Origin: Candidatus Omnitrophota bacterium | GTDB lineage: Bacteria; Omnitrophota; Gorgyraeia; Gygaellales; Gygaellaceae | Assembly: GCA_018400015.1 (NCBI GenBank) | Contig: JAGYNB010000001.1 | Coordinates: forward strand, 70,815 to 134,814 | Length of the DNA stretch: 64,000 bases | Direction of reading: 5' to 3' | In this document: in pieces, positions 1-64,000 of the stretch | How the letters are laid out: every line of letters begins with the position of its first letter | How positions within the stretch are numbered: position 1 is the stretch's first letter | Notes under the pieces: model-generated | What the model saw: the letters and a program-made list of their open reading frames with translations, nothing else | Told to the model about the DNA's origin: nothing | The model's database searches: none | Program-made: the position numbers and the translations under genes

Positions 1-1
1 T

Positions 2-658
2 GATGCCCAAGAAGCAGCGGATTTGATTTATTATGTTGTTGATGTATTAAGGTCTCCTGGAGAAGAAGAGCTGAAATTAATAGAAAATATTTCTAAGTTA
101 GACAAGCCATTGATAATGGTATTGAACAAAATAGACAAAGCAGATACTTTTTTATCCAACTACATTGCTCTTTGGAAAAAGTTAGAATTAAAAAGAAATC
201 CCGAATATTTTATGCCTATTTCGGCTCTTACCGGTTTTAATGTTGATAAATTAATTGAGGCGACATTTTCTCTCTTGCCAACTGGCGAAGAGCACTATGA
301 AAAAAATACTACCTTAGATTTTCCGAAAGAGTTGATCGTTGCTGATATAATTAGAGAAAAACTTTTGTTAAACCTAAAGGAAGAGCTACCGCATTCATTG
401 GCTGTAGTGATAGATGAGTTTGAAAGGAGAAACAAAAAACTAATTTTTATAAAAGCAAGAATTATTGTTGAGCGGCCAAGTCAAAAAGAGATTGTTATTG
501 GCAAAAAGGCAATACAGCTGAAGAAAATCGGTACTCTTGCTAGGAAAGATGTGGAAAGAAGATTGAAGAAAATGGTTTATCTTGAAATAAATGTCAGCGT
601 CAATAAGAAATGGCGTGATGATCCCGAGATTTTACACAAATTAAGATATTTTTCTTGA
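2..658 (+). CDS. era: GTPase Era, C-terminal ~219 aa; the 5' end lies outside the window
   Basis: The reading frame is open from position 2. It contains an NKID G4 motif (LNKIDK) followed by a KH-domain-like C-terminus, and Era-like length remains after truncation. Confidence 0.7.
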   Translation, partial: DAQEAADLIYYVVDVLRSPGEEELKLIENISKLDKPLIMVLNKIDKADTFLSNYIALWKKLELKRNPEYFMPISALTGFNVDKLIEATFSLLPTGEEHYEKNTTLDFPKELIVADIIREKLLLNLKEELPHSLAVVIDEFERRNKKLIFIKARIIVERPSQKEIVIGKKAIQLKKIGTLARKDVERRLKKMVYLEINVSVNKKWRDDPEILHKLRYFS

Positions 659-703
659 AATGATAATTCTATTTATAGTAGAATTAGCTTCAAAGAAATT
701 ATT

Positions 704-1141
704 ATGAAGAAAATAATACTTATTTATATTTTCTTATTTATTATCTGTAATATTGGTTTTTCACAAGACGAGATATCTGTAACTGCCAAGGCCAGTAAGC
801 TTTCTATTGATATTAGCGAAGCTTTTACATTTATTATTAAAATCGAAGGTAGCTTTAAGCAAACTCCAAAAATTGAGATGCCCGAATTGATAGATTTTTC
901 TGTTTTGGCTAAAAATAATAGCAGCAGTTTTGTTTTAGTCAAGGGTGAAGCAAAAAGCGTAATAGAGATTGAATTAGTTTTAAAGGCAGTCAGAAACGGA
1001 GAATTGGAAATTCCCCAATGTATCGTTAGGCATAACGATAAAGTATATAAAACTGATTTAATAAAAATTACAGTTTCAGGCAAGATGCCTGCTTTGCCCA
1101 GTCAAGACCAAGCGCAAGATAAAGAGGAGATAACCCTCTGA
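704..1141 (+). CDS. Hypothetical secreted protein
   Basis: It has an N-terminal hydrophobic signal-like segment (MKKIILIYIFLFIICNIGFSQ). I recognised no catalytic motif. Its stop overlaps the next start (TGATG). Confidence 0.35.
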   Translation: MKKIILIYIFLFIICNIGFSQDEISVTAKASKLSIDISEAFTFIIKIEGSFKQTPKIEMPELIDFSVLAKNNSSSFVLVKGEAKSVIEIELVLKAVRNGELEIPQCIVRHNDKVYKTDLIKITVSGKMPALPSQDQAQDKEEITL

Positions 1142-2268
1142 TGATCGATAAAAAGCAGCTTGTTTTGCTTACTCAGAATCTAATCCGTATAAATTCTGAA
1201 AACCCGCCAGGGAATGAAAAAAAATGCGCTCTTTTGATAAGGAAGCATCTAAAAGATGCGGGGTTAAAAGTTGATCTTTACGAATTAAAAAGATTAAGGT
1301 CAAATGTTTTAGCTTATTATAATAGTCCGAAAAGTAAAAAAACCCTTCTTGTCACGGCTCATTTAGATACTGTACCAGCTGGTTCTGGTTGGAGGTTCAA
1401 TCCTTTTAAGGCAAAAATACACAAAAATAGAATTTATGGAAGAGGGGCTTCAGATTGTAAAGGTAATTTAGCCGCGCTCTTGGCCGCTGTAGTTTCTATT
1501 GCAAGAGATAAAGTAGACTTAGGATACAATTTATTATTCTTAGCTTCTAGCGACGAAGAAACAGGAAGCCATCTTGGAATTGTACCTTTATTGGAAAAGA
1601 AAATAATCAGACCTAACGCAGCAGTTATTTTAGACAGTGACGATTTTGGTATTATTACAGCTCAAAAAGGTCTGATTCATTTTAAAGTAAAGATTATTGG
1701 TAAAAAAGCACATGGTGCTTATCCTTATATGGGAGTAAATGCAATTGAGCTTGCCGGTAAAATTATTGTGGAGTTGAAGAAAATTAAATTAACTCACAAA
1801 AAGCACAATTTGTTAAAAGCTCCCACTATTAATATCGGGACTATTGCGGGCGGAGATAAAGTAAATATAGTGGCGGATTGGTGTGAGTTTAGCGTGGATT
1901 TGAGGTTTTTGCCTGGAATGGTCCCCAAACAGATTATTAAGAAAATAAGTAAAATTATTTCTCGCTATACAAAGTCTTTTGTGATAGAAATAGATGATTT
2001 ACAGTTTCCTTACGAGATAGATAATAAACATTTTTTAGTAAAACACTTGCTAAAGGTTTTAAAAGATTATAAAATAGTTTCGAAAATAAAAGGTTCTGAA
2101 GGGGCAACGGTTATAAGCTTTTTTCAGAAACAGGGAATCCCGGCTATTGCAACGGGCTTTAGTAATCCTAATACGATGCATATAAGCGATGAGTATATTG
2201 ATATAGAGAATTTGTATAAAGGGGCACTTGTTTTAGAAAGTTATTTTAAAAACCTATCATTTAAATGA
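1141..2268 (+). CDS. M20 family metallopeptidase (ArgE/DapE-like deacylase)
   Basis: It has the HLDTVP and GASDCKG metal-binding signatures typical of M20 peptidases, and the length fits at 375 aa. Confidence 0.7.
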   Translation: MIDKKQLVLLTQNLIRINSENPPGNEKKCALLIRKHLKDAGLKVDLYELKRLRSNVLAYYNSPKSKKTLLVTAHLDTVPAGSGWRFNPFKAKIHKNRIYGRGASDCKGNLAALLAAVVSIARDKVDLGYNLLFLASSDEETGSHLGIVPLLEKKIIRPNAAVILDSDDFGIITAQKGLIHFKVKIIGKKAHGAYPYMGVNAIELAGKIIVELKKIKLTHKKHNLLKAPTINIGTIAGGDKVNIVADWCEFSVDLRFLPGMVPKQIIKKISKIISRYTKSFVIEIDDLQFPYEIDNKHFLVKHLLKVLKDYKIVSKIKGSEGATVISFFQKQGIPAIATGFSNPNTMHISDEYIDIENLYKGALVLESYFKNLSFK

Positions 2269-3236
2269 AAAGTAAAATAAAGATCATCAAAAAACCGGCA
2301 TTGAAAAATCCCTATTTTATATGTGCCTGGCCAGGTATGGGTGAAGTTGCTTTTAAGGCAGCAAAATTTTTAGTAGATTATCTTAAGGCAGAAGAATTTG
2401 CTATTCTTGATGGAAGTGAGTTTTATTATCCATCAGGAGTAAAAATTGCTAATGGTATCATTAATCTTAATGAAATACCCTACAATAAGTTTTATTTTTT
2501 TAAGAATAAGTTTGGTGGTAGAGATATGATAATTTTTCTAAGCAATTCACAACCCGACTTATCAAAATATCATGAGTACACAGATTTTATATTTAGTTTT
2601 ATTACCCAGTTCAATCCGAAGCTTGTTTTAAGTTTTGCCGCTTTGCCTAGCCCTATTGAGCATATACAAAAACCGTCTCTGCATATTGCTGCAACAAGCG
2701 CAAAAGTACTGAAACTTTTTAAGAATATTGAGTTTAAAATCCTTAAAAATAACCAGATAAGCGGTATGAATGGTATGATAATTGGTATAGCAAAGAAGAA
2801 GAATTTACATGGTGCATGTATTTTGGCAGAGGTACCTCTTTATATGTCGAATATTTCAAATCCCAGAGCTTCCATGACGATAGTTGATATGCTCCAAAAG
2901 TTTGCAGGATTTAATGTAGATACTTATCCTTTGCAGGAAGAATCAAGAGTAATTGAAAGAGAAGTTAATAAGATAATCGATTATTTGAAATCTACTATTC
3001 AGCCAGAACCAATTTCCGAAGATGAGATCGAGCTTATCAAGGATTTACTGAATAAACAAACCAGGGTTCCTGATTCCATAAATAGTAGAATAGAAAGTCT
3101 GTTTAAGTTGGCTCAGCAGGATACTTTTAAGGCAGAAGAGTTAAAAGGGCTTCTTGATAAATGGAATATATACAAACAGTATGAAGATAGATTCTTGGAT
3201 TTGTTCAAGAAATCCGAGAAGAAAGATATGCATTGA
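2265..3236 (+). CDS. PAC2 (proteasome-assembly-chaperone-2-like) family protein
   Basis: The N-terminal region (PYFICAWPGMGEVA...) resembles bacterial and archaeal PAC2-family proteins. This is a family-level call only. Confidence 0.35.
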   Translation: MKSKIKIIKKPALKNPYFICAWPGMGEVAFKAAKFLVDYLKAEEFAILDGSEFYYPSGVKIANGIINLNEIPYNKFYFFKNKFGGRDMIIFLSNSQPDLSKYHEYTDFIFSFITQFNPKLVLSFAALPSPIEHIQKPSLHIAATSAKVLKLFKNIEFKILKNNQISGMNGMIIGIAKKKNLHGACILAEVPLYMSNISNPRASMTIVDMLQKFAGFNVDTYPLQEESRVIEREVNKIIDYLKSTIQPEPISEDEIELIKDLLNKQTRVPDSINSRIESLFKLAQQDTFKAEELKGLLDKWNIYKQYEDRFLDLFKKSEKKDMH

Positions 3237-3269
3237 TCCTGCTTTCTCACTTTCCTCGTTATCCTTACC

Positions 3270-3881
3270 ATGAACATAAAAGGTTTTTTATTCGATTTAG
3301 GTAATGTCTTGGTTGATTTCAATCATTATATCGCTGCTGGAAAGATAGCTGATTTATCGCGTTATGATAAAGACTATATATTTAATCTTTTTTTCGATTC
3401 TCCGATCACCGAAGCATTCGAAGAAGGGAGAATTTCTGCTCAAGATTTTTTTCAAGAGGTTAAAACTACGCTTTCATTGACTATAGGTTACGAAGAATTT
3501 ATAAAAATTTGGAATGGGATTTTCTATATTACTGATAAAAATAAAGCCTGTCTTAATTTTATAAAATTTATTAATCAAAAGTATCCTGTAGTTATGATAT
3601 CGAATATAAATATATTACACTATGAGTATATAAACAGAGAATTCGATATATTTGGTTATTTTGATAAATTGATTCTTTCTTTTGAGGTAAAATCAAGAAA
3701 ACCAAAGAGAGGGATTTATTTTAAGGCAGAGGAGTTTTTGCATGCATCTGCGCAGGAAATTATTTATGCCGATGATAGATCCGATTTAGTTAAGGCAGCA
3801 AAGGATATAGGGTACAATGCCTATATTTTCCAAGATATAGATAACTTTATGAAAGAAGATTTAGTGAAAAAGTATTTATGA
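3270..3881 (+). CDS. HAD superfamily (subfamily IA-like) hydrolase
   Basis: An N-terminal DxG motif (FLFDLGNVLVDF) is present, with a HAD-like core downstream. Confidence 0.55.
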   Translation: MNIKGFLFDLGNVLVDFNHYIAAGKIADLSRYDKDYIFNLFFDSPITEAFEEGRISAQDFFQEVKTTLSLTIGYEEFIKIWNGIFYITDKNKACLNFIKFINQKYPVVMISNINILHYEYINREFDIFGYFDKLILSFEVKSRKPKRGIYFKAEEFLHASAQEIIYADDRSDLVKAAKDIGYNAYIFQDIDNFMKEDLVKKYL

Positions 3882-4618
3882 AAAGAGTTTCTTTTGAAAA
3901 TAAATTTTACAGGGATTGGATTAAAGACAATTCTTTGTATAGAATTAATGTTGTTGAGAAAGAAACTGATCTTTTTATTCAGACGGATAAAAAAATCAAC
4001 AATGATTTAATTTTAAAGCTAGTTATCAATTATAGGGCTCAAATTCAAGATTATATAGACACACATAAAGATTTTCTCTATTCCCTTAAACCGTTAAAGG
4101 TAGAATCTAGAGCTCCTTCGATAGTTAAGCTCATGGCACGTAGCGCTAAGCTTTGCGATGTTGGACCAATGGCTTCTGTTGCTGGGGCAATAGCTGAATT
4201 TATCGGTAAAGAGCTTACGAAATTTGGCTGTAGGGAAGTTTTAATTGAAAACGGAGGAGACCTGTTTATAAAAACGAGTGTTGACAGAATGCTTGCAATT
4301 TATTCTTCTAACAAGAAGCTTAATAAGAAAATATTGTTGAATATTAATTCAAACGATTCTCCTTTGGGGGTTTGCGCTTCATCAGGAACAATAGGCCATT
4401 CTTTAAGTTTTGGCGAGGCTGATTGCGTGGTGATTTGCGCTGAAAATTCTGTTCTTGCCGATGCTGCTGCAACCTCAGCATGCAACATGATAAAATCAAA
4501 AAACGATTTATCTACTGCTATTGAAAAATCAAAAGCCACTAAAGGTATTAAAGGGATAGTGGCAATTATTGATAATAGTTTAGCTGCCTGGGGTAATATT
4601 GTTTTGTCGTCGGGATAA
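3878..4618 (+). CDS. UPF0280/ApbE-like family protein
   Basis: It is 246 aa, overlaps the previous stop, and has a GPMASVAG-type segment reminiscent of the UPF0280/ApbE-like fold. Support is weak. Confidence 0.3.
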   Translation: MKRVSFENKFYRDWIKDNSLYRINVVEKETDLFIQTDKKINNDLILKLVINYRAQIQDYIDTHKDFLYSLKPLKVESRAPSIVKLMARSAKLCDVGPMASVAGAIAEFIGKELTKFGCREVLIENGGDLFIKTSVDRMLAIYSSNKKLNKKILLNINSNDSPLGVCASSGTIGHSLSFGEADCVVICAENSVLADAAATSACNMIKSKNDLSTAIEKSKATKGIKGIVAIIDNSLAAWGNIVLSSG

Positions 4619-4643
4619 TCCAAAATCGAGATTTAAAAAAATC

Positions 4644-4672
4644 TTGACATCGCTTTTTAATTATGATAAAAA
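4644..4672 (+). promoter_or_regulatory. Sigma70-like promoter: TTGACA at 4644-4649, extended -10 TGaTAAAAA
   Basis: TTGACA is followed after about 14-17 bp by TGATAAAAA in the 147-bp gap before the ATP-grasp gene. A weak GGCC-centred hairpin with a T-run at about 4747-4760 lies just upstream of the ATG. Confidence 0.35.
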
Positions 4673-4765
4673 TAATTACATAAGTATTGAGGAAAAGAAG
4701 GAAAATTGAACAAAAATCGATTGCAGGAGGCCAAAAATAAAAGGCCTCTTTTTATTTAAATACCC

Positions 4766-5758
4766 ATGGTAAAAAAAATAGGTTTAACCTTTGATTTAAA
4801 GACCGATTATATACCTAAAGACTCAGATCCTCAGGATATCGTTGCCGAGCTTGATTCTGAAAGGACGATTGGAGAGATTTCTGCTGCGCTTGATGCGAAC
4901 GGGTACGAAGTAGAACTTATCGGAAACACAAAGAATTTACTTAAGAAACTTCCTGAATTGGGGGTGGATCTGGTTTTAAATATCGCCGAGGGTTATAGAG
5001 GGAGGAATAGAGAATCTCAGGTACCTATCCTGTTGGAGATGTTTGATATTCCTTTTATCGGTGCAGATGCCTTGACTTTAGGTTTGACTTTGGACAAGAC
5101 TTTGGCTAAAAAGGTATTTATTGCTGAAAATATTCCTACGCCTGATTTTTTTGAGGTAAATTCAGTTAATGAAGTCGGTAATGCAAATGATTATAAATTT
5201 CCTCTTTTTGTAAAGCCACGACATGAGGGTTCTTCCAAAGGTCTTACGGAAGCTTCCCGGGTTGTTGATATCGAGGGTTTAAAAAAACAAGTTAGGTTGG
5301 TAACTGAGGTTTACAAGCAGCCTGCTTTAGTCGAAGAGTTTATAAAAGGAAGGGAATTTACCGTAGCTATTATTGGTAATGATAATCCAGAGGTATTTCC
5401 TTCGGTTCAGGTTGAAATCGATAATGAAATAAATCTTGGGGATAAATTCTATACTTTTGCCAGAATTACATCCGATAGGCTTAAATATGTTTGTCCTGCA
5501 AAGATACCGGAAAGCCTCGAGAACAAATTAAGAGAATTTGCTTTAAGAGTTTACAGATCAGTTGGTTGCAGGGATTTCGGAAGGGTTGATTTTCGTGTTG
5601 ATGACCAAGACAGACCGTTTGTTTTGGAGATAAATCCTTTACCGATACTGTCCCATGAGGATACGTTTATGATTGTTGCGCAATATAAAAAAATAGGGTA
5701 TAATGGAATCATAAAAATGATAGTTGATGCAGCCATTAATAGATTAAATCTAAATTAA
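4766..5758 (+). CDS. ATP-grasp ligase of the D-alanine--D-alanine ligase family (extra paralog)
   Basis: It has Ddl-like motifs: a central ATP-grasp region (FVKPRHEGSSKG) and a C-terminal LEINPLPIL matching the EINTxPG region. It is not in a mur/fts context. Confidence 0.6.
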   Translation: MVKKIGLTFDLKTDYIPKDSDPQDIVAELDSERTIGEISAALDANGYEVELIGNTKNLLKKLPELGVDLVLNIAEGYRGRNRESQVPILLEMFDIPFIGADALTLGLTLDKTLAKKVFIAENIPTPDFFEVNSVNEVGNANDYKFPLFVKPRHEGSSKGLTEASRVVDIEGLKKQVRLVTEVYKQPALVEEFIKGREFTVAIIGNDNPEVFPSVQVEIDNEINLGDKFYTFARITSDRLKYVCPAKIPESLENKLREFALRVYRSVGCRDFGRVDFRVDDQDRPFVLEINPLPILSHEDTFMIVAQYKKIGYNGIIKMIVDAAINRLNLN

Positions 5759-5773
5759 AAGGAGAATAAATAA

Positions 5774-6985
5774 TTGGCTAACAACTCAACTGATACTTTA
5801 AGTAATACGGTTGATATTACCCAGGATATTGCTAAAAAATCTTCACAACAGCCTTCCAAAAATAAGCGTTTGTATTTTCCCATAGATTACAAACAGATAG
5901 AATTGTTTAAAGATGTTAATCCTTTAGAATGGGAAGATTGGCATTGGCAGATTAAAAACCGCATACGAAGAAAAGAAGAACTTCAGCAGTTAATTAATCT
6001 TACTTTTGAAGAAGAAAAAGGTTTAAAGCTTTCTGACAGCAGACTTTCTGTTGCCATTACTCCTTATTGGGCAACTATGATTGACCCGAATAATCCCAAG
6101 TGTCCGATTAGAAAGCAAATGGTTCCAGTGGCATCGGAATTTCAGGTTGGTAATCATGAGATGAGAGATCCCTGTGCAGAAGATAGAGATTCTCCCGCAC
6201 ATGGTTTGGTACATCGTTATCCGGATAGAGTATTGTTGTTAGCGACCGAACAGTGTGCTTCTTATTGCCGGCATTGTACGAGAAGACGCTTAGTGGGCGA
6301 AAAAAAAGAAATTCCCTCAGTTAATAAACTTGATGCTGCTTATGATTATATCCGCTCCAATAAAAAGATACGAGATGTATTGATCTCAGGAGGCGATCCT
6401 TTGATGCTCGAGGACGAGGCGCTGGAAAATATTTTTAAAAATATTCGTTCTATTTCACATGTGGAATTCTTGAGAATTGGAACAAGAGTTCCAGCTACTC
6501 TTCCTCAGAGAATAACAGAAAATTTATTGAAGATTTTCAAAAAATATGGTCCTATATGGATGAGCATTCATTTTAACCATCCTAAAGAAATTACTAAGCG
6601 TTGTCGTCAGGCATGTGAGATGCTCTCCGATGCCGGGATTCCTTTGGGCAGTCAGACAGTGTTGCTAAAAGATATAAACGATAAACCATTTGTTATGAGA
6701 AAGCTTTTTCATGATCTTTTAAAAATTAGGGTGCGTCCATATTATATCTATCAATGCGATCCTGTAAAGGGAACAGCACATTTTAGGACTCCTGTTGCTG
6801 TAGGAATCAATATAATTGAGAAATTAAGAGGTTATACTTCTGGATACGCTGTGCCGACATACGTTATTGATGCGCCTGGAGGAGGAGGCAAGATACCTAT
6901 CGGACCCAATTATATACTTTCTCAGGCAAAAGGAAGATATACTCTTCGTAATTATAAGGGTAAGATTTATACCTATCTGGAATAG
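5774..6985 (+). CDS. kamA: Lysine 2,3-aminomutase family radical SAM protein (KamA/EpmB family)
   Basis: It has a CASYCRHCTRRR radical-SAM cysteine triad in KamA-type context and is KamA-sized at 403 aa. The start is TTG at 5774, with an AAAAGGAG RBS 9 nt upstream. Confidence 0.7.
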   Translation: MANNSTDTLSNTVDITQDIAKKSSQQPSKNKRLYFPIDYKQIELFKDVNPLEWEDWHWQIKNRIRRKEELQQLINLTFEEEKGLKLSDSRLSVAITPYWATMIDPNNPKCPIRKQMVPVASEFQVGNHEMRDPCAEDRDSPAHGLVHRYPDRVLLLATEQCASYCRHCTRRRLVGEKKEIPSVNKLDAAYDYIRSNKKIRDVLISGGDPLMLEDEALENIFKNIRSISHVEFLRIGTRVPATLPQRITENLLKIFKKYGPIWMSIHFNHPKEITKRCRQACEMLSDAGIPLGSQTVLLKDINDKPFVMRKLFHDLLKIRVRPYYIYQCDPVKGTAHFRTPVAVGINIIEKLRGYTSGYAVPTYVIDAPGGGGKIPIGPNYILSQAKGRYTLRNYKGKIYTYLE

Positions 6986-7026
6986 ACTCAAATCAAATTA
7001 ATACCGGTTAAGTTAAGGAGTTGCAT

Positions 7027-8970
7027 ATGCTGGAAAATAAACGTAATTTCATTTTATTAGGGCATGCGCATTGTGGAAAAACTTCTTTAGCTGAAAGCCT
7101 TTTGTTTAACGCAAAAGCTACAACCCGCAAGGGAACCGTTGATGAAGGCAATACCGTATCTGATTATAACAGCGATGAGATAACGCGGAAAATATCTATA
7201 AGCGCGTCATTTCTGAACTTAAATTATAAAGATCATAATATTCAGATTATCGATGTTCCTGGATATGCTGATTTTGCCGGAGAAGCGGTTTCATGTGCGT
7301 ATGCAGTTGATGCCGCTGTTTTGGTTATCGATGCGGTTAATGGTGTTAGTGTAGGTACAGAATTCGCTTGGGATTTAACCGATAAATTAAGATTGCCAAG
7401 AATAGTTTTTATCAATAAGCTGGATAAGGAAAATACAAGTTTTGACAAAACATTAGAAGATATAAAGTCAGTTTTTGGTAATAAGTTTTTTGTTTTGGGA
7501 AAATTAGATGATCCGTCATTAATCGAAGTTGTTGCTGAAAGTGATGATAAGCTGCTGGAAAAATACCTTGATTCGGGCACGCTTTCTCAGGAAGAAGTAG
7601 CACATGGTTTAAGGGAAGCGATTGATAATGCAAAGTTATTTCCGGTAATAGGAGGCAGTGTAGCCGAAGATAAAGGAATAGGAGAGCTTCTGCAGGCAAT
7701 AGTGGATTATTTACCGTCGCCATTAGAAAGGCCGGAAATAGAAAAAAAGGCTGAAAGCGGAGAAATGATAAAGTTGGATTTAAATGATCAAAAGTTGTCC
7801 GCTTTTGTTTTTAAGAGTCTAATCGATCCTTATGTGGGGCAGCTGAGTATTATTAGAGTTTTTTCCGGGAGCCTAAAGGCCAACACCTCTTTTTATAATA
7901 TATCCAGGTCTTTGAAAGAAAGAATAGGTACAATTTATATAATGCAGGGTAAGGAACAAAAATCTATCGATGAAGCAACAGCCGGAGATATAATCGCTGT
8001 TGCAAAATTAAAGGATACGCATAGTGGAGATTCTCTTTCTGGCGACGACAAGGGGTTTATATTTATGCCGTTAGCATTTCCGGAATCAGCGATATCTTTT
8101 TCTGTTAAGCCAAAATCACGCGAAGACGAAGAAAAGATTTCCGGAGCCTTGGCAAAGCTTGCCAATGAGGATCCTACATTTAACGTGGGTAGAGACCCGC
8201 AGACTAAGGAATTAATCATTTCCGGGCTTGGTGACTTGCATCTTGAAGTAATGATTTCACGGCTTAAAGAAAGATTTAAAGTCGAAGTTGAATTAGGGAC
8301 GCCTAAGATTCCTTATAAAGAAACAATTAGAAAAAGTGCTAAGGCCCAAGGTAAATATAAAAAACAATCCGGAGGAAGAGGCCAATATGGAGATGTTTGG
8401 CTTGAGATTAAACCGCTTGGGCGAGGCGGGGGATTTGAGTTTGAAGATAAGATTTTTGGAGGAGCGATTCCGAAAAATTACGTTCCGTCAGTTGAAAAAG
8501 GTGTTCGTCAAACAATGGCTCAAGGAGTTGTGGCAGGTTGTCCTGTGGAGGATATAAAAGTAATTGTATATGATGGCTCATATCATCCGGTAGATTCTTC
8601 TGATATGGCCTTTCAGATTGCCGGCCGGATGGCTTTTAGAAAGGCAGTTCAAGATTCAGGACCGGTTCTTTTAGAGCCGATTATGGATGTAGAAATTTCC
8701 ATTCCGGAGGATTTCCTGGGACAGATTTCCGGGGATATAAACTCCCGTAGAGGTAGAGTTATGGGCATGGAAGTAAAAGGAAAGACTCAAATAGTAAAGG
8801 CTAAAGTTCCTTTATCCGAAATGTTCAAATATGCAAACGATCTTCGCTCTATGACCGGAGGAAGAGGTTCTTATGTTATGCGATTTTCTTCCTATGAAGA
8901 AGTTCCTTCCCGGGTTGCCTCAACGATTATTGATAATTACCAAAAGACCCAGAAACATGAAGAAGAATAG
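7027..8970 (+). CDS. Divergent translational GTPase of the EF-G / ribosomal-protection (Tet(M)/Tet(O)-like) superfamily
   Basis: The G1 motif is GHAHCGKTS, G3 is DVPGYADF and G4 is NKLD. EF-G-like domains follow (DPYVGQLSIIRVFSG). It is about 647 aa, shorter than the ~700 aa of EF-G and close to RPP size. I prefer the ATG at 7027 (RBS AAGGAG 6 nt upstream) over the TTG at 7021. Confidence 0.65.
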   Translation: MLENKRNFILLGHAHCGKTSLAESLLFNAKATTRKGTVDEGNTVSDYNSDEITRKISISASFLNLNYKDHNIQIIDVPGYADFAGEAVSCAYAVDAAVLVIDAVNGVSVGTEFAWDLTDKLRLPRIVFINKLDKENTSFDKTLEDIKSVFGNKFFVLGKLDDPSLIEVVAESDDKLLEKYLDSGTLSQEEVAHGLREAIDNAKLFPVIGGSVAEDKGIGELLQAIVDYLPSPLERPEIEKKAESGEMIKLDLNDQKLSAFVFKSLIDPYVGQLSIIRVFSGSLKANTSFYNISRSLKERIGTIYIMQGKEQKSIDEATAGDIIAVAKLKDTHSGDSLSGDDKGFIFMPLAFPESAISFSVKPKSREDEEKISGALAKLANEDPTFNVGRDPQTKELIISGLGDLHLEVMISRLKERFKVEVELGTPKIPYKETIRKSAKAQGKYKKQSGGRGQYGDVWLEIKPLGRGGGFEFEDKIFGGAIPKNYVPSVEKGVRQTMAQGVVAGCPVEDIKVIVYDGSYHPVDSSDMAFQIAGRMAFRKAVQDSGPVLLEPIMDVEISIPEDFLGQISGDINSRRGRVMGMEVKGKTQIVKAKVPLSEMFKYANDLRSMTGGRGSYVMRFSSYEEVPSRVASTIIDNYQKTQKHEEE

Positions 8971-8981
8971 GGGCTATAACG

Positions 8982-9677
8982 ATGATTAAAGTTTCTGTTT
9001 TCGGCTTAGATTGTCCTGTTGGTAGAATAAAGGTTAAAGACCAGCGTTTGGATAGAATAAAAGAGCTTTATAGCGCTTCTAAGAAAACCTATCTTGAGCT
9101 GGAGGTAGTTTCTCAAGATAAGGCTGCGCAAAGTGACGGTTTAGTTGTTTTAAAAGATAATAAACTTGATGTAATCATTGTTGATCTGGAGATTATTGAT
9201 AAAAGATTAGTCAGTCCGCAGGAAGAAGAAAAAAACCTTCTTTTGTCTCTGAAAAAGAATTTAGAAGAAGAAAAGTTTATTAATCAGATTAAAATTAGCG
9301 ATTCCGAAAAAGATCTTTTAAGACAGTATCCCTTATTAAGCAATAAGCCCATATTTACAGTAGAAACATTCGAAGAAGACATGCAGAAGGTGCTATTTGA
9401 TGCATATTACCATTTTGGATTTATGAATTTTTTTACTGCCGGTCCGAAAGAAGCCAGGGCTTGGAGCGTAGAAAAAGATATTACCGCATACGAAGCCAGC
9501 GGTTGCATTCATTCTGATATTCAAAAAGGGTTTATTAAGGCAGAGGTATTAGCTTATGATGATCTTGAAAAAAGCGGTTCTTTCAATAATGCCCGTTCAC
9601 AAAACTTGGTACGTTTAGAAAACAGGGATTATGTAGTCAAAGATGCCGATATTATAACTTTTCGGTTTAATAAATAA
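8982..9677 (+). CDS. YchF-like protein lacking the N-terminal P-loop G domain (helical and TGS domains only)
   Basis: The C-terminus (FFTAGPKEARAW...IHSDIQKGFIKAEV...YVVKDADIITFRFN) matches the YchF TGS region (FFTAGPKEVRAW...IHTDFEKGFIRAEV...YIVQDGDVMHFRFN). There is no GxxxxGKS/T anywhere. It is 231 aa against about 363 for YchF. Confidence 0.55.
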   Translation: MIKVSVFGLDCPVGRIKVKDQRLDRIKELYSASKKTYLELEVVSQDKAAQSDGLVVLKDNKLDVIIVDLEIIDKRLVSPQEEEKNLLLSLKKNLEEEKFINQIKISDSEKDLLRQYPLLSNKPIFTVETFEEDMQKVLFDAYYHFGFMNFFTAGPKEARAWSVEKDITAYEASGCIHSDIQKGFIKAEVLAYDDLEKSGSFNNARSQNLVRLENRDYVVKDADIITFRFNK

Positions 9678-9681
9678 AACA

Positions 9682-11244
9682 ATGCAAAGAATAAAAAGAG
9701 CATTAATCAGTGTTTACGATAAGACCGGTATAGTTGAATTTGCAAAAGGCTTGGTTGAGCTTGGGGTGGAGATAGTTTCAACAGGGGGAACGGCCAAGAT
9801 ATTAAATCAAGCCGGAATCAAAATAGTTGAGATTTCCGACTATACATCTTTTCCGGAAATGCTTGACGGAAGAGTAAAGACCTTGCATCCTAAGATCTAT
9901 GCAGGGTTACTTGCCGTAAGAGACAACACAGAGCATTTAACACAGCTTGAAAGACAAGGAATCGGTTTTATTGATATGGTGGTGGTGAATTTGTATCCTT
10001 TTGTTAAGACCCTTGCAAAAAAAGGTGTTAGCGAAGATGAAATAATCGAGAATATCGATATAGGCGGTCCATGTATGTTAAGAGCGGCAGCCAAGAATTA
10101 CGCTTCGGTTGCAGTTGTAAGTGATTGGCGTAGGTATAAGGGAATACTTAACGAACTAAAAACTAATGGTTGTAGGTTGCCGATTGGGACTTTAACTTGC
10201 TTAGCATGTGAAACATTTCAGTTAACTAAAAGCTACGATCAGGCTATTTTTGATTACTTTACTTCGAAAACAAAAGAAGATAAAGATGTTTTCCCTCAGC
10301 AGATCAATCTTGTGCTTAAGAAAGTAAGAGATTTGCGCTATGGGGAAAATCCGCATCAGAAGGCATCGGTTTATTCGTCTATAGACAAGACTCGCAGTCT
10401 ATTTGATGCAAAGCAGTTACACGGCAAAGAACTTTCTTTTAATAATATTCTTGATTTATCAAGCGCAATAGGGCTCTTGAGGGAGTTTGAAAAACCAGCA
10501 GCAGTTGTGTTAAAGCATAATAATGCCTGTGGATCCGCAGAGGATAAGCTTTTACATAGAGCATATCTTCATGCATGGGGTTGCGATAAATTATCTGCCT
10601 TTGGAGGCGTAGTTGGTTTTAACCGAAAAGTTGATTTTAATACAGCGAGGTTTATTTCTCAAAGCGGATTCCTGGAATGCATTATTGCTCCCGGATTTGA
10701 TAAAAAAGCGTTAGCAATATTGACAAAGAAGAAAAACCTAAGAATTATAGAGTTGAGCGAAAAGTTTTTGTTTTCTAAAGATAAAGATTTTGATATGCGT
10801 AGTGTATCCGGTGCATATTTGGTGCAGGAAAAAGACAATATAGACATAATAAAAGGTTCTTTAAAAGTGGTTACCAAGTGTAAACCTACTAAGGTTCAGA
10901 TGGAATCATTATTATTTGCCTGGAAGGTAGTAAAGCACATAAAATCCAATGCTATCGTCTTGGCCAAAGGAACAAAAACTGTTGGCATAGGCGCAGGACA
11001 AATGAGCAGAGTGGAATCAGTTGATATTGCCTGTAAGAAAGCAGGTAAAGTGAATACTAAGAATTCCTGCCTTGCGTCCGATGCATTTTTCCCAAAGGAA
11101 GATTCGATAAAAAAAGCTGCCCGCGCAGGAATAAAAGCGATAATTCAGCCAGGCGGTTCCATTGCTGATAAAATCATTATAGATTCGTGTGACAGGCATA
11201 AGATTGCCATGGTTTTTACCAACATAAGGCATTTTCGTCATTAA
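9682..11244 (+). CDS. purH: Bifunctional AICAR transformylase / IMP cyclohydrolase
   Basis: It has an MGS-like N-terminus (ISVYDKTG...STGGTAKIL) and an AICARFT domain, at the expected 520 aa. Confidence 0.9.
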   Translation: MQRIKRALISVYDKTGIVEFAKGLVELGVEIVSTGGTAKILNQAGIKIVEISDYTSFPEMLDGRVKTLHPKIYAGLLAVRDNTEHLTQLERQGIGFIDMVVVNLYPFVKTLAKKGVSEDEIIENIDIGGPCMLRAAAKNYASVAVVSDWRRYKGILNELKTNGCRLPIGTLTCLACETFQLTKSYDQAIFDYFTSKTKEDKDVFPQQINLVLKKVRDLRYGENPHQKASVYSSIDKTRSLFDAKQLHGKELSFNNILDLSSAIGLLREFEKPAAVVLKHNNACGSAEDKLLHRAYLHAWGCDKLSAFGGVVGFNRKVDFNTARFISQSGFLECIIAPGFDKKALAILTKKKNLRIIELSEKFLFSKDKDFDMRSVSGAYLVQEKDNIDIIKGSLKVVTKCKPTKVQMESLLFAWKVVKHIKSNAIVLAKGTKTVGIGAGQMSRVESVDIACKKAGKVNTKNSCLASDAFFPKEDSIKKAARAGIKAIIQPGGSIADKIIIDSCDRHKIAMVFTNIRHFRH

Positions 11245-11262
11245 TTATTTCTGCTGTTAACA

Positions 11263-12579
11263 ATGACCTACCGAGACAGCCTTCTATATTTTAATACATT
11301 TATAAATTACGAAAGAATTTTAATCCGTAAGAAAAAAGTTCCTTATAAACTTCAACGCTTCAGGGAATTTCTAGTTTTTTTAGGCAATCCCCAAGAAAGT
11401 TTATGTTTCATTCATGTTGCCGGTTCAAAAGGTAAAGGTTCGGTTTGCGCTTTTGTCGCTAATATTTTGCAAAACGCAGGTTTTAAAACTGGGCTTTATA
11501 CCTCTCCGCATTTAGTAGATATAAGAGAAAGGATAAGAATACTAATTCCTGGAGAAAACGATATCAACGATCCTTTTAACGGCATAATCAGAAAAAAGGA
11601 ATTTGTAGATTTGATAGGTTCGCTTAAACCTAAAATAGAGCGGTTTTGCGCAAGTTGCAAATACGGAAGGATTTCATTCTTCGAGCTTCTTACAGCAATG
11701 GCTTTTATTTATTTTAAACAAAAAAATGTCGATTTTGCGGTTATTGAAACAGGCTTAGGCGGAAGGCTTGATGCTACGAATATAATTAAACCGTTTGTTA
11801 GCGTGATTACCCCGATTAGCTATGAGCACACGAATATATTAGGAAAGACATTAGAGAAAATCGCAGCTGAAAAATCAGCGATAATCAAAAATAGATCATT
11901 TGCTGTATGTGTTGATAAACCAAAAAAGGCATTAACAATTATAAAACAAAGATGTAAAAAGATGTATTCAAGATTGATTATTGTAAATAAGGATATTTTG
12001 TTCAAAGGTAAAACAGATAACTTTTATATAGAGGGAACATTGCGTAGTTATAAAAATCTAAAGATTCGGCTTTTGGGTAATCATCAGCTTGTTAATGCTA
12101 GTTTGTCCGTTGGCGCAATAGAATTTCTTATTGGGCAAGGAGTTAATATTAGTCTTGATAACATAAGAAGAGGTTTATATAATACTATTTGGCCCGGCAG
12201 GTGCGAAATTATACAAGAAAAACCCAAAGTTGTTTTAGACGGAGCACAAAATTCCGCTTCGGTTAAGGCACTGGTAAATACCATCCATGAAAATTATAAG
12301 TTTTCTCAAGTTATACTTGTATTGGGGATTTCGCTTGATAAAGATATTGTCGGTATATGCAGATGTTTAGATAAGATAGCTGATAAAATAATTTTGACTT
12401 GTGCGGATAACCCTAGAGCAACGCCGCCAAAAGAATTAGAGAAGTATTTTAATAAAAAAGAAGTATTCTTAACTGCTAATGTAAAACAGGCGCGTAAAAT
12501 AGCCTTAGAACTGGCTAAGCCTAAGGATTTGGTTTTGGTTACCGGTTCATTATTTGTTGTAGGTGAATACAGAAAATGA
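11263..12579 (+). CDS. folC: Folylpolyglutamate synthase / dihydrofolate synthase
   Basis: It has a Mur-ligase P-loop (HVAGSKGKGS) and FolC-type length and organisation. Confidence 0.75.
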   Translation: MTYRDSLLYFNTFINYERILIRKKKVPYKLQRFREFLVFLGNPQESLCFIHVAGSKGKGSVCAFVANILQNAGFKTGLYTSPHLVDIRERIRILIPGENDINDPFNGIIRKKEFVDLIGSLKPKIERFCASCKYGRISFFELLTAMAFIYFKQKNVDFAVIETGLGGRLDATNIIKPFVSVITPISYEHTNILGKTLEKIAAEKSAIIKNRSFAVCVDKPKKALTIIKQRCKKMYSRLIIVNKDILFKGKTDNFYIEGTLRSYKNLKIRLLGNHQLVNASLSVGAIEFLIGQGVNISLDNIRRGLYNTIWPGRCEIIQEKPKVVLDGAQNSASVKALVNTIHENYKFSQVILVLGISLDKDIVGICRCLDKIADKIILTCADNPRATPPKELEKYFNKKEVFLTANVKQARKIALELAKPKDLVLVTGSLFVVGEYRK

Positions 12580-13964
12580 AAAAAACTCAACAGACTATAG
12601 CTGCGATTTCCACCTCAACCGTTGCTTCTGGGGTTGGCATCGTGCGTATTAGCGGCCCTAAAGCCTTTAGCGTTGCCGCTAAGATATTTTTTCCTAGCAA
12701 AAAAGAAAAATTCGCTAAACTAAAAACACATACGATTAACCACGGCTGGATTATTGATAAGCTAAATAATAAATACCAGCGGATTGATGAGGTTATGGTT
12801 ATTAAAATGGACGCACCCAATACTTATACAAAAGAAGATACGGTGGAGATCGATTGTCACGGTGGGATTGTGGTTTTGCGCAAAGTATTAGAATTAGCAC
12901 TTAAATATGGCTGTCGCATGGCTGAGCCAGGAGAGTTTACTAAAAGAGCATTTTTAAATGGTAGAATCGATTTAGCCCAGGCAGAAGCGGTTATCGATAT
13001 TATTAAAGCAAAGACAGATAAGGCATTAGGTATTAGTACGCAGCAGCTAAAGGGGGAGCTGTCAAAAGAAATCCGTGCAATCAGAAATATCTTTCTTGAA
13101 GTAATTACTTTTTTTGAAGCAAATATTGATTTTCCCGATGAAGAAATCGGCCGGCTGAATCTTTCCGAGATAGAGAGGTTATTAACAAAGGCTTATTTGA
13201 AGGTCAAGAATCTGATTGATTCTTCCGTTAGAGGTAAAGTTTTAAGAGAAGGTATTCATGTAGTTATTTGCGGTAGGCCAAATGTGGGAAAATCATCTTT
13301 ATTAAATGCATTATTAAAACAGGAACGTTGTATTGTAACTCATATTCCCGGAACAACCAGGGATACGGTTGAAGAGATAATCGATATTAAAGGAGTCCCT
13401 GTAAGAATTGTAGATACCGCAGGTATTCTTGAGCCAAAAGATCTTGTAGAGAAAAAAGCTATTCAACGTTCCAGAGAGCAGATTGATCTGGCTGATCTGG
13501 TAATTTTAATGTTTGATGCAAATAAAAAGCTTTCTTGCGGCGATAAATTGCTTATCCATAGATTAAAGAATAAAAATTGCCTGGCGGTAGTAAATAAAAT
13601 TGACTTAAAAAGAAATATCAATATTGATTTTATTAAAAGTGAATTTAAACATGTTATCGAAATTTCTGCAAAGCAGGTTAAAAACATAAATCTTTTAGAA
13701 AAAGAAATCGTTAAGTTTGCATATGGCGAGAATAGAAATAACGAGGAAAATGTTCTTATTAGCAATAAAAGACATATAGAAAAAATTAATAATTCTTTTG
13801 TTTTGTTGGAGGATGCGATTAGTTATGTAAAATCAGCTGGTAATCCCGAATTAGTCGCACAAAATTTAAAAGAAGCTTTGGGCTGTTTGGATGATATAAT
13901 AGGTGAAAGGTTCTCAGAAGAGATTTTAGATAGAATATTTAGTGAGTTTTGTATAGGAAAATAA
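12576..13964 (+). CDS. mnmE: tRNA modification GTPase MnmE
   Basis: It has a G domain (GRPNVGKSS) and the C-terminal CIGK motif diagnostic of MnmE/TrmE. Confidence 0.9.
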   Translation: MKKTQQTIAAISTSTVASGVGIVRISGPKAFSVAAKIFFPSKKEKFAKLKTHTINHGWIIDKLNNKYQRIDEVMVIKMDAPNTYTKEDTVEIDCHGGIVVLRKVLELALKYGCRMAEPGEFTKRAFLNGRIDLAQAEAVIDIIKAKTDKALGISTQQLKGELSKEIRAIRNIFLEVITFFEANIDFPDEEIGRLNLSEIERLLTKAYLKVKNLIDSSVRGKVLREGIHVVICGRPNVGKSSLLNALLKQERCIVTHIPGTTRDTVEEIIDIKGVPVRIVDTAGILEPKDLVEKKAIQRSREQIDLADLVILMFDANKKLSCGDKLLIHRLKNKNCLAVVNKIDLKRNINIDFIKSEFKHVIEISAKQVKNINLLEKEIVKFAYGENRNNEENVLISNKRHIEKINNSFVLLEDAISYVKSAGNPELVAQNLKEALGCLDDIIGERFSEEILDRIFSEFCIGK

Positions 13965-13976
13965 TCTAGGAGAGTC

Positions 13977-14537
13977 ATGATTCAGAAGAAAAAAATAGAA
14001 AAAGCTGTAAGAGAAATTCTTAGTGCAATCGGAGAAAATCCAAAAAGAAAGGATTTATTGAAAACGCCTGAACGTGTAGCTCTGATGTATGAGGAGATTT
14101 TCTCGGGAATTAAAAAAGATCCCAAAAAAGAGCTAGAGGTATTATTGGATCAGAAACATGACGAGATAGTTCTTTTAAAGAATATTCCTATATATTCAGT
14201 ATGTGAGCATCATCTTCTGCCTTTTTTCGGCAAAGCAAATATTGCCTATATCCCTAAACAAGGAAGAGTAACTGGATTAAGTAAACTTGCGCGTGTAGTA
14301 GATATACTCTGCAGTAGGCCACAGGTACAGGAACGTCTTACAACCCAGGTTGCCGATATAATTATGGATAAACTTAAGCCTTTGGGAGTGATGGTTGTTA
14401 TTGAAGCAGAGCATTTGTGTATGTCCATGAGGGGGGTCAAGAAGCCCGGGACGTGTACGGTTACGTCCGCTGTTCGGGGGGTTTTTAAGAAAAATGAGAA
14501 AACTCGCTTTGAAACCCTTTCTTTGATCGGAAAATGA
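13977..14537 (+). CDS. folE: GTP cyclohydrolase I
   Basis: The CEHHLLPF active-site motif is present and the length is 186 aa. Confidence 0.9.
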
Positions 14538-14926
14538 TTAAAAAGATAATTGAACACAAACGCATAAAGCCCCTTTTAAAAAGCTTTATTTTCGCTTTTA
14601 ACGGTTTAAAACATATTTTTAAAAACCACCGTAATGCAAGAATCATTTTAATTGTCGGTATTCTTGTTTTGATTTCTGGAATATATTTAAGGTTATCAAG
14701 AATCGAGATGGCGATAATCGTTGTAGTGTGCGGTATGGTATTAATTGGCGAGATATTTAATACTATGGTAGAAGATATAACCAATCTTATTACGGATAGC
14801 AAGTTCCATCCTATCGCCGAAACTGTTAAGGATATGTCAGCAGCAGCTGTTTTATTGGCGAGCGTTCTTAGCGTTCTAATAGGGATAATAATATTTATTC
14901 CCAGAATAATTGTTTTATGGCATTGA
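14534..14926 (+). CDS. dgkA: Diacylglycerol kinase
   Basis: It is a 3-TM protein of 130 aa. [13 protein letters not shown]...KDMSAAAVL matches DgkA EILNSAIEAVVD...KDMGSAAVL. Confidence 0.75.
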
Positions 14927-16461
14927 GAAAGCACACAATCGTAACAATCCTGGCTATATTTTTATTGGGTTGGTTTGTATATATCAACAACCTTAATAAT
15001 GCCTTTGTTTATGATGATTATCTTCTTGTGGTGGATAACCCGGCAGTAAAATCCTTCAAGCATTTAGGCAATATCTTTAAGCACGATTTATATTATTATG
15101 TAAGTAAAAGCAATTTTTACCGTCCGATAGTTTCTTTAAGTCTCATGTTCGATTTTGCTTTTTGGAAATATAATTTCCGAGGGTATCATTTGACCAACAA
15201 CTTGCTGCATATTTTAAATGCGCTAATTTTATTTTTTATCATCAGTAAAGTGTTTCGTAACGATGTCTTAGGCCTGATTACCACAGTGCTTTTTTTAGTT
15301 CATCCTTTGCATACCCAGGCAGTTACCTATATATCCGGTAGGGCGGATCTACTTTATGTTTTTTTTGGCATGGTTTCTTTAGCGGTTTTTATCCGGGCCT
15401 GCCAGTTAAAGTCGCTTGCTTTGCCTGTTGTGTCATATTTTTGCTTTATGTTGTCTTTATTGAGTAAAGAAACAGCGCTGGTATTTCCTTTCCTTATCTT
15501 ATTGATAATGCTTACTTTTTATAAAGAATATTTTAGTTTTAAAAAATACAGTATATTTTTGGTAATCACAGCTGTCTATTTTATTGTTAGGCTGACTTTT
15601 TTAAAAGACATACTGCATAATCCTCAGCCGGTGAGCTTTCCTGTTATTGTCAGGTTATTAAATATGCCTAAAGTGATAATTACTTATTTTTTATTGTTGA
15701 TTTTTCCTGTGGGTTTACATATAGATCGTAGTTTCAATATCAGTTCCGCTTTCCTGGAAAAGTTTAGTTTTAAATTATCCCCATTTTCACTCAATGTAGT
15801 AGGTATTGATTATCAACTTTTTATTAGCTGGATTATAATGCTATTATTCATAGCGTTGTTAATCAGGATCAGAAAGAAAGATAAGCTTATTTTATTTTCA
15901 AGTCTATGGTTTTTTGTTGCTTTTTTGCCTATATCAGGAGTATTTGCTTTAAATGCTATGATTGCCGAACACTGGACTTATCTTCCCAGCATAGGCTTTT
16001 TCTTGATTGTTGCAGCATTGATTTATAGGTTGAAATCTACGTATTTCTTGAAATATTTTTCTTTGGTCGTTTTTTGCGTTATCGTTATAAGCTACTCCAT
16101 GTTGACGATAAAACGTAATAGGGACTGGAAGGATGAAGTATCTCTTTATACGAGTACACTTTTTTCTTTAAATGGAAGAGGAAGCCCCAGGCTTTATTAT
16201 AATTTAGGATGTGCTTATCTTGATAAAGGTATGGTTAATGAGGCAATCGCGCAATATGAAAAGGCAATATCTTTAAATCCGAGGAGAAAGTTGCTTTATT
16301 ACTATAGCTTGTCCCTGGCATATTTGGCGAAGAAAGATTACGCCAGCGCTATAAAAAACCTTGAAACTGTGCTAACGATGCAACCAGAGAATATCAACGA
16401 GATTAATTTACTGAAAAATGCCAAAGATTTTTTAAAAAAACTAAAATCAAAAAATAAATGA
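14917..16461 (+). CDS. Polytopic membrane protein with C-terminal TPR repeats (GT-C/PMT-like or DUF2723-like putative glycosyltransferase)
   Basis: About 11 hydrophobic helices are followed by TPR-like repeats (YYNLGCAYLDKGMVNEAIAQYEKAISLNP). Confidence 0.4.
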   Translation: MALRKHTIVTILAIFLLGWFVYINNLNNAFVYDDYLLVVDNPAVKSFKHLGNIFKHDLYYYVSKSNFYRPIVSLSLMFDFAFWKYNFRGYHLTNNLLHILNALILFFIISKVFRNDVLGLITTVLFLVHPLHTQAVTYISGRADLLYVFFGMVSLAVFIRACQLKSLALPVVSYFCFMLSLLSKETALVFPFLILLIMLTFYKEYFSFKKYSIFLVITAVYFIVRLTFLKDILHNPQPVSFPVIVRLLNMPKVIITYFLLLIFPVGLHIDRSFNISSAFLEKFSFKLSPFSLNVVGIDYQLFISWIIMLLFIALLIRIRKKDKLILFSSLWFFVAFLPISGVFALNAMIAEHWTYLPSIGFFLIVAALIYRLKSTYFLKYFSLVVFCVIVISYSMLTIKRNRDWKDEVSLYTSTLFSLNGRGSPRLYYNLGCAYLDKGMVNEAIAQYEKAISLNPRRKLLYYYSLSLAYLAKKDYASAIKNLETVLTMQPENINEINLLKNAKDFLKKLKSKNK

Positions 16462-16934
16462 AAAGAATATTTGTTATAGCGTTAATAATATTTTTATCAG
16501 GCTGCGCAGCCTATAAATACGAAATAAGTCCGAAGGCATATAATAAGGGTTTTGTTGTTAGGCGTCATGGACTGCTTATTCCCGAGTATACTATTGATGA
16601 GCAAGAGAACGCTCCCAAAGATAAGCAGCTCGCCTCAAGAAGGTTTAAAAGAAGAAAAGATATTGTGAACTACTATTATAAACAGATGGGGTTAATTTAT
16701 AATGATGCTATGACACGCACAGCTGATTTTGGCAACATGATGACTGGGATTTTTAAACTTCCCAAAGCAGCTATGGAAAATGCTAAATATGAAACAGATC
16801 CTGAATATAAAGCACGCGCAGATAAGGAAATGTTTGATCAAGAAGCAAAAACTATTGAAAGAAGGCAGGATCTGAGAGAGAAATTAGGTGAATACATAAA
16901 ACGGGATATGGAGTTTGAGAAAAATCTGGAGTAG
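16458..16934 (+). CDS. Lipoprotein of unknown function
   Basis: It has a signal peptide with an L-S-G-C lipobox. Confidence 0.4.
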   Translation: MKRIFVIALIIFLSGCAAYKYEISPKAYNKGFVVRRHGLLIPEYTIDEQENAPKDKQLASRRFKRRKDIVNYYYKQMGLIYNDAMTRTADFGNMMTGIFKLPKAAMENAKYETDPEYKARADKEMFDQEAKTIERRQDLREKLGEYIKRDMEFEKNLE

Positions 16935-16939
16935 CGGAT

Positions 16940-17629
16940 ATGGATTTTATGAATAAACTAATAACGATAGTTGAAGATGAAAAAGATATAGCTGAACTTG
17001 TTTCATTGCATTTAGAAAAGTCAGGGTTTAAAACAAGAACTTTTAATGAGGCAGCTAGGTTTTGGTGCTTTGCAGAAAAAAATACTCCTGCTTTGGTAGT
17101 TCTTGATCTCATGCTTCCTGACGCAGACGGAATAGATGTTTGTAAGGAAATTAAGAAAAATTCAAGACTATCTTTTGTGCCCGTTATAATACTTACTGCC
17201 AAATCAGAGGAAACAGATAAAATTCTTGGGCTTGAGCTCGGAGCAGATGATTATGTAACCAAGCCTTTTTCTCCTAAAGAGTTAGTGGCAAGAGTAAAAG
17301 CAGTTTTAAGAAGGCAAAAAACTAAGCTTGAAACTAAACAGTTATATACGGACAAGGCACTAATGATTGATTTGGACAAGTGCGAGGTTTATATTAATAA
17401 AAAAAGAATCGATCTTACTTCTACTGAATTTAAATTGCTTAAGATCTTGGTCGAAAAGAAAGGTTGGGTAATCTCCAGGCAGAAGCTTCTTGATTATCTC
17501 TGGGGTACGGAAAAAGCTGTTCTTGATAGGACAATAGACGTTCATATAAAGAATCTCAGGGGCAAGCTTGGCAAAGTCGCAGATTCTATAAAAAATATCC
17601 GGGGAATGGGGTATAAATTTGAAGAATAA
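16940..17629 (+). CDS. phoB: OmpR/PhoB-family response regulator
   Basis: It has a receiver domain (D at VVLDLMLPDADG) and a winged-helix trans_reg_C domain. It lies in a Pho context immediately upstream of phoR-like, pst and phoU genes. Confidence 0.7.
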   Translation: MDFMNKLITIVEDEKDIAELVSLHLEKSGFKTRTFNEAARFWCFAEKNTPALVVLDLMLPDADGIDVCKEIKKNSRLSFVPVIILTAKSEETDKILGLELGADDYVTKPFSPKELVARVKAVLRRQKTKLETKQLYTDKALMIDLDKCEVYINKKRIDLTSTEFKLLKILVEKKGWVISRQKLLDYLWGTEKAVLDRTIDVHIKNLRGKLGKVADSIKNIRGMGYKFEE

Positions 17630-19358
17630 AAAATCGATATTTATTAAGATCTTCGGCGGTTATTTTTTGATTAGTTTGTTGCTGCTTTTTTCTTCTTTTA
17701 TACTTTCTTTTAATCTCAACAAGTCGTTTTATATTCATAATCTTACCAGCCAATTGGAAAATATAGGTATTGGCATATCAGGTCAGGTTATCGGTTTAGT
17801 CACTGCAAACAATAACCAAGAATTGAATGAATTGGTTAATGCTTTAGGTAGAGAAATCGAGACAAGAATTACCGTTATTGACAAAGACGGAGTGGTCTTG
17901 GCTGATTCCGAGTACAATAGCGGACTTATGGAAAATCATAATGACAGGTCGGAAATCATTATGGCTAAGAAAAACGGTTTTGGCAAAACGATAAGGTTTA
18001 GCGAAACAGTACAAAAAAATATGCTTTATGTTGCCTTGCCTTTAATTAATAATAAGCAAAGTATAGGAATATTAAGATTAAGTCTTTTTTTAAGCGAAAT
18101 TAACATCCTAATAAATCAATTAAGAGATAATATCGTTAAAGGTTTGATCGTTGCGTTATTATTATCGTTATTATTCGCCTATTTTATATCCAGAGGAATT
18201 TATAATCCCTTAAAGAAAATAAATATGGCGGCAAAAGATGTTGCATCTGGAAATCTTAAGGCAAAAGTTCTTTTAAAGAGTAAAGACGAGTTAGGAGAGC
18301 TATCTGAAAACTTTAATTATATGACTGAACGCATGGAGAGTCTTTTTAAAGAGCTTTCTTATCGTAAGGAGGAGCTGGATAGAATAATTACGTTTACTCC
18401 AGTTGGTTTGTTGGTGCTCGACGTGCAAGGCAGAATTTTATATAGTAACGATAAAGTAGAACATATTTGCGGCATGAGTGAAGTAAAAGGTTCGTATTTT
18501 TGGGAATTACTGCGTTCGAATAGGCTTACAGAGTTAGTAGAGAAGCTCCGTAAAGATAAAAGTAATTTTACCGAAGAAATAAATGTTGGGGCAAGGATAT
18601 TGTTGTGCAGCGGAAGTTATATTTCTGTTAAAAACGAAGTAGTTTTAAGCCTTTCCGATATTACCAAGATTAAAAATCTCGAGCTTATTAAAAAGGATTT
18701 CGTAGTCAATGTTTCTCATGAATTAAGGACTCCGCTTACAGCCATAAAGGGTTTCACGGAAACATTGCTTGAAATGCAGACTAAAGACAAGAATAAGCAT
18801 TACCTAGAAATAATCGCAAATCATACGGATAGGCTTATTAGTATTGTTAATGATTTGCTGGTATTATCTCAACTGGAAAACAAAGACGATATATTAGAAA
18901 AGGAAGATATTGACTTGAGATTGTTATTTGGCGATATTATTAAAATTTTTTCGAAGAAAATTAATGATAAGAATCTGGAATATAATATTAAATTAAACGG
19001 CAGCGATTTTACAATTAATGCCGATAAGTTTAAAATCGAACAGCTTTTCATTAATTTATTAGATAATGCAATTAAATATACCAATAAAGGAAGCATCGTA
19101 GTAGATATAGAAAGTTTAAAAGATTCTTTAGATGTTAAGATTATCGATTCTGGAATTGGTATTCCTCAAGAGAATTTGGAAAGAATCTTCGAAAGATTTT
19201 ATGTTGTTAATAAGTCACGTTCGAGAAAAGTAGGCGGTACAGGTTTAGGTTTGTCTATTGTAAAGCACATCGTTAATCTCCATAACGGTGTTATCGCTGT
19301 CGAAAGCTCTCCTGATAAGGGTTCAGTATTCAAAATTACCCTTCCTAAACGGGTCTAA
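17619..19358 (+). CDS. phoR: Sensor histidine kinase (PhoR-like; TM, HAMP, PAS, HisKA, HATPase)
   Basis: It has an H-box (VSHELRTPLTAI) and N, G1 and G2 boxes (LLDNAIKYT, DSGIGIP, GGTGLGLSIV). Confidence 0.7.
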   Translation: MKNKKSIFIKIFGGYFLISLLLLFSSFILSFNLNKSFYIHNLTSQLENIGIGISGQVIGLVTANNNQELNELVNALGREIETRITVIDKDGVVLADSEYNSGLMENHNDRSEIIMAKKNGFGKTIRFSETVQKNMLYVALPLINNKQSIGILRLSLFLSEINILINQLRDNIVKGLIVALLLSLLFAYFISRGIYNPLKKINMAAKDVASGNLKAKVLLKSKDELGELSENFNYMTERMESLFKELSYRKEELDRIITFTPVGLLVLDVQGRILYSNDKVEHICGMSEVKGSYFWELLRSNRLTELVEKLRKDKSNFTEEINVGARILLCSGSYISVKNEVVLSLSDITKIKNLELIKKDFVVNVSHELRTPLTAIKGFTETLLEMQTKDKNKHYLEIIANHTDRLISIVNDLLVLSQLENKDDILEKEDIDLRLLFGDIIKIFSKKINDKNLEYNIKLNGSDFTINADKFKIEQLFINLLDNAIKYTNKGSIVVDIESLKDSLDVKIIDSGIGIPQENLERIFERFYVVNKSRSRKVGGTGLGLSIVKHIVNLHNGVIAVESSPDKGSVFKITLPKRV

Positions 19359-19400
19359 AATCATAAAAAAATAAATTTTTTTATTTTTTCTTCGCTCTCT

Positions 19401-19423
19401 AACCATTTGGTAAACAAATGGTT
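19401..19423. repeat. Perfect 9-bp inverted repeat AACCATTTG-5-CAAATGGTT after the phoR stop
   Basis: I read it directly in the sequence. It is an AT-rich stem with no immediate T-run, so it is either a weak terminator or a protein-binding site. Confidence 0.3.
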
Positions 19424-19431
19424 GCGAATCG

Positions 19432-19496
19432 TTTTAATATTATTAACCATAAATTAACAATTCCTTTATACATATTTAATACAAATATTTTATACT
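19432..19496 (+). promoter_or_regulatory. Pho-box-like array of TT(A/T)A(C/T)A hexamers at 11-bp periodicity, ending in a TATACT -10
   Basis: The hexamers are TTTTAA (19432), TTAACC (19443), TTAACA (19454), TTTATA (19465) and TTAATA (19476), spaced exactly 11 bp. TATACT follows at 19491-19496, and there is no -35 hexamer. This is the Bacillus PhoP-box architecture: TT(A/T/C)ACA repeats in place of the -35. Confidence 0.4.
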
Positions 19497-19503
19497 TTCA
19501 GTG

Positions 19504-19692
19504 ATGAAAAAAGAAATTACAAATCACAAGAAAGAGATACTGGTTTCATTCTTGAATAACCAGATCAGGGATTTAAGAGATTTTGTGTTTGCTATCGAAT
19601 CTGAAGACAGCTGGGAAAATGAGGCAATAACTTCATTTTTTAGTAGCAAAACTAAATTAGAAAAAAGTTTATTAAACAATCTCTTAAACTAA
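19504..19692 (+). CDS. Small hypothetical ORF (about 62 aa), possibly leaderless or leader-encoded
   Basis: The ATG lies 7 nt after the TATACT -10, and there is no SD. It could be non-coding leader. Confidence 0.2.
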   Translation: MKKEITNHKKEILVSFLNNQIRDLRDFVFAIESEDSWENEAITSFFSSKTKLEKSLLNNLLN

Positions 19693-19702
19693 AGTAAGAA
19701 AA

Positions 19703-20056
19703 ATGATCAATAATCATAATTCAATAAGGCAAGGAGGCAACATATGCGATTTTAAAAAACATTTTTTTAGTTCAACTGGTCTATCTTTTAGAGCAGAAAA
19801 TAAAGAAACTTTTTGGGAAGGAGCATTTCTTAGCAACAATCCCCTAAAAGTGGATTCAGTGCCAGAAAAAGAAGCAGATAATCAAAAAAGCATAATAAAG
19901 ATGATGAATATAATTACTGCGGATTTAATGAAGTCAAAGCAGATAATTGAAGAAGATAATAGTGCTTTTAGGAATTATCTGTTTGCATTATTGGCCAATA
20001 CGGAAGTAAGAATTAGATATTTGATAAAACTTTTAAGAGAAAGAGGAGAAAGATGA
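19703..20056 (+). CDS. Hypothetical 117-aa ORF in the porin/pst leader
   Basis: The ORF is open and its stop overlaps the porin ATG, but its RBS is poor. A perfect AAGGAGG SD inside it, at 19731-19737, serves a different frame. Confidence 0.25.
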   Translation: MINNHNSIRQGGNICDFKKHFFSSTGLSFRAENKETFWEGAFLSNNPLKVDSVPEKEADNQKSIIKMMNIITADLMKSKQIIEEDNSAFRNYLFALLANTEVRIRYLIKLLRERGER

Positions 20057-21291
20057 AAAAAATAAGCAGCTTTTTTATTTTGTTTGCATTTTTAATGGGG
20101 ATGAATTTTTATGCAAACAATGCAGTTGCAGGAGAGATAGATATTTTGATTAATAAACTTGTCGATAAGGGAATTCTTTCCCATGGGGAAGCCCAGCAGG
20201 TTCTTACTGAAACTAAAGAGGAAATAAGAGCAAATATTGCAAGCGGTAAAGAGGATTCATTACCAGTGTGGATACAAAATTCGAAATTAAAGGGAGATTT
20301 TAGATTGCGCTATCAATATGACGATAAGAAAAATGATTCTAAATCAGGCCGTAATAGAGCCAGGATCAGATATCGTTTAGGAGTGGAGTCTAAGGTAAAT
20401 GATTCTTTAAAGGTAGCAGCCGGACTTGCTTCAGGCGGAAGCGATCCGCGTTCAACGAATCAGACTTTTCAGGATACATTTTCCACCAAAGGGATTAATT
20501 TAGATTATGCATACCTAGATTATAATGCAGCACCATGGGCTAAAGTTCAAGCTGGAAAAATGCCCAGGAAAGCCGTTCTTTGGGAGCCGACCGATTTGTT
20601 ATGGGACGGAGATATAAATCCTGAAGGTGCAGCGTTAATGTTATCAAGGAGTTTATCTGGTATAGATTTATTCTTGAATTCCGGTTTTTTTGTTTTGGAT
20701 GAATCAAGCAGTGCATCAAATGAGCCTTATATGGCTTATATCCAGCCAGGGGTGAGTGTTAAGATCGGTGGTAGTAGTAAACTTAAGTTTGCCCTTACCA
20801 ATTATCTGATAAATTCCAAAGGCTATGATATAGATAATTCCGCAGATTCAAACACTAAAACAAGTTCAACGTTACATAAGTATAATTACGATGCCATAAG
20901 TCCTGCTTTTGAATTAGACACTAAAGAGCCTTTTGGCGGAATAGTTCCTTATGCAGGGTTATTTGCCGAATACGTGAATGCGTACGACCCATCGGATAAT
21001 AATAGCGGTTGGGCAACTGGATTTAAGTTTGGTTCGGAAAAAGTAGCCAAAAACGGAGATTGGCAGTTTAAGTATATATATAGGAAGCTAGGCAAAGACG
21101 CATTTCTAGACGCCTTACCGGATTCAGATGCCTATGGCGGAGATACGGGGGTTAAAGGCCATGAGGGAATTTTTCAATACGGTTTAAGTAAAAACGTTAC
21201 CTTTGGTTTGGATTATTACAACATGAAACCAATAGCGGATTCAAACAGCCGCCAGCATGTAATACAAGCTGATATTGTGTGCAAATTTTAA
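20053..21291 (+). CDS. Outer-membrane beta-barrel porin, candidate phosphate-selective porin of the Pho regulon
   Basis: It has a signal peptide and alternating amphipathic beta-strand-like segments, and the C-terminal residue is Phe. It lies immediately upstream of pstS and has a strong RBS (GAGGAGAAAG). Confidence 0.5.
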   Translation: MKKISSFFILFAFLMGMNFYANNAVAGEIDILINKLVDKGILSHGEAQQVLTETKEEIRANIASGKEDSLPVWIQNSKLKGDFRLRYQYDDKKNDSKSGRNRARIRYRLGVESKVNDSLKVAAGLASGGSDPRSTNQTFQDTFSTKGINLDYAYLDYNAAPWAKVQAGKMPRKAVLWEPTDLLWDGDINPEGAALMLSRSLSGIDLFLNSGFFVLDESSSASNEPYMAYIQPGVSVKIGGSSKLKFALTNYLINSKGYDIDNSADSNTKTSSTLHKYNYDAISPAFELDTKEPFGGIVPYAGLFAEYVNAYDPSDNNSGWATGFKFGSEKVAKNGDWQFKYIYRKLGKDAFLDALPDSDAYGGDTGVKGHEGIFQYGLSKNVTFGLDYYNMKPIADSNSRQHVIQADIVCKF

Positions 21292-21311
21292 TTGTGAAAG
21301 GAGAAATTATA

Positions 21312-22127
21312 ATGAGAAGCATAGGAAAAGTGTTTTTGTTGGCAAGTTTTATAATATGTAGTTTTGGATTCAAGGTTTTTGCCGAGTCAATAACGATTAA
21401 AGGATCAACCACTGTTTTACCAATTGCCCAGGCATGCGCGGAAGAGTATATGAACCGGAATCCGCAGGCTGATATTTCAGTTCAAGGCGGCGGTTCCAGT
21501 GTAGGTATTGCGGCGATTTTAGATGGCACTACTGACATTGCCGATGCGTCAAGAGAAATTAAAGATAAAGAGTTGGATAAGGCTGCTTCTTATGGTATCA
21601 AGCCAAAGGCCCATGTTGTTGCTATGGATGGTATTGTTTTGATTGTCCATCCTAAAAACAACATAAGCGAATTAAGCAAAGCCCAATTAAAGGATATATT
21701 TACAGGTAAGGTTTCCTTTTGGTCAGGGGTTAGTGGTTCTTCTAATAAAATAGTGCCTATATCCAGAGATAGCTCAAGCGGAACATTCGAAGCCTTTAAT
21801 AAATTGGTTCTTGATGGGGCAAAGGTTAGGCCTGATGCATTACTACAGGCTTCCAATCAGGCAGTTGTTTCTGTGGTATCAAGAACTCCGGGAGCAATCG
21901 GTTATGTGGGCTTAGGTTATGTTAATTCTTCGGTGAAGACGCTTGTTGTAGATAGTGTAAAAGCTACAAAAGAAACGGTTCTTTCCGGGGAATATCCTGT
22001 ATCAAGGCCTTTATTTATGTATACTAATGGTTCACCTAAGGGTCTGGTTAAGGATTTTATTGAGTTTGTGAAAGGCAAAGATGGTCAAGCGATAGCAGAA
22101 AGAGAAGGTTTTGTAGGGCTGAGATAG
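21312..22127 (+). CDS. pstS: Phosphate ABC transporter substrate-binding protein
   Basis: It has a signal peptide, and IKGSTTVLPIAQACAEEYM follows the PstS fold pattern. I chose the start at the ATG 8 nt after AAAGGAG rather than the ORF-track 21279. Confidence 0.85.
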   Translation: MRSIGKVFLLASFIICSFGFKVFAESITIKGSTTVLPIAQACAEEYMNRNPQADISVQGGGSSVGIAAILDGTTDIADASREIKDKELDKAASYGIKPKAHVVAMDGIVLIVHPKNNISELSKAQLKDIFTGKVSFWSGVSGSSNKIVPISRDSSSGTFEAFNKLVLDGAKVRPDALLQASNQAVVSVVSRTPGAIGYVGLGYVNSSVKTLVVDSVKATKETVLSGEYPVSRPLFMYTNGSPKGLVKDFIEFVKGKDGQAIAEREGFVGLR

Positions 22128-22152
22128 ATATTATCATTTGGCTCTACCTCCG

Positions 22153-22181
22153 GACACGGCAGGAGATAATCTTGCCGTGTC
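22153..22181 (+). terminator. pstS-pstC intergenic hairpin (8-bp GC-rich stem GACACGGC/GCCGTGTC), a likely partial terminator or attenuator
   Basis: It is a perfect inverted repeat followed by TTAATTAAT, positioned like the pstS-distal hairpin in other pst operons. Confidence 0.4.
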
Positions 22182-22201
22182 TTAATTAATAGCATAATAA
22201 A

Positions 22202-23083
22202 ATGAGAATTAAAGAGACAATTTACAAATGGATTTTTACAATTTTTGCGTTTGCATCTTTGTTGTTTCTTGTTGGAATAGTCGTAGTGCTTTTTAAAGAA
22301 GGCCTTCCAATTTTTAAACATGTGAAGCTTGTTGCTTTTTTGTTCGGTAAATCTTGGTATCCGACATATGAACCGGCTGAATACGGAATTTTACCTCTTA
22401 TAATGGGTTCTGTTTGGGTAACGGTTGGGGCAGTGTTGGTATCTGTGCCGTTGGGTGTGGGGAGCGCGCTTTATTTGGATGAATTGGCAAGCTATAAACA
22501 GAAAGCAATTTTAAAACCTATTATTGAGATATTAGCCAGCATACCATCGATAGTATTTGGTTTTTTTGGTATGGTAATAGTAGCGCCTTTAATCCAGAGG
22601 ATTTTTAAGTTGCCGGTAGGACTTTGTGCTTTGACTGCCAGTATTATTTTAGGGGTTATGGCAATACCGACTATTTGTAGCCTTGCTGAAGATGCCTTAA
22701 GTTATGTTCCTAGGTCTTTTCGCGAAGCATCTTTTGCACTTGGTGCAAATAGGTGGCAAACGCTTACAAAGGTTGTTGTTCCGGCAGCAGGCTCTGGTGT
22801 ATCCACATCCATAATATTGGGGGTAAGCAGAATTGTTGGTGAAACTATGACTGTTCTTATGGTATCAGGTGGTGCGGCAATGATTCCCGTTTCTTTTTTC
22901 CAGCCGGTAAGACCGATGACGGCTACTATTGCTGCAGAGATGGGAGAAGCGGCTATGGGAAGTGCGCATTACCACGCTTTGTTTGCGATAGGGCTTATAT
23001 TATTTTTGGTTACTTTAGTATTTAATATTATAGCTGAATTGATCAGCCGGCGGTTCAGGATAAAACTAGGTCTTAATAGATGA
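22202..23083 (+). CDS. pstC: Phosphate ABC transporter permease
   Basis: It has six TM helices and the permease EAA-like loop, at PstC position in the operon. Confidence 0.85.
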   Translation: MRIKETIYKWIFTIFAFASLLFLVGIVVVLFKEGLPIFKHVKLVAFLFGKSWYPTYEPAEYGILPLIMGSVWVTVGAVLVSVPLGVGSALYLDELASYKQKAILKPIIEILASIPSIVFGFFGMVIVAPLIQRIFKLPVGLCALTASIILGVMAIPTICSLAEDALSYVPRSFREASFALGANRWQTLTKVVVPAAGSGVSTSIILGVSRIVGETMTVLMVSGGAAMIPVSFFQPVRPMTATIAAEMGEAAMGSAHYHALFAIGLILFLVTLVFNIIAELISRRFRIKLGLNR

Positions 23084-23931
23084 AAAAAGACAATATACAG
23101 AATTTAGGTTTTTTAGTGTTATTTTTATGCATTGTTATAACCCTATTTTTTCTTGGGACAATAATATTTTTTGTAGTAGTAAGGGGTGCAAAAGTTATAA
23201 GTTTATCTTTTTTGTTTGAAGCTCCACGCAGGGCCATGACAGAAGGTGGCGTTGCACCAGCAATAATAGGCACTTTTTATCTTACGCTTGGCGCGATTAT
23301 ATTCGCTTTGCCTTTAGGCGTGGCTTGTGCAATTTATCTTTGTGAATATAGTCCGAAAAGTTTTGTGGTCAATATAATACGCATGAGCATAAACAACTTA
23401 GCAGGTGTTCCTTCTGTGGTGTTTGGGTTGTTTGGATTGGCTGTTTTTGTAAAGTTTTTTAATTTTGGGGTATCTATACTTTCAGGGAGTTTAACTCTTG
23501 GGATATTGGTTCTTCCATCGATCATATCTGCTTCTCAGGAAGCCCTATTGGCAGTTCCCCGCTCTATAAGGGAAGCATCGTTATCGCTAGGCGCTTCTTC
23601 ATGGCAGACGATAAAAAAGATAGTTATTCCCACGGCTTTACCGGGGATACTTACCGGTGTGATTTTAAGTATCGGTAGAATTGCCGGAGAGACAGCACCG
23701 ATAATGTTCACGGCAGCAACTTTTTATATAAAGAAATATCCAAGCTCGATATTCTCAGAAGTAATGGTTTTACCTTATCATATCTATGCGCTCATGACAG
23801 AAGGAACGCATCCTGATAAACAAACAGCTATTGCTTATGGGTGTGCTTTAATATTATTAATACTGGTTTTGTTTGTTTCTGCACTAGCTATTGTAATTAG
23901 ACAAAGACAGAGGAGTTATCATCATGCATAA
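23080..23931 (+). CDS. pstA: Phosphate ABC transporter permease
   Basis: It is a second permease with [10 protein letters not shown] and a conserved loop. Confidence 0.85.
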
Positions 23932-24685
23932 TGGTACAAGGATAAAAATAAGTAATGTCTCTTTTTATTACGGTAATTTAAAGGTTCTTTCAAATATCAG
24001 CATGGATATTTATAAGAATCAGGTTACGGCCATTATCGGGCCGTCAGGCTGCGGGAAATCGACTTTTATAAGGCTTTTAAACAGGATGAACGATCTTATA
24101 ACTAAAAGTAAGTTAGAAGGAAGTATTTATCTTGATAATAAAGATATATACAAAGCTAAAGAAGACGTTGTTGCAATAAGAAGGCTTGTAGGTATGGTTT
24201 TTCAAAAACCCAATCCTTTCCCTAAAAGTATATATGAGAATGTTGCTTATGGGCTAGAGGTTAATAATATAAAAGACAAGGCATTTATTGAACATAGGGT
24301 TATTGAATCATTACGAAAGGCAGCGCTTTGGAATGAAGTAAAGGATAGGTTGCATGATAGTGCGTTAAAACTTTCCGGCGGCCAGCAGCAGAGACTTTGT
24401 ATAGCCAGATGTTTGGCGGTTGACCCGGAAGTGATCTTGTTTGATGAGCCTTGCGCAAGTTTAGACCCCGTATCTACAAAAAAGATCGAAGAGTTGATTT
24501 TAGAATTGAAAAGCGATTATACGATTGTTATCGTAACCCATAATATGCAGCAGGCGGCAAGGGTATCAGATTTCACAGCTTTTTTATATCTCGGAGAACT
24601 TGTAGAATTTGGGCACACAGAAAAGATATTTACCGTCCCTAAAAACAAAAAGACTGAAGAGTATTTAACGGGAAAGTTTGGTTAA
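23924..24685 (+). CDS. pstB: Phosphate ABC transporter ATP-binding protein
   Basis: It has Walker A (GPSGCGKST), the signature LSGGQQQR and Walker B (ILFDEP). Confidence 0.9.
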
Positions 24686-24703
24686 TTCAATAAGGAGGAT
24701 GAT

Positions 24704-25357
24704 ATGTTAGAAGAGAAAATAACAGAATTAAAAAAAGAAATAGTCAGTTACGCCAGTTTAGTTGAGGGGATGATCGCTAAAGGTATAGACGGGTTTGTTA
24801 ATAAAAAAAGCGAACAGATTAAAACAGTAATAGAAAAAGAAGAAGTTAAAGCCAACAATTTTGAAATATCTATGGATGAATTGTGTACTAGTCTCATCGC
24901 TCAGTTCCAGCCCAGGGCTAGAGATCTGCGTTTTATTCTAATGATACTTAAAATTAATAATGATTTAGAAAGAATGGCCGATCATGCAGTAAATATTTCC
25001 CAAAGTGCGGCTTTTTTAATTGAAAAACCAATGGTAAAGCGTTTGATTGATATCCCCAAGATGAGTGAGGTGGTGATAGCTATGTTAAAAGAAAGTATTA
25101 CCGCTTTAATAAAAGAAGATGTTGCTTTGGCTAAAGATGTATGTGCAAAAGATAGTTTGGTTGACGATTTGCGTGATCAGATTATTAGAGAACTGATAAC
25201 CTTTATGGTTTCTGATTCATCCACCATCCAGAGAAGTCTGCATATATTGCGCGTAGCTACCAATTTAGAGCGTATTGCAGATCTCTCTACAAATATCTGC
25301 GAAGATATAATTTTTATGGTTGAAGGTAAGATAATTAAACATCATCATCAAGATTAG
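24704..25357 (+). CDS. phoU: Phosphate signalling complex protein PhoU
   Basis: It has the PhoU two-repeat helical architecture (NNDLERMADHAVNI ... ATNLERIADLSTNI). Confidence 0.85.
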   Translation: MLEEKITELKKEIVSYASLVEGMIAKGIDGFVNKKSEQIKTVIEKEEVKANNFEISMDELCTSLIAQFQPRARDLRFILMILKINNDLERMADHAVNISQSAAFLIEKPMVKRLIDIPKMSEVVIAMLKESITALIKEDVALAKDVCAKDSLVDDLRDQIIRELITFMVSDSSTIQRSLHILRVATNLERIADLSTNICEDIIFMVEGKIIKHHHQD

Positions 25358-25422
25358 CAATATGTAGTTATTCCCTTTAACTTTTGAAACCGATATCTAG
25401 ATCCCAATATATTAATTATTCA

Positions 25423-25451
25423 TTGAAGTACTCTTTATAAACAGATATAAT
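25423..25451 (+). promoter_or_regulatory. Sigma70-like promoter TTGAAG-17-TATAAT upstream of the moxR operon
   Basis: I read the hexamers and 17-bp spacing directly. An AAGGAGG RBS lies 5 nt before the ATG at 25495. Confidence 0.35.
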
Positions 25452-25494
25452 TGTTTAGGGTAGTTTAAAATTTCTAACTCTATAAGGAGGAATT

Positions 25495-26421
25495 ATGGAT
25501 AATTCTAAGATAAAGGACTTATTAGATAATATTGAGAAAGTCATCGTCGGTAAGACCGAGAAAATAAAGTTTTTGATCACAGGGCTTCTTACCAATAGCC
25601 ATGTTTTGATTGAGGATGTTCCCGGTCTTGGCAAGACAATGCTTGCCTTATCATTATCTAAGTCAGTATCGGGAAAATTCAAAAGAATTCAGTTTACCCC
25701 GGATTTATTGCCTTCGGATGTTACCGGAGGTTATGTTTATAATCCTAAGTCTGGCGAGTTTGACTTCAGAGAAGGCCCGATATTCGCCAATATCGTTTTA
25801 TCCGATGAAATCAATAGAACAACACCTAGAACTCAGTCAGCGTTATTAGAATGTATGCAGGAATATAAAGCTACAATCGACGGAAAAACATTTATACTTC
25901 CTCAGCCCTTTATGGTTATTGCTACGCAAAACCCCATTGAGTACCAAGGTACTTATCCACTTCCTGAAGCGCAGGTGGATAGATTTTTAATGAAAATTAA
26001 TATGGGTTATCCTACCGAAGAAGAAGAGGTAAAGGTTATATCAGGTCAAAAGCAGGTTCATCCAGTGGAGACTCTTAGTGCGGTAATGAGTTTAGAAGAA
26101 GTGGTTAAACTTCAGGAGGAAGTTAAAAGAGTACAGGTTATGCCAAATATTTTAAACTATATCGTAAAGATAATTTCACTTACCAGAAAAAGAGATGATA
26201 TCAAAGTAGGCGCCAGCCCCAGGGCATCGATATCTTTGATGAAAGCAAGCTGTGCTTGGGCTTTTATTGAGGGAAGAGATTATGTTATTCCTGATGATGT
26301 CACTAAACTTGCCACTTGGATACTTCAGCATAGGATAAGTCTTGAACCAAAGTCACTTATCGTAGGCAAAACCGCAGAAATGGTGATAGCGGAAATCATT
26401 AAAGAGATACCTATTCCTTAA
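25495..26421 (+). CDS. moxR: MoxR-family AAA+ ATPase
   Basis: It has Walker A (DVPGLGKT), Walker B (LSDEINR), and MoxR-typical length and order. Confidence 0.85.
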   Translation: MDNSKIKDLLDNIEKVIVGKTEKIKFLITGLLTNSHVLIEDVPGLGKTMLALSLSKSVSGKFKRIQFTPDLLPSDVTGGYVYNPKSGEFDFREGPIFANIVLSDEINRTTPRTQSALLECMQEYKATIDGKTFILPQPFMVIATQNPIEYQGTYPLPEAQVDRFLMKINMGYPTEEEEVKVISGQKQVHPVETLSAVMSLEEVVKLQEEVKRVQVMPNILNYIVKIISLTRKRDDIKVGASPRASISLMKASCAWAFIEGRDYVIPDDVTKLATWILQHRISLEPKSLIVGKTAEMVIAEIIKEIPIP

Positions 26422-26425
26422 ATAA

Positions 26426-27670
26426 ATGCTTAAGATATTCATTAAAAAATGGATATTTATCTTTTTTCTCCTTTTATTTAGCCTTATCGGTTCTTTAAAA
26501 AGCCATATTGCTTTTTTTAATATATTTTTTTGGATTCTTTTATCGATTATTTTCCTGGAACTATTCTGGGTAAGTTTAGCTTATTTTACCGCCCGTTTTA
26601 GTTTTGAAAGAAACCTTCCCTATAAAAGTGTAGAAGACGATACGATTACAATCAAAACAAATGTTATAAACAAGACGATATTGCCGTTTTTTAATCTTGT
26701 TTTGGAGGATTATGTTTATTGTGAGGAGCCCACAAGACAAAAACATACCACAATGTTTGAATTTATTGGACCCAAGAAAATACTTACATTGACCTACAGA
26801 TGTTTTTGTTATAAAAGAGGCAGATATAATATTGGTCCTTTGAAAGTTTTTTTCTTTGGTCCCTTTGGTCTATTGTTTTTTAAAAGAAAGTACGAAGTAT
26901 TTTCAGAAATATACATATATCCCAAGACATTCACTATTCATAAATTAGGGCCGTTAACCAAAGGTATTGCGCCTTGGTTTGGCATTGAAACCAGCCGTGT
27001 AAGCGGAGATGACGATGAGTTTTTTGGTGTCCGTGAGTATAAAAGCGGTGATCCGATAAAAAAGATTCATTGGGCGACAACTGCAAAGAAAAACCAGCTT
27101 ATCGTGAAGGAATTTCAAAGACAAAGTTTCTATAGAGCGAGTATTATTTTTAATCTTGAAAGACAGACTAATTATGGCACAGGACGCGAGAGAGTTGCCG
27201 AGTATATGATAAAACTTGCCGCTTCGATTGCCAAATACCTTACATTGAGAGGGGTTTCTTTTGAAGTTATCTCCCATACTCAGGAGACGGTCCATGTACC
27301 TTTTAATAAGGGTGAAAATCATCTGGAAGAGGTAATGAAGTTTTTAACTATCGCACAAGCTGAGAGTGCCGTAAGTCTGCGCGAGATTTTTGAAGAGTTT
27401 TCCAAACGCCTACCTAACGATTCCAGTATGATTGCGATTATGCAGGATAGTGACTGGGAATGTCTTCCCGCGATGATGTCTTTAAAGCTCAGGAACATAT
27501 CGCTTTTACCGATAATATTGGTTTCGTCAAGCTTTAAAGAAAAAAAAGATATTGAAGAAAGCGAACGTGAAACAAAACTAAATGTATCCAAGACAATCGA
27601 TTTTGTGCCCATATTTGTCAGTCGCGGGGATAATTTCGAAGAAATATTTTTATCAAGCAACATTAAATGA
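26426..27670 (+). CDS. DUF58 (vWA-like) protein with N-terminal TM helices
   Basis: REYKSGDPIKKIHWATTAKKNQLIVKEF matches the DUF58 core. It is the standard second gene after moxR. Confidence 0.7.
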   Translation: MLKIFIKKWIFIFFLLLFSLIGSLKSHIAFFNIFFWILLSIIFLELFWVSLAYFTARFSFERNLPYKSVEDDTITIKTNVINKTILPFFNLVLEDYVYCEEPTRQKHTTMFEFIGPKKILTLTYRCFCYKRGRYNIGPLKVFFFGPFGLLFFKRKYEVFSEIYIYPKTFTIHKLGPLTKGIAPWFGIETSRVSGDDDEFFGVREYKSGDPIKKIHWATTAKKNQLIVKEFQRQSFYRASIIFNLERQTNYGTGRERVAEYMIKLAASIAKYLTLRGVSFEVISHTQETVHVPFNKGENHLEEVMKFLTIAQAESAVSLREIFEEFSKRLPNDSSMIAIMQDSDWECLPAMMSLKLRNISLLPIILVSSSFKEKKDIEESERETKLNVSKTIDFVPIFVSRGDNFEEIFLSSNIK

Positions 27671-30600
27671 CAAAAAATAAGAATATTATTAAAATAGAAT
27701 TGATACTGACCTGCCTGCTGCTTTTTATAAATACTTTTCTTTTGTGGCATGTGTTGTTTCCCTATGGGTTTTATTTCCTATGCGTAATTGTGGTTGGTTT
27801 TATTTTAAGCGGGTATATCCATAGACGTCTTGGGAGAATTTTTGATTTATTGGTGAGTTTGGCTATTCTTGCTGTTTTTATTTTGCTTGTCATCTCAACA
27901 GTAAAGTCCTCTTTTATATACAAAGAAGTCGTTGAAATTTTTGTAAAGAAAATATTTTTGGCTTTAGTTATTTTCTCTTTTGCCGCATCATCGGCAATAT
28001 ATTTGTCATACATTCAAGTTTTAAGTGCTGCCGTATTAATATCCCACGCGCTTTTTATCACCAATTATACATTAATGGTTTTTTCTTTTGTAATTGCCTA
28101 TCTTTTATTATGGGTAATGATAATGAGGGTAAAGCTTTATGGATATTTTTCCGATATTGATGAAATAAAGGGTAAAAAAAAGTATCCTTTATTCATTTCG
28201 TTTGTATTTTTTATTATCGCTTTTTTGTTGGCATGGGCATTGTTCGTTAAGTTTCCCATAGGTAAGTTTGATAAATTCGCAATTTTATTTCATCTTGAAG
28301 AATCTGCCAACCCAGAATTTCTTACGACAGAAAAAGAAAAAGATTTCTCGCAACTTGAGGAAGAATTGGTTGATAAGGCAGCAAAGTTGATTTCCGATTC
28401 AAATTACGGCACGATTGGGGATAAAGAAGCAAGCCTCACTTTATTTAATAAGTTGATTAATCGTTCGTCAACCTCATTAGAGGTTTTGCAGGCAGAAGCA
28501 GGGTTGTTTGATTTACTTAACAGGACGGGGCCAGGCATAGAAGAAAAAAAAGATGACCTAAACAGCATTTTAAATCAATACTTAAAGGCAAGGTTAGATT
28601 TCAATTTAAGTAGTAATTCTAAAATCCTAATTAATAGTTTCAATATGAACCCGTTTAATATATTTGATAAGTTAGCCAATATGAGTAAAGTTAATAAACT
28701 TAATTCCAGCGGTTCGTTGGATGAACTTAATGAAGAAAGCGAGAAGCTTACTGACAAGATAGACAAAAAGCATCTTAATCTTCAAGAGGTTGTAAAAATT
28801 GATGAGGCAGTAGATGATCTTAGGCAAATCAAACTAGAGGAGCTTTACAGAAAGAAAAAAGAAGAAATAAAAAATGATTTAGTGAAGTTAGAGAGAGAAA
28901 AATCTAAGCTAGAAACTTCCATATATGCAGGTAATTTAGAAGAAGGAGAATTCTTTTCTCAAGGGAAAAGCGATTTTAACATTATAAAACAAAGTGTTGT
29001 TAATGATTTAAACAAATTAAAAGAATCTTTGAGGCAATTATCTGTGTATCCAGAAACAGAAAACGAAATAGATAAAATTATCTCAAAAGCGAAGATTTCC
29101 AAGGATATTAAGGATTTATCGGATATTGGCAATGCCCTGAAGCAGTTAGAAAAAAGACCTAATGAGTCTACAAAAGGTAACATCAAAGGGATGAGAAAAC
29201 TCATTGATTTGCAAGTTGGAATTGGAAATTTAAAAGAATTACTTTTAGAAATAGAAAAAGCTACCAACTTGGATAATTTTAAAGAGATAGATAAGGATAT
29301 CAATCAATTAGCAGAAAAGCATTGCGAAACTTTGGATAAACACTTGAGCGACTTGTCCGAACTGTCCGATATTAAGTTATCCATTGTCAACGAGCATATA
29401 AAACAGATGATTGGCCAGGATTTAAAGGATTCCAATGCTCCGGAATATTTTAAAAACGAAATAAAACATTCTTTGGAAATTATAATTTCTACGAACAATG
29501 AAAAAGAGTTTAAGGAGCAGTCTACGAAGACTCATGAGAAGCTCAAAAATAATAAAACCGGTTCTGAAAAAGATATAAAGCAATTAATTATGAGCAAGTC
29601 ATTTTTATTATCTAAAGAAAAAAGAGAGGAAATTAAATCCGAGTTAGAGAAGGATCTTGATATTCAGTTGTTGGATGAAAAACTCAAAGAGTTGAAACAG
29701 CAGATTGACCGGCTTGAGGAAGACAGTCTGTTAGACTCATTACAAAAGAATACTGATAAGCTTAAAAGCGAATTGGAACAATTATCCAGTAAAGGGCAAT
29801 TATTAAAAACAAATCAGGATAATCAGGATAAATCTTTGGATGAACTTTTCGATATTTTATCAGTAAAAATCATCATAGAAAGTGAAACTTATCAAGAAGG
29901 AGAAAATAAACAAAAAAGGAAGGAAGATTCCTTTGAACAATTATTGAATGCCGAAGAAATGTCAGAGGAGGTAAAAGAACTTTTAAAAGATCTTAAATCA
30001 AAAATCGATAAAGCAAAGGATTTTTCTGAAATAAAGAGGCTTATGGAAGAAATAGACATGCTTGAAAATATCATGAAGGATAAAGTCGATGAAGATGATT
30101 TGAAACAAATAAAGCAGTCTTTAAAGCAAAGGATGCAGATACGTAAAGAATTTATTCGCCAGAATATAAAGTCTCGTTTAGCGCAGCAGCTTGATTTGAT
30201 GAAAAGATCTAATTCTATTGATAATAATACGATTGATAAATTAAAAAGAGAATTGTATAAAAGCAAAACTGACGAGCAACTTAGGGATACGCTTGATAAG
30301 ATAAGTTCTTTTTTAGAGCAGGAGTTAGTGTCTACCGAAGACAATTTATCATCAGCCGAAAGTTTTGATTGGCAGTCAAAGAATGAGGCAGCTATGGTCA
30401 AGAATGAAGATATAGTATCCGAACCCGGTCAAGAGGCTATGGCCAAAGAATTAATAGCCGTTCCTTTACGTATTGTTATGTCAGTAGATACGAGTGTACA
30501 ACCAAAAGCTTTTTTTGTTTCCAATAAGTTGTTTGCAATTGACGTAACTGATAAATGTATTTGGACATCAACTAACCCTAATGTGGCTTGGATAGATCAA

Positions 30601-30747
30601 AAAGGTGTTATTCACGCAATTAATAAAGGAGCAACTGAAATTACAGCAGTATTTAGAGACACTTCTAGCAAAGTAATAAATGTTTTGGTTTCTGATGGGC
30701 TTTTATCTTCTGTTGAATACGCCATAGAAAGAGAAGTTGCCAAATAA
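27667..30747 (+). CDS. Large membrane protein: 6-7 TM N-terminal domain (DUF3488-like), about 700 aa of coiled coil, and a C-terminal Big_2 Ig-like domain
   Basis: It has about 200 aa of hydrophobic helices. Then comes a K/E/D/L/N/S-rich heptad-like region (ELVDKAAKL...KLKSELEQLSSKGQLLK...) without exact tandem DNA repeats. The Big_2-like end reads CIWTSTNPNVAWIDQKGVIHAINKGATEITAV. Confidence 0.5.
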   Translation: MTKNKNIIKIELILTCLLLFINTFLLWHVLFPYGFYFLCVIVVGFILSGYIHRRLGRIFDLLVSLAILAVFILLVISTVKSSFIYKEVVEIFVKKIFLALVIFSFAASSAIYLSYIQVLSAAVLISHALFITNYTLMVFSFVIAYLLLWVMIMRVKLYGYFSDIDEIKGKKKYPLFISFVFFIIAFLLAWALFVKFPIGKFDKFAILFHLEESANPEFLTTEKEKDFSQLEEELVDKAAKLISDSNYGTIGDKEASLTLFNKLINRSSTSLEVLQAEAGLFDLLNRTGPGIEEKKDDLNSILNQYLKARLDFNLSSNSKILINSFNMNPFNIFDKLANMSKVNKLNSSGSLDELNEESEKLTDKIDKKHLNLQEVVKIDEAVDDLRQIKLEELYRKKKEEIKNDLVKLEREKSKLETSIYAGNLEEGEFFSQGKSDFNIIKQSVVNDLNKLKESLRQLSVYPETENEIDKIISKAKISKDIKDLSDIGNALKQLEKRPNESTKGNIKGMRKLIDLQVGIGNLKELLLEIEKATNLDNFKEIDKDINQLAEKHCETLDKHLSDLSELSDIKLSIVNEHIKQMIGQDLKDSNAPEYFKNEIKHSLEIIISTNNEKEFKEQSTKTHEKLKNNKTGSEKDIKQLIMSKSFLLSKEKREEIKSELEKDLDIQLLDEKLKELKQQIDRLEEDSLLDSLQKNTDKLKSELEQLSSKGQLLKTNQDNQDKSLDELFDILSVKIIIESETYQEGENKQKRKEDSFEQLLNAEEMSEEVKELLKDLKSKIDKAKDFSEIKRLMEEIDMLENIMKDKVDEDDLKQIKQSLKQRMQIRKEFIRQNIKSRLAQQLDLMKRSNSIDNNTIDKLKRELYKSKTDEQLRDTLDKISSFLEQELVSTEDNLSSAESFDWQSKNEAAMVKNEDIVSEPGQEAMAKELIAVPLRIVMSVDTSVQPKAFFVSNKLFAIDVTDKCIWTSTNPNVAWIDQKGVIHAINKGATEITAVFRDTSSKVINVLVSDGLLSSVEYAIEREVAK

Positions 30748-30749
30748 AA

Positions 30750-32912
30750 ATGAAAATATTCAAATATTGTTTTAGTTTAGTTATCTTTTCTTTAATTTTT
30801 ACTTTCGCGTTATCAGCGCCAGAGTACAGCATAGAAAATACCTCATTAGGTAAGGTAGTAGTTGGCCTGACACAAGAAGAGGTATTACAGGAATATGGGT
30901 CTCCAGATTTGGTAAGAGGAAATGTTTGGTATTATGATACAGAGCAGCCGTTTTATGCCTATTTAAAAAATAAAATTTATCTTTATCCGGATAAGATTAA
31001 AGTGAGCCTTGGTTCACCTGTTGAACTAAAAGTTTTAATCGATAAGTTCGACAAGGGGATATTGGATATAACTCGGGATAGTGAGTTTATAGTAAGCGAT
31101 GAAGAAAGTTTTATCGTTGACGAAAAGAATGTTATTTTTCCTAAGCGAGAAGGTAGTTTCCAGATATTTGCAAAATACAGAAACCGTTTAACCAATATTT
31201 GTAATCTTGAAGTAACTAACGTTGAGAGTGAAAAGGAAAAAATATCTCTAATGCAGATTGTAACATTCCCCTCTTTCGTAGAGACTGTTGAAGAGACAAG
31301 AATTGAATTTTCCGCATTCGGAGTTTTTAAAGATACTGATAAGAAAATTGTGTATATAGAAAATATTTCCAACCGTGCAAATTTTTTATTGCGTAGCGAA
31401 GGAAAAGTTACAAAGCAAAAAGACCGTTTTGTTAAATTTTTCAAAAAAGGCAGATATGAATTGTTTTGTACTTATTCTGATGTTTTAAGTGAGCCTAATG
31501 AGGTTGTTGTTTACGGATACGAAGAATTTCCAGGGCAAAAACGCTCTTTGCGCGAGATAAAAGCCTTTCCCGGGTATGTATCTGTTTTCCCAGATTATCG
31601 GATTGAATTTAAGGCATTCGCGAATTTTTTAGATAATAATTTTCATGATGTCACTTATCCGTCAAACTGGTTTGTTAAAGATACTGATATAATGGATGTT
31701 CTTGAAAAAGGCAAATTTCTTGCTCGTCAACCCGGGGTTACTGAGGTTATAGCTAGGTATAATCAAGACGAAAGTCTTCCTTTAAAGATAGTTGTTAATG
31801 ATAAAAAGAAAACAGAACAAGCGCCAACTAACAAAATGGAAAAGAGGATTAGTTTCAAAGATTTGTTTGAAGATACGAAAGAAGAAATCGAAGATTTTAA
31901 GGAAGATATTTCTTCTCAATACAGGAAGATAGTTTCGATAAAGTTATCCGAAGAATATGTTGAGTTGGGATTAGGACAGGAGTTCGATCTTAAGGCAATA
32001 GCAGTTTACGATGATGGCAAAGAAGAGGATGTTACTTTTTTAAGTCGGTGGTTGAGTTCTCAGGAAAAAACCGCCGTAATCTCAAAAGGGCGATTGAAGG
32101 CAATGAATACAGGCAGTGCATTGGTTAGCTGTGAATATAAAAATATAAGAAGTCTTCCGGCGACTGTGAATGTTGGCGAAGAAAAACTTCTTTCGATTGC
32201 TGTAAAGCCGGAAAATATCAGCCTAGATATGACAGAGAGAGTTCAACTTTTCGCGGAAGGTTTTTATAGTGATCAATCAAAGCGCGATATTACTTCGCTT
32301 GTAGATTGGCATTGTGAAAAGGAGAAGATGCTAGTAGTTTCTGCAGATGGGGAGCTTATACCAAAATCTCCTGGTAGCACTAATTTGGTGGCTAAATATC
32401 TTGATGTAGAAAGTTTGCCAATTTCGCTATCGGTTAGATATGGCCTTAAGTGGTTTTTTTTGCAAGCACTTAAATTAATGTTACTGTTAATGGCACTTGG
32501 TATATTCTTGTTTATTGTTATGTATTTTGTTGTTGAAGCTAAAAAAGCAAAACTATTGATATTGAAGGATAAAGATTCTAGGCAGTTTATGTTAAAGCTA
32601 TATGAAAATTTAAGTCGTCTGCTTACATTGGCAGGTTCTATGCCTTTAAAGGGCGATGCTTACCTTGCATATGCAGAATATGTACAGAATAAATACCAGA
32701 TAAAAGACGATTGTTTTTTAGATATAGTAAAGCTTTTCGAAAAGGCGAAATTCAGTAGTTATGATATTTCTGAAGTTGAAAAAGAACATATTCTAAATAA
32801 CTACAATTTGTTTCTGAACAGTTTGTTTTCCAGCCTAAAAAAAACTTACCAGATACATTTAAGAATAAAATCCGTTTTCTATAGGGTTGTTTTGTTGATT
32901 AAAACAGTTTAA
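30750..32912 (+). CDS. Signal-anchored protein with several Big_2 Ig-like domains, a C-terminal TM helix and a DUF4129-like cytoplasmic tail
   Basis: Ig-like segments recur (e.g. SALVSCEYKNIRSLPATVNV, GSTNLVAKYLDVESLPISLSV). A TM helix (LMLLLMALGIFLFIVMYFVV) is followed by a tail resembling the DUF4129 domain found at the C-terminus of TgpA-like proteins. Confidence 0.45.
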   Translation: MKIFKYCFSLVIFSLIFTFALSAPEYSIENTSLGKVVVGLTQEEVLQEYGSPDLVRGNVWYYDTEQPFYAYLKNKIYLYPDKIKVSLGSPVELKVLIDKFDKGILDITRDSEFIVSDEESFIVDEKNVIFPKREGSFQIFAKYRNRLTNICNLEVTNVESEKEKISLMQIVTFPSFVETVEETRIEFSAFGVFKDTDKKIVYIENISNRANFLLRSEGKVTKQKDRFVKFFKKGRYELFCTYSDVLSEPNEVVVYGYEEFPGQKRSLREIKAFPGYVSVFPDYRIEFKAFANFLDNNFHDVTYPSNWFVKDTDIMDVLEKGKFLARQPGVTEVIARYNQDESLPLKIVVNDKKKTEQAPTNKMEKRISFKDLFEDTKEEIEDFKEDISSQYRKIVSIKLSEEYVELGLGQEFDLKAIAVYDDGKEEDVTFLSRWLSSQEKTAVISKGRLKAMNTGSALVSCEYKNIRSLPATVNVGEEKLLSIAVKPENISLDMTERVQLFAEGFYSDQSKRDITSLVDWHCEKEKMLVVSADGELIPKSPGSTNLVAKYLDVESLPISLSVRYGLKWFFLQALKLMLLLMALGIFLFIVMYFVVEAKKAKLLILKDKDSRQFMLKLYENLSRLLTLAGSMPLKGDAYLAYAEYVQNKYQIKDDCFLDIVKLFEKAKFSSYDISEVEKEHILNNYNLFLNSLFSSLKKTYQIHLRIKSVFYRVVLLIKTV

Positions 32913-33331
32913 CTGTCATGCAGTTTATCAATCAGGGCGTTTATTCTTGAAATAAGCGGCCAGAACTTATCGGTTTGTCTTATTTTAATATGATCTTTTT
33001 TTTCGCCTTTTATCACACCATCTAGCTCTCTTAGGATTCTGTCAAATGATCCGATCAGTTTATGCGTCTGTTTATAAACCACCATTAAAATAATGGCAAT
33101 CGAGCCAGGGGCAAGAAATAAAAGGATAATGCTGACTTGTTCTGCGATTATAAGCGGGTCAATATTGAAAGGAAGGATAAAATCCTCTCCGATTACCGAG
33201 AATACAAGAAAATAAAGACATAAGCTTACAATTAAAGTAGGTAATAATGCTACAAGAAATATCAGGTTCAGTATATCTTTCTGAAACTGGTTTGCATAAA
33301 AGGTCTTTCTTCTTTCTTTTGCGCCAGCCAT
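32909..33331 (-). CDS. HAMP-only mini membrane protein (2 TM plus HAMP-like helix pair, no output domain)
   Basis: It is 140 aa. It has a basic N-terminus, two hydrophobic helices, and FDRILRELDG...LISRINALIDKL (HAMP AS1/AS2-like). Its stop overlaps the stop of the convergent gene at 32909-32912. It is a paralog of 52638..53027. Confidence 0.4.
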   Translation of the reverse strand: MAGAKERRKTFYANQFQKDILNLIFLVALLPTLIVSLCLYFLVFSVIGEDFILPFNIDPLIIAEQVSIILLFLAPGSIAIILMVVYKQTHKLIGSFDRILRELDGVIKGEKKDHIKIRQTDKFWPLISRINALIDKLHDS

Positions 33332-33413
33332 TTTACACCCCTTTTGTTAAAAAATACCCTAAGTGCTATTTTAAGCTAAAAGACACCCCCGGTCAAATAT
33401 TTTAATTAGACCC

Positions 33414-33442
33414 TTGACAAATAGGCGTGTCCAGGCTATACT
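33414..33442 (+). promoter_or_regulatory. Sigma70 promoter TTGACA-17-TATACT upstream of marR
   Basis: It is a perfect -35 and a near-consensus -10 with a 17-bp spacer. Confidence 0.55.
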
Positions 33443-33450
33443 TTAAATGG

Positions 33451-33477
33451 TTAATAGTTAAAAAGGTTAACTATTAA
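33451..33477. promoter_or_regulatory. Perfect 11-bp inverted repeat TTAATAGTTAA-5-TTAACTATTAA, a candidate MarR operator
   Basis: It lies between the -10 and the marR RBS (AAGGAG at 33477-33482), where MarR autoregulatory sites classically sit. Confidence 0.5.
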
Positions 33478-33488
33478 GGAGATTAAAC

Positions 33489-33956
33489 ATGAAACATAAT
33501 GACCTGGATATTTTTGCGGATAAGATGTGTGAGGTTATTCCTGATATCGCCCGTGAGGTTGCTAAAAGGGAAAGCAAAACCATTCTTAACAGTAAAGTTA
33601 GCATTTCTCAGCTTTTCTTGCTTGAGCTCTTAACCAGAGAAGGCGATATGCCAATGTCTAAGATAGCTAGCAATATGGGGGTATCTCTTCCGGCCGTAAC
33701 AAATATTACGGATAAGTTGGTAAAAGATAATTTTGTAAAAAGGCTATCTCACCCTAAAGATAGAAGGATTATTCTTATAAGCGCCACAGCCAAAGGCAAA
33801 GATGCGGTTGAAAAAGTAAATAGTATGAGGAGAAAATTTATAATTGAAGGTTTTGGTAAGTTAACCGCTAAAGAAAGAAATGTATATTTAGCAATTATTA
33901 TTAAATTACGCAATATATTAAAAGGTAAGACCGATAACAAAAAAAATGAAAAGTAG
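33489..33956 (+). CDS. MarR-family transcriptional regulator
   Basis: It has a winged-HTH MarR-like core (ISQLFLLELLTREGDMPMSKIASNMGVSLPAVTNITDKLVKDNFVKR). Confidence 0.75.
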   Translation: MKHNDLDIFADKMCEVIPDIAREVAKRESKTILNSKVSISQLFLLELLTREGDMPMSKIASNMGVSLPAVTNITDKLVKDNFVKRLSHPKDRRIILISATAKGKDAVEKVNSMRRKFIIEGFGKLTAKERNVYLAIIIKLRNILKGKTDNKKNEK

Positions 33957-35430
33957 AAAAAGCAGAATAGGTTATATTATTTTAGGATTAATTTTGATCG
34001 CTAATATTAGTTTTAGCGAAGAGGTTAATTTTGATAAAGCCACATTGGAATTGTCTTTAATCGATGTTTCCAGTATTGCCATAGAGAATAATCTTGATAT
34101 CCAGATTGCAAAATACGATGCCTACATAAAAAGGAATGATGATTTAAGCAGTCGCTCTATATATGATACGATTTTTTCAGTTTCGGCAGCATATGATAAA
34201 GATGAAAAAGTTTCTTCCAGTTCTTTGGCGGCGGATTCAACAACAACGCGAGATTACACAGCCGGCATTTCCAAAAAGACTCCCACAGGTACTACAGTAG
34301 GAGTGGATTTTGAAAATCAGCGCGTAGATACTGACTCTGGCCTTGTGAACATGAATCCTAGCAATGATGTAAAGGCAAAACTTTCCTTAAAACAGGAATT
34401 AGGCAAGAATTTCTTTGGTCTTAAGGATAGGTCTGATATAAAAATTACTAAGTTAGAGATAATTAATTCCGATTACGCTTCTTTGGAGAAAATTGAAGAC
34501 GCTTTATTGAATGCCCAGAAGGCGTATTGGGAATTAGCTTACCTTTATGAGGAGTTAAATATAAGAAAAGAAATGCTTAATAAAGCCAAGCATTTGATGA
34601 GAATATATGAGGATAAGTATAAACTTGGGTTAGTAGAAGACCCTGATTTGTTTGCTGCTCAAGCCAATGTTTTATTAAGAAAAAATGAGCTTAGAATAAC
34701 AGAAGAACAGCTTGAGCTGGCCAATAGCGATCTGTTGTTGATGCTTAATGAGGAAAGTACGGATTTGGATATTTTGCCTAAAGAAAAAATAGAATTTAAA
34801 GTTTTTGATGTAGATTTTAACGAGTCTTTAAAACAGGCGATTTCTCATCGCAGGGACTATTCGCAGGCAAAAAACAATATAAAAGCAAAAAATATTAAGC
34901 TGGTAACCAAAAAAAACAATCTTTGGCCGGAGATAGATTTAAGCGCCAGCCTTACGAAAAACGGTATTGATTCTTCATATAGCGAAGCCTTATCGGCAAT
35001 AAAAGATCAAGACAATAAGGAAGTATATGTCGGTTTTACTATTAAGATACCTTTAGAGAATTCGGATGCGAGATCACAGCTTAATAAGGCGCGTTTAGAA
35101 AAGGCAAAGTATTTAGTTATGCTTAAACAGGTTGAGCGTAAGATTTTGCTTGATATAAACGATAAGATAACTATTTTGACTTCGTTTTTAAATCAGGTAG
35201 AAACGAATATTACTATTGTTGATCTGCAGCAGAAAAAACTCGAAGCTGAAGAGGCTAGGTTTAGCTTAGGCAGATCATCAAGTGATATTTTAATTCGTTA
35301 TCAGGAGGATCTATTAAATGCTAAGCTTTCTTCGGCGGTTTCAATATACCAATGTGAATTAGCATATATAGATTTATTAAAAAGCCAAGGAACGCTTTTA
35401 GATAGCTATACAAAAGGCAATGTATTATGA
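33946..35430 (+). CDS. TolC-family outer membrane efflux protein
   Basis: It has a signal peptide, two-repeat TolC/OEP architecture and coiled-coil-rich segments, at 494 aa. Confidence 0.75.
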   Translation: MKSRKSRIGYIILGLILIANISFSEEVNFDKATLELSLIDVSSIAIENNLDIQIAKYDAYIKRNDDLSSRSIYDTIFSVSAAYDKDEKVSSSSLAADSTTTRDYTAGISKKTPTGTTVGVDFENQRVDTDSGLVNMNPSNDVKAKLSLKQELGKNFFGLKDRSDIKITKLEIINSDYASLEKIEDALLNAQKAYWELAYLYEELNIRKEMLNKAKHLMRIYEDKYKLGLVEDPDLFAAQANVLLRKNELRITEEQLELANSDLLLMLNEESTDLDILPKEKIEFKVFDVDFNESLKQAISHRRDYSQAKNNIKAKNIKLVTKKNNLWPEIDLSASLTKNGIDSSYSEALSAIKDQDNKEVYVGFTIKIPLENSDARSQLNKARLEKAKYLVMLKQVERKILLDINDKITILTSFLNQVETNITIVDLQQKKLEAEEARFSLGRSSSDILIRYQEDLLNAKLSSAVSIYQCELAYIDLLKSQGTLLDSYTKGNVL

Positions 35431-38400
35431 AGATTATAGAATTTAGCGTAAAACATTCTTTGTTTGTAAACCTTCTATCGGCTCTTATTATCATAGCTGG
35501 CGTTATTTCCATGTTTCAGTTAAGGCGCGAGGCTTTTCCGGAAGTTTCTTTTGATATCGTTACCGTGGAGACTATGTATAGCGGCGCTTCTGCTGAGGAA
35601 GTAGAGAAATTAGTTACGGCACCTTTAGAGAAAGAGCTTAAGAATGTAGATGATGTGGATGAGTTGAGTTCTTCTTCACGCGAGGGGTATTCTCTTATCG
35701 CGTTGGAACTTAACCCCGATTTAAACGAAAATGATGTAATGAAGGTTGTCGATGATATTCAAAAAGCAGTTGATCGAGTTACTGATTTGCCAGAGGGGGT
35801 TGAAGATAAACCTTTGGTAACTGAGATAACCTCTAATGATATGCCAGCAATAAAACTTGCCTTAAGCGGTAATCTTCCTGAAGCGCAGTTACGGGATTTA
35901 GCAGATAAACTCGAAGATAGAATAGAAAATATAGAAGGAGTTTCCAGTATAAGAAAAACCGGTTGGCGCGATGAAGAATATTGGGTGGAGCCAGATATAA
36001 ATAAACTTAAAACATTTCATGTTTCCATAGAAGAGATTATGCAGGCGCTTTCTAAGAAGAACGTTACAATCCCCGCAGGGAAACTTCGTCTTGACGGACA
36101 GGAATTTATAGTTAAGACAACAGGAGAGTTTGTCGCAAAAGAAGATATCGAGAATGTTATTATAAGGGCTAATGATTTAGGTAATTGGTTAAGAGTCAAG
36201 GATTTAGCCAATGTACGCCATACCTTTGAAGAAGAAAGTATTATTCATAAAACTATGGGTACCCGTTCTATTACGCTAATTGTTTTAAAAAGAGAAAAGG
36301 GCGATGCAATAAAGATGGTTGCTCAGATAAAAGATGAAATAAAAGATTTTACCAAGAGCGTTCCCAAAGAGCTAAAGATTTCTACGCCGTATGATTTATC
36401 TTACTATATCGAAAGGCGGCTTAATGTTTTAAGAAACAATGGCGCAATAGCGATTGTTCTAGTGGTCGCGGTTTTGTTTTTATTTCTGCATCCAATGGCC
36501 GCACTTTTTACATCCTTGGGAATTCCTATTGCCATGCTGGCAACATTTTGGTACATGAATTCTGTGGGGATGAGCATAAATATGATCAGCATGTTCGGTT
36601 TAATTATTGTTTTGGGCATGGTAGTTGATGACGGTATTATTATAAGCGAGAATGTCTATCGTTATTTTGAAAATGGAATGCCGGCAAAAGAAGCTGCGAT
36701 AAAAGGTGCAAATGAAGTTATGGCGCCCGTTTTTGCTACAATCATGACTACGTTTGCCGCATTCAGTCCGCTTTTATTTATGTCTGGATTAATTGGTAAA
36801 TTCGTAAAACAAATCCCTTTGGTTGTAATTATAGCCTTAAGCGCTTCTGTAATCGAAGCGTTTGTGATTTTACCTAGTCACTTGGCTGATTTTGTAAAGG
36901 CGAATAAAGATAATAAAGAAAACAGGGTTTCTAAAATAGGCAAGACTATATTTAATAAGGTTTCAAGATTATATAATAAGGTTTTGAATAAAGCACTTAA
37001 CCACCGTTATAAATTCGCCGCTACGATACTTATAATTTTTATTACCAGCATGGTTTATGCAAAGTTATTTATGCCATTTTTACTTTTTGGTTCAAAAGGA
37101 GTAGAACAATTTCATATAAGAGCAGAAGCAAAGCCGGGCACATCGCTGTATCGCATGGAAGAACTTCTGCGTCCGGTTGAAGAGTTTGTCGGCAATATGC
37201 CCAGGGAATATCTGGATTCATATGAGACATTGATCGGTTCGATATCAGAAGAAAGAGGTTTTGATCCCAATGCTAAGCAGGCTAGTAATGTTGCTCAGAT
37301 TGAAGTCTATCTTAGCCCTGCCCAGGGGAGAAGAGTATCTGCAAAGCAGATTATGGATGATATGCGTGGTGATTTAGTTAAGATAAAAGACAAGCTTCCG
37401 GAATTAGAGAAGCTTTATTTTAAGGAGTTTAAAGACGGGCCACCTACAGGAAAAGCAGTAGATTTAAGAGTTCGAGGAGAAGATTTCCAGATCCTAAAAA
37501 CAATTGCCGAAGAAGTTAAAGAGTACTTGTCGAGTTTAAAAGGCATAAAAGATATCGATGATAGTTATGATACGGGTAAAAGAGAACTGCGCGTTATTAT
37601 TGATGAGGAAAAATCTACTATGGCATTTTTGACTGTAGGAGAAGTTGCGACAAGTCTTAGGAATGCTTTTGAAGGGGGCATGGCTACGGAAATTACACGT
37701 TCAAAGGCTGAAGAAAAAATCAAGGTTTTGGTCAGGCTTCCACAGAAGCAGCGTGATACGATGGATGTTTTTAATAATCTAGTTATCGTAAATAAATATG
37801 GCAATCTCGTTCCTTTAAAGTCTATCGCTACGATAGAAGATAGCTGGGGTTTAACTTCCATAGAGCATTACGAAGGGGAACGCATCATTGGCGTTAGTGC
37901 AAGTGTTAATAATAAACAGATGACTTCAAAAAAAGCAAACGGGCTGCTTAAGTATAAATTTAAAGATATCTCAGATCGTTACCCAGGGTACAGTATCAAA
38001 TACGTAGGGGAAGAACAAGATAATGTTGAGTCTATGCGCAGTCTTGTACAGGCGTTCGCTGTAGCGTTTTTACTTATATTTTTGATCCTTGCGACTATTT
38101 TCAATTCCCTTATCCAGCCTTTTGTAGTCATGCTTACGATTCCTTTTGGATTGGTGGGAGTTATTTTTGCCTTGAGCGTTCATAATGAACCAGTAAGTTT
38201 CTTAGCAATTATGGGTATAATTGGTTTAGCAGGTGTTGTGGTAAATGATTCCATTGTTTTTGTTGATTTTATTAATAAACTAAGGAAACAAGGTATTGAT
38301 AGGCGCGATTCCATAGTCCAGGCAGGCTTACTAAGGCTCAGGCCTGTCATGCTTACTACGATAACAACGGTTTTTGGTTTAAGCACCGTAGCCTATGGCA

Positions 38401-38573
38401 TAGGCGGGAGCGACCCATTTTTAAGGCCAATGGCTTTGTCTATTTCCTGGGGTCTTTTATTTGGAACAGTACTTACTTTGGTAATAATGCCTTGTATTTA
38501 TGCGATAATTGACGATATTACTGTAAAGGTTGTACATCATGCGACAGTGCGTAAGAATAATAACAATCATTAA
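35427..38573 (+). CDS. RND efflux transporter (AcrB/CzcA family), 12 TM
   Basis: At 1048 aa, it has the characteristic TM1, large loop, six TM, large loop, five TM layout and conserved GxxxD(D/E) in TM4 (VVDDGIII). Confidence 0.85.
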   Translation: MKIIEFSVKHSLFVNLLSALIIIAGVISMFQLRREAFPEVSFDIVTVETMYSGASAEEVEKLVTAPLEKELKNVDDVDELSSSSREGYSLIALELNPDLNENDVMKVVDDIQKAVDRVTDLPEGVEDKPLVTEITSNDMPAIKLALSGNLPEAQLRDLADKLEDRIENIEGVSSIRKTGWRDEEYWVEPDINKLKTFHVSIEEIMQALSKKNVTIPAGKLRLDGQEFIVKTTGEFVAKEDIENVIIRANDLGNWLRVKDLANVRHTFEEESIIHKTMGTRSITLIVLKREKGDAIKMVAQIKDEIKDFTKSVPKELKISTPYDLSYYIERRLNVLRNNGAIAIVLVVAVLFLFLHPMAALFTSLGIPIAMLATFWYMNSVGMSINMISMFGLIIVLGMVVDDGIIISENVYRYFENGMPAKEAAIKGANEVMAPVFATIMTTFAAFSPLLFMSGLIGKFVKQIPLVVIIALSASVIEAFVILPSHLADFVKANKDNKENRVSKIGKTIFNKVSRLYNKVLNKALNHRYKFAATILIIFITSMVYAKLFMPFLLFGSKGVEQFHIRAEAKPGTSLYRMEELLRPVEEFVGNMPREYLDSYETLIGSISEERGFDPNAKQASNVAQIEVYLSPAQGRRVSAKQIMDDMRGDLVKIKDKLPELEKLYFKEFKDGPPTGKAVDLRVRGEDFQILKTIAEEVKEYLSSLKGIKDIDDSYDTGKRELRVIIDEEKSTMAFLTVGEVATSLRNAFEGGMATEITRSKAEEKIKVLVRLPQKQRDTMDVFNNLVIVNKYGNLVPLKSIATIEDSWGLTSIEHYEGERIIGVSASVNNKQMTSKKANGLLKYKFKDISDRYPGYSIKYVGEEQDNVESMRSLVQAFAVAFLLIFLILATIFNSLIQPFVVMLTIPFGLVGVIFALSVHNEPVSFLAIMGIIGLAGVVVNDSIVFVDFINKLRKQGIDRRDSIVQAGLLRLRPVMLTTITTVFGLSTVAYGIGGSDPFLRPMALSISWGLLFGTVLTLVIMPCIYAIIDDITVKVVHHATVRKNNNNH

Positions 38574-38664
38574 GATTTAATCAGGACCATATCTTTATTA
38601 TTTTCAAGAAGATATAAGTAAATTATCTGTAACAATCAATCCTGCCAATAATTATTTAAAAATC

Positions 38665-38693
38665 TTGCTTTTTTATCTATGGTATACTATAAT
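38665..38693 (+). promoter_or_regulatory. Sigma70-like promoter TTGCTT-17-TATAAT upstream of the DUF212 gene
   Basis: I read it directly in the sequence. Confidence 0.35.
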
Positions 38694-38725
38694 TTAGGTT
38701 AATTATTGACTAAGGAAAACCGATT

Positions 38726-39175
38726 ATGGAAGAATTTTTTAGAGAAGTTGTGCTTAATAAGATTTTAATCGTGACATTGTTTGGCTGGATAATTGCTCAG
38801 ACCATCAAGGTGATTATCGGTATTATTAGGGAAAGAAGATTCAATTTCCTTTGGTTTATCGGTACTGGAGGTATGCCTTCAAGCCATGCAGCAGGCGCAT
38901 CTGCTTTGGCGACAAGCGTAGGTTTAGAGTGTGGGTTTAATTCTGTATTTTTTGCTTTGGCTGCGATGTTCGCTCTTGTGACTATGTTTGATGCTCAAGG
39001 CGTAAGGCGTGCTACTGGAAAGCAGGCCCAGATTTTAAACATGATGATGACAGACATATATTTCAAGAAAAAGATTCAGGAAGATAGGCTTAAAGAGTTG
39101 ATCGGACATACTCCTATACAGGTTTTTGTAGGTGGTCTTTTAGGCATATTCATTTCAATTTTATTTTTCAAATAA
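38726..39175 (+). CDS. Divergent PAP2 / DUF212 family membrane protein
   Basis: GGMPSSHAA and the FDAQGVRR region match the DUF212 (acid phosphatase/vanadium haloperoxidase-related) family. Confidence 0.6.
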   Translation: MEEFFREVVLNKILIVTLFGWIIAQTIKVIIGIIRERRFNFLWFIGTGGMPSSHAAGASALATSVGLECGFNSVFFALAAMFALVTMFDAQGVRRATGKQAQILNMMMTDIYFKKKIQEDRLKELIGHTPIQVFVGGLLGIFISILFFK

Positions 39176-39193
39176 ATACAAACAGGAGCTTTT

Positions 39194-40015
39194 ATGCGTA
39201 AGATGATTATACGTATTGTAGTTATTGTGGCAGCGGTAATAATTGTATTTGCGCTTTTTAGAATTGGCAGAAACAAAAGTATTCTTCATAAATCAACCGG
39301 TAAGGTTTCTGCAAAAACAGCTTCGGTTATATCCCAGGCTCAAGAATATGAAAATAATGCACAGTTTTCTAAGGCGCACGATTTATATGCAGAGCTTATA
39401 GAAAAACATCCTGATAGCCCGGATTTCATAAGCTGGCAGGAAAAGCTGGAAGATTTAAACCTTAAGATGCTGTTCTCTGCGCAAATAACTCCCGGGAGCA
39501 TTCAGTATACTGTAGAAAAAGGAGATTCTCTTTATAAGATCGCCAAAAAACATAACACAACGGTTGAGCTTATAAAGGAAAGCAATAATTTGACTAGTAA
39601 CCGTATATATGTAGGTCAAAATTTGAAGGTGTGGACTTTGCCTTTTAATATTCTAGTTGATAAATCACAGAATATTCTTCTTTTGAAGATTAAGGACACA
39701 GTTTTTAAAACTTATAATGTGGCAACAGGGGCAAATAATGCCACCCCTGTAGGAACTTTTAAGCTTAAGGATAAGTTAGTGAATCCTGTTTGGTATAATG
39801 AAGGTAAAGCAATCTTGCCGGAAGATCCTGATAATATTCTTGGTACACGCTGGATGGGTTTTGATCAGGCGCCTCGCTATGGAATTCACGGTACATCTGA
39901 GCCCGGAAGTATTGGTTCACAGGCGACCCAAGGATGCGTAAGAATGTATAATAGAGAAGTCGAACAGTTATTTGCAATTGTTCCCGAGGGGACAGAAGTA
40001 ACAATAATGGATTGA
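39194..40015 (+). CDS. LysM-domain L,D-transpeptidase (YkuD family)
   Basis: It has a LysM motif (YTVEKGDSLYKIAKKHNTTVELIKESN), a catalytic HGT...GCVRM motif and an N-terminal TM anchor. Confidence 0.75.
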   Translation: MRKMIIRIVVIVAAVIIVFALFRIGRNKSILHKSTGKVSAKTASVISQAQEYENNAQFSKAHDLYAELIEKHPDSPDFISWQEKLEDLNLKMLFSAQITPGSIQYTVEKGDSLYKIAKKHNTTVELIKESNNLTSNRIYVGQNLKVWTLPFNILVDKSQNILLLKIKDTVFKTYNVATGANNATPVGTFKLKDKLVNPVWYNEGKAILPEDPDNILGTRWMGFDQAPRYGIHGTSEPGSIGSQATQGCVRMYNREVEQLFAIVPEGTEVTIMD

Positions 40016-40016
40016 T

Positions 40017-40982
40017 ATGAACGGTCTTGATTTTGAAAAACCAATTTTAGAATTAGAAAAAAAGATCGATGAATTAAGGAGTTTTACAAGCGACAAGAAA
40101 ATCAATCTTGCCTCTGAAATAAACCGTCTTGAAGATAAACTTACCAGACTTAAAAAAGATACTTATCGCGATCTTAATCCTTGGCAGCGAGTACAAATAG
40201 CTCGTCATCCGCAAAGGCTTTACACAGCAGACTATATTAATACGATTATGAAAGACTTTGTTGAACTGCACGGAGATCGTTTGTTTGCTGACGACAAGGC
40301 TTTAATTGCAGGATTAGCCACTTTAGATGACAGAAAGGTTATTGTTATGGGTCATCAAAAAGGACGTGAGACAAAAGAAAATATTATCCGTAATTTTGGC
40401 TGTGCACATCCTGAAGGATACCGCAAGGCGTTAAGGCTCATGTATATGGCGGAAAAGTTTGGTTTACCCATAGTTGTTCTTATCGATACCCCCGGTGCAT
40501 ATCCTGGGGTAGGCGCTGAAGAAAGAGGTCAGGCCCAGGCAATAGCTTACAATCTTATGCAGATGGTCGGGATCAAGGTTCCTATTGTTGTAACTGTAAT
40601 CGGAGAAGGCGGTTCAGGAGGAGCTTTGGGTGTTGGTATAGGAGACAGAGTTTTGGTGTTGGAGAATTCTTATTATTCGGTTATTTCTCCTGAAGGGTGC
40701 GCAGCAATTCTTTGGAAAAGTAGCACTAAAGCTGCGCTGGCAGCAGAAGCCTTGAAACTTACTGCAGAGGATTTATTGAAATTTAAAATTATAGATGAAA
40801 TTGTGCCAGAACCCTTAGGCGGGGTGCATAGAGACCCCCAGAAGATGTGTCAGACTTTAAAAGAGGCTTTAGTAAGGAATCTCAACTCTTTATCCGATCT
40901 GTCCATAGATCAGATACTGGAAAAAAGATACAATAAGTTTAGAAAAATCGGCGATATCACCGAACCCGCAAAAGATGCTTAA
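40017..40982 (+). CDS. accA: Acetyl-CoA carboxylase carboxyltransferase alpha subunit
   Basis: The N-terminus (LDFEKPILELEKKIDEL) is typical of AccA. The crotonase-like CT domain has IDTPGAYPG and GEGGSGGAL. Confidence 0.9.
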   Translation: MNGLDFEKPILELEKKIDELRSFTSDKKINLASEINRLEDKLTRLKKDTYRDLNPWQRVQIARHPQRLYTADYINTIMKDFVELHGDRLFADDKALIAGLATLDDRKVIVMGHQKGRETKENIIRNFGCAHPEGYRKALRLMYMAEKFGLPIVVLIDTPGAYPGVGAEERGQAQAIAYNLMQMVGIKVPIVVTVIGEGGSGGALGVGIGDRVLVLENSYYSVISPEGCAAILWKSSTKAALAAEALKLTAEDLLKFKIIDEIVPEPLGGVHRDPQKMCQTLKEALVRNLNSLSDLSIDQILEKRYNKFRKIGDITEPAKDA

Positions 40983-41496
40983 TCAAGAGTTTATTATTTT
41001 AGGACTATTGAAATCCGGACCCCGTCACGGTTATGAGATTAAGAAAGAATTAAAAGATGTTGTCGGTCTTTTTGCCACGATAACCAATAAATCCATTTAT
41101 TATCCTCTTAGGCAAATGGAAAAGTCAGGTGTGGTGAAAAAAAACATATCGCGCGAAGGCGCAAGGCCCGAGAAATATACCTATACCATTACTGAACATG
41201 GCGATAAAAAGTTTAAGGAGCTTCTTTATAAGAATATTTCTCGTCTTGAGCGTCCGTTTTTCGATATTGACATGTGTCTTTATTTTCTACCTTTTTTGTC
41301 AAAGACTGAGGTTTCTAAGAGGCTAAAGGTAAGGATGAGACTCTTGGCAAAAATAGAGCATTGGCTTAAAAAACAGGCTAAGCAAAAAGAAAAATATTAT
41401 CCGCATCTTTCTGCGATAATAGAGCATAACTTAGATTTGATAATTTCAGAGACTGGCTTTACCAAGAAACTTTTAAATAGGTTAAACAAAAAATAA
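40975..41496 (+). CDS. PadR-family transcriptional regulator
   Basis: It has a PadR winged helix (ILGLLKSGPRHGYEIKKEL...YYPLRQMEKSG). Confidence 0.65.
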   Translation: MLNQEFIILGLLKSGPRHGYEIKKELKDVVGLFATITNKSIYYPLRQMEKSGVVKKNISREGARPEKYTYTITEHGDKKFKELLYKNISRLERPFFDIDMCLYFLPFLSKTEVSKRLKVRMRLLAKIEHWLKKQAKQKEKYYPHLSAIIEHNLDLIISETGFTKKLLNRLNKK

Positions 41497-41572
41497 AAGC
41501 TAGCTAATCTTTGAGTTAAATTCTACCTAAATACCTAAAACTACAATAGTTTAGTTTCTAATTCAAAAAAAC

Positions 41573-41600
41573 TTGAAATTTAATAAAATACCTATATAAT
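41573..41600 (+). promoter_or_regulatory. Sigma70 promoter TTGAAA-16-TATAAT ahead of the acyl-AMP ligase locus
   Basis: I read it directly. It lies in a 141-bp AT-rich gap downstream of padR. Confidence 0.45.
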
Positions 41601-41602
41601 AA

Positions 41603-41630
41603 AATTTAACTATAAAAATTTAACTATAAA
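41603..41630. repeat. Tandem direct repeat, 2 x AATTTAACTATAAA, between the -10 and the ATG at 41638
   Basis: The repeats are exact and adjacent. This is a candidate operator, but it has direct-repeat rather than palindromic geometry. Confidence 0.4.
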
Positions 41631-41637
41631 GATAATA

Positions 41638-43146
41638 ATGAATATTCCCAAAATATTACAAAACTCAGCTAATAATTATAAACATAAAACAGCAATATTC
41701 TTTAAAGGTCAGAGTATAAGCTTTGCTGATTTGGCTAGTAATGTGTTCAAGCTTACTTTTGCTTTGGCGGGTTTGGGTTTAGGCAGCAAAGATAAGGTTG
41801 CAATATATCTGCCGAATTGCCCAGAGTATATCTATACCTATCTTGCAATTTGGTCCAGTGGATCAACAGCAGTTCCGTTGGATTTTATGCTTACTGAGGA
41901 TGAGCTTGTATCCTGTATTGAACACTCCCAGGCAAAATTTTTAATAGCAAAATCTAAGGTAAAAATTAGCATTTCTAATATAAAATCTAGGTGTAGATTT
42001 TTGGAGAAAGTCATTGTTATAGACGAAGATAAAGAGTTTATTAATTTTGGATCTCTTTTAGAAAATGCCGAAGATAAATATCCTGAATGTAACTTTTCTG
42101 ACAAAGATTATTCGATAATCTTTTATACCTCCGGAACCACTGGAAAACCAAAAGGTGTTTTAATAAATTATGCGCAGATCGAAGCGCCTGCTAAAGGGAT
42201 GAAACATTTTGTGAATCTTAACGATAAAGATGTTGCCCTTTGCGCGATCCCCTTGTCTCACTTGGGGGGTTTAGTTTTCCTGCAATCTATAGTTTTTCTG
42301 GGAACAACTGTTGTGTTGATGGAGCGTTTTATGCCGGTAGAGTTTTTAAAAAACATAACAGAAAAACAAGTCACTTGTTTTTGGATTGTCCCATCAATGT
42401 ATTATGCGATTTTACAGCTCAAAGAATTCGAATGTTTTGATTTATCCAGCCTTAAGTGGGTGGTTTCATTCGGCGCACCCAGTTCTGCAGAACAGCTTAG
42501 GCGTTTTCATAAATACTGCCCGCAGGCAAAGTTTGTCAACGGCTGGGGAATGACTGAAACCAATGCCCCCAGTGTGGTAATTCCTTTGGGGAGCAAAAAG
42601 TTAGAAAGTGTTGGCCTTCCGGCTCCCTGGCTTGATCTTAAGATATTCGATAATGAAGACAATGAGGTTAAACGCGGTGAGGTTGGTGAAGTTGTGGTAA
42701 AGGGATCGGTTGTAACAGACGGTTATTATAAAGATCCGGAGTTAACCAAAGAAACTATGCGCAGCGGCTGGTTTCATACAGGAGATTTGGGCAGGCTTGA
42801 TGAAGAAGGTTACTTATATATATGCGGACGCAAAAAGGAAATGATTAAAGTTGGCGGCGAGATAGTCTTTGAGCCCGAGGTGGAGACGGCGATACATAAA
42901 CATCCTTCAATTGTCGAAGTTGCGGTTATTGGCGCAAAAGACAAATTAAGAGGAGAAGTTCCCAAGGCGCTTATTGTTTTAAAAGACAATACAAAATTAA
43001 CCGAAGATGAAGTCAGACTGTTTCTAAAAAAGCACCTGGCACATTTTAAGATTCCTCATTACTTTGAATTTGTAGATTCGCTTCCCAAGACCCGTTCAGG
43101 AAAGGTCGATAAGAAACTATTAAGAGAAAAGAACAGGAAAAGCTAA
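41638..43146 (+). CDS. AMP-dependent synthetase/ligase (fatty-acyl-AMP/CoA ligase family)
   Basis: It has an AMP-binding box (YTSGTTGKPKGV) and the conserved GWFHTGD and GRKKEMIKVGG motifs. Confidence 0.75.
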   Translation: MNIPKILQNSANNYKHKTAIFFKGQSISFADLASNVFKLTFALAGLGLGSKDKVAIYLPNCPEYIYTYLAIWSSGSTAVPLDFMLTEDELVSCIEHSQAKFLIAKSKVKISISNIKSRCRFLEKVIVIDEDKEFINFGSLLENAEDKYPECNFSDKDYSIIFYTSGTTGKPKGVLINYAQIEAPAKGMKHFVNLNDKDVALCAIPLSHLGGLVFLQSIVFLGTTVVLMERFMPVEFLKNITEKQVTCFWIVPSMYYAILQLKEFECFDLSSLKWVVSFGAPSSAEQLRRFHKYCPQAKFVNGWGMTETNAPSVVIPLGSKKLESVGLPAPWLDLKIFDNEDNEVKRGEVGEVVVKGSVVTDGYYKDPELTKETMRSGWFHTGDLGRLDEEGYLYICGRKKEMIKVGGEIVFEPEVETAIHKHPSIVEVAVIGAKDKLRGEVPKALIVLKDNTKLTEDEVRLFLKKHLAHFKIPHYFEFVDSLPKTRSGKVDKKLLREKNRKS

Positions 43147-43148
43147 TT

Positions 43149-43895
43149 ATGATGGAAAGAAAAATTCATATAAGTTCTAAGGATTTATTGAATCAAATTC
43201 AGTTTAAATCAAAAGAGATGTCTGATATTGCCTTAGTCAGCGGTCAGGTCCACAGGGTTAAATTCTGTCTGGAGCTTTTAACTGAAGTAAAGGAGAACTT
43301 CAGCACCATGGGGTATACCTTTTGGACAGGTAAATATAAAGGTAAAAGCATAACAGTGGGCAATGCCGGGCTCTATGCGCCGGATACTGTACTAGTGACC
43401 GAGTTATTGGTTGAGACTGGAATAAATTCTTTTATCCGTATCGGCAGTTGCGGCGCGTTGACTGAAAATATACAGTTGTCTGATCTCGTTATTGCTGATA
43501 GAGCATTAAGGGGCGATGGAGTTACTAAATACTACGTTAAAGATGATTTTATTCCAGCATCTTGCGAACAGTTAAACGATGTATTAGCTAAAGATATTGC
43601 TGTTAAAGGAAAAAAAGTACATAAAGGCACGGTTTGGACTACGGATGCATTGTTAAAAGAGACTCCTGAATTCGTTAATCCGGCAATTAAACAAGGTGCG
43701 ATTGCTGTGGATATGGTTACAAGCGCATTTTTAACAATGTGTTCACTGCATAAGAAAACTTCAGCTGCGGTAATGGTGGTAAGCGATAATCTCATCACCG
43801 GTGAAGTTGATTTTACTTCAGGCAAGGTTATGGAATCGGAAAAAGTAATGTTAATCTCCAGCCTGGATGCAGCAGTTAATTTTAAGAAAAGATAA
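43149..43895 (+). CDS. PNP/UDP-family nucleoside phosphorylase (MtnP- or 5'-deoxyadenosine phosphorylase-like)
   Basis: FIRIGSCGAL matches the PNP_UDP_1 core (R[IV]GSCG). It is 248 aa. Confidence 0.55.
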   Translation: MMERKIHISSKDLLNQIQFKSKEMSDIALVSGQVHRVKFCLELLTEVKENFSTMGYTFWTGKYKGKSITVGNAGLYAPDTVLVTELLVETGINSFIRIGSCGALTENIQLSDLVIADRALRGDGVTKYYVKDDFIPASCEQLNDVLAKDIAVKGKKVHKGTVWTTDALLKETPEFVNPAIKQGAIAVDMVTSAFLTMCSLHKKTSAAVMVVSDNLITGEVDFTSGKVMESEKVMLISSLDAAVNFKKR

Positions 43896-44804
43896 ATGTC
43901 TGAGTCAATACTTGCATTGCCGGTCATATTTAAAAATGATTATATAGAAGTTTTGGACGAGACGCTTCTTCCTTTTGAACAAAAATACATTACGGTGCAT
44001 ACGCTTGAAGAAGCCTTGTCTGTATTGGGTTCTATGAAAACAAGGGCTATGGGCCAAGTATTATTGTTTTTTTACTCCTGCATGCTTTTTGAAAAGGATA
44101 ATTCTATTGAGCAAATCGCCGCTAAGTTTAAACAGACGCGGCCCACATTTGATTTTGAGCTTTTGTCAGGTTTGCTTAAAAAAGCATTAGATAAACAAAA
44201 AGATATAAAAACCGCAGTGGAAAGTTTTATTGACAATTTTCAGCAAGCAAGACATAAAAGAGCAAAGCTATTGGCTTCTATCTTGCCACTAGATGCGCGT
44301 GTTCTTACAATCTGCAATGTTAATGCCGAGCTTGTCTATCTTACAGAAGAGATGAAAAAATTGAATAAGAAAATATTTTTTTATGTCTGTGAGACAAGGC
44401 CTTATTTACAAGGGACACGTCTTACGTTCTGGGAATTAAGAAGGCAGGATATCCCTTGTAGGGTTATTTGTATTAGTCAGTCCGCAACTCTTATGCAAGA
44501 TGGGTTAGTTAATGCAGTCGTTACCGGGGCAGACCGTTCTAGCACACGGGGCGGGGTTATAAATAAAATCGGCACCTATAGTCTGGCAGTATTGGCTAAA
44601 AAATTTAATATCCCGTTTTATCCTTTAACACAGTATGCAAAGGATATTGATATAGATGAAGTAAAAATTGAACAGAGAAACAAGAATGAAGTGTTTATGT
44701 TTTTAAATAGTGATTATCCACAAGTGGATGCGGTTTATCCCGCGTTTGATGTTGTAAAAAAAGAGCTAGTCACAAAGAATATAGACCTGGATAAATTAAA
44801 ATAA
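43896..44804 (+). CDS. eIF-2B alpha/beta/delta-family sugar-phosphate isomerase (MtnA- or 5-deoxyribose-1-P isomerase-like)
   Basis: The N-terminus ([22 protein letters not shown]) matches MtnA (LDQTLLP...). The C-terminal [35 protein letters not shown] matches MtnA ([25 protein letters not shown]..IPFYV). Confidence 0.6.
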   Translation: [302 protein letters not shown]

Positions 44805-44821
44805 CTTTAAGGAGGAAAAAG

Positions 44822-46282
44822 ATGAAATTGTTATTTTTAAATCCGCCAATCGGTTCATGGGTTTACTGGGGCAAACATAGAGCAATTAATGTTGCGCATG
44901 TGCAGCTTACTGCCTGTATCAGGGAGTGGGTAAAGGGCGTAGGAATTTCCGTGATGGACTGCCGCGCATCGGAGTTAAACGATGAGCAGATGATAGAAAA
45001 AATCAAACAGATTTCACCTGATGTAATATACATGGGCGATGCCTACCAGATGACCGGAACGGTTGCGATACTGCCTCTTTATCAAAAGGCAGCAAAGTTA
45101 ATAAAAAAGAGTTTTCCTAATGTAAAAATCTGCGTGGGCGGTTTTTATATTGCGGCAAATTACGAACAGATTTCAAAAGAAAGCCCTGATTTTGATTTTA
45201 TCATTTCCGGTGAAGTTGATTTGACTTTGACTGAACTTATCCGGGTTTTAAAGGATAAGAAAACAGATTTTTCTTCAATCAAGGGCCTGCTTTATAGAGA
45301 AAACGGCGCTTTTAAAACCAACGAGTACAGAGAGCTTATAAAGGATTTAGATACTTTGCCTATGCCGGCGTATGATTTATTTCCCATGGATAAATATATC
45401 GGTTATGGTTCAATGCCTTTTTATCAGGAGATTTTTACTGCCCGCGGATGTCCATTTGGCTGCGGTATGTGTATAGATTGGGTTATTGTTGATCCAAGAG
45501 GTAACCGTGACTGGCAGCAGCATAGGTTTAAGTCTGCGGCTAGAGTGGTTGATGAGATGGAGCTATTATTGACCAAATACGGTAAAAAGTATATCCATAT
45601 ATTCGATTTGAATTTTAATCCTGTCAGACGCCGTGTAGAAGAATTCCTAAAAGAAATGCAGAAAAGAAAACTTCCTATAAAATACGCATTTTTAGGCAAT
45701 GCCCATTCGTTTGTAAGAGATAAGGATCTTTTAAAAGACTTACGCGATACAGGTTTTGTCTGCGGCATATTCGGTCTTGAGGTTGAAGATGCTGAGACCT
45801 TGCAGAAGATCAAAAAAGGTATAACTGTTCAAAACGTACACGAGGTTACCCAGATGTTCAGGGAATTAGGGATTATGTCTACAATCACCTGGATGATTGG
45901 TTTTCCTGACGATGATGAAGCAAAAATTAGAAGGCGCTTTTCAGTTTTAGATGAGATTGATCCTGATGTGTCATCACTTCAGATGATGTTGCCTGTTCCG
46001 GGAATACCTTTGTATGATGAGTTTTCTCCTTATGTGGAAGAGCATGATCTGATGAAGTGGGATTTTCATCATCCGATAGTAAGGACAAAACATCTTACGC
46101 GCCAGCAGCTGGGTGAGTTGGCAGAGTGGGCAAACAGAGAGTTTTATACCAAGAAAAACCGTATTCAGCGGATTTTAGAAAGTACCACTTTGCATGAATA
46201 CCCAAAGAACATTTTCAAAAGCTACATGTTCAATCTGGAGAAATTCGCTAATGCAGCGACAAAAGAAGAGATTATTCTTTGA
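44822..46282 (+). CDS. B12-binding-domain radical SAM enzyme (class B)
   Basis: It has an N-terminal Rossmann-like cobalamin-binding region (VIYMGDAYQMTG...ICVGGFY) and a CPFGCGMC CxxxCxxC cluster at about residue 210. A strong RBS (AAGGAGG) precedes it. Confidence 0.7.
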   Translation: MKLLFLNPPIGSWVYWGKHRAINVAHVQLTACIREWVKGVGISVMDCRASELNDEQMIEKIKQISPDVIYMGDAYQMTGTVAILPLYQKAAKLIKKSFPNVKICVGGFYIAANYEQISKESPDFDFIISGEVDLTLTELIRVLKDKKTDFSSIKGLLYRENGAFKTNEYRELIKDLDTLPMPAYDLFPMDKYIGYGSMPFYQEIFTARGCPFGCGMCIDWVIVDPRGNRDWQQHRFKSAARVVDEMELLLTKYGKKYIHIFDLNFNPVRRRVEEFLKEMQKRKLPIKYAFLGNAHSFVRDKDLLKDLRDTGFVCGIFGLEVEDAETLQKIKKGITVQNVHEVTQMFRELGIMSTITWMIGFPDDDEAKIRRRFSVLDEIDPDVSSLQMMLPVPGIPLYDEFSPYVEEHDLMKWDFHHPIVRTKHLTRQQLGELAEWANREFYTKKNRIQRILESTTLHEYPKNIFKSYMFNLEKFANAATKEEIIL

Positions 46283-46303
46283 GCTTTAACAAAAATAATT
46301 GAT

Positions 46304-46783
46304 TTGAATCTAGAAAATCTGAATAAGTCAATACTGGTATGGGGTGCTTTATCTGAGGAGGCCACTGCTTACTTAAAAAGTAAACAAAAAAGCGTTATCG
46401 TCAGTGAAAACAGGCCTTTTCTAATAGGTATAAAGCACAATAAGGATAAGTTAATCCAGGCAAAGATTGATTTTGTGTATTGTACGGACAACATGCTCGG
46501 ATTTTTGTTTTATAAAAAAAGAATAGAAGAGGTAGTGCTTTGTTATAAGAAAAAAGATGATATGGGAATTGTCGCTATCACGGGAACTCTTTTTGCAGTA
46601 ACGCTGGCAAGATTGCACAACATAAAAGTAAGAGTTTTTTCTGAAGGAGATCTGGATTATTCTAGGCTGGATAAGGATAGCATTACTTTAGACGGCAAAA
46701 CTTTGGCAATTGATGAGGATAAGGAATTTTTTGAACCAGTAAAAGATGAATTCATAGAAAAGGATATGTATGAATACAGATGA
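46304..46783 (+). CDS. Small eIF-2B-family-like protein (C-terminal half of the MtnA fold only)
   Basis: VLCYKKKDDMGIVAITGTLFAVTLARLHNIKVRVF aligns by eye with the MtnA GADR...[13 protein letters not shown]..IPFYV region. The N-terminal substrate-binding half is absent. I have low confidence in this call. Confidence 0.3.
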   Translation: MNLENLNKSILVWGALSEEATAYLKSKQKSVIVSENRPFLIGIKHNKDKLIQAKIDFVYCTDNMLGFLFYKKRIEEVVLCYKKKDDMGIVAITGTLFAVTLARLHNIKVRVFSEGDLDYSRLDKDSITLDGKTLAIDEDKEFFEPVKDEFIEKDMYEYR

Positions 46784-47759
46784 TTTAAAAAAACAGATAA
46801 TCTATTGGGCAAGGCTTCTTAATCAAAGGGGTTTGGTTACGGCAAGAAGCGGGAATATTTCCTGCAGGGCGGACGATAAAATTCTTATGACCAGCCATGA
46901 TTCTTATCTTGGGCAGTTAGCCGAAGATGAAATCGTTCTGGTGGGCTCTGATGGAGACGTATTAGAAGGCGCAAAACAGCCTACCAGTGAAAAACCGCTG
47001 CATCTGGGGATATTAGGGCATATCGACCAGGCTCAAGTTGTGATCCATTCGCACAGTCCTTTTACAACCGCATTCTTCCATCATTTTAAGCAACTGGATA
47101 TCTTTTCTTTTGAGGCAAAGTTTTATTTAGGAGATGTAAAAGTCGTTGCCCAAACTGGCCCTACGGTAACAGATGTAGATCCGGTAATAGAAGAATTGAT
47201 GGATAATAATATTGTTGTTTTGGGCGATCACGGTGTGGTGGCGATCGGCCGAGATTTTAAAAGTGCGTTTAGCCTGATTGAACTATTGGAGGAACAATGT
47301 AAGGTTAACCTTATCTTATCAGGTAAGCAGGAACAATCTTTTAATATTGAAGAGGCCAAAGAAGAGATACTGCCGGAACCGCAAACTTATGAGTTGCTTT
47401 CCGAAGGCCATATTAAAAAACTAACTGAAGTCATAAACAGCGACACAGAAGCCCAGGAATTGGGTAAAAAATATGATCTAACCTGTTCATTGTGCGTTAA
47501 GGATAAAGATAGCGAAAAGTCAGCCTGTTTTTATTATCAGCAGGGAAGGATTACGCACACCGACAATAATCAAGTTGCAGAATTTTCGATTACAGGCTCA
47601 AGAGACGTATTAAAAAGGATCTTTAACTGCAAGATCGATCCTTTTGTCGCTATTACTCAAGGTAAAGTAAAAACCAAAGGCGATATTAATAAAATCAGCA
47701 AGTGGTATCCTGCGCTGGTGAGAACGTTCAAGCTTTGGGATCAGGCAAAAGTAGCCTAA
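46770..47759 (+). CDS. Class II aldolase/adducin-family protein (MtnB- or 5-deoxyribulose-1-P aldolase-like) with a C-terminal SCP2-like domain
   Basis: It has an aldolase_II N-domain (VTARSGNIS...VIHSHSPF...VVLGDHGVVAIG). The C-terminal ~110 aa (FSITGSRDVLKRIFNCKIDPFVAITQGKVKTKGDINKISKWYPALV) resemble SCP2 sterol-carrier domains. Confidence 0.55.
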   Translation: MNTDDLKKQIIYWARLLNQRGLVTARSGNISCRADDKILMTSHDSYLGQLAEDEIVLVGSDGDVLEGAKQPTSEKPLHLGILGHIDQAQVVIHSHSPFTTAFFHHFKQLDIFSFEAKFYLGDVKVVAQTGPTVTDVDPVIEELMDNNIVVLGDHGVVAIGRDFKSAFSLIELLEEQCKVNLILSGKQEQSFNIEEAKEEILPEPQTYELLSEGHIKKLTEVINSDTEAQELGKKYDLTCSLCVKDKDSEKSACFYYQQGRITHTDNNQVAEFSITGSRDVLKRIFNCKIDPFVAITQGKVKTKGDINKISKWYPALVRTFKLWDQAKVA

Positions 47760-47797
47760 CGCTTTGAATTTTATATACAGATAGTTTTATAAAAATA

Positions 47798-50149
47798 ATG
47801 AAAAATCTTTCCATAAAGTTCGCCAAGTTTGTAATTAAATTTAGGGTTCTTTTTTTGATTGTTTTTACACTTATTTCAATATTTTTCTTTCAAGTTGTAA
47901 AAGATATTACCTTCCAGACCAATATTGATGATTTTTATCCGCAGAAGCATCCATTTGTTACAGTACAGAATAAGCTTACCCGAATTTTCGGAGGCCTGAA
48001 TCAGGTTTCCATTGCCATAAGCGTAAAAGAAGGCGATATTCTAAATAAAGACACGCTTGATAAGGTAATCCGGATTACCAATGAGCTTTATCTTATGGAC
48101 GGGATAAACCCCGGGCGTATAACTTCTTTATCCGCGCGCAAGATAAAATATATACAGGCATCAGAAGACGGATTTTCCATTGACCGTGTTTTAAGAGAAG
48201 TTCCCGCTGATGAGCTTCAGATGCTCGCTTTAAGAGATAGGATCGTTTTAAGCCCCAATGTGTATATCCGTATGGTTTCGCGGGATTTTAAAAGCACGCT
48301 TATTCAGGCTGATTTTCAAAAAGGCGTGTCTTCTAAATATATATTCGATAAGTTGCGCGAGATAAAACAAAATAAAGAAGATGGCAATACGCAGATTTTT
48401 TTAGCAGGCAGGCCTATATTGGAAGGATGGCTTAATACGTATCTTCCTAAGATGTTAAAAATACTTCTTCTTACACTTCTGGTGGTTTCGGTGGTTTTAT
48501 TTTTGACATTCCGTTCTAAAAGAGGAGTTTTTCTGCCTTTACTTGATTCTTCCATGGCTACCTTATGGGGTCTGGGGATGATGAAGCTTTTTGGCTTCAG
48601 GCTTGACCCGACGACGATTCTGGTCCCTTTTTTAATACTTGCTTTAGGTATCAGCCATTCGATTCATTTTATGAAGCATTATTATGAGGAGATGAAGCAG
48701 GAGAATAGAAAATCCAAGCACGCAGTAAGAAGAACATTGGAAGTTCTGTTTGTTCCTGCGGTCACAGCTGTAATAACCGATGGGTTTGGTTTTTTAAGCC
48801 TTGCCTTTATTCCTTTAGACACCATACGCAGCATGGCTTTAGCTGCGGGTTTTGGAATATTCAGCAATTTTTTGACTTCGTTTATTTTTACGCCCTGTCT
48901 GATCTCTTACATGAAACACCCTAAAATATTAGAGGTTGCCCGCGAAGAGGAGCATCTTTTAATTGATAAGATGCTGGGTCGATTGGCGAGTATATTAACC
49001 AATAAAAAAACACGTAGGGTCTTAAGTTTGGTTTTTATTGCAATTGTGGCGGTATCTTTAGTGGGGATAAATAAAATTGTCGTAGGGGATAATTCTTTTG
49101 GCTCAAGTCACCTTTACCCAAATAGCCCTTATAATAAAAGCGAAAGGTTTATTAATGATAATTTCGGCGGCACTAATTCGTATTATATTTTAGTTGACGG
49201 TCAAACTCAAGACAGCCTTATCGATTTGGATTCTTTGAAGAAAATTGATTCTTTAGAGCATTATATTCTTGATAATGTCAAAGAAGCCGGATATGCAGTA
49301 TCGGTTTCTGATTATATAAAGGGATTGAACTTTGCAATGTTCTCAGGCGACAGAAAGTATTATGCGTTGCCCGAGATGAGCCAAACCGTAGCTGAATATT
49401 TATTTCTTTATGATATTTCAACATACCCGGGAGATTTTGAACCTGTAATCACATCAGATTATTCCAAGGCAAATATAAAATTTGATTTAAAAGACCATAA
49501 GCCGGCGACAATAAATAACGTAATCGCCAAGACCAAAGAATGGGTTGACGAGAATATGACTGAATCCGATACATTGAAATTTGAATACGCTGCCGGTGAA
49601 ATCGGCATGCTCGCTGCAATAAACGATATTATCGCTAAAAGTATAATTCCAAGTGTAATCTTTATATCGATTCTTATTTTCGTATATTTATCTTATATAT
49701 TCGGTTCAATCAGCGCAGGGTTGTTACTATTAGTGCCGTTAATATTCAGTATCCTTGTTGTGTTTGGGCTTTTTGGTTTAACCGGAATGAGTTTAACTAC
49801 TGAAACATTGCCTCTTGCCGCATTAAGTGAGGGTCTTGGCATAAACTACGGCATATATGTTATTACGCGTCTCTTTCAGGAAGTAAGGCGCAGGAAACAC
49901 CCCAGTTATGAGGATGCTCTTAAAGCAACTTTGGTGACTTCGGGAAAAGCAGTATTTTTCAGCGGCATGATAGTTTCTCTTGGCATTTTTGTCTGGCTAT
50001 TTTCCGATATTCGCCTTCAGGCAAGACTGGGCGTGACTTTAGGAGCCACTTTAATTATAAATATGCTGGCTGCACTTGTGATAATACCACTTTTAATATT
50101 ACTGGTGAAGCCGAAGTTTATTTTTGATATAGAAAAGTTTAAGTATTAA
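47798..50149 (+). CDS. MMPL-family (RND superfamily) lipid exporter, HpnN-like size
   Basis: At 783 aa, it has two 6-TM bundles, each preceded by a soluble loop, and an SSD-like GIGVD/GISHSIH region. Confidence 0.75.
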   Translation: MKNLSIKFAKFVIKFRVLFLIVFTLISIFFFQVVKDITFQTNIDDFYPQKHPFVTVQNKLTRIFGGLNQVSIAISVKEGDILNKDTLDKVIRITNELYLMDGINPGRITSLSARKIKYIQASEDGFSIDRVLREVPADELQMLALRDRIVLSPNVYIRMVSRDFKSTLIQADFQKGVSSKYIFDKLREIKQNKEDGNTQIFLAGRPILEGWLNTYLPKMLKILLLTLLVVSVVLFLTFRSKRGVFLPLLDSSMATLWGLGMMKLFGFRLDPTTILVPFLILALGISHSIHFMKHYYEEMKQENRKSKHAVRRTLEVLFVPAVTAVITDGFGFLSLAFIPLDTIRSMALAAGFGIFSNFLTSFIFTPCLISYMKHPKILEVAREEEHLLIDKMLGRLASILTNKKTRRVLSLVFIAIVAVSLVGINKIVVGDNSFGSSHLYPNSPYNKSERFINDNFGGTNSYYILVDGQTQDSLIDLDSLKKIDSLEHYILDNVKEAGYAVSVSDYIKGLNFAMFSGDRKYYALPEMSQTVAEYLFLYDISTYPGDFEPVITSDYSKANIKFDLKDHKPATINNVIAKTKEWVDENMTESDTLKFEYAAGEIGMLAAINDIIAKSIIPSVIFISILIFVYLSYIFGSISAGLLLLVPLIFSILVVFGLFGLTGMSLTTETLPLAALSEGLGINYGIYVITRLFQEVRRRKHPSYEDALKATLVTSGKAVFFSGMIVSLGIFVWLFSDIRLQARLGVTLGATLIINMLAALVIIPLLILLVKPKFIFDIEKFKY

Positions 50150-50168
50150 AAACAAGGAGGGAAAAGTT

Positions 50169-51059
50169 ATGAGAAGCAAATTTCTAATGTGTTTGTTGGT
50201 AGTGTGTTTTATGTTTAGCGTTAACGCTTTTTGTATGGAATTTAAACACCACGAGGTTTACAAAATTACCGACGATATGGGTGCAGAAGAGATTATGGGT
50301 GTATCTACTTTTAATAAGTATACAAAGTTTGCCTATGATTATGAATCAACCGGTTATGTGCATTTAATTGAACAAAGCGGTTCGACAAGGCAAAGGACAT
50401 TCTTACGCCGCAGGATTATTTTAGGTGATAAAACAACAAAGATTGACTATAAAGACGTTACCAGCTTTACTGCTCCCACTTCAGTTAAGGGATTAGGCAT
50501 CTTAAGCTGGACCTACATGACCTACGGGCAAGACCCTGACCAGTGGTTATGGATTCCGTCTTTAAAGAAGATTCGTAAAGTCTCAGCTGCCCAAGGAGAT
50601 GATTCTTTTTTAGGATCTGATTTTACCACAGAAGAAGTTACCACAAGAAAAGTTGAAGATGAAACTTACAAACTGTTAAGAAAAGAAAAGTTTACCGGTT
50701 ACACTTCAAGCTTTAACAATAAAACTTATTATAAGGGCGCTGATTGTTTTGTAATTGAGGCAACCCCTATAAAGAGCCCTTGGTATTATTCAAAAAGAAT
50801 TGTCTGGGTTGATAAGTTAACAGGCGGTGATATCTACGAAGAGATTTTTGATGCCAACGGCAATAAATATAAATATATCTTCAAGGAATATCAAATCAAA
50901 AATGTCGATGGTCGAGATTATTCAGTGCAGACCCATCTTGAGGTAGAGGATTTACGCTCTAACCATAAGACTGTAATTGAAATAAAAGATATTAAGTTCG
51001 ACCAGGGTTTAAAAGACAGCGATTTTAGCGAAAGAATCCTGCAGAGATCAAAATGGTAA
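50169..51059 (+). CDS. LolA-like periplasmic lipid-carrier protein (DUF1329-type 'outer membrane lipoprotein-sorting protein')
   Basis: It has a signal peptide. WIPSLKKIRKVSAAQGDDSFLGSDFTTEEV matches the conserved core of LolA-like proteins that accompany RND/MMPL pumps. Confidence 0.55.
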   Translation: MRSKFLMCLLVVCFMFSVNAFCMEFKHHEVYKITDDMGAEEIMGVSTFNKYTKFAYDYESTGYVHLIEQSGSTRQRTFLRRRIILGDKTTKIDYKDVTSFTAPTSVKGLGILSWTYMTYGQDPDQWLWIPSLKKIRKVSAAQGDDSFLGSDFTTEEVTTRKVEDETYKLLRKEKFTGYTSSFNNKTYYKGADCFVIEATPIKSPWYYSKRIVWVDKLTGGDIYEEIFDANGNKYKYIFKEYQIKNVDGRDYSVQTHLEVEDLRSNHKTVIEIKDIKFDQGLKDSDFSERILQRSKW

Positions 51060-51079
51060 GCAAAAAAGGAGCCAGTATT

Positions 51080-52567
51080 ATGAAGAGAATAGTTTTATTT
51101 ATCATCGCGGTATTTATGGTCTTGGGTGTGACTGTAAATACCTATGCGCAGATGGACCAGGCGCTTGTGTATGAGGCTTTGCGTACAGTCCTGCCTTTTG
51201 AAAAACTAGAGATGGCCGGTTATTTAAAGAATGAAACTTCTTTAAGGATGGCGCATGGATTAGATGAGTTCATGAAATTCAAAAACGAAGTGAATTTTCA
51301 GGCCAATTACAGCATTAAAGATAATGTTGATTTTTTTACAACCATAAGGTGGTTCCACGACGGGTTATACAGTCTGGAAGAGGCAAGGTATACCTCGATA
51401 GATTCCAAGGAAAAAAACCGTAAGCTAAAAGTACCGGAGAAAATGCTTTGGTTAAGGGATTGTTTTGTGGATATTTATACGGATAGACTGGATATCCGTG
51501 CTGGCAAACAGCAGGTTGTCTGGGGAACAGCTGACGGCATAAGGATTTTAGATATCATCAACCCGTTAGACTACCGCGAGTGGACGCTTCCGAATTATTC
51601 TGATATCAGGATTCCTTTATGGATGCTTAATGTTGAAGGTGAGCTTTTAGCTGACGGTCACTTGCAGCTATTATTGATTCCAGATTATCAGGCGAATTAT
51701 TACGGACCGGCAGGCGGGCCGTTTACTTTAAGAACCGTTGACGTGGGTGCAAAAAGCATAAGTTCTTTGCCGCCTTTTGTTACTACGACAACTATAAGTG
51801 AACGCCCAAAACGCAACTTTGAAAATACCAAGATTGGCCTTCGCTGGCGCAATGTAATCGGCGCAGGCTACGCACAAGGCCTGGAATACACGCTTAATTA
51901 TTACCATGGGTATGATTTTGCATCCGCAGCTTATACATCTGTAAAGATTGTCCCAGGCGGATATTTTAAACTCACCCGCCGCGCAGAAGGAATTGATGTC
52001 TTCGGCGGAACATTTTCAAAGACAATTACAAGCGGTGCGTTCGGCGTGCCTGAGCTTTTTAAAGGCTGGACGATAAGAGGCGAGTATGCTTTTATAAAAA
52101 ACGGAGCAATGAATTACGGAACCGATGCCAATATTGAAGGCACAGTAGATGTGGACCAGTTTAATTATGTTTTAGGGTTTGATAAAAACTTCTGGACGAA
52201 TTGGCTGTTTAGTTTTCAGTTTATCCAGATGAATGCCAAGGAAACTGAAAAGTTCGATAAAAATCAGTATGTATTATTAAATGGTGCAACAAGAGGTCCT
52301 TTGGGAGATCAGGAGACGACTTTAAGTCTTAAGATCTCAACGGACTTTATGCATGAGCGCGTTAAGCCCGAGGTATTGATTCTTCATACCGTAGGTAGTG
52401 AGCGTTCAGACCGAGATTGGAGAATAAGCCCTAAGGTCAGCTTTGAAGTTAACGACCGCTGGCAGATAGCAGCCGGTGCGCATATCTTCGAAGGTGAAGA
52501 GCAGCTCTTAAGCGGCCAGTTTGATAAAAACGATCAGGTGTTTTTTGAGACAAAGTATAGTTTCTAA
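51080..52567 (+). CDS. DUF1302-like outer-membrane protein
   Basis: It has a signal peptide (MKRIVLFIIAVFMVLGVTVNTYAQ), LDIRAGKQQVVWGTADG resembles the DUF1302 signature, and the C-terminal residue is Phe. I chose the start at the ATG after AAGGAG, 27 nt inside the ORF-track call. Confidence 0.45.
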   Translation: MKRIVLFIIAVFMVLGVTVNTYAQMDQALVYEALRTVLPFEKLEMAGYLKNETSLRMAHGLDEFMKFKNEVNFQANYSIKDNVDFFTTIRWFHDGLYSLEEARYTSIDSKEKNRKLKVPEKMLWLRDCFVDIYTDRLDIRAGKQQVVWGTADGIRILDIINPLDYREWTLPNYSDIRIPLWMLNVEGELLADGHLQLLLIPDYQANYYGPAGGPFTLRTVDVGAKSISSLPPFVTTTTISERPKRNFENTKIGLRWRNVIGAGYAQGLEYTLNYYHGYDFASAAYTSVKIVPGGYFKLTRRAEGIDVFGGTFSKTITSGAFGVPELFKGWTIRGEYAFIKNGAMNYGTDANIEGTVDVDQFNYVLGFDKNFWTNWLFSFQFIQMNAKETEKFDKNQYVLLNGATRGPLGDQETTLSLKISTDFMHERVKPEVLILHTVGSERSDRDWRISPKVSFEVNDRWQIAAGAHIFEGEEQLLSGQFDKNDQVFFETKYSF

Positions 52568-52593
52568 AAAGCTAACAAAAAGAACAAAAAAAG

Positions 52594-52627
52594 ACCCCGC
52601 TTTAAGATGTAAGCGGGGTTTTTTTAT
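52594..52627. terminator. Bidirectional rho-independent terminator (ACCCCGCTT-8-AAGCGGGGT flanked by A/T runs)
   Basis: It is a 9-bp GC-rich stem with T7 downstream on the + strand and an A-run upstream, giving a T-run on the minus strand. It sits between convergent genes. Confidence 0.65.
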
Positions 52628-52637
52628 TTATTATTTG

Positions 52638-53027
52638 TTAAGTTTTATTTTGGTCCAAGACGTTGTTTATCTTATCAGCTAGGCCTTTTAAGTGGTCTCT
52701 CTTACGTAGTTTTATTCTTGTAGATTTATCTCCATCAAGGTATTTTTTTAAGTCTTCTTCAATGCGGAATAATGCGCCAAAGGTCCTGTTGGACATTACA
52801 ATGATAAAATAAACCAATATCACAAAGATAATCATATAACCTGACAAAAACGCCAGGTAAAAATTCCTGATGAATTTTACCGGATCCTTGGTAAAGAAAT
52901 GAGCATTATTAAGCATGTTCCAGAAGTACCAGTGGGTTACTCCGGCTGCAAAGATTATCAAAGCAATAATTATTAAAATATACCTAAGCTGCAGGCCGTT
53001 AATGATGTATTTGGTTCTTTTGCTCAT
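52638..53027 (-). CDS. HAMP-only mini membrane protein (2 TM plus HAMP-like), paralog of 32909..33331
   Basis: It is 129 aa with the same architecture. RIEEDLKKYLDGD...LKGLADKINNVLD matches FDRILRELDGVIKGE...LISRINALIDKL. Confidence 0.4.
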   Translation of the reverse strand: MSKRTKYIINGLQLRYILIIIALIIFAAGVTHWYFWNMLNNAHFFTKDPVKFIRNFYLAFLSGYMIIFVILVYFIIVMSNRTFGALFRIEEDLKKYLDGDKSTRIKLRKRDHLKGLADKINNVLDQNKT

Positions 53028-53076
53028 TGGTAACTCCTTTTTAAAGGTTGTTACAAAAAATATTCATTAATCATAG

Positions 53077-53159
53077 TGCCGAAGGTGGGAGTTGAACCCA
53101 CACGAGGTTACCCTCATCGGTTTTTGAGACCGACGTGTATGCCATTCCACCACTTCGGC
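53077..53159 (-). tRNA. tRNA-Leu (anticodon CAA), type II with long variable arm
   Basis: The reverse complement reads GCCGAAGTGGTGGAATGGCATACACGTCGGTCTCAAAAACCGATGAGGGTAACCTCGTGTGGGTTCAACTCCCACCTTCGGCA. The acceptor and T-arm are nearly identical to E. coli leuX, the anticodon loop is CUCAAAA, and no CCA is encoded. Confidence 0.85.
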
Positions 53160-53164
53160 AAAGC

Positions 53165-53914
53165 TTATTTTTTATCATTGCCTATAAATGCTTTCATAAT
53201 CTCTAAAGGCAGAGGGAAAACAATAGTTGAAGTTTTTTCCGTTGAAATCTCCACAAGGGTTTGTAAATATCTCATCTGCAAAGCAATCGGCTGCTTGGCA
53301 ACGTTTGCTGCTGCAGCAACCAGTTTTTCCGATGCCTGGTATTCGCCTTCAGCGGCAATAACCTTTGCTCTTCGTTCGCGCTCTGCTTCAGCTTGTCTGG
53401 CCATGGCCCGCTGCATTTCCTGAGGCAGGTCAACGTGTTTTATTTCAACATTAGATACCTTAATCCCCCAGGGGTCAGTTGCCTTATCGATTATCTCCTG
53501 AAGGTCGTTGTTTATTTTTTCCCGCTCTGATAACAGCTCATCTAAATGCACCTGCCCGACACTGCTTCTTAAGGATGTCTGTGCCATTTGGGAAGTGGCA
53601 AATAGATAATCCTCAACTTCCGTTACGGCCTTATTCGGGTCAATCACCCTAAAATATACCACAGCATTTACCTTTACCGATACGTTATCCTTGGTGATGA
53701 TATCCTGTGATGGCACGTCCAAAGTTACGACTCTTAGACTGATTCTTACTGCCTTATCAAACGGGACTAGCAGGAAGATAATCCCCGGACCTTTTGGCAC
53801 TGATACAAGGCGTCCTAAGCGGAATACAACTGCGCGCTCATATTCATTTAATATCTTTATGCAGTTAGATAGATAAAGAACAACTAAAACTATAATTATC
53901 ATGGAAAAAGGCAT
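53165..53914 (-). CDS. SPFH/band-7 (stomatin-like) membrane protein
   Basis: It has an N-terminal TM helix, an SPFH core ([10 protein letters not shown]...), and a C-terminal coiled coil with AEAEREA repeats. It is paired with the NfeD gene upstream. Confidence 0.8.
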
Positions 53915-53915
53915 A

Positions 53916-55241
53916 TCAAGCTCCTTTGGTTACTTGTAATTTTAAACCTTCAATACCAACGACTTTTACAGTGTCGTTTTTCTTGATAGCTGTCTTATCA
54001 AGCGTGTATGCGCTCCAGATTTCACCATGGCAGAGCACTTTGCCGGAATTCTTTATATTGCTTAAGGCTGTTGCCGTGTTTCCAACAAGGCCTTCTTTGC
54101 CGGTAGTGATTTTCTTTCTGTGGGTCTTGACCGCATTCACTACCAAGAACACAGCAATTGCACCTGTTGCTACAGCAAAAGGTATTATTATTTTAACTGA
54201 AATCTTTAAAAATTCAAATGGAGATTTAACCAGCATGATTGAGCCAAAGCTTAAAGCAACAATACCGCCTAAAGTTAAAAGGCCGAATGTGGGTGTGAAT
54301 GCCTCTGCGATAAATAGTATTATCGCTAATACTATAAGTATTATACCCGTGTAATCTATAGGGAGTGCCTGGAAAGAATAAAATGATAAGAGCATGCATA
54401 TTGCTCCGGCAATTCCCGGGAAACCCACACCCGGGTGTGAGAACTCAAAGATCAAACCGATAATTCCCAAAAGCATCAATATATATGCGATATTAGGGTT
54501 TGTTACGGAGTTTAACACCCGTTCCTGGAATGTAAGGGGGATCTCCGTAATAACAGCGTCTTTGGTTTTTAATACAAAAGTTTTTTCATTGATAATAATT
54601 TTTTTATTGTCTAAGAGTTGTTTTAATTCATCCAGGTCGCTAGCTATAAAATCAATAACCCTGTTTCTTAAGGCTTCAGTCTCGGTGCTGGAGATACTTT
54701 TCATTACTGCATCTTTAGCCCAGCGTTCGTTGCGCTTACGAGTCTTGGCGATTGTCGTAACCCAGGCAAGGGTATCGTTTAAAACCTTTTCACCGAGGAT
54801 GTCTTTATCAGATTTATCCTCATCGGTCTTTTTTGCTGACGGAGTGATACCCATATTCAATGGATGCGCTGAGCCTATATTAGTTGAGGGTGCCATAACT
54901 GCCACATGGGAGGCCAAGGTGATAAAAACACCGGCACTGCCTGCACGCGCACCGCTAGGTGCAACATAAACTACAACAGGGATTTTAGAATTAAGGATTG
55001 TTTTTACAATGTCACGCGTGGAGTCAAGCAAACCTCCGGGAGTATCAAGCTCAATGACCAGGCAGACAGCCTCATCTGCGATAGACTGATCAATTGCCCT
55101 TGCGATATAGTCTTTTACAACAGGGCCAATGATGTAGTTATCAATCCTGATTAAGTTTATCCGGCTGGTTTCTAGAGCAAGACAGGCAAAAGAAAGGATA
55201 AAAATACCGATAACAAGTGCAAAAATAAGCTTTTTATTCAT
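53916..55241 (-). CDS. NfeD-family membrane-bound ClpP-class serine protease
   Basis: It has an N-terminal ClpP-like protease domain, a central multi-TM region and a C-terminal OB-fold ([13 protein letters not shown]). It is in the classic nfeD-stomatin operon. Confidence 0.8.
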
Positions 55242-55348
55242 AACTTGATTATATTGTATAGGTAAAAAACTATCCAGTCAACACAAAAAGGGCCTTAAAA
55301 ATATCCTTTAAAACTGGCCGCTTTTATGATAATATAGCCAATACATTT

Positions 55349-55424
<76 letters not shown>

Positions 55425-55435
55425 ATAGGTAACCT

Positions 55436-55475
55436 CAGCGCTGTTTAGACATCTAGACAGCGCTGTGTTTGTTGT
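55436..55475 (+). terminator. Hairpin (CAGCGCTGT...ACAGCGCTG) plus T-rich tail downstream of tRNA-Ala
   Basis: It is a 9-bp stem with an extended imperfect arm, followed by TGTTTGTTGT. Confidence 0.4.
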
Positions 55476-55956
55476 CGGGGGGGGAAGTGGTATATGGAGC
55501 TCAGAATTTGTCAAGAAGTTATAAGTAGAATCAAAAAAGAAAAACCGAATTTTAACCACTTAATAGAAAAAAACCTTATAATAACGAACAACATAGAAAA
55601 GCAGTCGAGGTATATTCATATGAACTATTAGAAAAAGAAATAATAAAACTAAAGACAATAAAGAAATTTAATGATGATGTTGTTGATATTTTAGATATTA
55701 TCAATAAGAAAAATCCAAATATATTAATTAATCGATTGATTAGTTTGGAAAAAAAATAAATAAATATATAAACAGCTTGAGAAAACCCAAAACGGATATG
55801 CTCATTTTAAAACCAAATTTTTACGGCATAGGATTTGATATTAAAGAGCTATGGCAGTGCATCATTAGAAAAATTTTTAAATAATTTATAATTAAGTATA
55901 TTTGCTTCCATCAAAAACCCTTCATATTTCAATATTTATTGATATAATAACCTATT

Positions 55957-58353
55957 ATGGACTACACACCCAACACAATAGAACCTAAATGGCAGAAGTA
56001 TTGGCAGGATAATGCTTCTTTTAAAGCCAGTATGGATTCTTCACGCAAAAAATTCTACTGCCTGGAGATGTTTCCTTATCCATCGGGTAAGATACATATG
56101 GGCCATGTGCGCAATTACACTATCGGCGATGTTTACTCTAGATTTAAAAGCTTGTCCGGTTTTAATGTCATGCATCCTATGGGTTTTGATGCATTCGGCC
56201 AGCCTGCAGAGAACGCTGCCATAAAACACAATACCAAGCCTGATATCTGGACGCGTAGGTGTATTGATGCAATGAAAGAGGAACTTAAAAAAATGGGCCT
56301 TTCCTATGACTGGGATAGGGAAGTCTCAACCTGTGATAGCACGTATTATAAGTGGAACCAGTGGATATTCCTGAAGATGTTTGAGAAGGGCTTAGCTTAT
56401 AAAAAAGCTTCCAGTGTTAACTGGTGCCCGGCGTGTGAGACTACCCTTGCCAATGAAGAGGTTATTGATGGGGGATGCTGGAGATGCCACACGGAAGTTA
56501 TTCAAAAAGACCTGGACCAGTGGTATCTAAAGATAACTGATTATAAAGAAAGGCTGTTAGAAGATCTAAACAAGTTAAGTGAATGGCCCTCGCGAGTTAT
56601 CACCATGCAGACAAACTGGATCAATAAAAGTAAGGGCGTAGAGATATTCTTTAAAGTAAAAGATACCGATACCATAATACCTGTTTTTACAACAAGAGTG
56701 GATACGATATTCGGAGCAACATATATAGTCTTAGCTGCAGAGCATCCTTTAGCCAAAGAGCTGATTAAAGGCAAAGCGGAAGAACCTAAGGCACAAGAAT
56801 TTATTAAAGCTACAATTGCTAAAAGCTCTGTTGTGCGAAGTAAAGAGGACATTAAAAAAGAAGGTGTGTTTACGGGAAGTTTCGCAATTAACCCGGTTAA
56901 TAATGAGGCTATTCCTATCTGGATAGCGGATTATGTATTAATGGAATACGGTACGGGTGCGATTATGGCAGTACCTACGCATGATCAGCGGGACTTTTTA
57001 TTTGCCAAAGAACATAACCTGCCGATGAGAGTGGTAATAAAGCCACAAGATAAGGCCTTGGTTGTTGAGGATATGCAAGAAGCCTACACTTCCGGAGGCG
57101 TGCAGGTTAATTCCGGTGAATTCGATGGTTTAGACAATGAAACTGCAAAAGAAAAAATCGCTTCCTGGATGGAAGATAAGGGCATTGGTAAAATCCAAGA
57201 GCACTGGAGATTAAGAGACTGGCTTATCTCAAGGCAGAGGTACTGGGGAACACCCATACCGATAGTTTATTGTGATAACTGCGGCATTGTGCCGGTAGAG
57301 TCAGATAACCTGCCGGTTGAGCTTCCCAAAGATGCGCCGTTTACCGGCGAAGGCGGAAGCCCCTTAGGCAAGGTTGCGGAGTTTGTTAATGTGCCTTGTC
57401 CTAAATGCGGTGAGCCTTCCCGTCGGGAAACCGACACCATGGCAACATTCTTTGACTCCAGCTGGTATTTTTTAAGGTTTACTTCACCTTTATGTAATGA
57501 TCTGCCGTTTGATAAAGAACAAGCCAAGTACTGGATGGGCGTTGACCAGTATATCGGCGGCATTGAACATGCGATACTGCATTTATTATACTCAAGATTC
57601 TTTACCAAGTTCTTTAAGGATTTAGGGCTTATTGAATTGGACGAGCCTTTTAAGAAGCTTTTAACCCAGGGTATGGTGTTAAAAGACGGCGAAGTAATGA
57701 GTAAATCTAAAGGCAATGTTGTTGACCCGGATTCAGTGATAAAAAAATACGGGGCAGACAGTTTAAGATTGTTTATTCTGTTTGCCGCTCCTCCTGAAGT
57801 GGAGCTGGAGTGGGATGACCGGGCAATTGAAGGAGCGTTTAAATTCCTAAACCGTGTATGGCGCATAAAGGACAACCTCATTGAAAAATTAGACTCAAAT
57901 ACGGAAAAAGCCCTTCATAAGGCAATCCAAAAAGTCACCCAGGACTATGAGAGTTTTAAGTTCAATACAGCAATCGCCTCACTTATGGAGCTGGTGAATG
58001 TTATTTATAAAACCGGCATTGATAAGAATGGTTATTTAAAGCTTCTGGTTCTATTGAGCCCGATTGCGCCGCATATGAGCGAGGAGCTTAATAGCCTCCT
58101 AGGTGAAAAAGACGCAATTACAAAAAAAGCGTGGCCGCAATTTGATAAAGAAAAGATAAAAGAAGAAACTGTTAATATTGTTATCCAAGTTAACGGTAAA
58201 GTAAGGGCGAATATCGAGGTTGATTCTTCCATTACAGAAGAAGACCTAAAACAACTTGCTCTTGGCAATGATAACGTTATCAAGTGGACTCTGAATAAGC
58301 CTGCAAAAAAGATTATTGTTGTAAAAAACAAACTCGTCAATATAGTTGTCTAA
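55957..58353 (+). CDS. leuS: Leucine--tRNA ligase
   Basis: It has HIGH ([12 protein letters not shown]) and KMSKS (VMSKSKGN), a CP1 editing domain, and a C-terminus ([10 protein letters not shown]) typical of LeuS. Confidence 0.95.
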
Positions 58354-58358
58354 GCGTT

Positions 58359-58706
58359 ATGCTAAGACTAAAAAAAGAAGATAAGGTATTTTTAATCGCT
58401 ATCGTCAGCTTGATTGCCTTAAGTTTAGCGATCAGTTTCATTGTTAAAAAAAGGAATTTTACCTGTCCGTTGGTAAATCTAGTAAAAAGTAAAATTGCCT
58501 CCAATAAATCCATACCTATTAATATCAATAAAGCAACAGTTGAAGAGCTTACCTTGATTAAAGGCATAGGAGAAGTTTTGGCTTCTCGGATTATCGACTA
58601 CCGCAATAAACAAGGTGATTTTAAATCAATCGAAGAATTAAAGAATGTTAAAGGCATCGGCGAGCATAAGCTTAACAGAATAAAAAATGAAATCATTCTT
58701 GAATAA
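58359..58706 (+). CDS. comEA: ComEA-like helix-hairpin-helix DNA-binding protein
   Basis: It has an N-terminal TM helix and tandem HhH motifs (LTLIKGIGEVLASRII...LKNVKGIGEHKLNRI). Confidence 0.7.
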   Translation: MLRLKKEDKVFLIAIVSLIALSLAISFIVKKRNFTCPLVNLVKSKIASNKSIPININKATVEELTLIKGIGEVLASRIIDYRNKQGDFKSIEELKNVKGIGEHKLNRIKNEIILE

Positions 58707-60147
58707 AATATTTACCAAAATCAATGATAGCACCGCACCGATTGTTCTGGTGGTTATACTGTTGTGTTTGGGTATTATCTTTGAGAAGGTTTTTGCTTTG
58801 CCATTTTTGCTGCTGTGTGCATTGCTTATTTTAGTTTTATTGATAAGTGTTATATTTCTGCAGAAGAGTTTATCCAGCAACACAGTTTACTTACTGTTTT
58901 TTATTCTTGGTGCGATGCTTGTAGTCAATAGCAACACTTTGGCCAACAACCATATCGTAAAGGTACCGTTTGTGTTTGAGCAAGAGGTATTAGTCGACGG
59001 TGTGGTTATTGATGACCCGAGAGTTACTAAAAAAAGGATGAGTTTTTCCTTAAAAGTAGACAAGCTTTATTTTAAACAAGATATTCCGATTAAGGTTACC
59101 GGCAACCTGCTGGTACATTTATATAAAAATGCGAATATTAACTATGGGGACAAGCTTTTAGTTAAAGGGAAGCTGTCGCGTGCGTATAATTTCAGCTCCG
59201 GCTTTGATTACCGGGAGTATCTGGCAAGCAAGGGAATATACGCATTGTTTTTCGTCTCCCGCGATGACCTACTGGAAAAACAGGGTAATCTGATGCTTCA
59301 TCCTGTAAAGCATGCTGCTTATAAAATCAGGAACAATATTAAGAATATTTTTAAAACAAAGCTTCATCCTGCGTATGCCGCAGCTTACAATACGATCATT
59401 TTAGGAGAGAGTAAAAACTTGCCCAAACTATTCAGGGATAATTTTGTAAAAACAGGCACGGCGCATGTTTTGGCAGTCAGCGGCCTGCATGTAGGGATAA
59501 TATCACTTTTACTATTTTTTGTGTTGAGATTTTGCAGAATTCCTAAAAGATTAGTTTATTTTTTGATGATAATAGTGTTGATCAGCTACTGTTTTATAAC
59601 CGGGCTTAGAATATCGGTTATCAGGGCAACAGTTATGGCAGTTGTGGTATTAGTCGGGTTCTTAAAACAAAAACCTGTACATATTTATAATAGTCTAAGC
59701 CTGGCTGCCTTGATAATACTAGTGTTTAACCCGAATGAACTGTTTAATGCGGGGTTCCAGCTTTCGTTTGTGAGTGTTTTTAGTATTGTAACGTTTGTTC
59801 CTTTGTTAGAGAAGGCATTTGGATTTTACGAATGGCCGAAATTAATAAAAAATATGTTTTTTAAGCCTGTTTTTGCCTCATTCAGTGCCTGGATCGCCAC
59901 TATGCCTATAATTATAAGCAACTTCGGCATAGTCAGCTTGATCAGCGTATTGGCTAACTTTATAATTGTTCCCTATATGGCAGTAGTTTTATCAGCCGGG
60001 TTTCTTTTGATACTAGCTGGCACTGTACTGCCTATATTTAATTCTCAAATAGTAAATTTTACTAGCATTGTAATGCACGCTCTTTTTATTATGACCTCTG
60101 AATTGGCTAAAATACCCCACGCCTTTGTCTTGATTGGTAATCATTGA
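58687..60147 (+). CDS. comEC: ComEC/Rec2-family DNA internalisation channel (no metallo-beta-lactamase domain)
   Basis: It has a DUF4131-like N-terminal TM plus OB region and a Competence domain (HVLAVSGLHVGII). At 486 aa it ends before any beta-lactamase-like domain. Confidence 0.7.
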   Translation: MKSFLNKIFTKINDSTAPIVLVVILLCLGIIFEKVFALPFLLLCALLILVLLISVIFLQKSLSSNTVYLLFFILGAMLVVNSNTLANNHIVKVPFVFEQEVLVDGVVIDDPRVTKKRMSFSLKVDKLYFKQDIPIKVTGNLLVHLYKNANINYGDKLLVKGKLSRAYNFSSGFDYREYLASKGIYALFFVSRDDLLEKQGNLMLHPVKHAAYKIRNNIKNIFKTKLHPAYAAAYNTIILGESKNLPKLFRDNFVKTGTAHVLAVSGLHVGIISLLLFFVLRFCRIPKRLVYFLMIIVLISYCFITGLRISVIRATVMAVVVLVGFLKQKPVHIYNSLSLAALIILVFNPNELFNAGFQLSFVSVFSIVTFVPLLEKAFGFYEWPKLIKNMFFKPVFASFSAWIATMPIIISNFGIVSLISVLANFIIVPYMAVVLSAGFLLILAGTVLPIFNSQIVNFTSIVMHALFIMTSELAKIPHAFVLIGNH

Positions 60148-60179
60148 CAATTGGGTGATACTGTGATAAATTTAGCGTT

Positions 60180-61136
60180 ATGAAAAAGATACTAACCATA
60201 TTATTTTTAATGAGTTTTGTGTTTGTAGCCAATAGTTCTGCTTTTTGGATTTGGACACCCAAGACCAACAAGTGGGAAAATCCTAAATACAGTGTAAAGC
60301 AAAATCCTAAAGAGCATTTTGATTACGCGCTTGATTTTTACCAAAAAAAGGATTATAAACGTGCAATTGCTGAATTCAGGCGTTTGATTAAGAATTATTC
60401 CGATGCCTATGAGGCAGCAGAATCACAGTTTTATATTGGTAAATGTTATGAAGGTCTGGGTAAAGATTATGAGGCCTACAAGGCGTATCAATTGGTGATT
60501 GATAAATACCCGTTTAACAAGCGCCACGAAGAGATAATTCAGATTGAGTATGATATTGCCGAGAGGTTTATTGCCACCAAAGACGAAAGTAAGTTTTTAG
60601 GGTTGAATTTTCAGCTTGAAGACCCGGTAGTAGAGATTTTAAAGAAAATCGAGGAAAACTCTCCTTATCATAAGCTGGCAGTAAAGTCAATTTATCGGCT
60701 GGGGGTTTATTTAAAAGCAAAAGGGCTTTATTATGAAGCTCAAAAAGAGTTCGAGCTGTTGCTGGATAAATACCCTGACAGCGAATGGGTTGAACCAACA
60801 AAATTTCAGCTGGCTGAATGTTTATCTCTAGTTTCGCCTGAGGCCGAATACAGCCAGAATCTTACCCAGGAAGCAAGGAAGAAATTTGAGACTTTTGCCA
60901 AGGATCATCCGGAGGCAATACTAGGTGATTCGGCAAGGGCAAAGGTAAGCCAGTTAAAGAAAAAAGAAGCAGAAAGTAATTTTATAATCGCGCAGTTCTA
61001 TGAAAAACAAAAGGATTACGAGGCCGCCAAGGTTTATTATGATTATGTTATCGATAACTATCCGGAAAGCGATTTTGTGGCTAAGGCATTTGAGCGCATA
61101 AAAGAAATCGATAGTAAAATATCGGAGAGCAAATAA
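60180..61136 (+). CDS. Secreted TPR-repeat protein (BamD/YbgF-like)
   Basis: It has a signal peptide without a lipobox Cys and several TPR-like repeats (YEAAESQFYIGKCYEGLGKDYEAYKAYQ...). Confidence 0.4.
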   Translation: MKKILTILFLMSFVFVANSSAFWIWTPKTNKWENPKYSVKQNPKEHFDYALDFYQKKDYKRAIAEFRRLIKNYSDAYEAAESQFYIGKCYEGLGKDYEAYKAYQLVIDKYPFNKRHEEIIQIEYDIAERFIATKDESKFLGLNFQLEDPVVEILKKIEENSPYHKLAVKSIYRLGVYLKAKGLYYEAQKEFELLLDKYPDSEWVEPTKFQLAECLSLVSPEAEYSQNLTQEARKKFETFAKDHPEAILGDSARAKVSQLKKKEAESNFIIAQFYEKQKDYEAAKVYYDYVIDNYPESDFVAKAFERIKEIDSKISESK

Positions 61137-61690
61137 TGAAATCTCTAAATAATATTGTTTTATTTTCATTAATCGTATTGATAACTGTTAGTTTAACTGC
61201 TTGTGGTTATAGCACATCGGGCGCAAATCTTCCTGCAGGGATAAAGACAATACATGTATTACCGTTTAAAAATAAAATTGACATCACATCCGAAGTGACC
61301 ACGCTTGACAGGTTCAGAAGCTATCGTCCGCTTTTGGAGGTAGATATCAGGAATGCCGTAATCGACAGGTTCCTTTTAGACGGTGCCTTAAAAATAGACG
61401 ATAGCGAAAATGCAGACTGGATTTTAGAGGGTGAATTGGCTGAGTTCAGAAAAGACGCTTTAAAATATACCTCTGATGATGAGACAGTAAAAGAATACAG
61501 GATAAACATCATAGTGAATATTTCACTTTTCGATAAAGACGGAAGAATTGTTTGGAGTGAGCCCGGATTTACCGCAGACTCAACTTACTTTACCCAAGGC
61601 GCCAATGCAAAAAGCGAAGTTACTGCCATTGACGATGCCTTGACTGATTTGGCAAGGCGCATAGTAGAAAGAGTAGTGGAAGATTGGTAA
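61136..61690 (+). CDS. LptE-like lipoprotein
   Basis: It has a lipobox LTAC, LptE length (184 aa), and a pattern (KEYRINIIVNISLFDKDGRIVWS) resembling E. coli LptE ([24 protein letters not shown]). It sits in a leuS...holA context, as in E. coli. Confidence 0.45.
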   Translation: MKSLNNIVLFSLIVLITVSLTACGYSTSGANLPAGIKTIHVLPFKNKIDITSEVTTLDRFRSYRPLLEVDIRNAVIDRFLLDGALKIDDSENADWILEGELAEFRKDALKYTSDDETVKEYRINIIVNISLFDKDGRIVWSEPGFTADSTYFTQGANAKSEVTAIDDALTDLARRIVERVVEDW

Positions 61691-61693
61691 GGT

Positions 61694-62338
61694 ATGAATT
61701 TTTTTATTTACGCAGATAATGCCGATTTTATAGATTTGCAGATCGATAAGATAAAAAACCACCATTGCAAGAAGTCTTCATTGGATTTTAATTTTCACAC
61801 GCTTCACGCAAACGATATCCGCAGTAAAAGAATAATAGAAGAACGCCTTTTGCAGCTTCCTTTAAACGCAAAAAAAACAGTATTAGTTATAAGGTGTACC
61901 GAACAATTAAAAAAACCGATAAAAGATTTTTTAATAAGTTATTTAAACAGGCCTTATGAGCATGTGGTTTTGGTTTTAGAAAGCTCGCAGGCGCCAGATA
62001 AGAAAGATTATTTTTTTAATAATCTGCCTAAAAGCGTCAGGGTAGTCCACGGGGAAAATAGTTTTTCCTTTAATGGCTTTGATTTATATCACGCAATTGA
62101 AAAAAATCAGCCTGCGCGGGCTTTGAAGATACTTTCTTTTTTGCTTGATAAGACAAAACCGGTTAAGTTATTAGGGGGTATGGCAGGGTATTTTGCTAAA
62201 AGGCCCCCTGCGAGGGATAAAGAACTAAAGCTTTACTTAGAATATATGCACGATGCAGATATTAGAATAAAGACCACGTCTATTGATCCAAAGCTTGTTA
62301 TGGAGCGACTGGTTTTAAGAATGTGTTTTATTAAGTAA
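61694..62338 (+). CDS. DNA polymerase III delta subunit-like protein (HolA N-terminal region, short)
   Basis: The N-terminal domain pattern (KKTVLVIRCTEQLKK...FLISYLNRPYEHVVLVLE) resembles HolA domain I. At 214 aa against about 340, its 3' end overlaps rpsT by 24 bp. Confidence 0.4.
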   Translation: MNFFIYADNADFIDLQIDKIKNHHCKKSSLDFNFHTLHANDIRSKRIIEERLLQLPLNAKKTVLVIRCTEQLKKPIKDFLISYLNRPYEHVVLVLESSQAPDKKDYFFNNLPKSVRVVHGENSFSFNGFDLYHAIEKNQPARALKILSFLLDKTKPVKLLGGMAGYFAKRPPARDKELKLYLEYMHDADIRIKTTSIDPKLVMERLVLRMCFIK

Positions 62339-62581
62339 TAGCTGCAGTCTGGAAGCTTTACGTGTAGCGGTATTTTTGGGAATTATGTTCTTTTTAGCAG
62401 CTTTGGCAAGTTGAGACGCTATCTTAGGTAGTAATTCTTTAGCCTCAGCTGTTTTTTTCTCATCGATCAGTTTTTTGAAAAGCTTGATTGATTTTTTGAA
62501 CTGATTCTTTATTTTTACGTTATGAGTATGTCTTTTTTTGCTTTTTCTTAATTCTTTTAAAGCTGAATATCTTTGCGGCAT
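62315..62581 (-). CDS. rpsT: 30S ribosomal protein S20
   Basis: It is an 88-aa basic helical protein (MPQRYSALKELRKSKKRHTHNVKIKNQFKKSIK...) of typical S20 sequence. Confidence 0.85.
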   Translation of the reverse strand: MPQRYSALKELRKSKKRHTHNVKIKNQFKKSIKLFKKLIDEKKTAEAKELLPKIASQLAKAAKKNIIPKNTATRKASRLQLLLNKTHS

Positions 62582-62629
62582 AATAATCTTTCCTTTCTAA
62601 GGTGTTAAATATAGCAGAAACTTTTTTAT

Positions 62630-64000
62630 ATGTCAACCAATAAATCTATTCTTTTCTCAGCCTCAAGTATAACTTTCGCAACGATAATCTCGCGTATTTT
62701 CGGCTTTATCCGCGATATTATGCTGGCCGGATTCTTGGGTACGGGTATATTTGCCCAGGCATTTGTAATTGCTTTTAGGATTCCCAATCTATTAAGGACT
62801 CTTTTTGGAGAAGGTTTGGTGAATTCTGTATTTGTGCCTGTATTTTCAGGATACCTGGAAAAGAATGAGACCTCGCGTTTTTGGCATTTGAGCGTTTCAC
62901 TTTTTAAAAGGATTGTATTGATCCTGATTTTGTCAGTTATAATAGGTGTTTTTCTCATGCCGATCGTGGTAAGGCTGATCGCACCAGGTTTTATTAATGA
63001 CCCCCAAAAGCTGGGGGTGAGCATTGACCTGTCACGGTTAATGTTTCCTTATATTTTGCTGATTTCAATCGCAGTTTATTTATCTAGTATCCTAAACAGT
63101 CATAAGATATTTTTCTTACCGGCAGTAAATCCTGCCATTTTAAATATTTCTATCATAATCACATTGTTTTTATTTTCTAAACAAATAAAATACGATGTTA
63201 CGCCTTTAGGTGTTGCTGTATTGGTTGCCGGATTTTTACAGATTGTTGTGTTAATGCCAACTCTTTTTAGAAAAGGCTTCCGAATGGATTTTTTAAAAAG
63301 CAGCGATAAGGGTGAGGTTTTAGTGAGAAAGAAAATTCTTAATCTTGCTTTGCCCAGAATATTCAGCTCTGCCGTGTATCATGTAAGCGTTTTTGTAGAC
63401 ACGATTCTCGCGTCATTATCAACAATAGTAGGCGAAGGTGCGATTGCCGCAATTTATTACGCAAATAGGATTATTCAGTTTCCTCTGGCGATATTTAGTT
63501 TTGCTATCACAACGGCAGCTTTGCCGACATTGTCGCGTCAGGCTTCCGGGGCGGATTTAAGCAGTTTTAAAAGAACAGTTTCCTTTACGATAGAGAATAT
63601 TATTTTTATTCTTGCTCCCATAAGCGTGCTTTTGTTTGTTTTGGCCCGTCCTGTGATAGAGATAATATTTCAGAGGGGGGAGTTCGGGCAGTATTCTACG
63701 AATATTACCAGTAGCGTTCTGTTTTTCTATTCGTTTGGTCTGTTATTTTTTGGAGTGAGCCGAATGCTTTCAACAAGCTTTTATGCTATGCAGGATACAC
63801 TCACTCCTTTAAAAAGCGCAATCATAGCCTTGATTGTAAATGTCGTACTTGATTTAATATTAATGTTTCCTTTAGGCGTTGGCGGTCTTGCCTTGGCAAG
63901 CGCTGTTGCATCTTTTATTAATGCCGGTATGCTTTTTAGGATACTTGATAGGAGGCTAGGTTTTGGTTTGTCGGGTTTTCTAATGAGAGAGTTTATAAAA
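62630..64000 (+). CDS. murJ: Lipid II flippase MurJ (MviN), 3' end outside the window
   Basis: The ATG at 62630 opens a frame that runs to the window end. The N-terminus (ATIISRIFGFIRDIMLAGFLGTGIFAQAFVIAFRIPNLLRTLFGEG) is the canonical MurJ signature. It is absent from the ORF track because there is no stop in the window. Confidence 0.85.
   Translation, partial: MSTNKSILFSASSITFATIISRIFGFIRDIMLAGFLGTGIFAQAFVIAFRIPNLLRTLFGEGLVNSVFVPVFSGYLEKNETSRFWHLSVSLFKRIVLILILSVIIGVFLMPIVVRLIAPGFINDPQKLGVSIDLSRLMFPYILLISIAVYLSSILNSHKIFFLPAVNPAILNISIIITLFLFSKQIKYDVTPLGVAVLVAGFLQIVVLMPTLFRKGFRMDFLKSSDKGEVLVRKKILNLALPRIFSSAVYHVSVFVDTILASLSTIVGEGAIAAIYYANRIIQFPLAIFSFAITTAALPTLSRQASGADLSSFKRTVSFTIENIIFILAPISVLLFVLARPVIEIIFQRGEFGQYSTNITSSVLFFYSFGLLFFGVSRMLSTSFYAMQDTLTPLKSAIIALIVNVVLDLILMFPLGVGGLALASAVASFINAGMLFRILDRRLGFGLSGFLMREFIK

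Follow-up and report, generated by a model that had tools for sequence, protein, structure and literature searches.

The stretch of DNA analysed here (the window, 64,000 nt) comes from a Candidatus Omnitrophota genome near Ca. Gygaella obscura, with which its ligase is 82% identical. A preliminary description had presented four genes of this locus as the start of a transcription unit, encoding a Ddl-like ATP-grasp ligase, a lysine 2,3-aminomutase (KamA), an EF-G paralog and a YchF-like protein. All four ORFs are in place, but the string holds eight genes: the tightly spaced co-directional unit, with gaps of -4 to 41 nt, reaches position 14537. The features are as follows.

1141..4618, + strand: upstream syntenic unit of an M20 (ArgE/DapE family) deacylase, a PAC2-family protein, a HAD hydrolase and a UPF0280/AbpE-like protein; precedes the promoter, context only
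1141-2268, + strand: M20 deacylase gene within this unit (family search)
4636..4673, + strand: sigma-70-type promoter with an A-tract, -35 box TTGACA (4644-4649) and ATTATGATAAAAAT with the -10 region; conserved
4689..4724, + strand: leader segment homologous to the conserved motif GGAGG-N12-14-(T)AAATTGGAAAAA (alignment A4)
4725..4757, + strand: intrinsic-terminator-like hairpin, AGGAGGCC / 10-nt loop / GGCCTCTT then TTTTTATTT (scan, fold, conservation)
4766..5758, + strand: Ddl-like ATP-grasp ligase ("grasp1" ortholog), 330 aa (Pfam Dala_Dala_lig_C, 120.9 bits, 6.7e-35)
5774..6985, + strand: lysine 2,3-aminomutase (KamA/AblA type), 403 aa (Pfam LAM_C and Radical_SAM)
7027..8970, + strand: EF-G paralog of the EFG II (Thermus EF-G-2) type, 647 aa (all five EF-G domains matched)
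8982..9677, + strand: YchF-derived DUF933 protein, 231 aa (Pfam YchF-GTPase_C only, residues 148-230)
9682..14537, + strand: purH, folC, mnmE and folE (ORFs, with Pfam labels taken from relatives; gaps of 4, 18, -4 and 12 nt)

For the species-level comparison, 513 GTDB species loci matched and the best 80 of them were used; all of these 80 except one carry an Omnitrophota or Planctomycetales label. Across the 80 loci the conserved order is M20–PAC2–HAD–UPF0280, then ATP-grasp1–(ATP-grasp2)–KamA, then (EF-G)–YchF-like–purH–folC–mnmE–folE. The locus is best described as independent modules that stand side by side in an order conserved phylum-wide. The purH-folC-mnmE-folE order is kept across the Omnitrophota loci; these four genes relate to folate or one-carbon metabolism and would form a third module, separate from that of the ligase and KamA. 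Within Omnitrophota the adjacency of ligase and KamA is weak evidence of function because the whole 15-kb block is syntenic there, so the argument for the pair rests on gene fusions and on eight contexts outside the phylum.

In 46 of 62 loci the M20 gene is found upstream of the ligase at a distance of no more than 6 kb. This synteny is confined to Omnitrophota, and none of the M20, PAC2, HAD and UPF0280 families is listed in five KamA-fusion contexts from outside the phylum. We put a functional tie between M20 and the pair as only a possibility, because the gene belongs to the upstream transcription unit and is syntenic only within Omnitrophota.

Promoter and leader upstream of the ligase

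Upstream of the ligase gene, a consensus scan matched TTGACA-18-AAAAAT. The region holds no excess of promoter-like hexamer pairs (41 observed vs 47 expected); the promoter call nevertheless holds because, of 69 distinct upstream regions of orthologs, 67 have the TTGACA box at the same relative position, with the -10 region. CTTGACA is invariant among the window, Gygaella and a distant locus (L009), and so is the TGATAAAAA block. That this promoter heads a new unit, as had been proposed, is thus borne out. The weak hairpin that had been noticed before it is present as an A/T-rich AGATTT..AAATCT at 4628-4643, 5′ of TTGACA, but is not conserved as a hairpin among the orthologous upstream regions compared.

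Between promoter and ATG lies a GC-rich hairpin with a T-run (4725-4757), which had been overlooked. Its 3′ end is 8 nt short of the start codon of the ATP-grasp gene, and as RNA it folds with -14.3 kcal/mol (z = -2.0). An equivalent hairpin with T-run is found in 43 of 43 distinct motif-bearing leaders. Within the terminator helix, pairing holds in 83% of cells and compensatory changes are seen at 7 of 10 pairs; none of the 500 shuffles and none of the slid controls reaches its covariation score.

The preceding leader segment reads GAGGA (4689-4693) ... AAATTGAAC in the window, with a TTG at 4706. An nhmmer profile of the leader matched 81 loci, once in each and every time immediately before the first ATP-grasp gene, with no further match in 2.1 Mb; the window copy is too divergent for E<0.01 in this search and was assigned by alignment only. 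A comparison of the leader with Rfam gave no match. The leader is an undescribed one, which ends in an intrinsic terminator just 5′ of the ligase start codon.

We consider the terminator hairpin a candidate attenuator. Premature termination at this hairpin would probably set the expression of ligase and KamA, and some factor working on the GGA-rich leader, which is unstructured, may lift it: either a ribosome on a mini-ORF or an RNA-binding protein. Neither leader analysis nor RNA folding found an antiterminator structure. The mini-ORF runs from TTG 4706 to TAA 4757-4759 (MNKNRLQEAKNKRPLFI) and passes through the hairpin; its GGAGG-to-TTG spacing of 12-14 nt is outside the range of real genes in the window (4-9 nt), and a short leader ORF is expected by chance in AT-rich sequence.

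The EF-G paralog and the YchF derivative

The start of the EF-G ORF lies at 7021 or 7027, and ATG 7027 has AGGAG 6 nt upstream. The encoded protein scores 863 bits with the EF-G subfamily model NF009381 and, in the PDB, 575 bits with EF-G, 458 bits with EF-G-2 and about 209 bits with TetM. The unusual G1 (GHAHCGKTS) and G3 (DVPGYADF) motifs of the preliminary description were both located, and the G2 motif RKISI fits the xxxSx pattern of EFG II. When the G domain is searched by itself, the best PDB match is 1WDT, with the motifs GHAGSGKTT and DAPGYGDF. DxPGY occurs in all orthologs of the paralog (~650 aa), and Tyr-type EF-Gs were never in the str operon in a metagenome sample. The G′ insert is shorter by about 44 residues, with residues 141-165 of the paralog aligning to EF-G residues 143-211. 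Since G1, G2 and G3 are hallmarks of the described EFG II / Thermus EF-G-2 subfamily, the paralog is a member of this known subfamily. An identity close to ribosomal-protection proteins, suggested earlier, was rejected on the same motifs and on the EF-G and TetM scores; the short ESLLFN segment is present and does resemble Tet(M), but the rest of the protein is EF-G.

The protein encoded by the next gene carries the name "DUF933 domain-containing protein" in its NCBI orthologs and scores 117 with TIGR00092 (cut-off 279). In a profile of 17 orthologs, the helical domain (YchF residues 129-209) is matched by positions 61-132 and TGS (residues 278-362) by positions 148-232, and no P-loop matched anywhere in this profile. 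The helical and TGS domains are kept and the G1, G3 and G4 motifs are lost, in agreement with the earlier view of a YchF homolog without a working G domain. As judged from its sequence, it is a phylum-wide DUF933 protein without nucleotide-binding motifs.

EF-G is present after kamA in 39 of 67 loci and absent in 28. Several loci hold extra genes between kamA and EF-G, yet EF-G always abuts the YchF-like gene. The idea that the four genes form one system thus fails, and the relatives of EF-G and YchF stand beside the ligase-KamA system as conserved neighbours without belonging to it. They would make up a second module, an EFG II-type paralog with a YchF derivative that lacks a functional G domain directly after it, whose products may be phylum-conserved, ribosome-associated accessories unlinked to beta-lysine chemistry.

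The ligase-KamA pair

KamA gives 476 bits against C. subterminale LAM 2A5H and keeps the CxxxCxxC motif with equivalents of Asp293, Asp330 and Lys337; the Asp pair with which lysine 2,3-aminomutase binds lysine is retained. AblA is the best model (523.0 vs a cut-off of 525.4), followed by glutamate 2,3-aminomutase (470 vs 650) and EpmB (237 vs 369). The aminomutase had been described as of the KamA family, and it proves to be of the lysine type; EpmB as its identity was rejected on these scores.

In all 70 loci long enough to test, kamA comes next after the ATP-grasp gene(s). Most relatives have two paralogous ligases, the second of which has been lost in the window lineage, and the median gaps in the Omnitrophota loci are 0 nt between the two ligase genes and -4 nt between the second and kamA. 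Outside Omnitrophota the two enzymes occur as Rosetta-stone fusions in both orders, KamA::ligase and ligase::KamA: three were found among the 150 best representatives, and a further search found about 40 clusters, including Desulfoferrobacter and Syntrophobacteraceae DRH4. Some fusion proteins from metagenome contigs could be assembly or gene-calling artefacts. Against this, they were met repeatedly, in many clusters and also in an assembly of the isolate type. Five fusion contexts encode a second ligase with a GNAT (L089), a second ligase with a deacetylase-GNAT fusion (L172), an MFS protein with a second ligase (L091) or a Peptidase_S51 (L090 and L173); in three of three contexts of KamA-less double-ligase fusions, a Peptidase_S58 gene lies alongside. 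The adjacency of ATP-grasp and KamA genes is thus kept in the relatives and fused elsewhere, and the ATP-grasp ligase(s) and KamA are the functional core, a widespread and uncharacterised pair. No paper in the literature searched joins an ATP-grasp ligase with a KamA aminomutase.

It is extremely improbable that the adjacency is inherited synteny and the two enzymes work in unrelated pathways. The block from M20 to folE does mix unrelated functions yet keeps its order phylum-wide, but this reading is contradicted by the many independent fusions outside the phylum; the reading frames of the pair also overlap or abut, and a dedicated conserved promoter and leader head exactly these genes.

A second alternative, raised earlier by analogy with EpmA/EpmB, is that ligase and KamA beta-lysylate the EF-G paralog, the YchF-like protein or EF-P. 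The genes are adjacent in the window and in the 39 related loci with EF-G, and EpmB belongs to the KamA family. Nevertheless we hold such a modification to be very improbable: EF-G is missing or cut off from kamA elsewhere, no translation-factor gene (EF-G, YchF, EF-P) occurs in the eight contexts from other phyla (five KamA fusions, three double-ligase), KamA is AblA/LAM-like, and the window holds no efp or epmA. The known EF-P ligase, moreover, is an aaRS paralog, unlike the ATP-grasp ligase.

Proposed function and comparison with known ligases

With slightly better than even confidence, we favour independent modules, in which a leader-controlled ligase and KamA make a small beta-lysine peptide and EF-G and the YchF-like protein stand apart. 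The first module (4636-6985) would comprise the promoter and the terminator-ended leader controlling both genes. KamA, judging from its conserved active-site residues, would convert L-lysine to beta-lysine, and the ligase, probably a beta-lysine amide ligase, would join it to an amino acid or a second beta-lysine, as fusions and gene contexts suggest. The product would be a dipeptide here, possibly a tripeptide where two ligases exist, and its likeliest role is that of a cytoplasmic solute or nitrogen-rich cation; outside the phylum it may be N-acetylated, exported, or recycled by dedicated peptidases. A beta-lysine-containing small molecule, the first option of the preliminary description, fits the fusions, contexts and lysine-type KamA best. 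A structural role, e.g. in the cell wall, would likewise agree with the tight regulation and with a housekeeping-like conservation across the phylum (60-65% identity).

Alternatively, the two ligases might build a cyanophycin-like beta-lysine polyamide, a nitrogen or cation store degraded by S51, S58 or M20 peptidases. Cyanophycin synthetase uses an ATP-grasp domain in chain extension, and the S58 family includes the DmpA/BapA beta-aminopeptidases. Two catalytically intact paralogs are the rule, unfused or as tandem fusions, with S58 genes after double ligases and a cyanophycinase-family S51 peptidase adjoining ligase::KamA fusions, but this peptidase matches cyanophycinase only weakly (45 bits vs a cut-off of 127). 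Enzymes of the Ddl type make dipeptides, neither a primer-binding nor a Mur-ligase-like domain is present, and GNAT and MFS partners suggest a small, exportable, N-capped molecule. We regard a polymer as unlikely.

A cell-envelope role, which we rate as quite unlikely, would have the ligase add beta-lysine to a peptidoglycan precursor (side chain or cross-bridge) or serve as the phylum's D-Ala-D-Ala ligase, with the adjacency to KamA incidental. Aslfm, an ATP-grasp D-aspartate ligase that acts with a partner racemase, is a precedent. Among characterised families, Ddl is nearest to the ligase by a wide margin (E = 7e-29 in the PDB), and the ligase is conserved across Omnitrophota like a housekeeping gene (60-82% identity to orthologs among the 80 best of 513 GTDB species loci). 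A preprint reports K01921 (Ddl) in 176/176 complete Omnitrophota genomes, with the gene behind the match unnamed. Against this stand the curated Ddl models, all below cut-off (best 174 vs 243), the lack of mur or dcw genes in the window, the loss of the second paralog in this lineage, and, in other phyla, the fusion of this family to KamA with GNAT, MFS and S51-peptidase genes alongside. Judged by the curated cut-offs, the ligase appears to be Ddl-like but not a cell-wall Ddl, consistent with the earlier placement of a Ddl-family enzyme outside a cell-wall context.

For the small beta-lysine peptide that we favour, the ligation chemistry would be that of Ddl, by way of an acyl-phosphate intermediate. 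Both ligase paralogs retain the catalytic residues of ATP-grasp enzymes, with the equivalents of K144, R255, D257, E270 and N272 invariant (alignment A1). A further point against a cell-envelope role comes from a hand alignment to DdlB, in which the residues for the D-Ala2 carboxylate are not kept: Ile or Ser takes the place of G276, and an invariant Asp that of S281; Y216 of DdlB is also changed, to Ile.

Gene order around the ligase in Omnitrophota

All four open reading frames that the preliminary description placed at 4644-9677 (a Ddl-like ATP-grasp ligase, a KamA-family radical SAM aminomutase, an EF-G paralog and a YchF derivative) were found at these coordinates, with Pfam and NCBIfam agreeing on the families, and the motifs GHAHCGKTS, DVPGYADF and ESLLFN as well as TTGACA at 4644-4649 are all present in the window. 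The genes of the region are:

1141-2268, + strand: M20 (ArgE/DapE family) gene
4766-5758, + strand: ATP-grasp ligase, 330 aa
5774-6985, + strand: KamA-family radical SAM enzyme (KamA), 403 aa; TTG start, AGGAG 9 nt upstream
7027-8970, + strand: EF-G homolog, 647 aa from ATG; AGGAG 6 nt upstream
8982-9677, + strand: YchF-like protein, 231 aa
9682-14537, + strand: purH, folC, mnmE and folE, downstream of the YchF-like gene; gaps -4 to 18 nt

From the ligase through folE, the gaps between successive genes are 15, 41, 11, 4, 18, -4 and 12 nt, and a gap of 380 nt follows. The co-directional unit comprises eight genes, from the ligase to folE, and therefore the "quartet" proposed earlier is an arbitrary cut through it. 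A paralog search showed each of the four genes to be single-copy within the window; Pfam searches found no ddl, fusA, ychF, efp or epmA among the scanned window ORFs and nothing related to the four genes among the remaining ones.

To examine relatives, one genome per GTDB species was scanned with the ligase alignment, and the best 80 of the 513 loci found were fetched, all of them from Omnitrophota. Hundreds of orthologs share 60-82% identity with the ligase; nearly all bear the label Candidatus Omnitrophota, and that of Ca. Gygaella obscura is the closest (82%). Among the best 80 of 513 loci, the shared order is M20–PAC2–HAD–UPF0280/AbpE, then ATP-grasp1–ATP-grasp2–KamA, then (EF-G)–YchF-like–purH–folC–mnmE. 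KamA follows the ligase gene or genes in 70 of 70 of these loci that reach far enough; fusions of the two occur in other lineages (see below). Most relatives carry a second ligase paralog, grasp2, which shares 40% identity as well as the catalytic and family-specific motifs with the first (grasp1). Between grasp1 and grasp2 the gap has a median of 0 nt, between grasp2 and kamA one of -4 nt. Among the loci examined, grasp2 is missing only in the lineage of the window, namely the window itself, the Gygaella loci L004 and L005, and L009.

The EF-G gene is far less constant. In 39 of 67 loci it is found between kamA and the YchF-like gene, whereas the other 28 lack it there, which also speaks against treating the four genes as one set. 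Where other genes are inserted after kamA (loci L007, L040, L074, L078 and L084), EF-G still lies directly 5' of the YchF-like gene (median gap 8 nt). Two metagenome contigs (L097 3459-5507 and L098 4873-6786) carry EF-G relatives 53-57% identical to that of the window, with a Tyr-type G3 (DSPGYADF, DTPGYMDF), in contexts without kamA or the YchF-like gene; the adjacency of EF-G and the YchF-like gene is therefore not universal, even in fairly close relatives. That the ligase–KamA pair has EF-G and the YchF derivative beside it reflects synteny at the level of the phylum.

Upstream, the M20 gene is syntenic in 46 of 62 Omnitrophota loci and belongs to the unit that precedes the promoter. Between M20 and the promoter (window 2265-4618) lie genes for a PAC2-family (proteasome-assembly-chaperone-like) protein, a HAD hydrolase and a UPF0280/AbpE-like protein, a block that is syntenic in most Omnitrophota loci. 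Downstream, the order purH-folC-mnmE is kept across Omnitrophota loci, with folE next in the relatives whose gene tables were read; all four are enzymes that we take to make or use folate cofactors.

Several further features of the window were recorded. Nearly all ORFs (in the near region, all) are on the + strand, GC skew is positive throughout 1-64000, and only about one third of the genes have an AGGAG or GGAGG at 4-9 nt that can be recognised as a Shine-Dalgarno sequence. Two large ORFs of 1026 and 720 aa without any Pfam match (27667-32912) lie directly 3' of a MoxR-type AAA ATPase (25495-26421) and a DUF58 protein (26426-27670). A run at 43149-47759 encodes a PNP/UDP-family phosphorylase, an IF-2B-family protein, a B12-binding radical SAM protein, a 159-aa ORF and a class II aldolase; three of these families resemble the methionine-salvage enzymes MtnP, MtnA and MtnB.

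The four encoded proteins

At the level of sequence, the matches of the window proteins to Ddl, lysine 2,3-aminomutase (LAM), EF-G and YchF structures are unambiguous. KamA aligns over residues 41-403 with the lysine 2,3-aminomutase of C. subterminale (2A5H) at 476 bits; its cluster motif CASYCRHC (CxxxCxxC) aligns with CSMYCRHC, and its GGGGK aligns with the motif of the PLP-binding Lys337. The equivalents of Asp293 and Asp330 are both kept (YIYQCD and VIDAPGGGGK in the same alignment), two residues that we take to bind the epsilon-ammonium group of lysine in LAM and to be replaced in the glutamate enzyme. On the AblA model TIGR03820, KamA scored 523.0 against a cut-off of 525.4, a shortfall of 2.4 bits explained by the end of the protein at model position 360 of 417; it lacks the C-terminal ~49 residues present in clostridial LAM. 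The subfamily model TIGR00238 was clearly exceeded (354 against 199).

Three other identities were considered. Glutamate 2,3-aminomutase and arginine 2,3-aminomutase were both ruled out by the kept Asp pair and by scores far below the model cut-offs (470 against 650 and 390 against 600, respectively), and on the EpmB model TIGR03821 the score was 237 against 369.3. Given the AblA score, the kept residues and the low scores on the glutamate, arginine and EpmB models, KamA is by these sequence criteria an AblA/LAM enzyme of the lysine type, not EpmB, in agreement with the lysine specificity first suggested for it. Literature searches returned nothing on Omnitrophota aminomutases and nothing on Asp293/Asp330.

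The nearest characterised family of the ligase is Ddl (PDB E = 7e-29), which is also its best Pfam match (PF07478, the Ddl C-terminal domain, 120.9 bits). When residues were mapped by hand, the equivalents of DdlB K144, R255, D257, E270 and N272 were invariant in the ligase alignment. Nevertheless, the ligase fell under the cut-off of all 25 listed Ddl and Van ligase models, the best being NF002378 (174.4 against 243) and TIGR01205 (154.2 against 245.65). On the N-terminal, substrate side, the family has GLT[YF]DLK and NI[AS]EGxxGRxRESxVP in place of GGxSxEREVS and HGxxGEDG. In DdlB numbering, the D-Ala sites are the triad Glu15/Ser150/Tyr216 and, for the D-Ala2 carboxylate, Gly276, Ser281 and Leu282. 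By hand mapping, G276 corresponds to I294 in the ligase (Ser in most orthologs), S281 to D299, an invariant Asp preceded by an invariant Glu, Y216 to I234 and K215 to R233.

The model cut-offs, the N-terminal motifs and the changes at the D-Ala2 site together argue against a true Ddl, as far as sequence can tell. There are no mur or dcw genes in the window either, and to that extent the first impression of a Ddl-like ligase outside any cell-wall context was borne out. The acidic Glu-Asp pair at the carboxylate site would suit a cationic substrate, for example beta-lysine. In a preprint (10.64898/2026.06.07.730766), K01921 is recorded for every complete Omnitrophota genome, with no indication of the gene behind it.

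The EF-G homolog does carry the non-canonical motifs described for it (G1 GHAHCGKTS, G2 RKISI, G3 DVPGYADF), and they are of the same kind as in T. thermophilus EF-G-2 (1WDT; GHAGSGKTT, DAPGYGDF), the best PDB match of the G domain alone. For the whole protein, the PDB scores were 575 bits for T. thermophilus EF-G, 458 bits for EF-G-2 and 209-221 bits for TetM/TetO; in domains II-V the match is higher to EF-G1 than to EF-G-2 (575 versus 458 bits). The suggested closeness to Tet(M)-type ribosomal protection proteins was thus not upheld: the scores on NF012153 (357.6 against 775) and on the Tet(M) model (210 against 1420) are far too low, and the orthologs invariably have QSGGRGQYG and GSYHxVDSS, domain IV motifs of the EF-G type.

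The class EFG II is defined, in PMC3150367, by G1 GHxxxGKT, a G2 relaxed to xxxSx and G3 DxPG. The window protein resembles EFG II/EF-G-2 (1WDT, 2DY1) in GHAxxGKT[ST], in Ser for Thr in G2, in DxPGY with Tyr for the catalytic His, and in a gene located outside the str operon. It differs in being ~44 residues shorter in the G' insert (query 141-165 aligned to EF-G 143-211), an acidic region that contacts L7/L12 and that PMC3150367 describes as conserved in EFG II. All 41 of 41 Omnitrophota orthologs are ~650 aa long with DxPGY, and a metagenome scan contained at least seven close relatives. Among the matches listed in the metagenome sample, rpsL-rpsG lies directly upstream of fusA in 28 of 31 DxPGH loci and in none of roughly 35 DxPGY loci. 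By sequence, then, the EF-G homolog is a member of the known EFG II paralog class with a lineage-specific deletion. Since single-copy EF-Gs are always EFG I (PMC3150367), another EF-G would be expected elsewhere in this genome.

The YchF homolog was correctly described as retaining the helical and TGS domains without a G domain. A profile of 17 orthologs aligned to H. influenzae YchF (1JAL) over residues 129-209 (helical, E = 7e-5) and 278-362 (TGS, E = 2.6e-32), and this profile contains no P-loop, G3 or NxxE G4, only a faint non-significant match to YchF 41-62. PF06071 scored 112.7 bits, and TIGR00092 scored 117 against a cut-off of 279. The protein is therefore like YchF/Ola1 in its helical (coiled-coil) and C-terminal TGS domains and unlike it in the loss of P-loop, G3 and NxxE G4 and in being ~130 residues shorter; NCBI names its orthologs "DUF933 domain-containing protein". 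It is encoded in nearly all loci examined, with or without EF-G. The EF-G and YchF-like genes are ordinary parts, a known paralog class and a DUF933 protein, and a phylum-wide YchF without a P-loop poses a small question about ribosome-associated factors.

Promoter, leader and terminator

Promoter-like hexamers are not enriched in the AT-rich window (41 against 47 expected). The TTGACA promoter proposed at the head of the unit was confirmed by conservation: the arrangement AAAAAAT(a)CTTGACAA, ~12 nt, aTATTGTGrTAAAAAA occurs in 67 of 69 distinct orthologous upstream regions, and CTTGACA and the block TGAT(A/T)AAA are common to the window, Gygaella and the distant locus L009. Between the promoter and the ligase ATG lies a leader, in which GGAGG is followed after 12-14 nt by (T)AAATTGGAAAAA, after another ~15-30 nt by a GC-rich hairpin with a T-run, and 5-95 nt further by the ligase start. 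An nhmmer profile of the leader matched 81 sequences, once each and always directly upstream of the first ligase gene, with no match elsewhere in the 2.1 Mb searched. The leader of the window is divergent and recognisable by alignment only (GAGGA at 4689, TTG at 4706). The elements are:

Window 4636-4765: promoter and leader; in L007-L085 they lie upstream of the first ATP-grasp gene, for example L020 7830-8003
Window 4725-4750: hairpin AGGAGGCC/GGCCTCTT, with a T-run to 4757

Across the aligned hairpin helix, pairing holds in 83% of cells, and compensatory changes are seen at 7 of 10 pairs; the covariation score is above those of 500 of 500 shuffles and of all slid controls, which supports the prediction of an intrinsic terminator kept by compensatory changes. 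No alternative conserved structure that could act as an antiterminator was found in the leader. A riboswitch was considered and rejected, as there was no Rfam match even at E<=5 and the terminator is the sole conserved structure. We regard leader and terminator together as a candidate attenuator.

How such an attenuator might work was considered in two ways. In 42 of 43 leaders, an ORF of 3-11 codons that begins at the TTG (MEKIG, MEK, MKK and others), and whose third codon is usually Lys (MEK..), has its end no more than 13 nt from the hairpin base, and a ribosome on this mini-ORF could block formation of the terminator; in the window the mini-ORF extends across the hairpin, with its stop 6 nt ahead of the ATG. 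The translational reading is weakened by the spacing of 12-14 nt between GGAGG and TTG, which is atypical (4-9 nt for real genes in the window), and by the fact that chance alone would produce short ORFs in AT-rich DNA. Alternatively, an RNA-binding protein could act on the leader, because the leader is rich in GGA motifs.

As a side remark, the L007-L085 promoters (for example L020 about 7845-7900) have the inverted repeat ATATTGT(G) ... (C)ACAATAT (spacing 18-20 nt), which flanks the -10 box and the probable start of transcription; it is weaker in the window (4655-4688). It may be an operator for some repressor, a reading that we leave at a side remark because only 21 of 67 regions have the repeat in perfect form over 7 nt or more.

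Homologs outside the phylum and a possible beta-lysine peptide pathway

The ligase family outside Omnitrophota was viewed through an exhaustive search of cluster representatives (one per 50%-identity cluster), which gave 885 clusters at E<=1e-30, and through two more homolog searches. Many members among the representatives are tandem double-ligase fusions of about 650-720 aa, found in Halobacteriovorax, other Bdellovibrionota, Desulfoluna limicola and Haliangiales. In 3 of 3 contexts, such a fusion is followed directly by a Peptidase_S58 gene, without KamA; S58 includes the DmpA/BapA beta-aminopeptidases, and this combination looks like a second uncharacterised ligase/peptidase pair. The three loci (L086 8001-11107, L087 8001-11127 and L088 8001-11242) come from Desulfoluna limicola, Halobacteriovorax and a Haliangiales MAG, and their double-ligase proteins are 668-695 aa long.

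KamA is fused to the ligase in 3 of the 150 best representatives, in both domain orders, and a search seeded with one KamA fusion gave about 40 clusters of KamA::ligase or ligase::KamA proteins (716-880 aa), including those of Desulfoferrobacter and Syntrophobacteraceae DRH4. Omnitrophota have the two as separate genes, Desulfobacterota and other lineages as fusions. In the five contexts read, the fusion proteins are 716-826 aa long and have two recurring types of partner:

L089 8001-11963: KamA::ligase; neighbours a second ligase and a GNAT
L172 6001-11872: KamA::ligase; neighbours a second ligase and a 761-aa deacetylase-GNAT fusion
L091 8001-12666: KamA::ligase; neighbours an MFS transporter and a second ligase, GNAT nearby
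L090 2341-5196: ligase::KamA; neighbour Peptidase_S51
L173 3912-8193: ligase::KamA; neighbour Peptidase_S51

The ligase::KamA type is accompanied by a ~432-aa protein in addition to Peptidase_S51, and this S51 peptidase weakly resembles cyanophycinase.

The initial interpretation had offered two options, that ligase and aminomutase make a small molecule containing beta-lysine, or that they modify a translation factor. Neither the second nor the functional tie to EF-G and YchF that went with it is supported, as none of the eight non-Omnitrophota contexts examined contains translation-factor genes such as EF-G, YchF or EF-P, KamA scores below the EpmB cut-off, and the tie reduces to synteny. The first gains from the fusions and from the contexts outside the phylum. 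We read KamA and the ligase or ligases as acting in one pathway, which would lead to a beta-lysine-containing peptide, because they are fused in both orders, their frames overlap or abut, and their small-molecule partners recur. The library searched contained no paper that brings ATP-grasp ligases together with a KamA-type aminomutase or with beta-lysine. More broadly, and with a confidence that falls somewhat short of an even chance, KamA with one or two Ddl-like ligases may form a widespread, uncharacterised beta-lysine peptide pathway whose products, N-capped dipeptides or tripeptides acting as solutes or else a short polyamide, are turned over by dedicated S51, S58 or M20 peptidases, and which is a core trait of Omnitrophota, where an undescribed promoter-leader-terminator may sense lysine supply through the Lys-codon mini-ORF or an RNA-binding protein. 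That the M20 gene encodes a recycling peptidase, in parallel to S51 and S58 elsewhere, is speculation.

The known fates of beta-lysine are N-acetylation (as an osmolyte), attachment to EF-P, fermentation and NRPS-type antibiotic assembly; if our reading is true, amide formation on beta-lysine by ATP-grasp enzymes would add another. A large family (885 clusters), annotated "D-alanine--D-alanine ligase" or "ATP-grasp domain-containing protein", would thereby gain a function, and Ddl-type labels on this family could inflate peptidoglycan gene counts in poorly known phyla. Omnitrophota are ultra-small, probably host-dependent bacteria. The product of the pair is likely to matter for their physiology, because the pair is kept at a housekeeping level behind a strongly conserved non-coding element; the promoter-leader is among the most conserved non-coding elements seen in these Omnitrophota genomes.

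Among known systems, AblA/AblB consists of lysine 2,3-aminomutase and a beta-lysine N-epsilon-acetyltransferase, which produce the osmolyte N-epsilon-acetyl-beta-lysine. KamA is AblA-like in its TIGR03820 score and Asp pair, its operon partner would likewise derivatise beta-lysine, and a GNAT is also present in some relatives' contexts. Unlike AblB, however, the partner is a Ddl-like ligase (two in most relatives), there is no acetyltransferase in the window, and an amide-linked peptide would be expected as product instead of an acetylated amino acid. In EpmA/EpmB/EF-P, too, a KamA-family enzyme feeds beta-lysine to an ATP-dependent ligase, as would happen here, but our ligase is of the ATP-grasp type and not a lysyl-tRNA-synthetase paralog, KamA reaches only 237 of the 369 bits for EpmB, efp and epmA were not found in the 64-kb window, and the neighbours of homologs elsewhere are small-molecule enzymes. 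Ddl matches the ligase in fold and in ATP/Mg catalytic residues, whereas every curated cut-off, the altered N-terminal motifs, the Glu-Asp in the Ser281 region and the lack of a cell-wall context set the two apart.

ATP-grasp enzymes also make a dipeptide solute together with a GNAT (Ngg, in the synthesis of N-acetylglutaminylglutamine amide, NAGGN) or a polyamide store together with an S51 peptidase (cyanophycin synthetase/cyanophycinase). The same accessory families, GNAT and S51, adjoin homologs of the pair, while those systems contain no beta-amino acid. The likeness is an analogy at the superfamily level. A further analogy is Aslfm, in which one operon couples a ligase with the enzyme that makes its unusual amino-acid substrate, as the operon of ligase and KamA would do.

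Follow-up and report, generated by a model that had tools for sequence, protein, structure and literature searches.

A MoxR-DUF58 operon of Candidatus Omnitrophota with a third component that is probably a TgpA-derived, transglutaminase-less membrane scaffold made of two polypeptides

Operons that open with a MoxR ATPase and a DUF58 protein are already known. In PA2875-PA2874-PA2873/tgpA of Pseudomonas aeruginosa and in the MoxR-DUF58-transglutaminase loci of Listeria and Paenibacillus, MoxR (AAA_3) is followed by DUF58 and then by a large membrane protein, with tight packing throughout. This third component, TgpA, has a polytopic TgpA_N-type anchor, a large extracytoplasmic centre that holds the Transglut_core with its Cys-His-Asp triad, one TM helix and a DUF4129-type tail. 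Bat (Bacteroides aerotolerance)-type operons, MoxR-DUF58-BatA/B/C/D, share the first pair and continue with membrane proteins; a vWA domain defines BatA/B, and TPR defines BatC. The PFNA cluster of Bifidobacterium, pkb2-fn3-MoxR-DUF58-tgm, combines a TgpA-like membrane protein that has an intact transglutaminase with a Ser/Thr kinase and a separate secreted Ig-like (FN3) protein (PMC8430577, PMC12067865). An annotated precedent for a transglutaminase-less third gene is the 'DUF4129 domain-containing protein' of Thermomicrobium roseum (WP_012643168.1, 469 aa), which follows MoxR-DUF58, matches DUF4129 (E 1.5e-11) and has no transglutaminase core.

We analysed a stretch of 64,000 nt, here called the window, from a Candidatus Omnitrophota bacterium (GCA_018400015.1, contig JAGYNB010000001.1, positions 70,815-134,814, forward strand). 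Four co-directional ORFs on the + strand occupy window positions 25495-32912. What is new in this operon is its third component, which is split, lacks a transglutaminase and carries helical repeats and Ig domains. The features are as follows.

25384-25413 and 25423-25451, + strand: two sigma-70-like promoter matches (10/12 matches each)
25495..26421, + strand: gene 1, MoxR-type AAA+ ATPase, 308 aa (Pfam AAA_3 and AAA_lid_2)
26426..27670, + strand: gene 2, DUF58 protein, 414 aa (Pfam DUF58)
27667-30747, + strand: gene 3, 1026 aa (ORF)
27667..28257, + strand: gene 3 residues 1-197, polytopic membrane module with about seven hydrophobic segments (hydrophobicity, AlphaFold helices, TgpA_N matches)
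28312..30336, + strand: gene 3 residues 216-890, predicted periplasmic helical region of 25 helices (AlphaFold DSSP, profile self-matches)
30445..30696, + strand: gene 3 residues 927-1010, C-terminal Big_2-type Ig domain (Pfam, Foldseek)
30750-32912, + strand: gene 4, 720 aa (ORF)
30750..30989, + strand: gene 4 residues 1-80, signal-peptide-like N-terminus and small alpha/beta domain (hydrophobicity, secondary structure)
30993..32438, + strand: gene 4 residues 82-563, five Big_2-like Ig domains (AlphaFold, Big_2, LigA match)
32445..32909, + strand: gene 4 residues 566-720, single TM helix and predicted cytoplasmic tail of five helices (AlphaFold, alignments)

An earlier note on this DNA had identified the first two genes as a MoxR-DUF58 pair, and both Pfam assignments are solid. 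Gene 1 matches AAA_3 (E 2.5e-63, 212 bits) and AAA_lid_2 (E 7e-22), and Walker A (GLGKT) and Walker B (LSDE) can be read in its translation. Gene 2 matches DUF58 (E 1e-14, 54.6 bits against a cutoff of 23.4) and begins with two hydrophobic helices at residues 4-28 and 33-51. The same note had stop and start codons overlapping across all four genes; we found an overlap (ATGA) only between genes 2 and 3, with gaps of 4 nt between genes 1 and 2 and of 2 nt between genes 3 and 4. The promoter matches lie upstream of gene 1, in the 137 nt that separate it from phoU. Such sites are no commoner across the region than in shuffled sequence, and as a candidate operon promoter they are suggestive only.

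Does the pair formed by genes 3 and 4 contain a transglutaminase? The earlier note had recognised none, and Transglut_core indeed matched neither ORF, nor any reading frame of the window, nor any of about 90 relatives. vWA and TPR domains were likewise absent from the Pfam matches of both genes.

The middle of gene 3 (residues ~216 to 890) is helical and rich in K, L, E, S and D. It had been described as a coiled coil of about 700 aa, a description that did not survive, since the region is no canonical, uninterrupted coiled coil. AlphaFold models it as 25 distinct helices, 5-52 residues long (pLDDT 80-93 for a large part of it), and heptad periodicity barely exceeds that of shuffled sequence (10.6% of windows above the 95th percentile). 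Instead, the region contains five cryptic tandem repeats of ~80 residues, each a long-short-short arrangement of three helices (293-373, 554-628, 635-711, 714-797 and 808-887). Profile-profile self-matches between them reach 95.6% probability (E 1.2e-8; z 11-23 in a column-shuffle control). A repeat HMM found 5 copies in gene 3 and 1 to 12 in relatives, in which copy number tracks protein length (r 0.87). Foldseek found no structural homologue of the helical region in the PDB. We rejected an origin of this region in low-complexity DNA or misassembly: its DNA holds no tandem repeats, and it is conserved over its whole length in relatives of ~25% identity.

The Ig domains were recognised correctly by the earlier note, with one at the end of gene 3 and several, which proved to be five, in gene 4. 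The gene 3 domain scores 22.7 bits against a Big_2 cutoff of 22.8, yet 20 of 31 relatives match this model (best E 6.1e-12), and the domain superimposes on Leptospira LigA (8gyr, Foldseek) with an rmsd of 1.0 A over 86 columns. In gene 4, a local Ig HMM found five domains, which lie at residues 82-156, 165-255, 267-349, 394-476 and 480-563; residues 350-392 form a disordered linker, and AlphaFold pLDDT is mostly 80-92. Of eight gene 4 family members, all eight match Big_2 (best E 2.3e-11), and the domains match the tandem Big_2 of LigA (8gyr) with target TM-scores of 0.74-0.78 at 24% identity. This likeness to LigA/LigB is one of domain fold only: the Lig proteins lack a TgpA-type anchor. Lig proteins are outer-surface lipoproteins and adhesins. 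The PFNA cluster differs in that its Ig-fold protein is of FN3 type and is encoded upstream, not as the C-terminal half of a TgpA scaffold.

At the two ends of the pair, the earlier note had proposed a DUF3488-like N-terminus of 6-7 TM segments and a TM helix with a DUF4129-like tail. The membrane segments and the tail are there, and relatives match both Pfam models, but the window's own proteins do not reach them. Gene 3 aligns with TgpA_N (DUF3488) over residues 23-197 (model 7-182) at 14.4 bits and E 0.019, below the cutoff of 30; the Pfam search reported no DUF4129 in gene 4, and a consensus sequence of the family matched neither model. Among relatives, TgpA_N is matched by 7 of 51 unsplit and 5 of 31 split-type proteins (best E 9.1e-8 in the unsplit set); the register is constant (residues ~17-197 to model ~2-182), and it is the only TM-domain family matched repeatedly. 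DUF4129 is matched by 8 of the 51 unsplit relatives (best E 4.6e-8), exactly at the C-terminus that follows the TM helix. One of these, P0089, matches both TgpA_N and DUF4129 (25.0 bits against a cutoff of 24.8 for the latter). The gene 4 tail, of ~120 aa with a conserved motif F-E-[EK]-A-[KR]-[YF]-S, aligned by hhalign with the TM-plus-DUF4129 segment of genuine TgpA (residues 608-707 of 721, E 6.5e-5) and with DUF4129 of Thermomicrobium (E 3.7e-4). In all, it aligned in register with DUF4129 of four different genuine proteins, and phmmer matches recurred in that register. The N-module and the tail are thus supported as remote relatives of TgpA_N and DUF4129, respectively, through relatives and profile comparison only.

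Profile searches found at least 301 clusters of relatives at E<=1e-3, and every named one is Candidatus Omnitrophota; the split pair belongs to a large, unnamed, phylum-specific family. The earlier note had called for a survey of the split architecture after MoxR-DUF58. The four-gene arrangement is kept in at least seven divergent loci (~30% identity), with gene-3-type proteins of about 860-1000 aa and gene-4-type proteins of 700-750 aa. In addition, 62 retrieved members (P0012, at locus L010, and 61 others) are single chains that join the gene 3 N-module to the gene 4 TM helix and tail, and these directly follow MoxR-DUF58. Representatives (P0012/L010, 595 aa; P0089/L015, 732 aa; P0072/L016, 823 aa) resemble the window pair at 25-40% identity in the N-module, in the first segment and repeat of the helical region, and in the TM helix plus tail. 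Each of them is a single polypeptide, though, and has 0-2 Ig domains and one to a few repeats, against two polypeptides, six Ig domains and five repeats in the window. The T. roseum protein, in contrast, is single and short; Big_2 was not detected in it, nothing in it matched the helical-repeat family, and no alignment was obtained between its N-terminal part and the Omnitrophota N-module. Next to related loci, genes for envelope glycans recur (Glycos_transf_4, Wzy_C, GT1, PagL), and some database entries for relatives are automatically annotated as myosin-like or SbcC-like.

The earlier reading of genes 3 and 4 as a divided TgpA scaffold gains from these single chains, from the matches of relatives at both ends and from the tail's register with TgpA, and we consider it probable that the operon encodes a transglutaminase-less, TgpA-derived membrane scaffold in two polypeptides. 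Perhaps a frameshift, nonsense mutation or assembly error simply broke one gene and left gene 4 as a remnant? Single-chain relatives do exist, and a mere 2 nt separate the genes. However, the pair recurs at consistent lengths in independent loci, it holds more Ig domains than any unsplit form, and gene 4 and its homologues carry a signal-like segment (~1-23, ...ALSA|PE) and a conserved alpha/beta domain (27-80; invariant G34, K35, V36, L40, G50, P52, W60 and Y62) that the unsplit forms lack. An artefact or pseudogene is therefore largely refuted and extremely unlikely. It is also very unlikely that the pair has nothing to do with TgpA, being a helical membrane protein and an Ig-repeat adhesin, both generic, that stand beside MoxR-DUF58 by chance and whose weak TgpA_N and DUF4129 matches are hydrophobic or helical noise. 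The sub-threshold scores would agree with this, as would two null results: hhalign of the N-module against three genuine TgpA proteins and HMM-to-sequence searches against four real TgpA-like proteins found nothing. Noise does not readily explain matches of constant register confined to the expected ends, both of them in P0089, nor a place directly after MoxR-DUF58 that is kept across split and unsplit members.

A divided TgpA scaffold might still be an enzyme, with an unrecognised catalytic or ligand-binding domain, at gene 3 residues ~216-295 or in the small N-terminal domain of gene 4, in place of the transglutaminase. Gene 3 residues 216-400 and the small gene 4 domain are the best-conserved soluble parts and have invariant residues, neither candidate segment has a Pfam or PDB match, and the glycan genes beside related loci would suit such a role. 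Yet the gene 3 family shows no conserved Cys/His/Asp triad or other Cys/His/Asp/Ser-type constellation outside its Ig domain; its invariants consist chiefly of L, K, E, Y, A, N and G, and all-helical repeat arrays and Ig domains are typically structural or binding modules. Hence we regard an enzyme as unlikely. Less likely still is a cytoplasmic helical region, membrane-tethered in the manner of SMC or EzrA, with only gene 4 extracytoplasmic. K/E-rich helical proteins are often cytoplasmic, the myosin-like and SbcC-like annotations point the same way, and AlphaFold draws gene 3 residues 34-80 as one continuous helix, which, if real, would make the TM count even and put the helical region in the cytoplasm. 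That helix, however, would place the charged HRRLGR motif within the bilayer. Positive charges in gene 3 cluster at the N-terminus, in the HRRLGR loop and in a KGKKK loop, and a 7-TM, N-in model obeys the positive-inside rule (+8 inside against +2 outside). The C-terminal Big_2 domain of gene 3 is homologous by alignment to the Ig domains of gene 4, which are exported: gene 4 runs from signal peptide through Ig domains and TM helix to a K-rich segment. In unsplit relatives the Ig domains lie between the helices and the last TM, so that helices and Ig domains share one side, opposite the K-rich tail. Finally, the equivalent central domain of P. aeruginosa TgpA is periplasmic by experiment (PMC3507681). 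In the predicted topology, the helices are periplasmic, as are the Ig domains, six in total, and the gene 4 tail is cytoplasmic.

We propose that in this divided scaffold gene 3 would supply a TgpA_N-like polytopic anchor (about seven TM segments, N-terminus inside) and a periplasmic stalk built largely of the three-helix repeats and capped by its Ig domain. Gene 4, exported by its own signal peptide, would add to the periplasm its small alpha/beta domain and its five Big_2 domains, cross the membrane once and end in the cytoplasmic DUF4129-like helical tail, so that the two proteins jointly reproduce the topology of the single-chain Omnitrophota relatives. The halves may associate by packing of the gene 4 TM helix on the gene 3 TM bundle, by Ig-Ig contacts, or both. 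A cytoplasmic MoxR hexamer, acting through the membrane-anchored DUF58 adaptor, would work on the cytoplasmic face (the DUF4129-like tail and TM loops) and thereby drive assembly or remodelling of the complex. The earlier suggestion that the pair forms an envelope structure or an adhesin-like assembly and is not an enzyme fits this topology and is plausible. The periplasmic part would have a structural role in the cell envelope, as a spacer, tether or binding module of tunable length, and the pair would most likely function as a non-enzymatic, length-variable envelope scaffold under MoxR/DUF58 control.

Four open reading frames occupy positions 25495 to 32912, as the earlier note had described; they encode 308, 414, 1026, and 720 aa. 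They and their neighbors are arranged as follows.

20053-25357, same strand as the operon: Porin_5-type porin gene, then pstS-pstC-pstA-pstB-phoU, directly upstream of the operon
25495-26421, + strand: gene 1, MoxR
26426-27670, + strand: gene 2, DUF58; TAA of gene 1, 4 nt, then ATG, no overlap
27667-30747, + strand: gene 3; overlaps gene 2 in the sequence ATGA
30750-32912, + strand: gene 4; TAA of gene 3, 2 nt, then ATG, no overlap
32909-33331, - strand: convergent putative membrane ORF of 140 aa with two hydrophobic segments; its 3' end and that of gene 4 share 4 nt
33489-38573, downstream of the operon: MarR regulator, outer-membrane efflux protein (OEP), and AcrB-type RND pump, adjacent to one another

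Stop and start codons had been said to overlap across all four genes. This was wrong: they do so at a single junction, that of genes 2 and 3. The four genes are likely co-transcribed. The 137-nt gap 5' of gene 1 holds two promoter-like hexamer pairs, which are statistically not distinctive. Because the flanks consist of the porin and pst-phoU genes upstream and of the convergent ORF and efflux genes downstream, we consider the operon a self-contained unit. The convergent ORF has no Pfam match, and a membrane-fusion (HlyD-type) gene is absent between the OEP and AcrB genes. At related loci that carry counterparts of genes 3 and 4 as separate genes, the gap between the two is about 170 nt in two cases (L001, 2724-2895; L005, 4949-5120), versus 2 nt in the window, and in a third (L002) the two halves overlap by 4 nt. 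Tight coupling of the halves is therefore not universal.

Gene 1 has the features of a MoxR (MRP-type) AAA+ ATPase. Pfam detects the AAA_3 core at 212.2 bits (cutoff, 27; E 2.5e-63) and the AAA_lid_2 domain at 77.4 bits (E 7e-22), the Walker A (GLGKT) and Walker B (LSDE) motifs are readable in the translation, and a DUF58 gene begins immediately downstream, 4 nt past the stop codon. Gene 2 scores 54.6 bits against DUF58 (PF01882), above the gathering score of 23.4, and its N-terminus is a pair of hydrophobic helices.

What, then, fills the place of TgpA, the usual third gene of such operons? The third position is kept, but the scaffold is made of two ORFs, unlike the single polypeptide of TgpA. 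Pfam found no Transglut_core (PF01841) in genes 3 and 4 at E≤1 to 10, nor in any of 51 unsplit relatives, nor among the 25 families listed for 31 split-type proteins with the gene 3 N-terminus. Likewise, a local transglutaminase-core HMM matched none of 173 family sequences, no ORF of the window, and nothing in its six frames. Outside the Ig domain, the columns of the gene 3 family that are invariant or nearly so show no Cys/His/Asp constellation. By Pfam and the local HMM alike, the third and fourth genes thus lack a transglutaminase core, as had been noticed from the sequence. We also considered a Bat-type aerotolerance operon (vWA proteins BatA/BatB and TPR protein BatC) and rejected it, since genes 3 and 4 have no vWA or TPR match in Pfam or NCBIfam; NCBIfam returns nothing at all for them.

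We then asked whether genes 3 and 4 retain the two ends of TgpA. Plasmid records supplied genuine comparators: MoxR-DUF58-transglutaminase proteins of Listeria and Paenibacillus carrying Transglut_core and DUF4129, a Streptomycetaceae protein with TgpA_N and Transglut_core, and a Thermomicrobium MoxR-DUF58 partner named "DUF4129 domain-containing protein" that has no transglutaminase. With hhalign, a profile of the gene 4 tail (TM helix plus C-terminal helices, residues 566-720) matched the TM and DUF4129 end of a real TgpA alignment (positions 608-707 of 721; E 6.5e-5, 64% probability) and the Thermomicrobium DUF4129 domain (E 3.7e-4), and phmmer recovered the in-register tail match to DUF4129 for many family members. 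Pfam reports no DUF4129 (PF13559) in gene 4 itself. It reports the domain in 2 of 8 close gene 4 homologues (E≥0.32) and, searched per member, in 8 of 51 single-chain relatives (best E 4.6e-8); a second batch of 10 members gave weak DUF4129 matches only. The DUF4129-like end proposed for gene 4 accordingly stands on its profile and its relatives, but not on a match of the window protein. We regard the tail, with good confidence, as a probable DUF4129 relative.

The N-module, the polytopic membrane part at the start of gene 3, was harder to place. The window protein scores 14.4 bits against TgpA_N (DUF3488, PF11992; cutoff, 30; E 0.019), with residues 23-197 on model positions 7-182. TgpA_N matches occur in 7 of the 51 single-chain relatives (best E 9.1e-8), all in one register, and in 5 of the 31 split-type N-proteins in that same register. 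One single-chain protein, P0089, is matched at both ends, by TgpA_N (E 1.1e-4; residues 17-196 on model 2-181) and by DUF4129 (25.0 bits, above the 24.8 cutoff). However, hhalign and hmmsearch found no N-terminal match between the N-module and three genuine TgpA proteins or the Thermomicrobium protein. The majority-consensus sequence of the family matched neither TgpA_N nor DUF4129 in Pfam, and tblastn with a genuine TgpA_N region returned too few plasmid homologues for a better profile. The suggestion of a DUF3488-like N-terminus finds some support in the relatives, while gene 3 itself stays below threshold. With moderate confidence, the N-module may be called a TgpA_N relative. Judged from sequence, the homology of genes 3 and 4 to TgpA appears to be transitive and remote.

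The nearest relatives are in Candidatus Gygaella obscura (64% identity for gene 3, 57% for gene 4), and gene 4 homologues at about 30% identity occur in metagenomes. The order MoxR, DUF58, 810- to 1000-aa protein, 710- to 980-aa protein recurs at at least seven distinct loci, and gene 3 homologues can be aligned over their whole length, helical middle included. Word-index searches with gene 3 or an N-terminal family alignment, capped at 8000 candidates, gave almost nothing; the family was recovered through gene 4 homologues, genome context, and an exhaustive profile search. A scan of genome contigs turned up at least 3 loci. In one Omnitrophota metagenome-assembled genome (locus L010), MoxR and DUF58 are followed by one protein of 595 aa (P0012). 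Gene 3 aligns with its first ~400 residues and the end of gene 4 with its last ~130 (one TM helix and tail), a proline-rich linker lying between. From P0012, gene 3 residues 1-383, and the gene 4 tail we built a profile and ran it against 1.84 billion representative proteins. It recovered at least 301 clusters at E≤1e-3, of which 182 reach E≤1e-10. The 173 sequences available were classified locally and fall into three groups.

Classes of family members by module content
Single chain with both modules: n = 62; 473-1222 aa; no Ig domain in 35, one or two in 27
N-module only: n = 59; full-length ones 860-1518 aa; exactly one Ig domain, C-terminal
Tail only: n = 50; full-length ones ~700-750 aa; five Ig domains

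MoxR-DUF58 precedes the single-chain member at both loci checked (n = 2), with overlapping junctions. Given these unsplit relatives and the consistent split classes, we conclude that the split noted earlier is a real, conserved architecture. Nor is the gene 4 type a broken gene, because it starts with a signal sequence of its own and a small domain that is conserved. Split and unsplit forms are interleaved in a crude neighbor-joining tree, which has long branches and carries no support analysis; this hints, the tree not being robust, that fission or fusion happened more than once. Every member with a source name comes from Candidatus Omnitrophota, and each bears the annotation "hypothetical protein." Fragments in the clusters of two family members (P0138 and P0086) bear spurious labels, including "myosin heavy subunit" and "DNA repair exonuclease SbcCD ATPase subunit," presumably triggered by the K/E-rich helical repeats.

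Envelope-glycan and LPS genes lie beside several related loci (L010, 8357-9394; L015, 5101-6087 and 10179-11090; L016, 1-3698; L002, 4086-5237 and 12191-12751). They encode Glycos_transf_4 (WecA/MraY-like), Wzy_C, GT1/GT4 glycosyltransferase, and PagL proteins, and they are present at all three unsplit loci examined. The window operon differs, being flanked by pst-phoU and the efflux cluster with no such glycan genes adjoining. These recurring neighbors are weakly consistent with an envelope role.

The middle of gene 3 had been described as a coiled coil of about 700 residues. Residues 206-930 are indeed rich in K (13.8%), L (13.5%), and E (12.6%), as well as S and D. The heptad signal is marginal, however, with a mean score of 0.31 versus 0.26 in shuffles and 10.6% of windows above the 95th percentile. 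AlphaFold, run on a 31-sequence alignment (pLDDT 74.7, pTM 0.57), draws 25 helices at residues 216-890, ~84% helical with loops between them. The longest has 52 residues, and a motif recurs in which a long helix of 30-50 residues precedes two short helices of 13-22. A single coiled coil is therefore not borne out.

Single-sequence Smith-Waterman self-comparison found no internal repeats; they emerged only with family profiles. We cut the family alignment into slices at the helical units and ran profile-profile comparisons among them. Slices 296-371, 554-633, 634-713, 714-808, and 809-892 gave in-register alignments of 66-76 columns, and the strongest pairing reached 95.6% probability (E 1.2e-8). 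Scores were far above column-shuffled controls (z 11-23), which also destroy amphipathic periodicity, so that part of the excess may be a general property of helices. A repeat HMM found five copies in the window protein, 1 in P0012, and 12 in the 1518-aa P0086, the latter two having been kept out of its building, and the number of copies rises with protein length among 107 family members (r = 0.87). From the in-register slices, the distance from the controls, and the tracking of length, we conclude that the region is a cryptic, variable-number tandem array of three-helix units of ~80 residues. It has no PDB counterpart, and the repeat has no Pfam model. An artefact of low-complexity DNA or of assembly, which the earlier note had allowed for, was rejected: there are no tandem DNA repeats, and conservation is full length. 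Residues ~423-520 (window 28930-29230) form a lineage-specific insertion of ~80-100 residues that is partly present in Candidatus Gygaella and absent in all other aligned homologues; it coincides with lower pLDDT.

Big_2 domains (PF02368) had been assigned to the end of gene 3 and, in several copies, to gene 4. The sequence scores fall just below the cutoff of 22.8 (22.7 bits for gene 3, 19.6 for gene 4), but the fold agrees, with one domain in gene 3 and five in gene 4. Pfam detects Big_2 in all 8 gene 4 relatives (best E 2.3e-11), in 20 of the 31 split-type gene 3 relatives (best E 6.1e-12), and in 15 of the 51 single-chain relatives. AlphaFold (pLDDT 78.5) predicts for gene 4 an N-terminal helix, a small alpha/beta domain (27-80), beta-sandwich domains at 82-156, 165-255, 267-349, 394-476, and 480-563 with a disordered linker at 350-392, a TM helix, and a five-helix tail. 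In Foldseek, the gene 4 array matched the tandem Big_2 domains of Leptospira LigA (8gyr) at target TM-scores of 0.74-0.78, along with other Ig arrays, and the C-terminal domain of gene 3 superimposed on LigA at 1.0 Å rmsd. A PDB sequence-profile search returned LigA/LigB, Big_2 proteins only. The small domain at residues 27-80 (window 30828-30989) is found only in the gene 4 type, has invariant G34, K35, V36, L40, G50, P52, W60, and Y62, and lacks a Pfam match. Its motif, G-L-x(3)-V-x(3)-G-x-P...W-Y, may resemble BamE/SmpA_OmlA-like domains.

Where would these parts lie? Gene 3 has seven hydrophobic segments, with positive charges at the N-terminus, in an HRRLGR loop, and in a KGKKK loop, although AlphaFold draws residues 34-80 as one helix. 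We infer an N-in, seven-TM protein in which everything past residue ~197 would be outside the cytoplasm. A periplasmic location of the corresponding region is known from experiment only for Pseudomonas aeruginosa TgpA (PA2873; PMC3507681). For gene 4, the order of signal peptide, Ig domains, TM helix, and K-rich tail suggests that the tail is inside. The single chains run helices, Ig, TM, tail, and therefore the helices and Ig domains should be on the same side. MoxR systems comprise a cytoplasmic AAA+ ring that acts through a vWA-like adaptor (PMC12067865). By such a route, MoxR, working through DUF58 in the membrane, may act on the parts of the scaffold that face the cytoplasm, namely the DUF4129 tail and TM loops, and this action might assemble or remodel the periplasmic structure. 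Because there is no catalytic signature, while the stalk is a helical repeat of variable length accompanied by six Ig domains, the periplasmic part more likely serves the envelope as a structural tether, a spacer, or a binding module than as an enzyme.

MoxR-DUF58 operons with a TgpA-like protein are already known as a type. A transglutaminase-less DUF4129 partner is annotated in Thermomicrobium, and the Bifidobacterium PFNA cluster has an Ig-fold partner in a MoxR-DUF58 operon (PMC8430577). What is new here is a large family, apparently specific to Omnitrophota, that has a stalk of helical repeats in place of the enzyme, some members with Big_2 domains and some without. Also new are the recurrent two-gene split with its six-Ig periplasmic complement and a helical repeat without Pfam or PDB model. 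We found no published description of this family in the literature. At least 300 protein clusters now "hypothetical," some mislabelled as myosin-like or SbcC-like, could be named, and the ~80-aa repeat and the small N-terminal domain of gene 4 are two unmodelled modules definable as families.

Omnitrophota are ultra-small, possibly host-dependent bacteria. MoxR-DUF58-TgpA operons are widespread, and tgpA has been reported essential in P. aeruginosa; we know of no established function for these operons. That the family keeps MoxR, DUF58, and both TgpA-like ends without the enzyme suggests a conserved partnership at the membrane and cytoplasmic face rather than catalysis. An enzyme-free system would be a simpler setting for what MoxR and DUF58 do to their partner; split versus unsplit forms predict interacting parts, and the variable number of repeats predicts a role as a spacer, for comparison with envelope dimensions. 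A wider reading, to which we give only a slim chance, is that MoxR-DUF58 is a general cytoplasmic driver of a TgpA-type scaffold (TgpA_N bundle plus TM-DUF4129) with an interchangeable periplasmic head. In Omnitrophota the head would have become a stalk in which 1 to 12 three-helix repeats carry Ig domains at the tip, either an ATP-controlled, length-tunable ruler or tether across the periplasm or an adhesin that reaches the surface. If this is true, transglutamination would not be the conserved core function of the widespread, partly essential MoxR-DUF58-TgpA triad.

Follow-up and report, generated by a model that had tools for sequence, protein, structure and literature searches.

A Candidatus Omnitrophota operon pairs a B12-type radical SAM enzyme with a putative 5'-deoxyadenosine salvage line and an efflux system

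In a 64-kb stretch of DNA from a Candidatus Omnitrophota bacterium (the window), one operon encodes a B12-type radical SAM enzyme (rSAM) together with a purine nucleoside phosphorylase (PNP)-like enzyme, an isomerase, an aldolase fused to an SCP2-like domain, and an RND-type efflux system (Table 1). Gene content, catalytic motifs, strict co-occurrence in related loci, and a conserved operator are the observed basis of our best explanation, which we regard as evenly poised between right and wrong: the rSAM would tailor a hydrophobic substrate that the SCP2-like domain may hold; the PNP-like enzyme, isomerase, and aldolase would dispose of 5'-deoxyadenosine; and the product would be effluxed.

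Table 1. Features of the operon and of the regulator gene upstream of it (window coordinates).
Feature	Coordinates	Strand	Evidence
PadR-family regulator	40975..41496	+	Upstream of operon promoter; Pfam PadR 56 bits
Sigma-70-type promoter, TTGAAA-16-TATAAT	41573..41600	+	11/12 matches; top promoter-like site of region
Candidate operator, tandem repeat AAAATTTAACTATA x2	41600..41628	+	Repeat search (repeat at 41601-41628)
Acyl-CoA/acyl-AMP ligase, FadD-like	41638..43146	+	Pfam AMP-binding 277 bits, AMP-binding_C
Divergent hexameric-type PNP-like enzyme	43149..43895	+	PNP_UDP_1 114 bits
MtnA/DrdI-like aldose-1-P to ketose-1-P isomerase, IF-2B family	43896..44804	+	IF-2B 140 bits
Class-B-like rSAM with B12-binding domain	44822..46282	+	Radical_SAM 50 bits, B12-binding 29.9 bits
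Short degenerate IF-2B paralogue, 159 aa, TTG start	46304..46783	+	IF-2B 33 bits, profile positions 125-214
Class II aldolase fused to SCP2-like domain	46770..47759	+	Aldolase_II 117 bits, SCP2 27.5 bits
HAE3-family RND (MMPL) inner-membrane transporter	47798..50149	+	MMPL 131 bits, sterol-sensing domain 39 bits
Secreted LolA-like/DUF1329-type periplasmic protein, AmeB-like	50169..51059	+	LolA_like 146 bits, DUF1329 46 bits
DUF1302 outer-membrane protein, AmeA-like	51053..52567	+	DUF1302 86.5 bits
Bidirectional intrinsic terminator	52588..52625		Stem and T-run on both strands

Nine plus-strand ORFs lie tightly packed between promoter and terminator; neighbours overlap by as much as 14 nt or stand at most 38 nt apart. 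The first-pass annotation had described eleven co-directional, packed genes headed by PadR; the orientation and packing stand, but the count is nine within 41573-52627 (ten with PadR), and the PadR gene lies upstream of that interval. The PadR and accA ORFs moreover share 8 nt, so that transcription reaches PadR from upstream and the operon promoter does not have it as its first gene. Among the related loci, 8 likewise have a PadR gene ahead of the ligase gene. All domains named from the sequence were recovered by Pfam (AMP-binding, PNP_UDP_1, IF-2B twice, Radical_SAM, B12-binding, Aldolase_II, SCP2, MMPL, LolA_like/DUF1329, and DUF1302), with B12-binding below threshold, and the quoted motifs RIGSCG and GADR...NKIGTYSLAVLAK occur in the translations. 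The bidirectional terminator is likewise present: read on the plus strand, its stem has 15 pairs and leads into a T-run; read on the minus strand, the stem has 9 pairs, again with a T-run.

The promoter, previously judged good, is indeed the best in the region, and the tandem-repeat operator candidate consists of two copies of TAAAATTTAACTA, spaced 14 nt. In relatives, the operator family motif is TAAAATYTWAYTA, with the palindromic core TAGTAAAATTTTACTA. In no fewer than 14 distant loci this 13-nt motif stands at the cluster head, 20-105 nt 5' of where the ligase gene starts, and about 30 of 38 matches in the 1.49 Mb of loci scanned fall at cluster heads; its conservation had escaped the first-pass annotation. 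Since promoter and repeat are kept in a 94%-related MAG (L006) despite divergence of the remaining and upstream spacer, and since the motif recurs in this way, both elements are more than chance.

The module has a core of B12-type rSAM, MtnA-like isomerase, short IF-2B paralogue, and class II aldolase-SCP2, with a divergent PNP-family enzyme, an acyl-CoA ligase, and an aldehyde dehydrogenase as usual companions. The linkage of rSAM, isomerase, and aldolase-SCP2 holds across several uncultured phyla, with shuffled gene order: all 34 related loci having the isomerase and aldolase-SCP2 contain the rSAM, including each of the 6 that came from seeding on the aldolase. The surroundings vary, from type II PKS clusters with ACP, cyclases, and an MFS exporter (17 loci, about half of the relatives), through two ligases plus an ACP (Fibrobacterales), to a ligase alone, as here; attached to such differing scaffold-forming genes, the module behaves as would be expected of an accessory tailoring and salvage unit. 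The FadD-like ligase (464 bits against a cut-off of 476 for the long-chain-fatty-acid-CoA ligase model PRK06187) was found in 19/34 loci. An aldehyde dehydrogenase (PF00171, 603 bits) follows the aldolase in 30 of the 34 relatives, a feature overlooked by the first reading, and is absent from this window. Our literature search found no paper describing this module.

In the rSAM, the cluster motif CPFGCGMC is invariant among 20 homologues, and the closest solved relatives are the C-methylases TokK and CysS. Its B12-binding call falls slightly short of the Pfam threshold of 32.1 bits; it gains support from full-length similarity to the class-B families BchE (197 bits) and HpnJ (137 bits), each score being under its cut-off, and from the PF02310 domain, which was called in most homologues.

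For the PNP-like enzyme, isomerase, and aldolase, the families had been named correctly, and the catalytic residues are kept in the latter two. The isomerase scores 154-167 bits against MtnA models, all under their cut-offs; its catalytic Cys (LTICN) and Asp (GADR) align with those of Bacillus subtilis and Thermotoga maritima MtnA and are conserved in at least 90% of 36 family members. By contrast, the short IF-2B family retains ExRP and DNMxG and has lost the catalytic Cys and Asp, and the protein is probably a non-catalytic partner; an ORF of 110-200 aa ends just 5' of the aldolase gene in 29/35 aldolase-SCP2 loci. The metal ligands of the aldolase (Glu74, His93, His95, and His154) are invariant in its family, and its closest solved relative by sequence is the 5-deoxyribulose-1-P aldolase DrdA (6BTD). 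In an AlphaFold model (pLDDT 88.8, pTM 0.80), the aldolase and SCP2 domains pack together, with FucA (2OPI) ranking first and DrdA (6BTG) third by fold. The SCP2 score exceeds the Pfam threshold of 21.3 bits, the fusion is universal in the family, and nearly all of the best 120 of 233 homologues are about 325-345 aa long. The PNP-like enzyme, whose closest solved relative is the hexameric Sulfolobus solfataricus MTA phosphorylase (1JDS), belongs to a family that retains Gly20, Arg24, Arg87, Ser90, and Asp204 (Escherichia coli PNP numbering); however, Glu181 is always Val ('VDMV'), Arg43 is replaced by Met, Leu, or Phe, and His4 is mostly Met. Because the family has lost Glu181, which binds ribose, and an Arg that binds phosphate, phosphorolysis is only putative, which counts against 5'-deoxyadenosine disposal.

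The precedent for such disposal is the DHAP shunt (PMC6079011). The canonical shunt needs neither an SCP2 fusion nor a second IF-2B protein, whereas this module has both, and their superfluity speaks against it, as does the lack of any precedent in the literature we searched for a salvage line dedicated to a single rSAM. Moreover, the aldehyde dehydrogenase and FadD-like ligase of relatives could equally extend a pathway from the aldolase product. In its favor, two loci (L086 and L087) carry an extra Zn-ADH and LsrF-type thiolase (362 bits, above the equivalog cut-off of 297), which would split oxidised 5-deoxyribulose-1-P into DHAP and acetyl-CoA; as this oxidised sugar phosphate is LsrF's known substrate, a methyl-terminated (5-deoxy) sugar is indicated there. 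Further, L086 has isomerase and aldolase and no PNP within 10 kb, suggesting that its nucleoside can also be managed by housekeeping enzymes.

The HAE3/LolA-like/DUF1302 trio had been read as an envelope-lipid relay, a role that is not upheld: the trio occurs in only 8-10 of the 34 related loci and is thus optional, and it matches AmeABD, a monoterpene efflux type, and not a relay devoted to envelope lipids (PMC6394551). The transporter matches TIGR00921 (HAE3) at 192 bits, and its two partners have signal-like N-termini, the DUF1302 protein ending in ...YSF. The proposed acyl-lipid substrate and hopanoid-locus parallel fare no better, with HpnG at 36 (cut-off 187), HpnN at 72 (cut-off 752), and no HpnH-type enzyme; instead, the residence of the module in type II PKS clusters with cyclases points to aromatic polyketide-like substrates.

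We infer the substrates of all enzymes, the role of the SCP2-like domain, and the direction of transport as follows. PadR would control an operon assembled around the portable module. The rSAM would modify a hydrophobic substrate, probably by C-methylation or BchE-like oxidative or C-C chemistry, and the ligase would activate an acid of the rSAM substrate or product. SCP2 carriers such as UbiT/UbiJ hold hydrophobic molecules, and the aldolase-fused domain probably does likewise. Each turnover would release 5'-deoxyadenosine, a toxic by-product that inhibits radical SAM enzymes, from which the PNP-like enzyme would remove adenine; the isomerase, probably with its degenerate paralogue, would convert 5-deoxyribose-1-P to 5-deoxyribulose-1-P, and the aldolase would cleave this to DHAP and acetaldehyde, giving a DHAP-shunt-like line tied to a single rSAM. 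The AmeABD-like system would expel the hydrophobic product.

We favor this scheme on account of the intact domains and catalytic residues, the DrdA relationship, and the invariable presence of the rSAM. The chemistry of fluoroacetate and of hopanoid side chains offers another reading, which we consider unlikely: the same enzymes might instead trim an adenosylated intermediate. Here the rSAM would join 5'-deoxyadenosyl to a hydrophobic acceptor (cf. HpnH, MqnE) or alkylate C5' of 5'-deoxyadenosine; ribose trimming would yield X-CH2-CHO and DHAP, and in relatives the aldehyde dehydrogenase and ligase would produce X-CH2-CO-CoA or -ACP, for example a PKS starter. The universal SCP2 fusion suggests that the aldolase acts on something hydrophobic, the PNP pocket is closed on its 5' side by the hydrophobic residues at positions 43 and 4, all three enzymes diverge from canonical families, and the frequent dehydrogenase and the ligase heading many clusters also fit. 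The enzyme order is that of fluoroacetate biosynthesis (5'-FDA to fluoroacetaldehyde to fluoroacetate), a route named as an analogue in PMC6079011. However, the nearest solved rSAM relatives are C-methylases, and some rSAM-PKS clusters (L003/L019, L015, and L017) lack the trimming genes. To our knowledge, no cobalamin-type rSAM adenosylates a substrate. The missing dedicated PNP of L086, the methyl-terminated sugar suited to the LsrF-type thiolase, and the window's lack of the dehydrogenase also disagree with trimming.

Phenolic or lipophilic compounds are the usual signals for PadR regulators, and the operon could accordingly be catabolic or detoxifying, an idea we think rather improbable. 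PadR would sense an exogenous hydrophobic or phenolic compound, the rSAM would functionalise a C-H bond without oxygen, the ligase, joined in relatives by a dehydrogenase, would turn the product into a CoA ester, and the RND system would keep intracellular levels tolerable, the shunt still recycling 5'-deoxyadenosine. AmeABCD-type HAE3 systems confer monoterpene tolerance and lie among catabolic genes (PMC6394551); Pseudomonas putida PP_0765/PP_0766 (DUF1302/DUF1329) mutants show fitness phenotypes in fatty-ester assays (Tween 20, butyl stearate); and the Zn-ADH, aldehyde dehydrogenase, and ligase of relatives resemble an upper-pathway series. No gene making a hydrophobic substrate or scaffold was found in the window, which agrees with catabolism and counts against tailoring; yet beta-oxidation and ring-cleavage genes are also absent from it, and roughly half of the related loci lie in type II PKS clusters, a biosynthetic setting. 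Finally, the PNP-like enzyme, isomerase, and aldolase might serve ordinary salvage of methionine/MTA or purine nucleosides, with the rSAM and the efflux pump as unrelated neighbours; methionine salvage employs the same families, and among solved structures an MTA phosphorylase comes closest to the PNP-like enzyme. This appears very improbable: the three enzymes score far under the equivalog cut-offs (MtnP, 16 against 275; MtnA, 154 against 279; MtnB, 62 against 137), no Mtn genes, downstream ones included, were found in the 64-kb window, one promoter and one operator serve the whole operon, and the rSAM linkage withstands gene shuffling across phyla. If 5'-deoxyadenosine disposal is correct, this regulated operon would pair a B12-type rSAM with breakdown of its own by-product and with an efflux pump.

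The locus at 41573-52627 holds nine plus-strand ORFs, whose neighbors overlap by up to 14 nt or lie up to 38 nt apart. The first-pass annotation had counted eleven genes, whereas we count nine, or ten with PadR; it had also drawn the PadR gene into the locus, whereas this gene ends ahead of 41573 and shares an 8-nt overlap with accA. Its domain names all held in Pfam and NCBIfam searches, with SCP2 above threshold and the B12-binding domain marginally below.

Genes of the operon and the PadR gene upstream of it (window positions)
Product	Position	Strand	Basis or remark
PadR	40975-41496		Upstream of the locus start; overlaps accA
Acyl-CoA ligase	41638-43146	+	Pfam/NCBIfam
PNP_UDP_1 (PNP-like) protein	43149-43895	+	Pfam/NCBIfam
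IF-2B/MtnA-like protein (isomerase)	43896-44804	+	Pfam/NCBIfam
Radical SAM protein, N-terminal B12-type domain	44822-46282	+	Pfam/NCBIfam
159-aa IF-2B fragment-like protein (short paralogue)	46304-46783	+	Pfam/NCBIfam
Class II aldolase fused to SCP2	46770-47759	+	Pfam/NCBIfam
MMPL/HAE3 RND transporter	47798-50149	+	Pfam/NCBIfam
LolA-like/DUF1329 protein	50169-51059	+	Pfam/NCBIfam
DUF1302 protein	51053-52567	+	Pfam/NCBIfam

The remainder of the window is housekeeping in character (translation factors, purH, folE, a Bat/MoxR operon, a MarR-TolC-AcrB set, accA, leuS, comEC, lptE, and murJ), and the Omnitrophota MAG Candidatus Gygaella obscura, at 94% identity, is a close relative of the source organism. 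In the MarR-TolC-AcrB set (33489-38573), the MarR regulator, a TolC-like OEP (33946-35430), and an AcrB-like RND pump (35427-38573) are consecutive, with no periplasmic adaptor gene recognized between them; Pfam gave no match for the 720-aa ORF preceding this row (30750-32912). At 1141-6985, another radical SAM gene (5774-6985; lysine-2,3-aminomutase/EpmB type) accompanies a D-Ala-D-Ala-ligase-like ATP-grasp gene, a PAC2-family gene, and an M20 peptidase gene, possibly a small peptide or amino-acid modification set that bears no relation to the operon. An Rfam search returned no riboswitch, its matches being two tRNA genes only, at 53077-53159 (-) and 55349-55421 (+); the first lies ∼450 nt downstream of the operon terminator, and the operon thus adjoins a tRNA gene.

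The promoter, tandem repeat, and bidirectional terminator proposed on first reading were all recovered: the best promoter-like site of the region, TTGAAA-16-TATAAT, spans 41573-41600, two 14-nt copies of AAAATTTAACTATA follow it directly, and a clear bidirectional terminator occupies 52588-52625. In the syntenic MAG locus L006, the promoter and repeat are kept and the upstream spacer has diverged. The motif TAAAATYTWAYTA, whose palindromic core in many relatives is TAGTAAAATTTTACTA, occurs mostly as paired copies at 14-nt spacing. In at least 14 loci, with proteins that share only 40-50% identity with those of the window, it is placed 20-105 nt upstream of the ligase start, and in three further clusters it lies ahead of the first gene. 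Approximately 30 of its 38 matches in the 1.49 Mb of collected loci fall at cluster heads, which is good comparative evidence for a genuine operator. A PadR gene precedes the ligase in eight loci, making PadR the obvious candidate for its binder. An extra operator-like copy, TAAAATCTTATTA, occurs at 38755 (-), ∼2.9 kb upstream of the ligase and at the start of a DUF212/PAP2-like gene (38726-39175), and recurs at the equal relative position in L006 and in the related locus L089; either a further PadR site or a coincidental match common to three close relatives could explain it.

The radical SAM enzyme carries a CxxxCxxC motif (C210, C214, and C217; CPFGCGMC) that is invariant in 20 homologues. 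Its B12-binding match falls just below the Pfam threshold (29.9 vs 32.1 bits), PF02310 is recorded on most of its homologues, and it shows full-length similarity to BchE, HpnJ, HpnR, other class-B families, TokK, and CysS; these observations support a B12-type N-terminal domain, with cobalamin binding predicted. The enzyme resembles the class B cobalamin-dependent enzymes BchE, HpnJ, TokK, and CysS in joining a probable N-terminal B12-type Rossmann domain to a CxxxCxxC core, but it belongs to a distinct family, scoring 197 bits against the BchE cut-off of 481 and 137 against the HpnJ cut-off of 578. Among solved structures it is nearest to TokK and CysS, both iterative C-methylases; the nearest named family, BchE, is an oxidative cyclase, with HpnJ as the second-best named relative. 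The homologues number in the hundreds and are uncultured.

Among the sugar-phosphate enzymes, the PNP-like protein is closest, of solved structures, to the hexameric S. solfataricus MTA phosphorylase, and keeps Gly20, Arg24, Arg87, Ser90, and the catalytic Asp204. Throughout its family, Val replaces Glu181, the residue that binds the ribose hydroxyls, and Met, Leu, or Phe replaces Arg43 (Met in the window protein); phosphorolysis is therefore plausible but not certain. This PNP_UDP_1 member scores 16 bits against the 275 of MtnP (TIGR01694). Aligned to MtnA of T. maritima and of B. subtilis, the isomerase retains the catalytic Cys (LTICN) and Asp (GADR), each at least 90% conserved in the family; its whole-protein score is well under the MtnA equivalog cut-offs. 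The short IF-2B paralogue, conserved in position, retains the central Rossmann part only and lacks both catalytic residues, and is probably a non-catalytic partner.

The aldolase metal ligands, namely Glu74, His93, His95, and His154, are invariant. Its best solved relative by sequence is the 5-deoxyribulose-1-P aldolase DrdA (6BTD), and by fold (Foldseek) FucA (2OPI) ranks first and DrdA (6BTG) third. Among the best 120 of 233 aldolase-SCP2 homologues, almost all are ∼325-345 aa long and a few are shortened, so that nearly all have room for an SCP2-like C-domain. A confident AlphaFold model, built on an alignment of database proteins only, shows two packed domains (pLDDT 88.8, pTM 0.80); aldolase-domain matches dominated the Foldseek search with this model, and nothing was gained on SCP2. 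We considered the aldolase running in reverse, joining DHAP to a fatty aldehyde, and rejected it, since the associated PF00171 dehydrogenase is classical and effectively irreversible, which places the aldehyde downstream of aldolase cleavage. The subfamily scores of this dehydrogenase (betaine-, aminobutyr-, and phenylacetaldehyde dehydrogenase-like) were all below cut-off and did not discriminate between substrates.

We collected 92 related loci, 34 of which hold both the isomerase and the aldolase-SCP2 gene (six of them found by aldolase seeding). Many contigs are truncated, and the following partner counts are thus lower bounds. The radical SAM gene is present in all 34 loci, an aldehyde dehydrogenase gene directly follows the aldolase gene in 30, the short IF-2B gene occurs in at least 26, the PNP-like gene in 25, the ligase gene in 19, a type II PKS set in 17, and the HAE3, LolA-like, and DUF1302 trio in 8-10. 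Gene order is shuffled among lineages, which argues that the linkage is functional and not merely inherited. By label, the carriers are Omnitrophota, Planctomycetia, Desulfofervidaceae, Thermodesulfobacteriota, and Fibrobacterales, plus one Methanoperedenaceae genome. This last locus (L001; LR991655.1, a 2.54-Mb record) holds a module that includes LolA-like and DUF1302 genes, has a protein named Candidatus Methanoperedenaceae (archaeon), and has several split genes (MMPL, IF-2B, and LolA-like); mislabelling, assembly frameshifts, or horizontal transfer could account for it.

The PKS set comprises KS-alpha, chain-length factor, ACP, two cyclases, ketoreductase, and an MFS transporter, usually accompanied by Amidohydro_2, an ApbA-like reductase, and a DUF2621-like protein; the relatives therefore point to aromatic polyketide-like substrates for the module. 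A tblastn search of the window with the PKS proteins of the relative L083 gave no match, and the window architecture (ligase, module, and efflux trio, with neither dehydrogenase nor PKS) is a minority form. In L065, module and trio lie behind a PKS-type ketoreductase gene at a contig end, and in L086 they occur with no PKS genes. Some loci (L003/L019 of Velamenicoccus, L015, and L017) combine the radical SAM and PKS genes without sugar-phosphate genes, and L004 and L009 hold the radical SAM gene alone, at 65% identity. In L086-L088, L091, and L092, a fold-type IV aminotransferase (BCAT/ADC-lyase-like) and Amidohydro_2 lie between the radical SAM and isomerase genes (∼7800-8640 in each), a placement that in many PKS-type clusters corresponds to the slot of the PNP-like gene in the window. 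For the aminotransferase of Fibrobacterales, we considered and rejected a sphingoid-type role as alpha-oxoamine synthase, since it belongs to the generic class I aminotransferases. The last genes of one PKS-type cluster (L083, 17259-19505) encode a carbamoyltransferase and an SxtJ-like protein, which hints at a carbamoylated product in that lineage.

Of the known systems, the DHAP shunt for 5'-deoxyadenosine (5'-dAdo), or 5-deoxyribose salvage, in which the phosphorylase MtnP (or else DrdK), a 1-P isomerase (MtnA/DrdI), and a class II aldolase (Ald2/DrdA) act in this order (PMC6079011), shares with the window (i) the same three enzyme families in one operon, (ii) the isomerase Cys and Asp, the aldolase metal site, and DrdA as the nearest solved relative by sequence, and (iii) the lack of downstream methionine-salvage genes near the operon. 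However, the PNP-like protein of the window resembles DeoD/SsMTAP, not MtnP, and its ribose and phosphate site is altered; the module adds the degenerate IF-2B protein and SCP2 on the aldolase; it always occurs with one B12-type radical SAM enzyme, to which an aldehyde dehydrogenase and a ligase are usually added; and all module scores, those of the three shunt enzymes included, lie below equivalog cut-offs. The fluoroacetate pathway of Streptomyces cattleya (fluorinase, the PNP FlB, isomerase, aldolase, and aldehyde dehydrogenase) has a reaction order identical to that predicted for the relatives, from nucleoside phosphorylase through 1-P isomerase and class II aldolase to aldehyde dehydrogenase, and acts, as is proposed for the module, on a SAM-derived 5'-modified 5'-deoxyadenosine, but the window lacks both a fluorinase/chlorinase (DUF62) and an aldehyde dehydrogenase, the radical SAM enzyme being the sole SAM-cleaving enzyme at the locus.

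The efflux trio matches the cassette of AmeABCD from Castellaniella defragrans, which defines an HAE3-type efflux family (PMC6394551), in combining an HAE3 RND pump with DUF1329/LolA-like and DUF1302 proteins and in adjoining genes for hydrophobic-compound metabolism, whereas AmeC (BNR/Ycf48-like) is absent from the ORFs of 41573-52627; we therefore classify the trio as AmeABCD-type HAE3 efflux without AmeC, with export predicted. The DUF1302/DUF1329 gene pair of P. putida (PP_0765/PP_0766) shows fitness phenotypes in fatty-ester assays. The hopanoid genes HpnH, HpnG, and HpnN (with HpnJ) follow a similar logic of radical SAM enzyme, PNP-family enzyme, and HAE3 transporter, but the window has no match to the HpnH model of adenosylating enzymes, HpnG (36 vs 187) and HpnN (72 vs 752) score far below their cut-offs, the window contains no hopanoid genes among its Pfam-scanned ORFs, and the relatives associate with type II PKS rather than terpenoid genes. 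Thus, the acyl-lipid substrate and hopanoid analogy proposed initially did not stand; the initial interpretation as a whole finds partial support, in its DHAP-shunt-like enzyme set, and the underlying observation is confirmed once corrected.

In the reading we favor, to which we give about an even chance, the phosphorylase, 1-P isomerase, and class II aldolase would act as a DHAP shunt that removes 5'-dAdo, the by-product of the radical SAM enzyme itself, and the SCP2 domain would carry the hydrophobic substrate of that enzyme. UbiT and UbiJ are such SCP2-type carriers in quinone biosynthesis, and with SCP2 as a substrate carrier its fusion to a shunt enzyme would mark a shared complex. In the main rival reading, which we regard as doubtful, the sugar-phosphate line would be biosynthetic: an adenosylated or C5'-alkylated intermediate would be trimmed to X-CH2-CHO, and the dehydrogenase and ligase of the relatives would turn this into an acyl thioester. 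In its explicit form, which we hold to be unlikely, the radical SAM enzyme would build a C5'-linked adenosyl (or C5'-alkylated deoxyadenosine) on a hydrophobic scaffold, and the PNP-like protein, isomerase pair, and aldolase-SCP2 would shorten the ribose to a two-carbon handle, an aldehyde or an acid, freeing DHAP and adenine. Such trimming would follow the fluoroacetate enzyme order and the HpnH/HpnG logic, and it is favored by the fusion of SCP2 to the aldolase throughout the family, by hydrophobic substitutions in the PNP-like protein, by the additional IF-2B protein, and by the dehydrogenase-ligase pair. However, we know of no precedent for adenosylation of a substrate by a B12-type radical SAM enzyme, and four further observations favor by-product removal: the strict linkage to a radical SAM enzyme, the radical SAM and PKS clusters that lack shunt genes, the absence of a dedicated PNP from L086, where a housekeeping enzyme must therefore be able to supply the sugar phosphate, and an inserted pair of genes, for a Zn-ADH and a class I aldolase/thiolase of the LsrF type, that adjoins the aldolase-SCP2 gene in L086 (12836-14712) and L087 (11061-12899).

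The LsrF-type protein of these two relatives scores above its NCBIfam equivalog cut-off (362 vs 297 bits). LsrF converts 3-hydroxy-2,4-pentanedione-5-phosphate to DHAP and acetyl-CoA, and its substrate, by our deduction, is identical in structure to 5-deoxyribulose-1-P oxidized at C4; the pair points to another route, in which 5-deoxyribulose-1-P would be split into DHAP and acetyl-CoA with no acetaldehyde formed. A catabolic or detoxification purpose, which would leave the shunt mechanism unchanged and alter only its aim, seems to us rather improbable. Ordinary methionine salvage is disfavored and highly improbable: the MtnB score is 62 bits against 137, and neither mtnB dehydratase nor mtnC/W/X nor mtnD was found among the 50 Pfam-scanned ORFs (of 59 of at least 80 aa) in the window, in agreement with the earlier observation that downstream Mtn genes are missing.

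In summary, we class the module as a DHAP-shunt-like line that differs from the known one in its new fusions and partners and is tied to a new B12-type radical SAM family; it stands under a conserved operator and is joined here to AmeABD-like efflux. Our literature search found no description of this gene combination, of an Omnitrophota type II PKS with a radical SAM enzyme, or of a radical SAM-linked MtnA in gene clusters. The locus defines a large uncharacterized radical SAM family, a new aldolase-SCP2 fusion family of 233 members, a degenerate IF-2B partner protein, and a directly testable candidate PadR operator. If the ribose were trimmed from an adduct, polyketide or lipid tailoring would draw on the ribose of SAM as a C2 donor, a use not known so far; this would be new SAM chemistry, and cobalamin-dependent radical SAM enzymes would gain a further type of reaction. 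If instead the favored removal of 5'-dAdo is true, this would be the first case found of a disposal line co-encoded with one particular radical SAM enzyme, spreading with it, inside biosynthetic clusters, among uncultured anaerobes (Omnitrophota, Desulfofervidaceae, other Thermodesulfobacteriota, Fibrobacterales, and Planctomycetia-labelled MAGs); it would offer a ready-made helper cassette for heterologous radical SAM expression, and by-product inhibition would be a real constraint on high-flux radical SAM chemistry.
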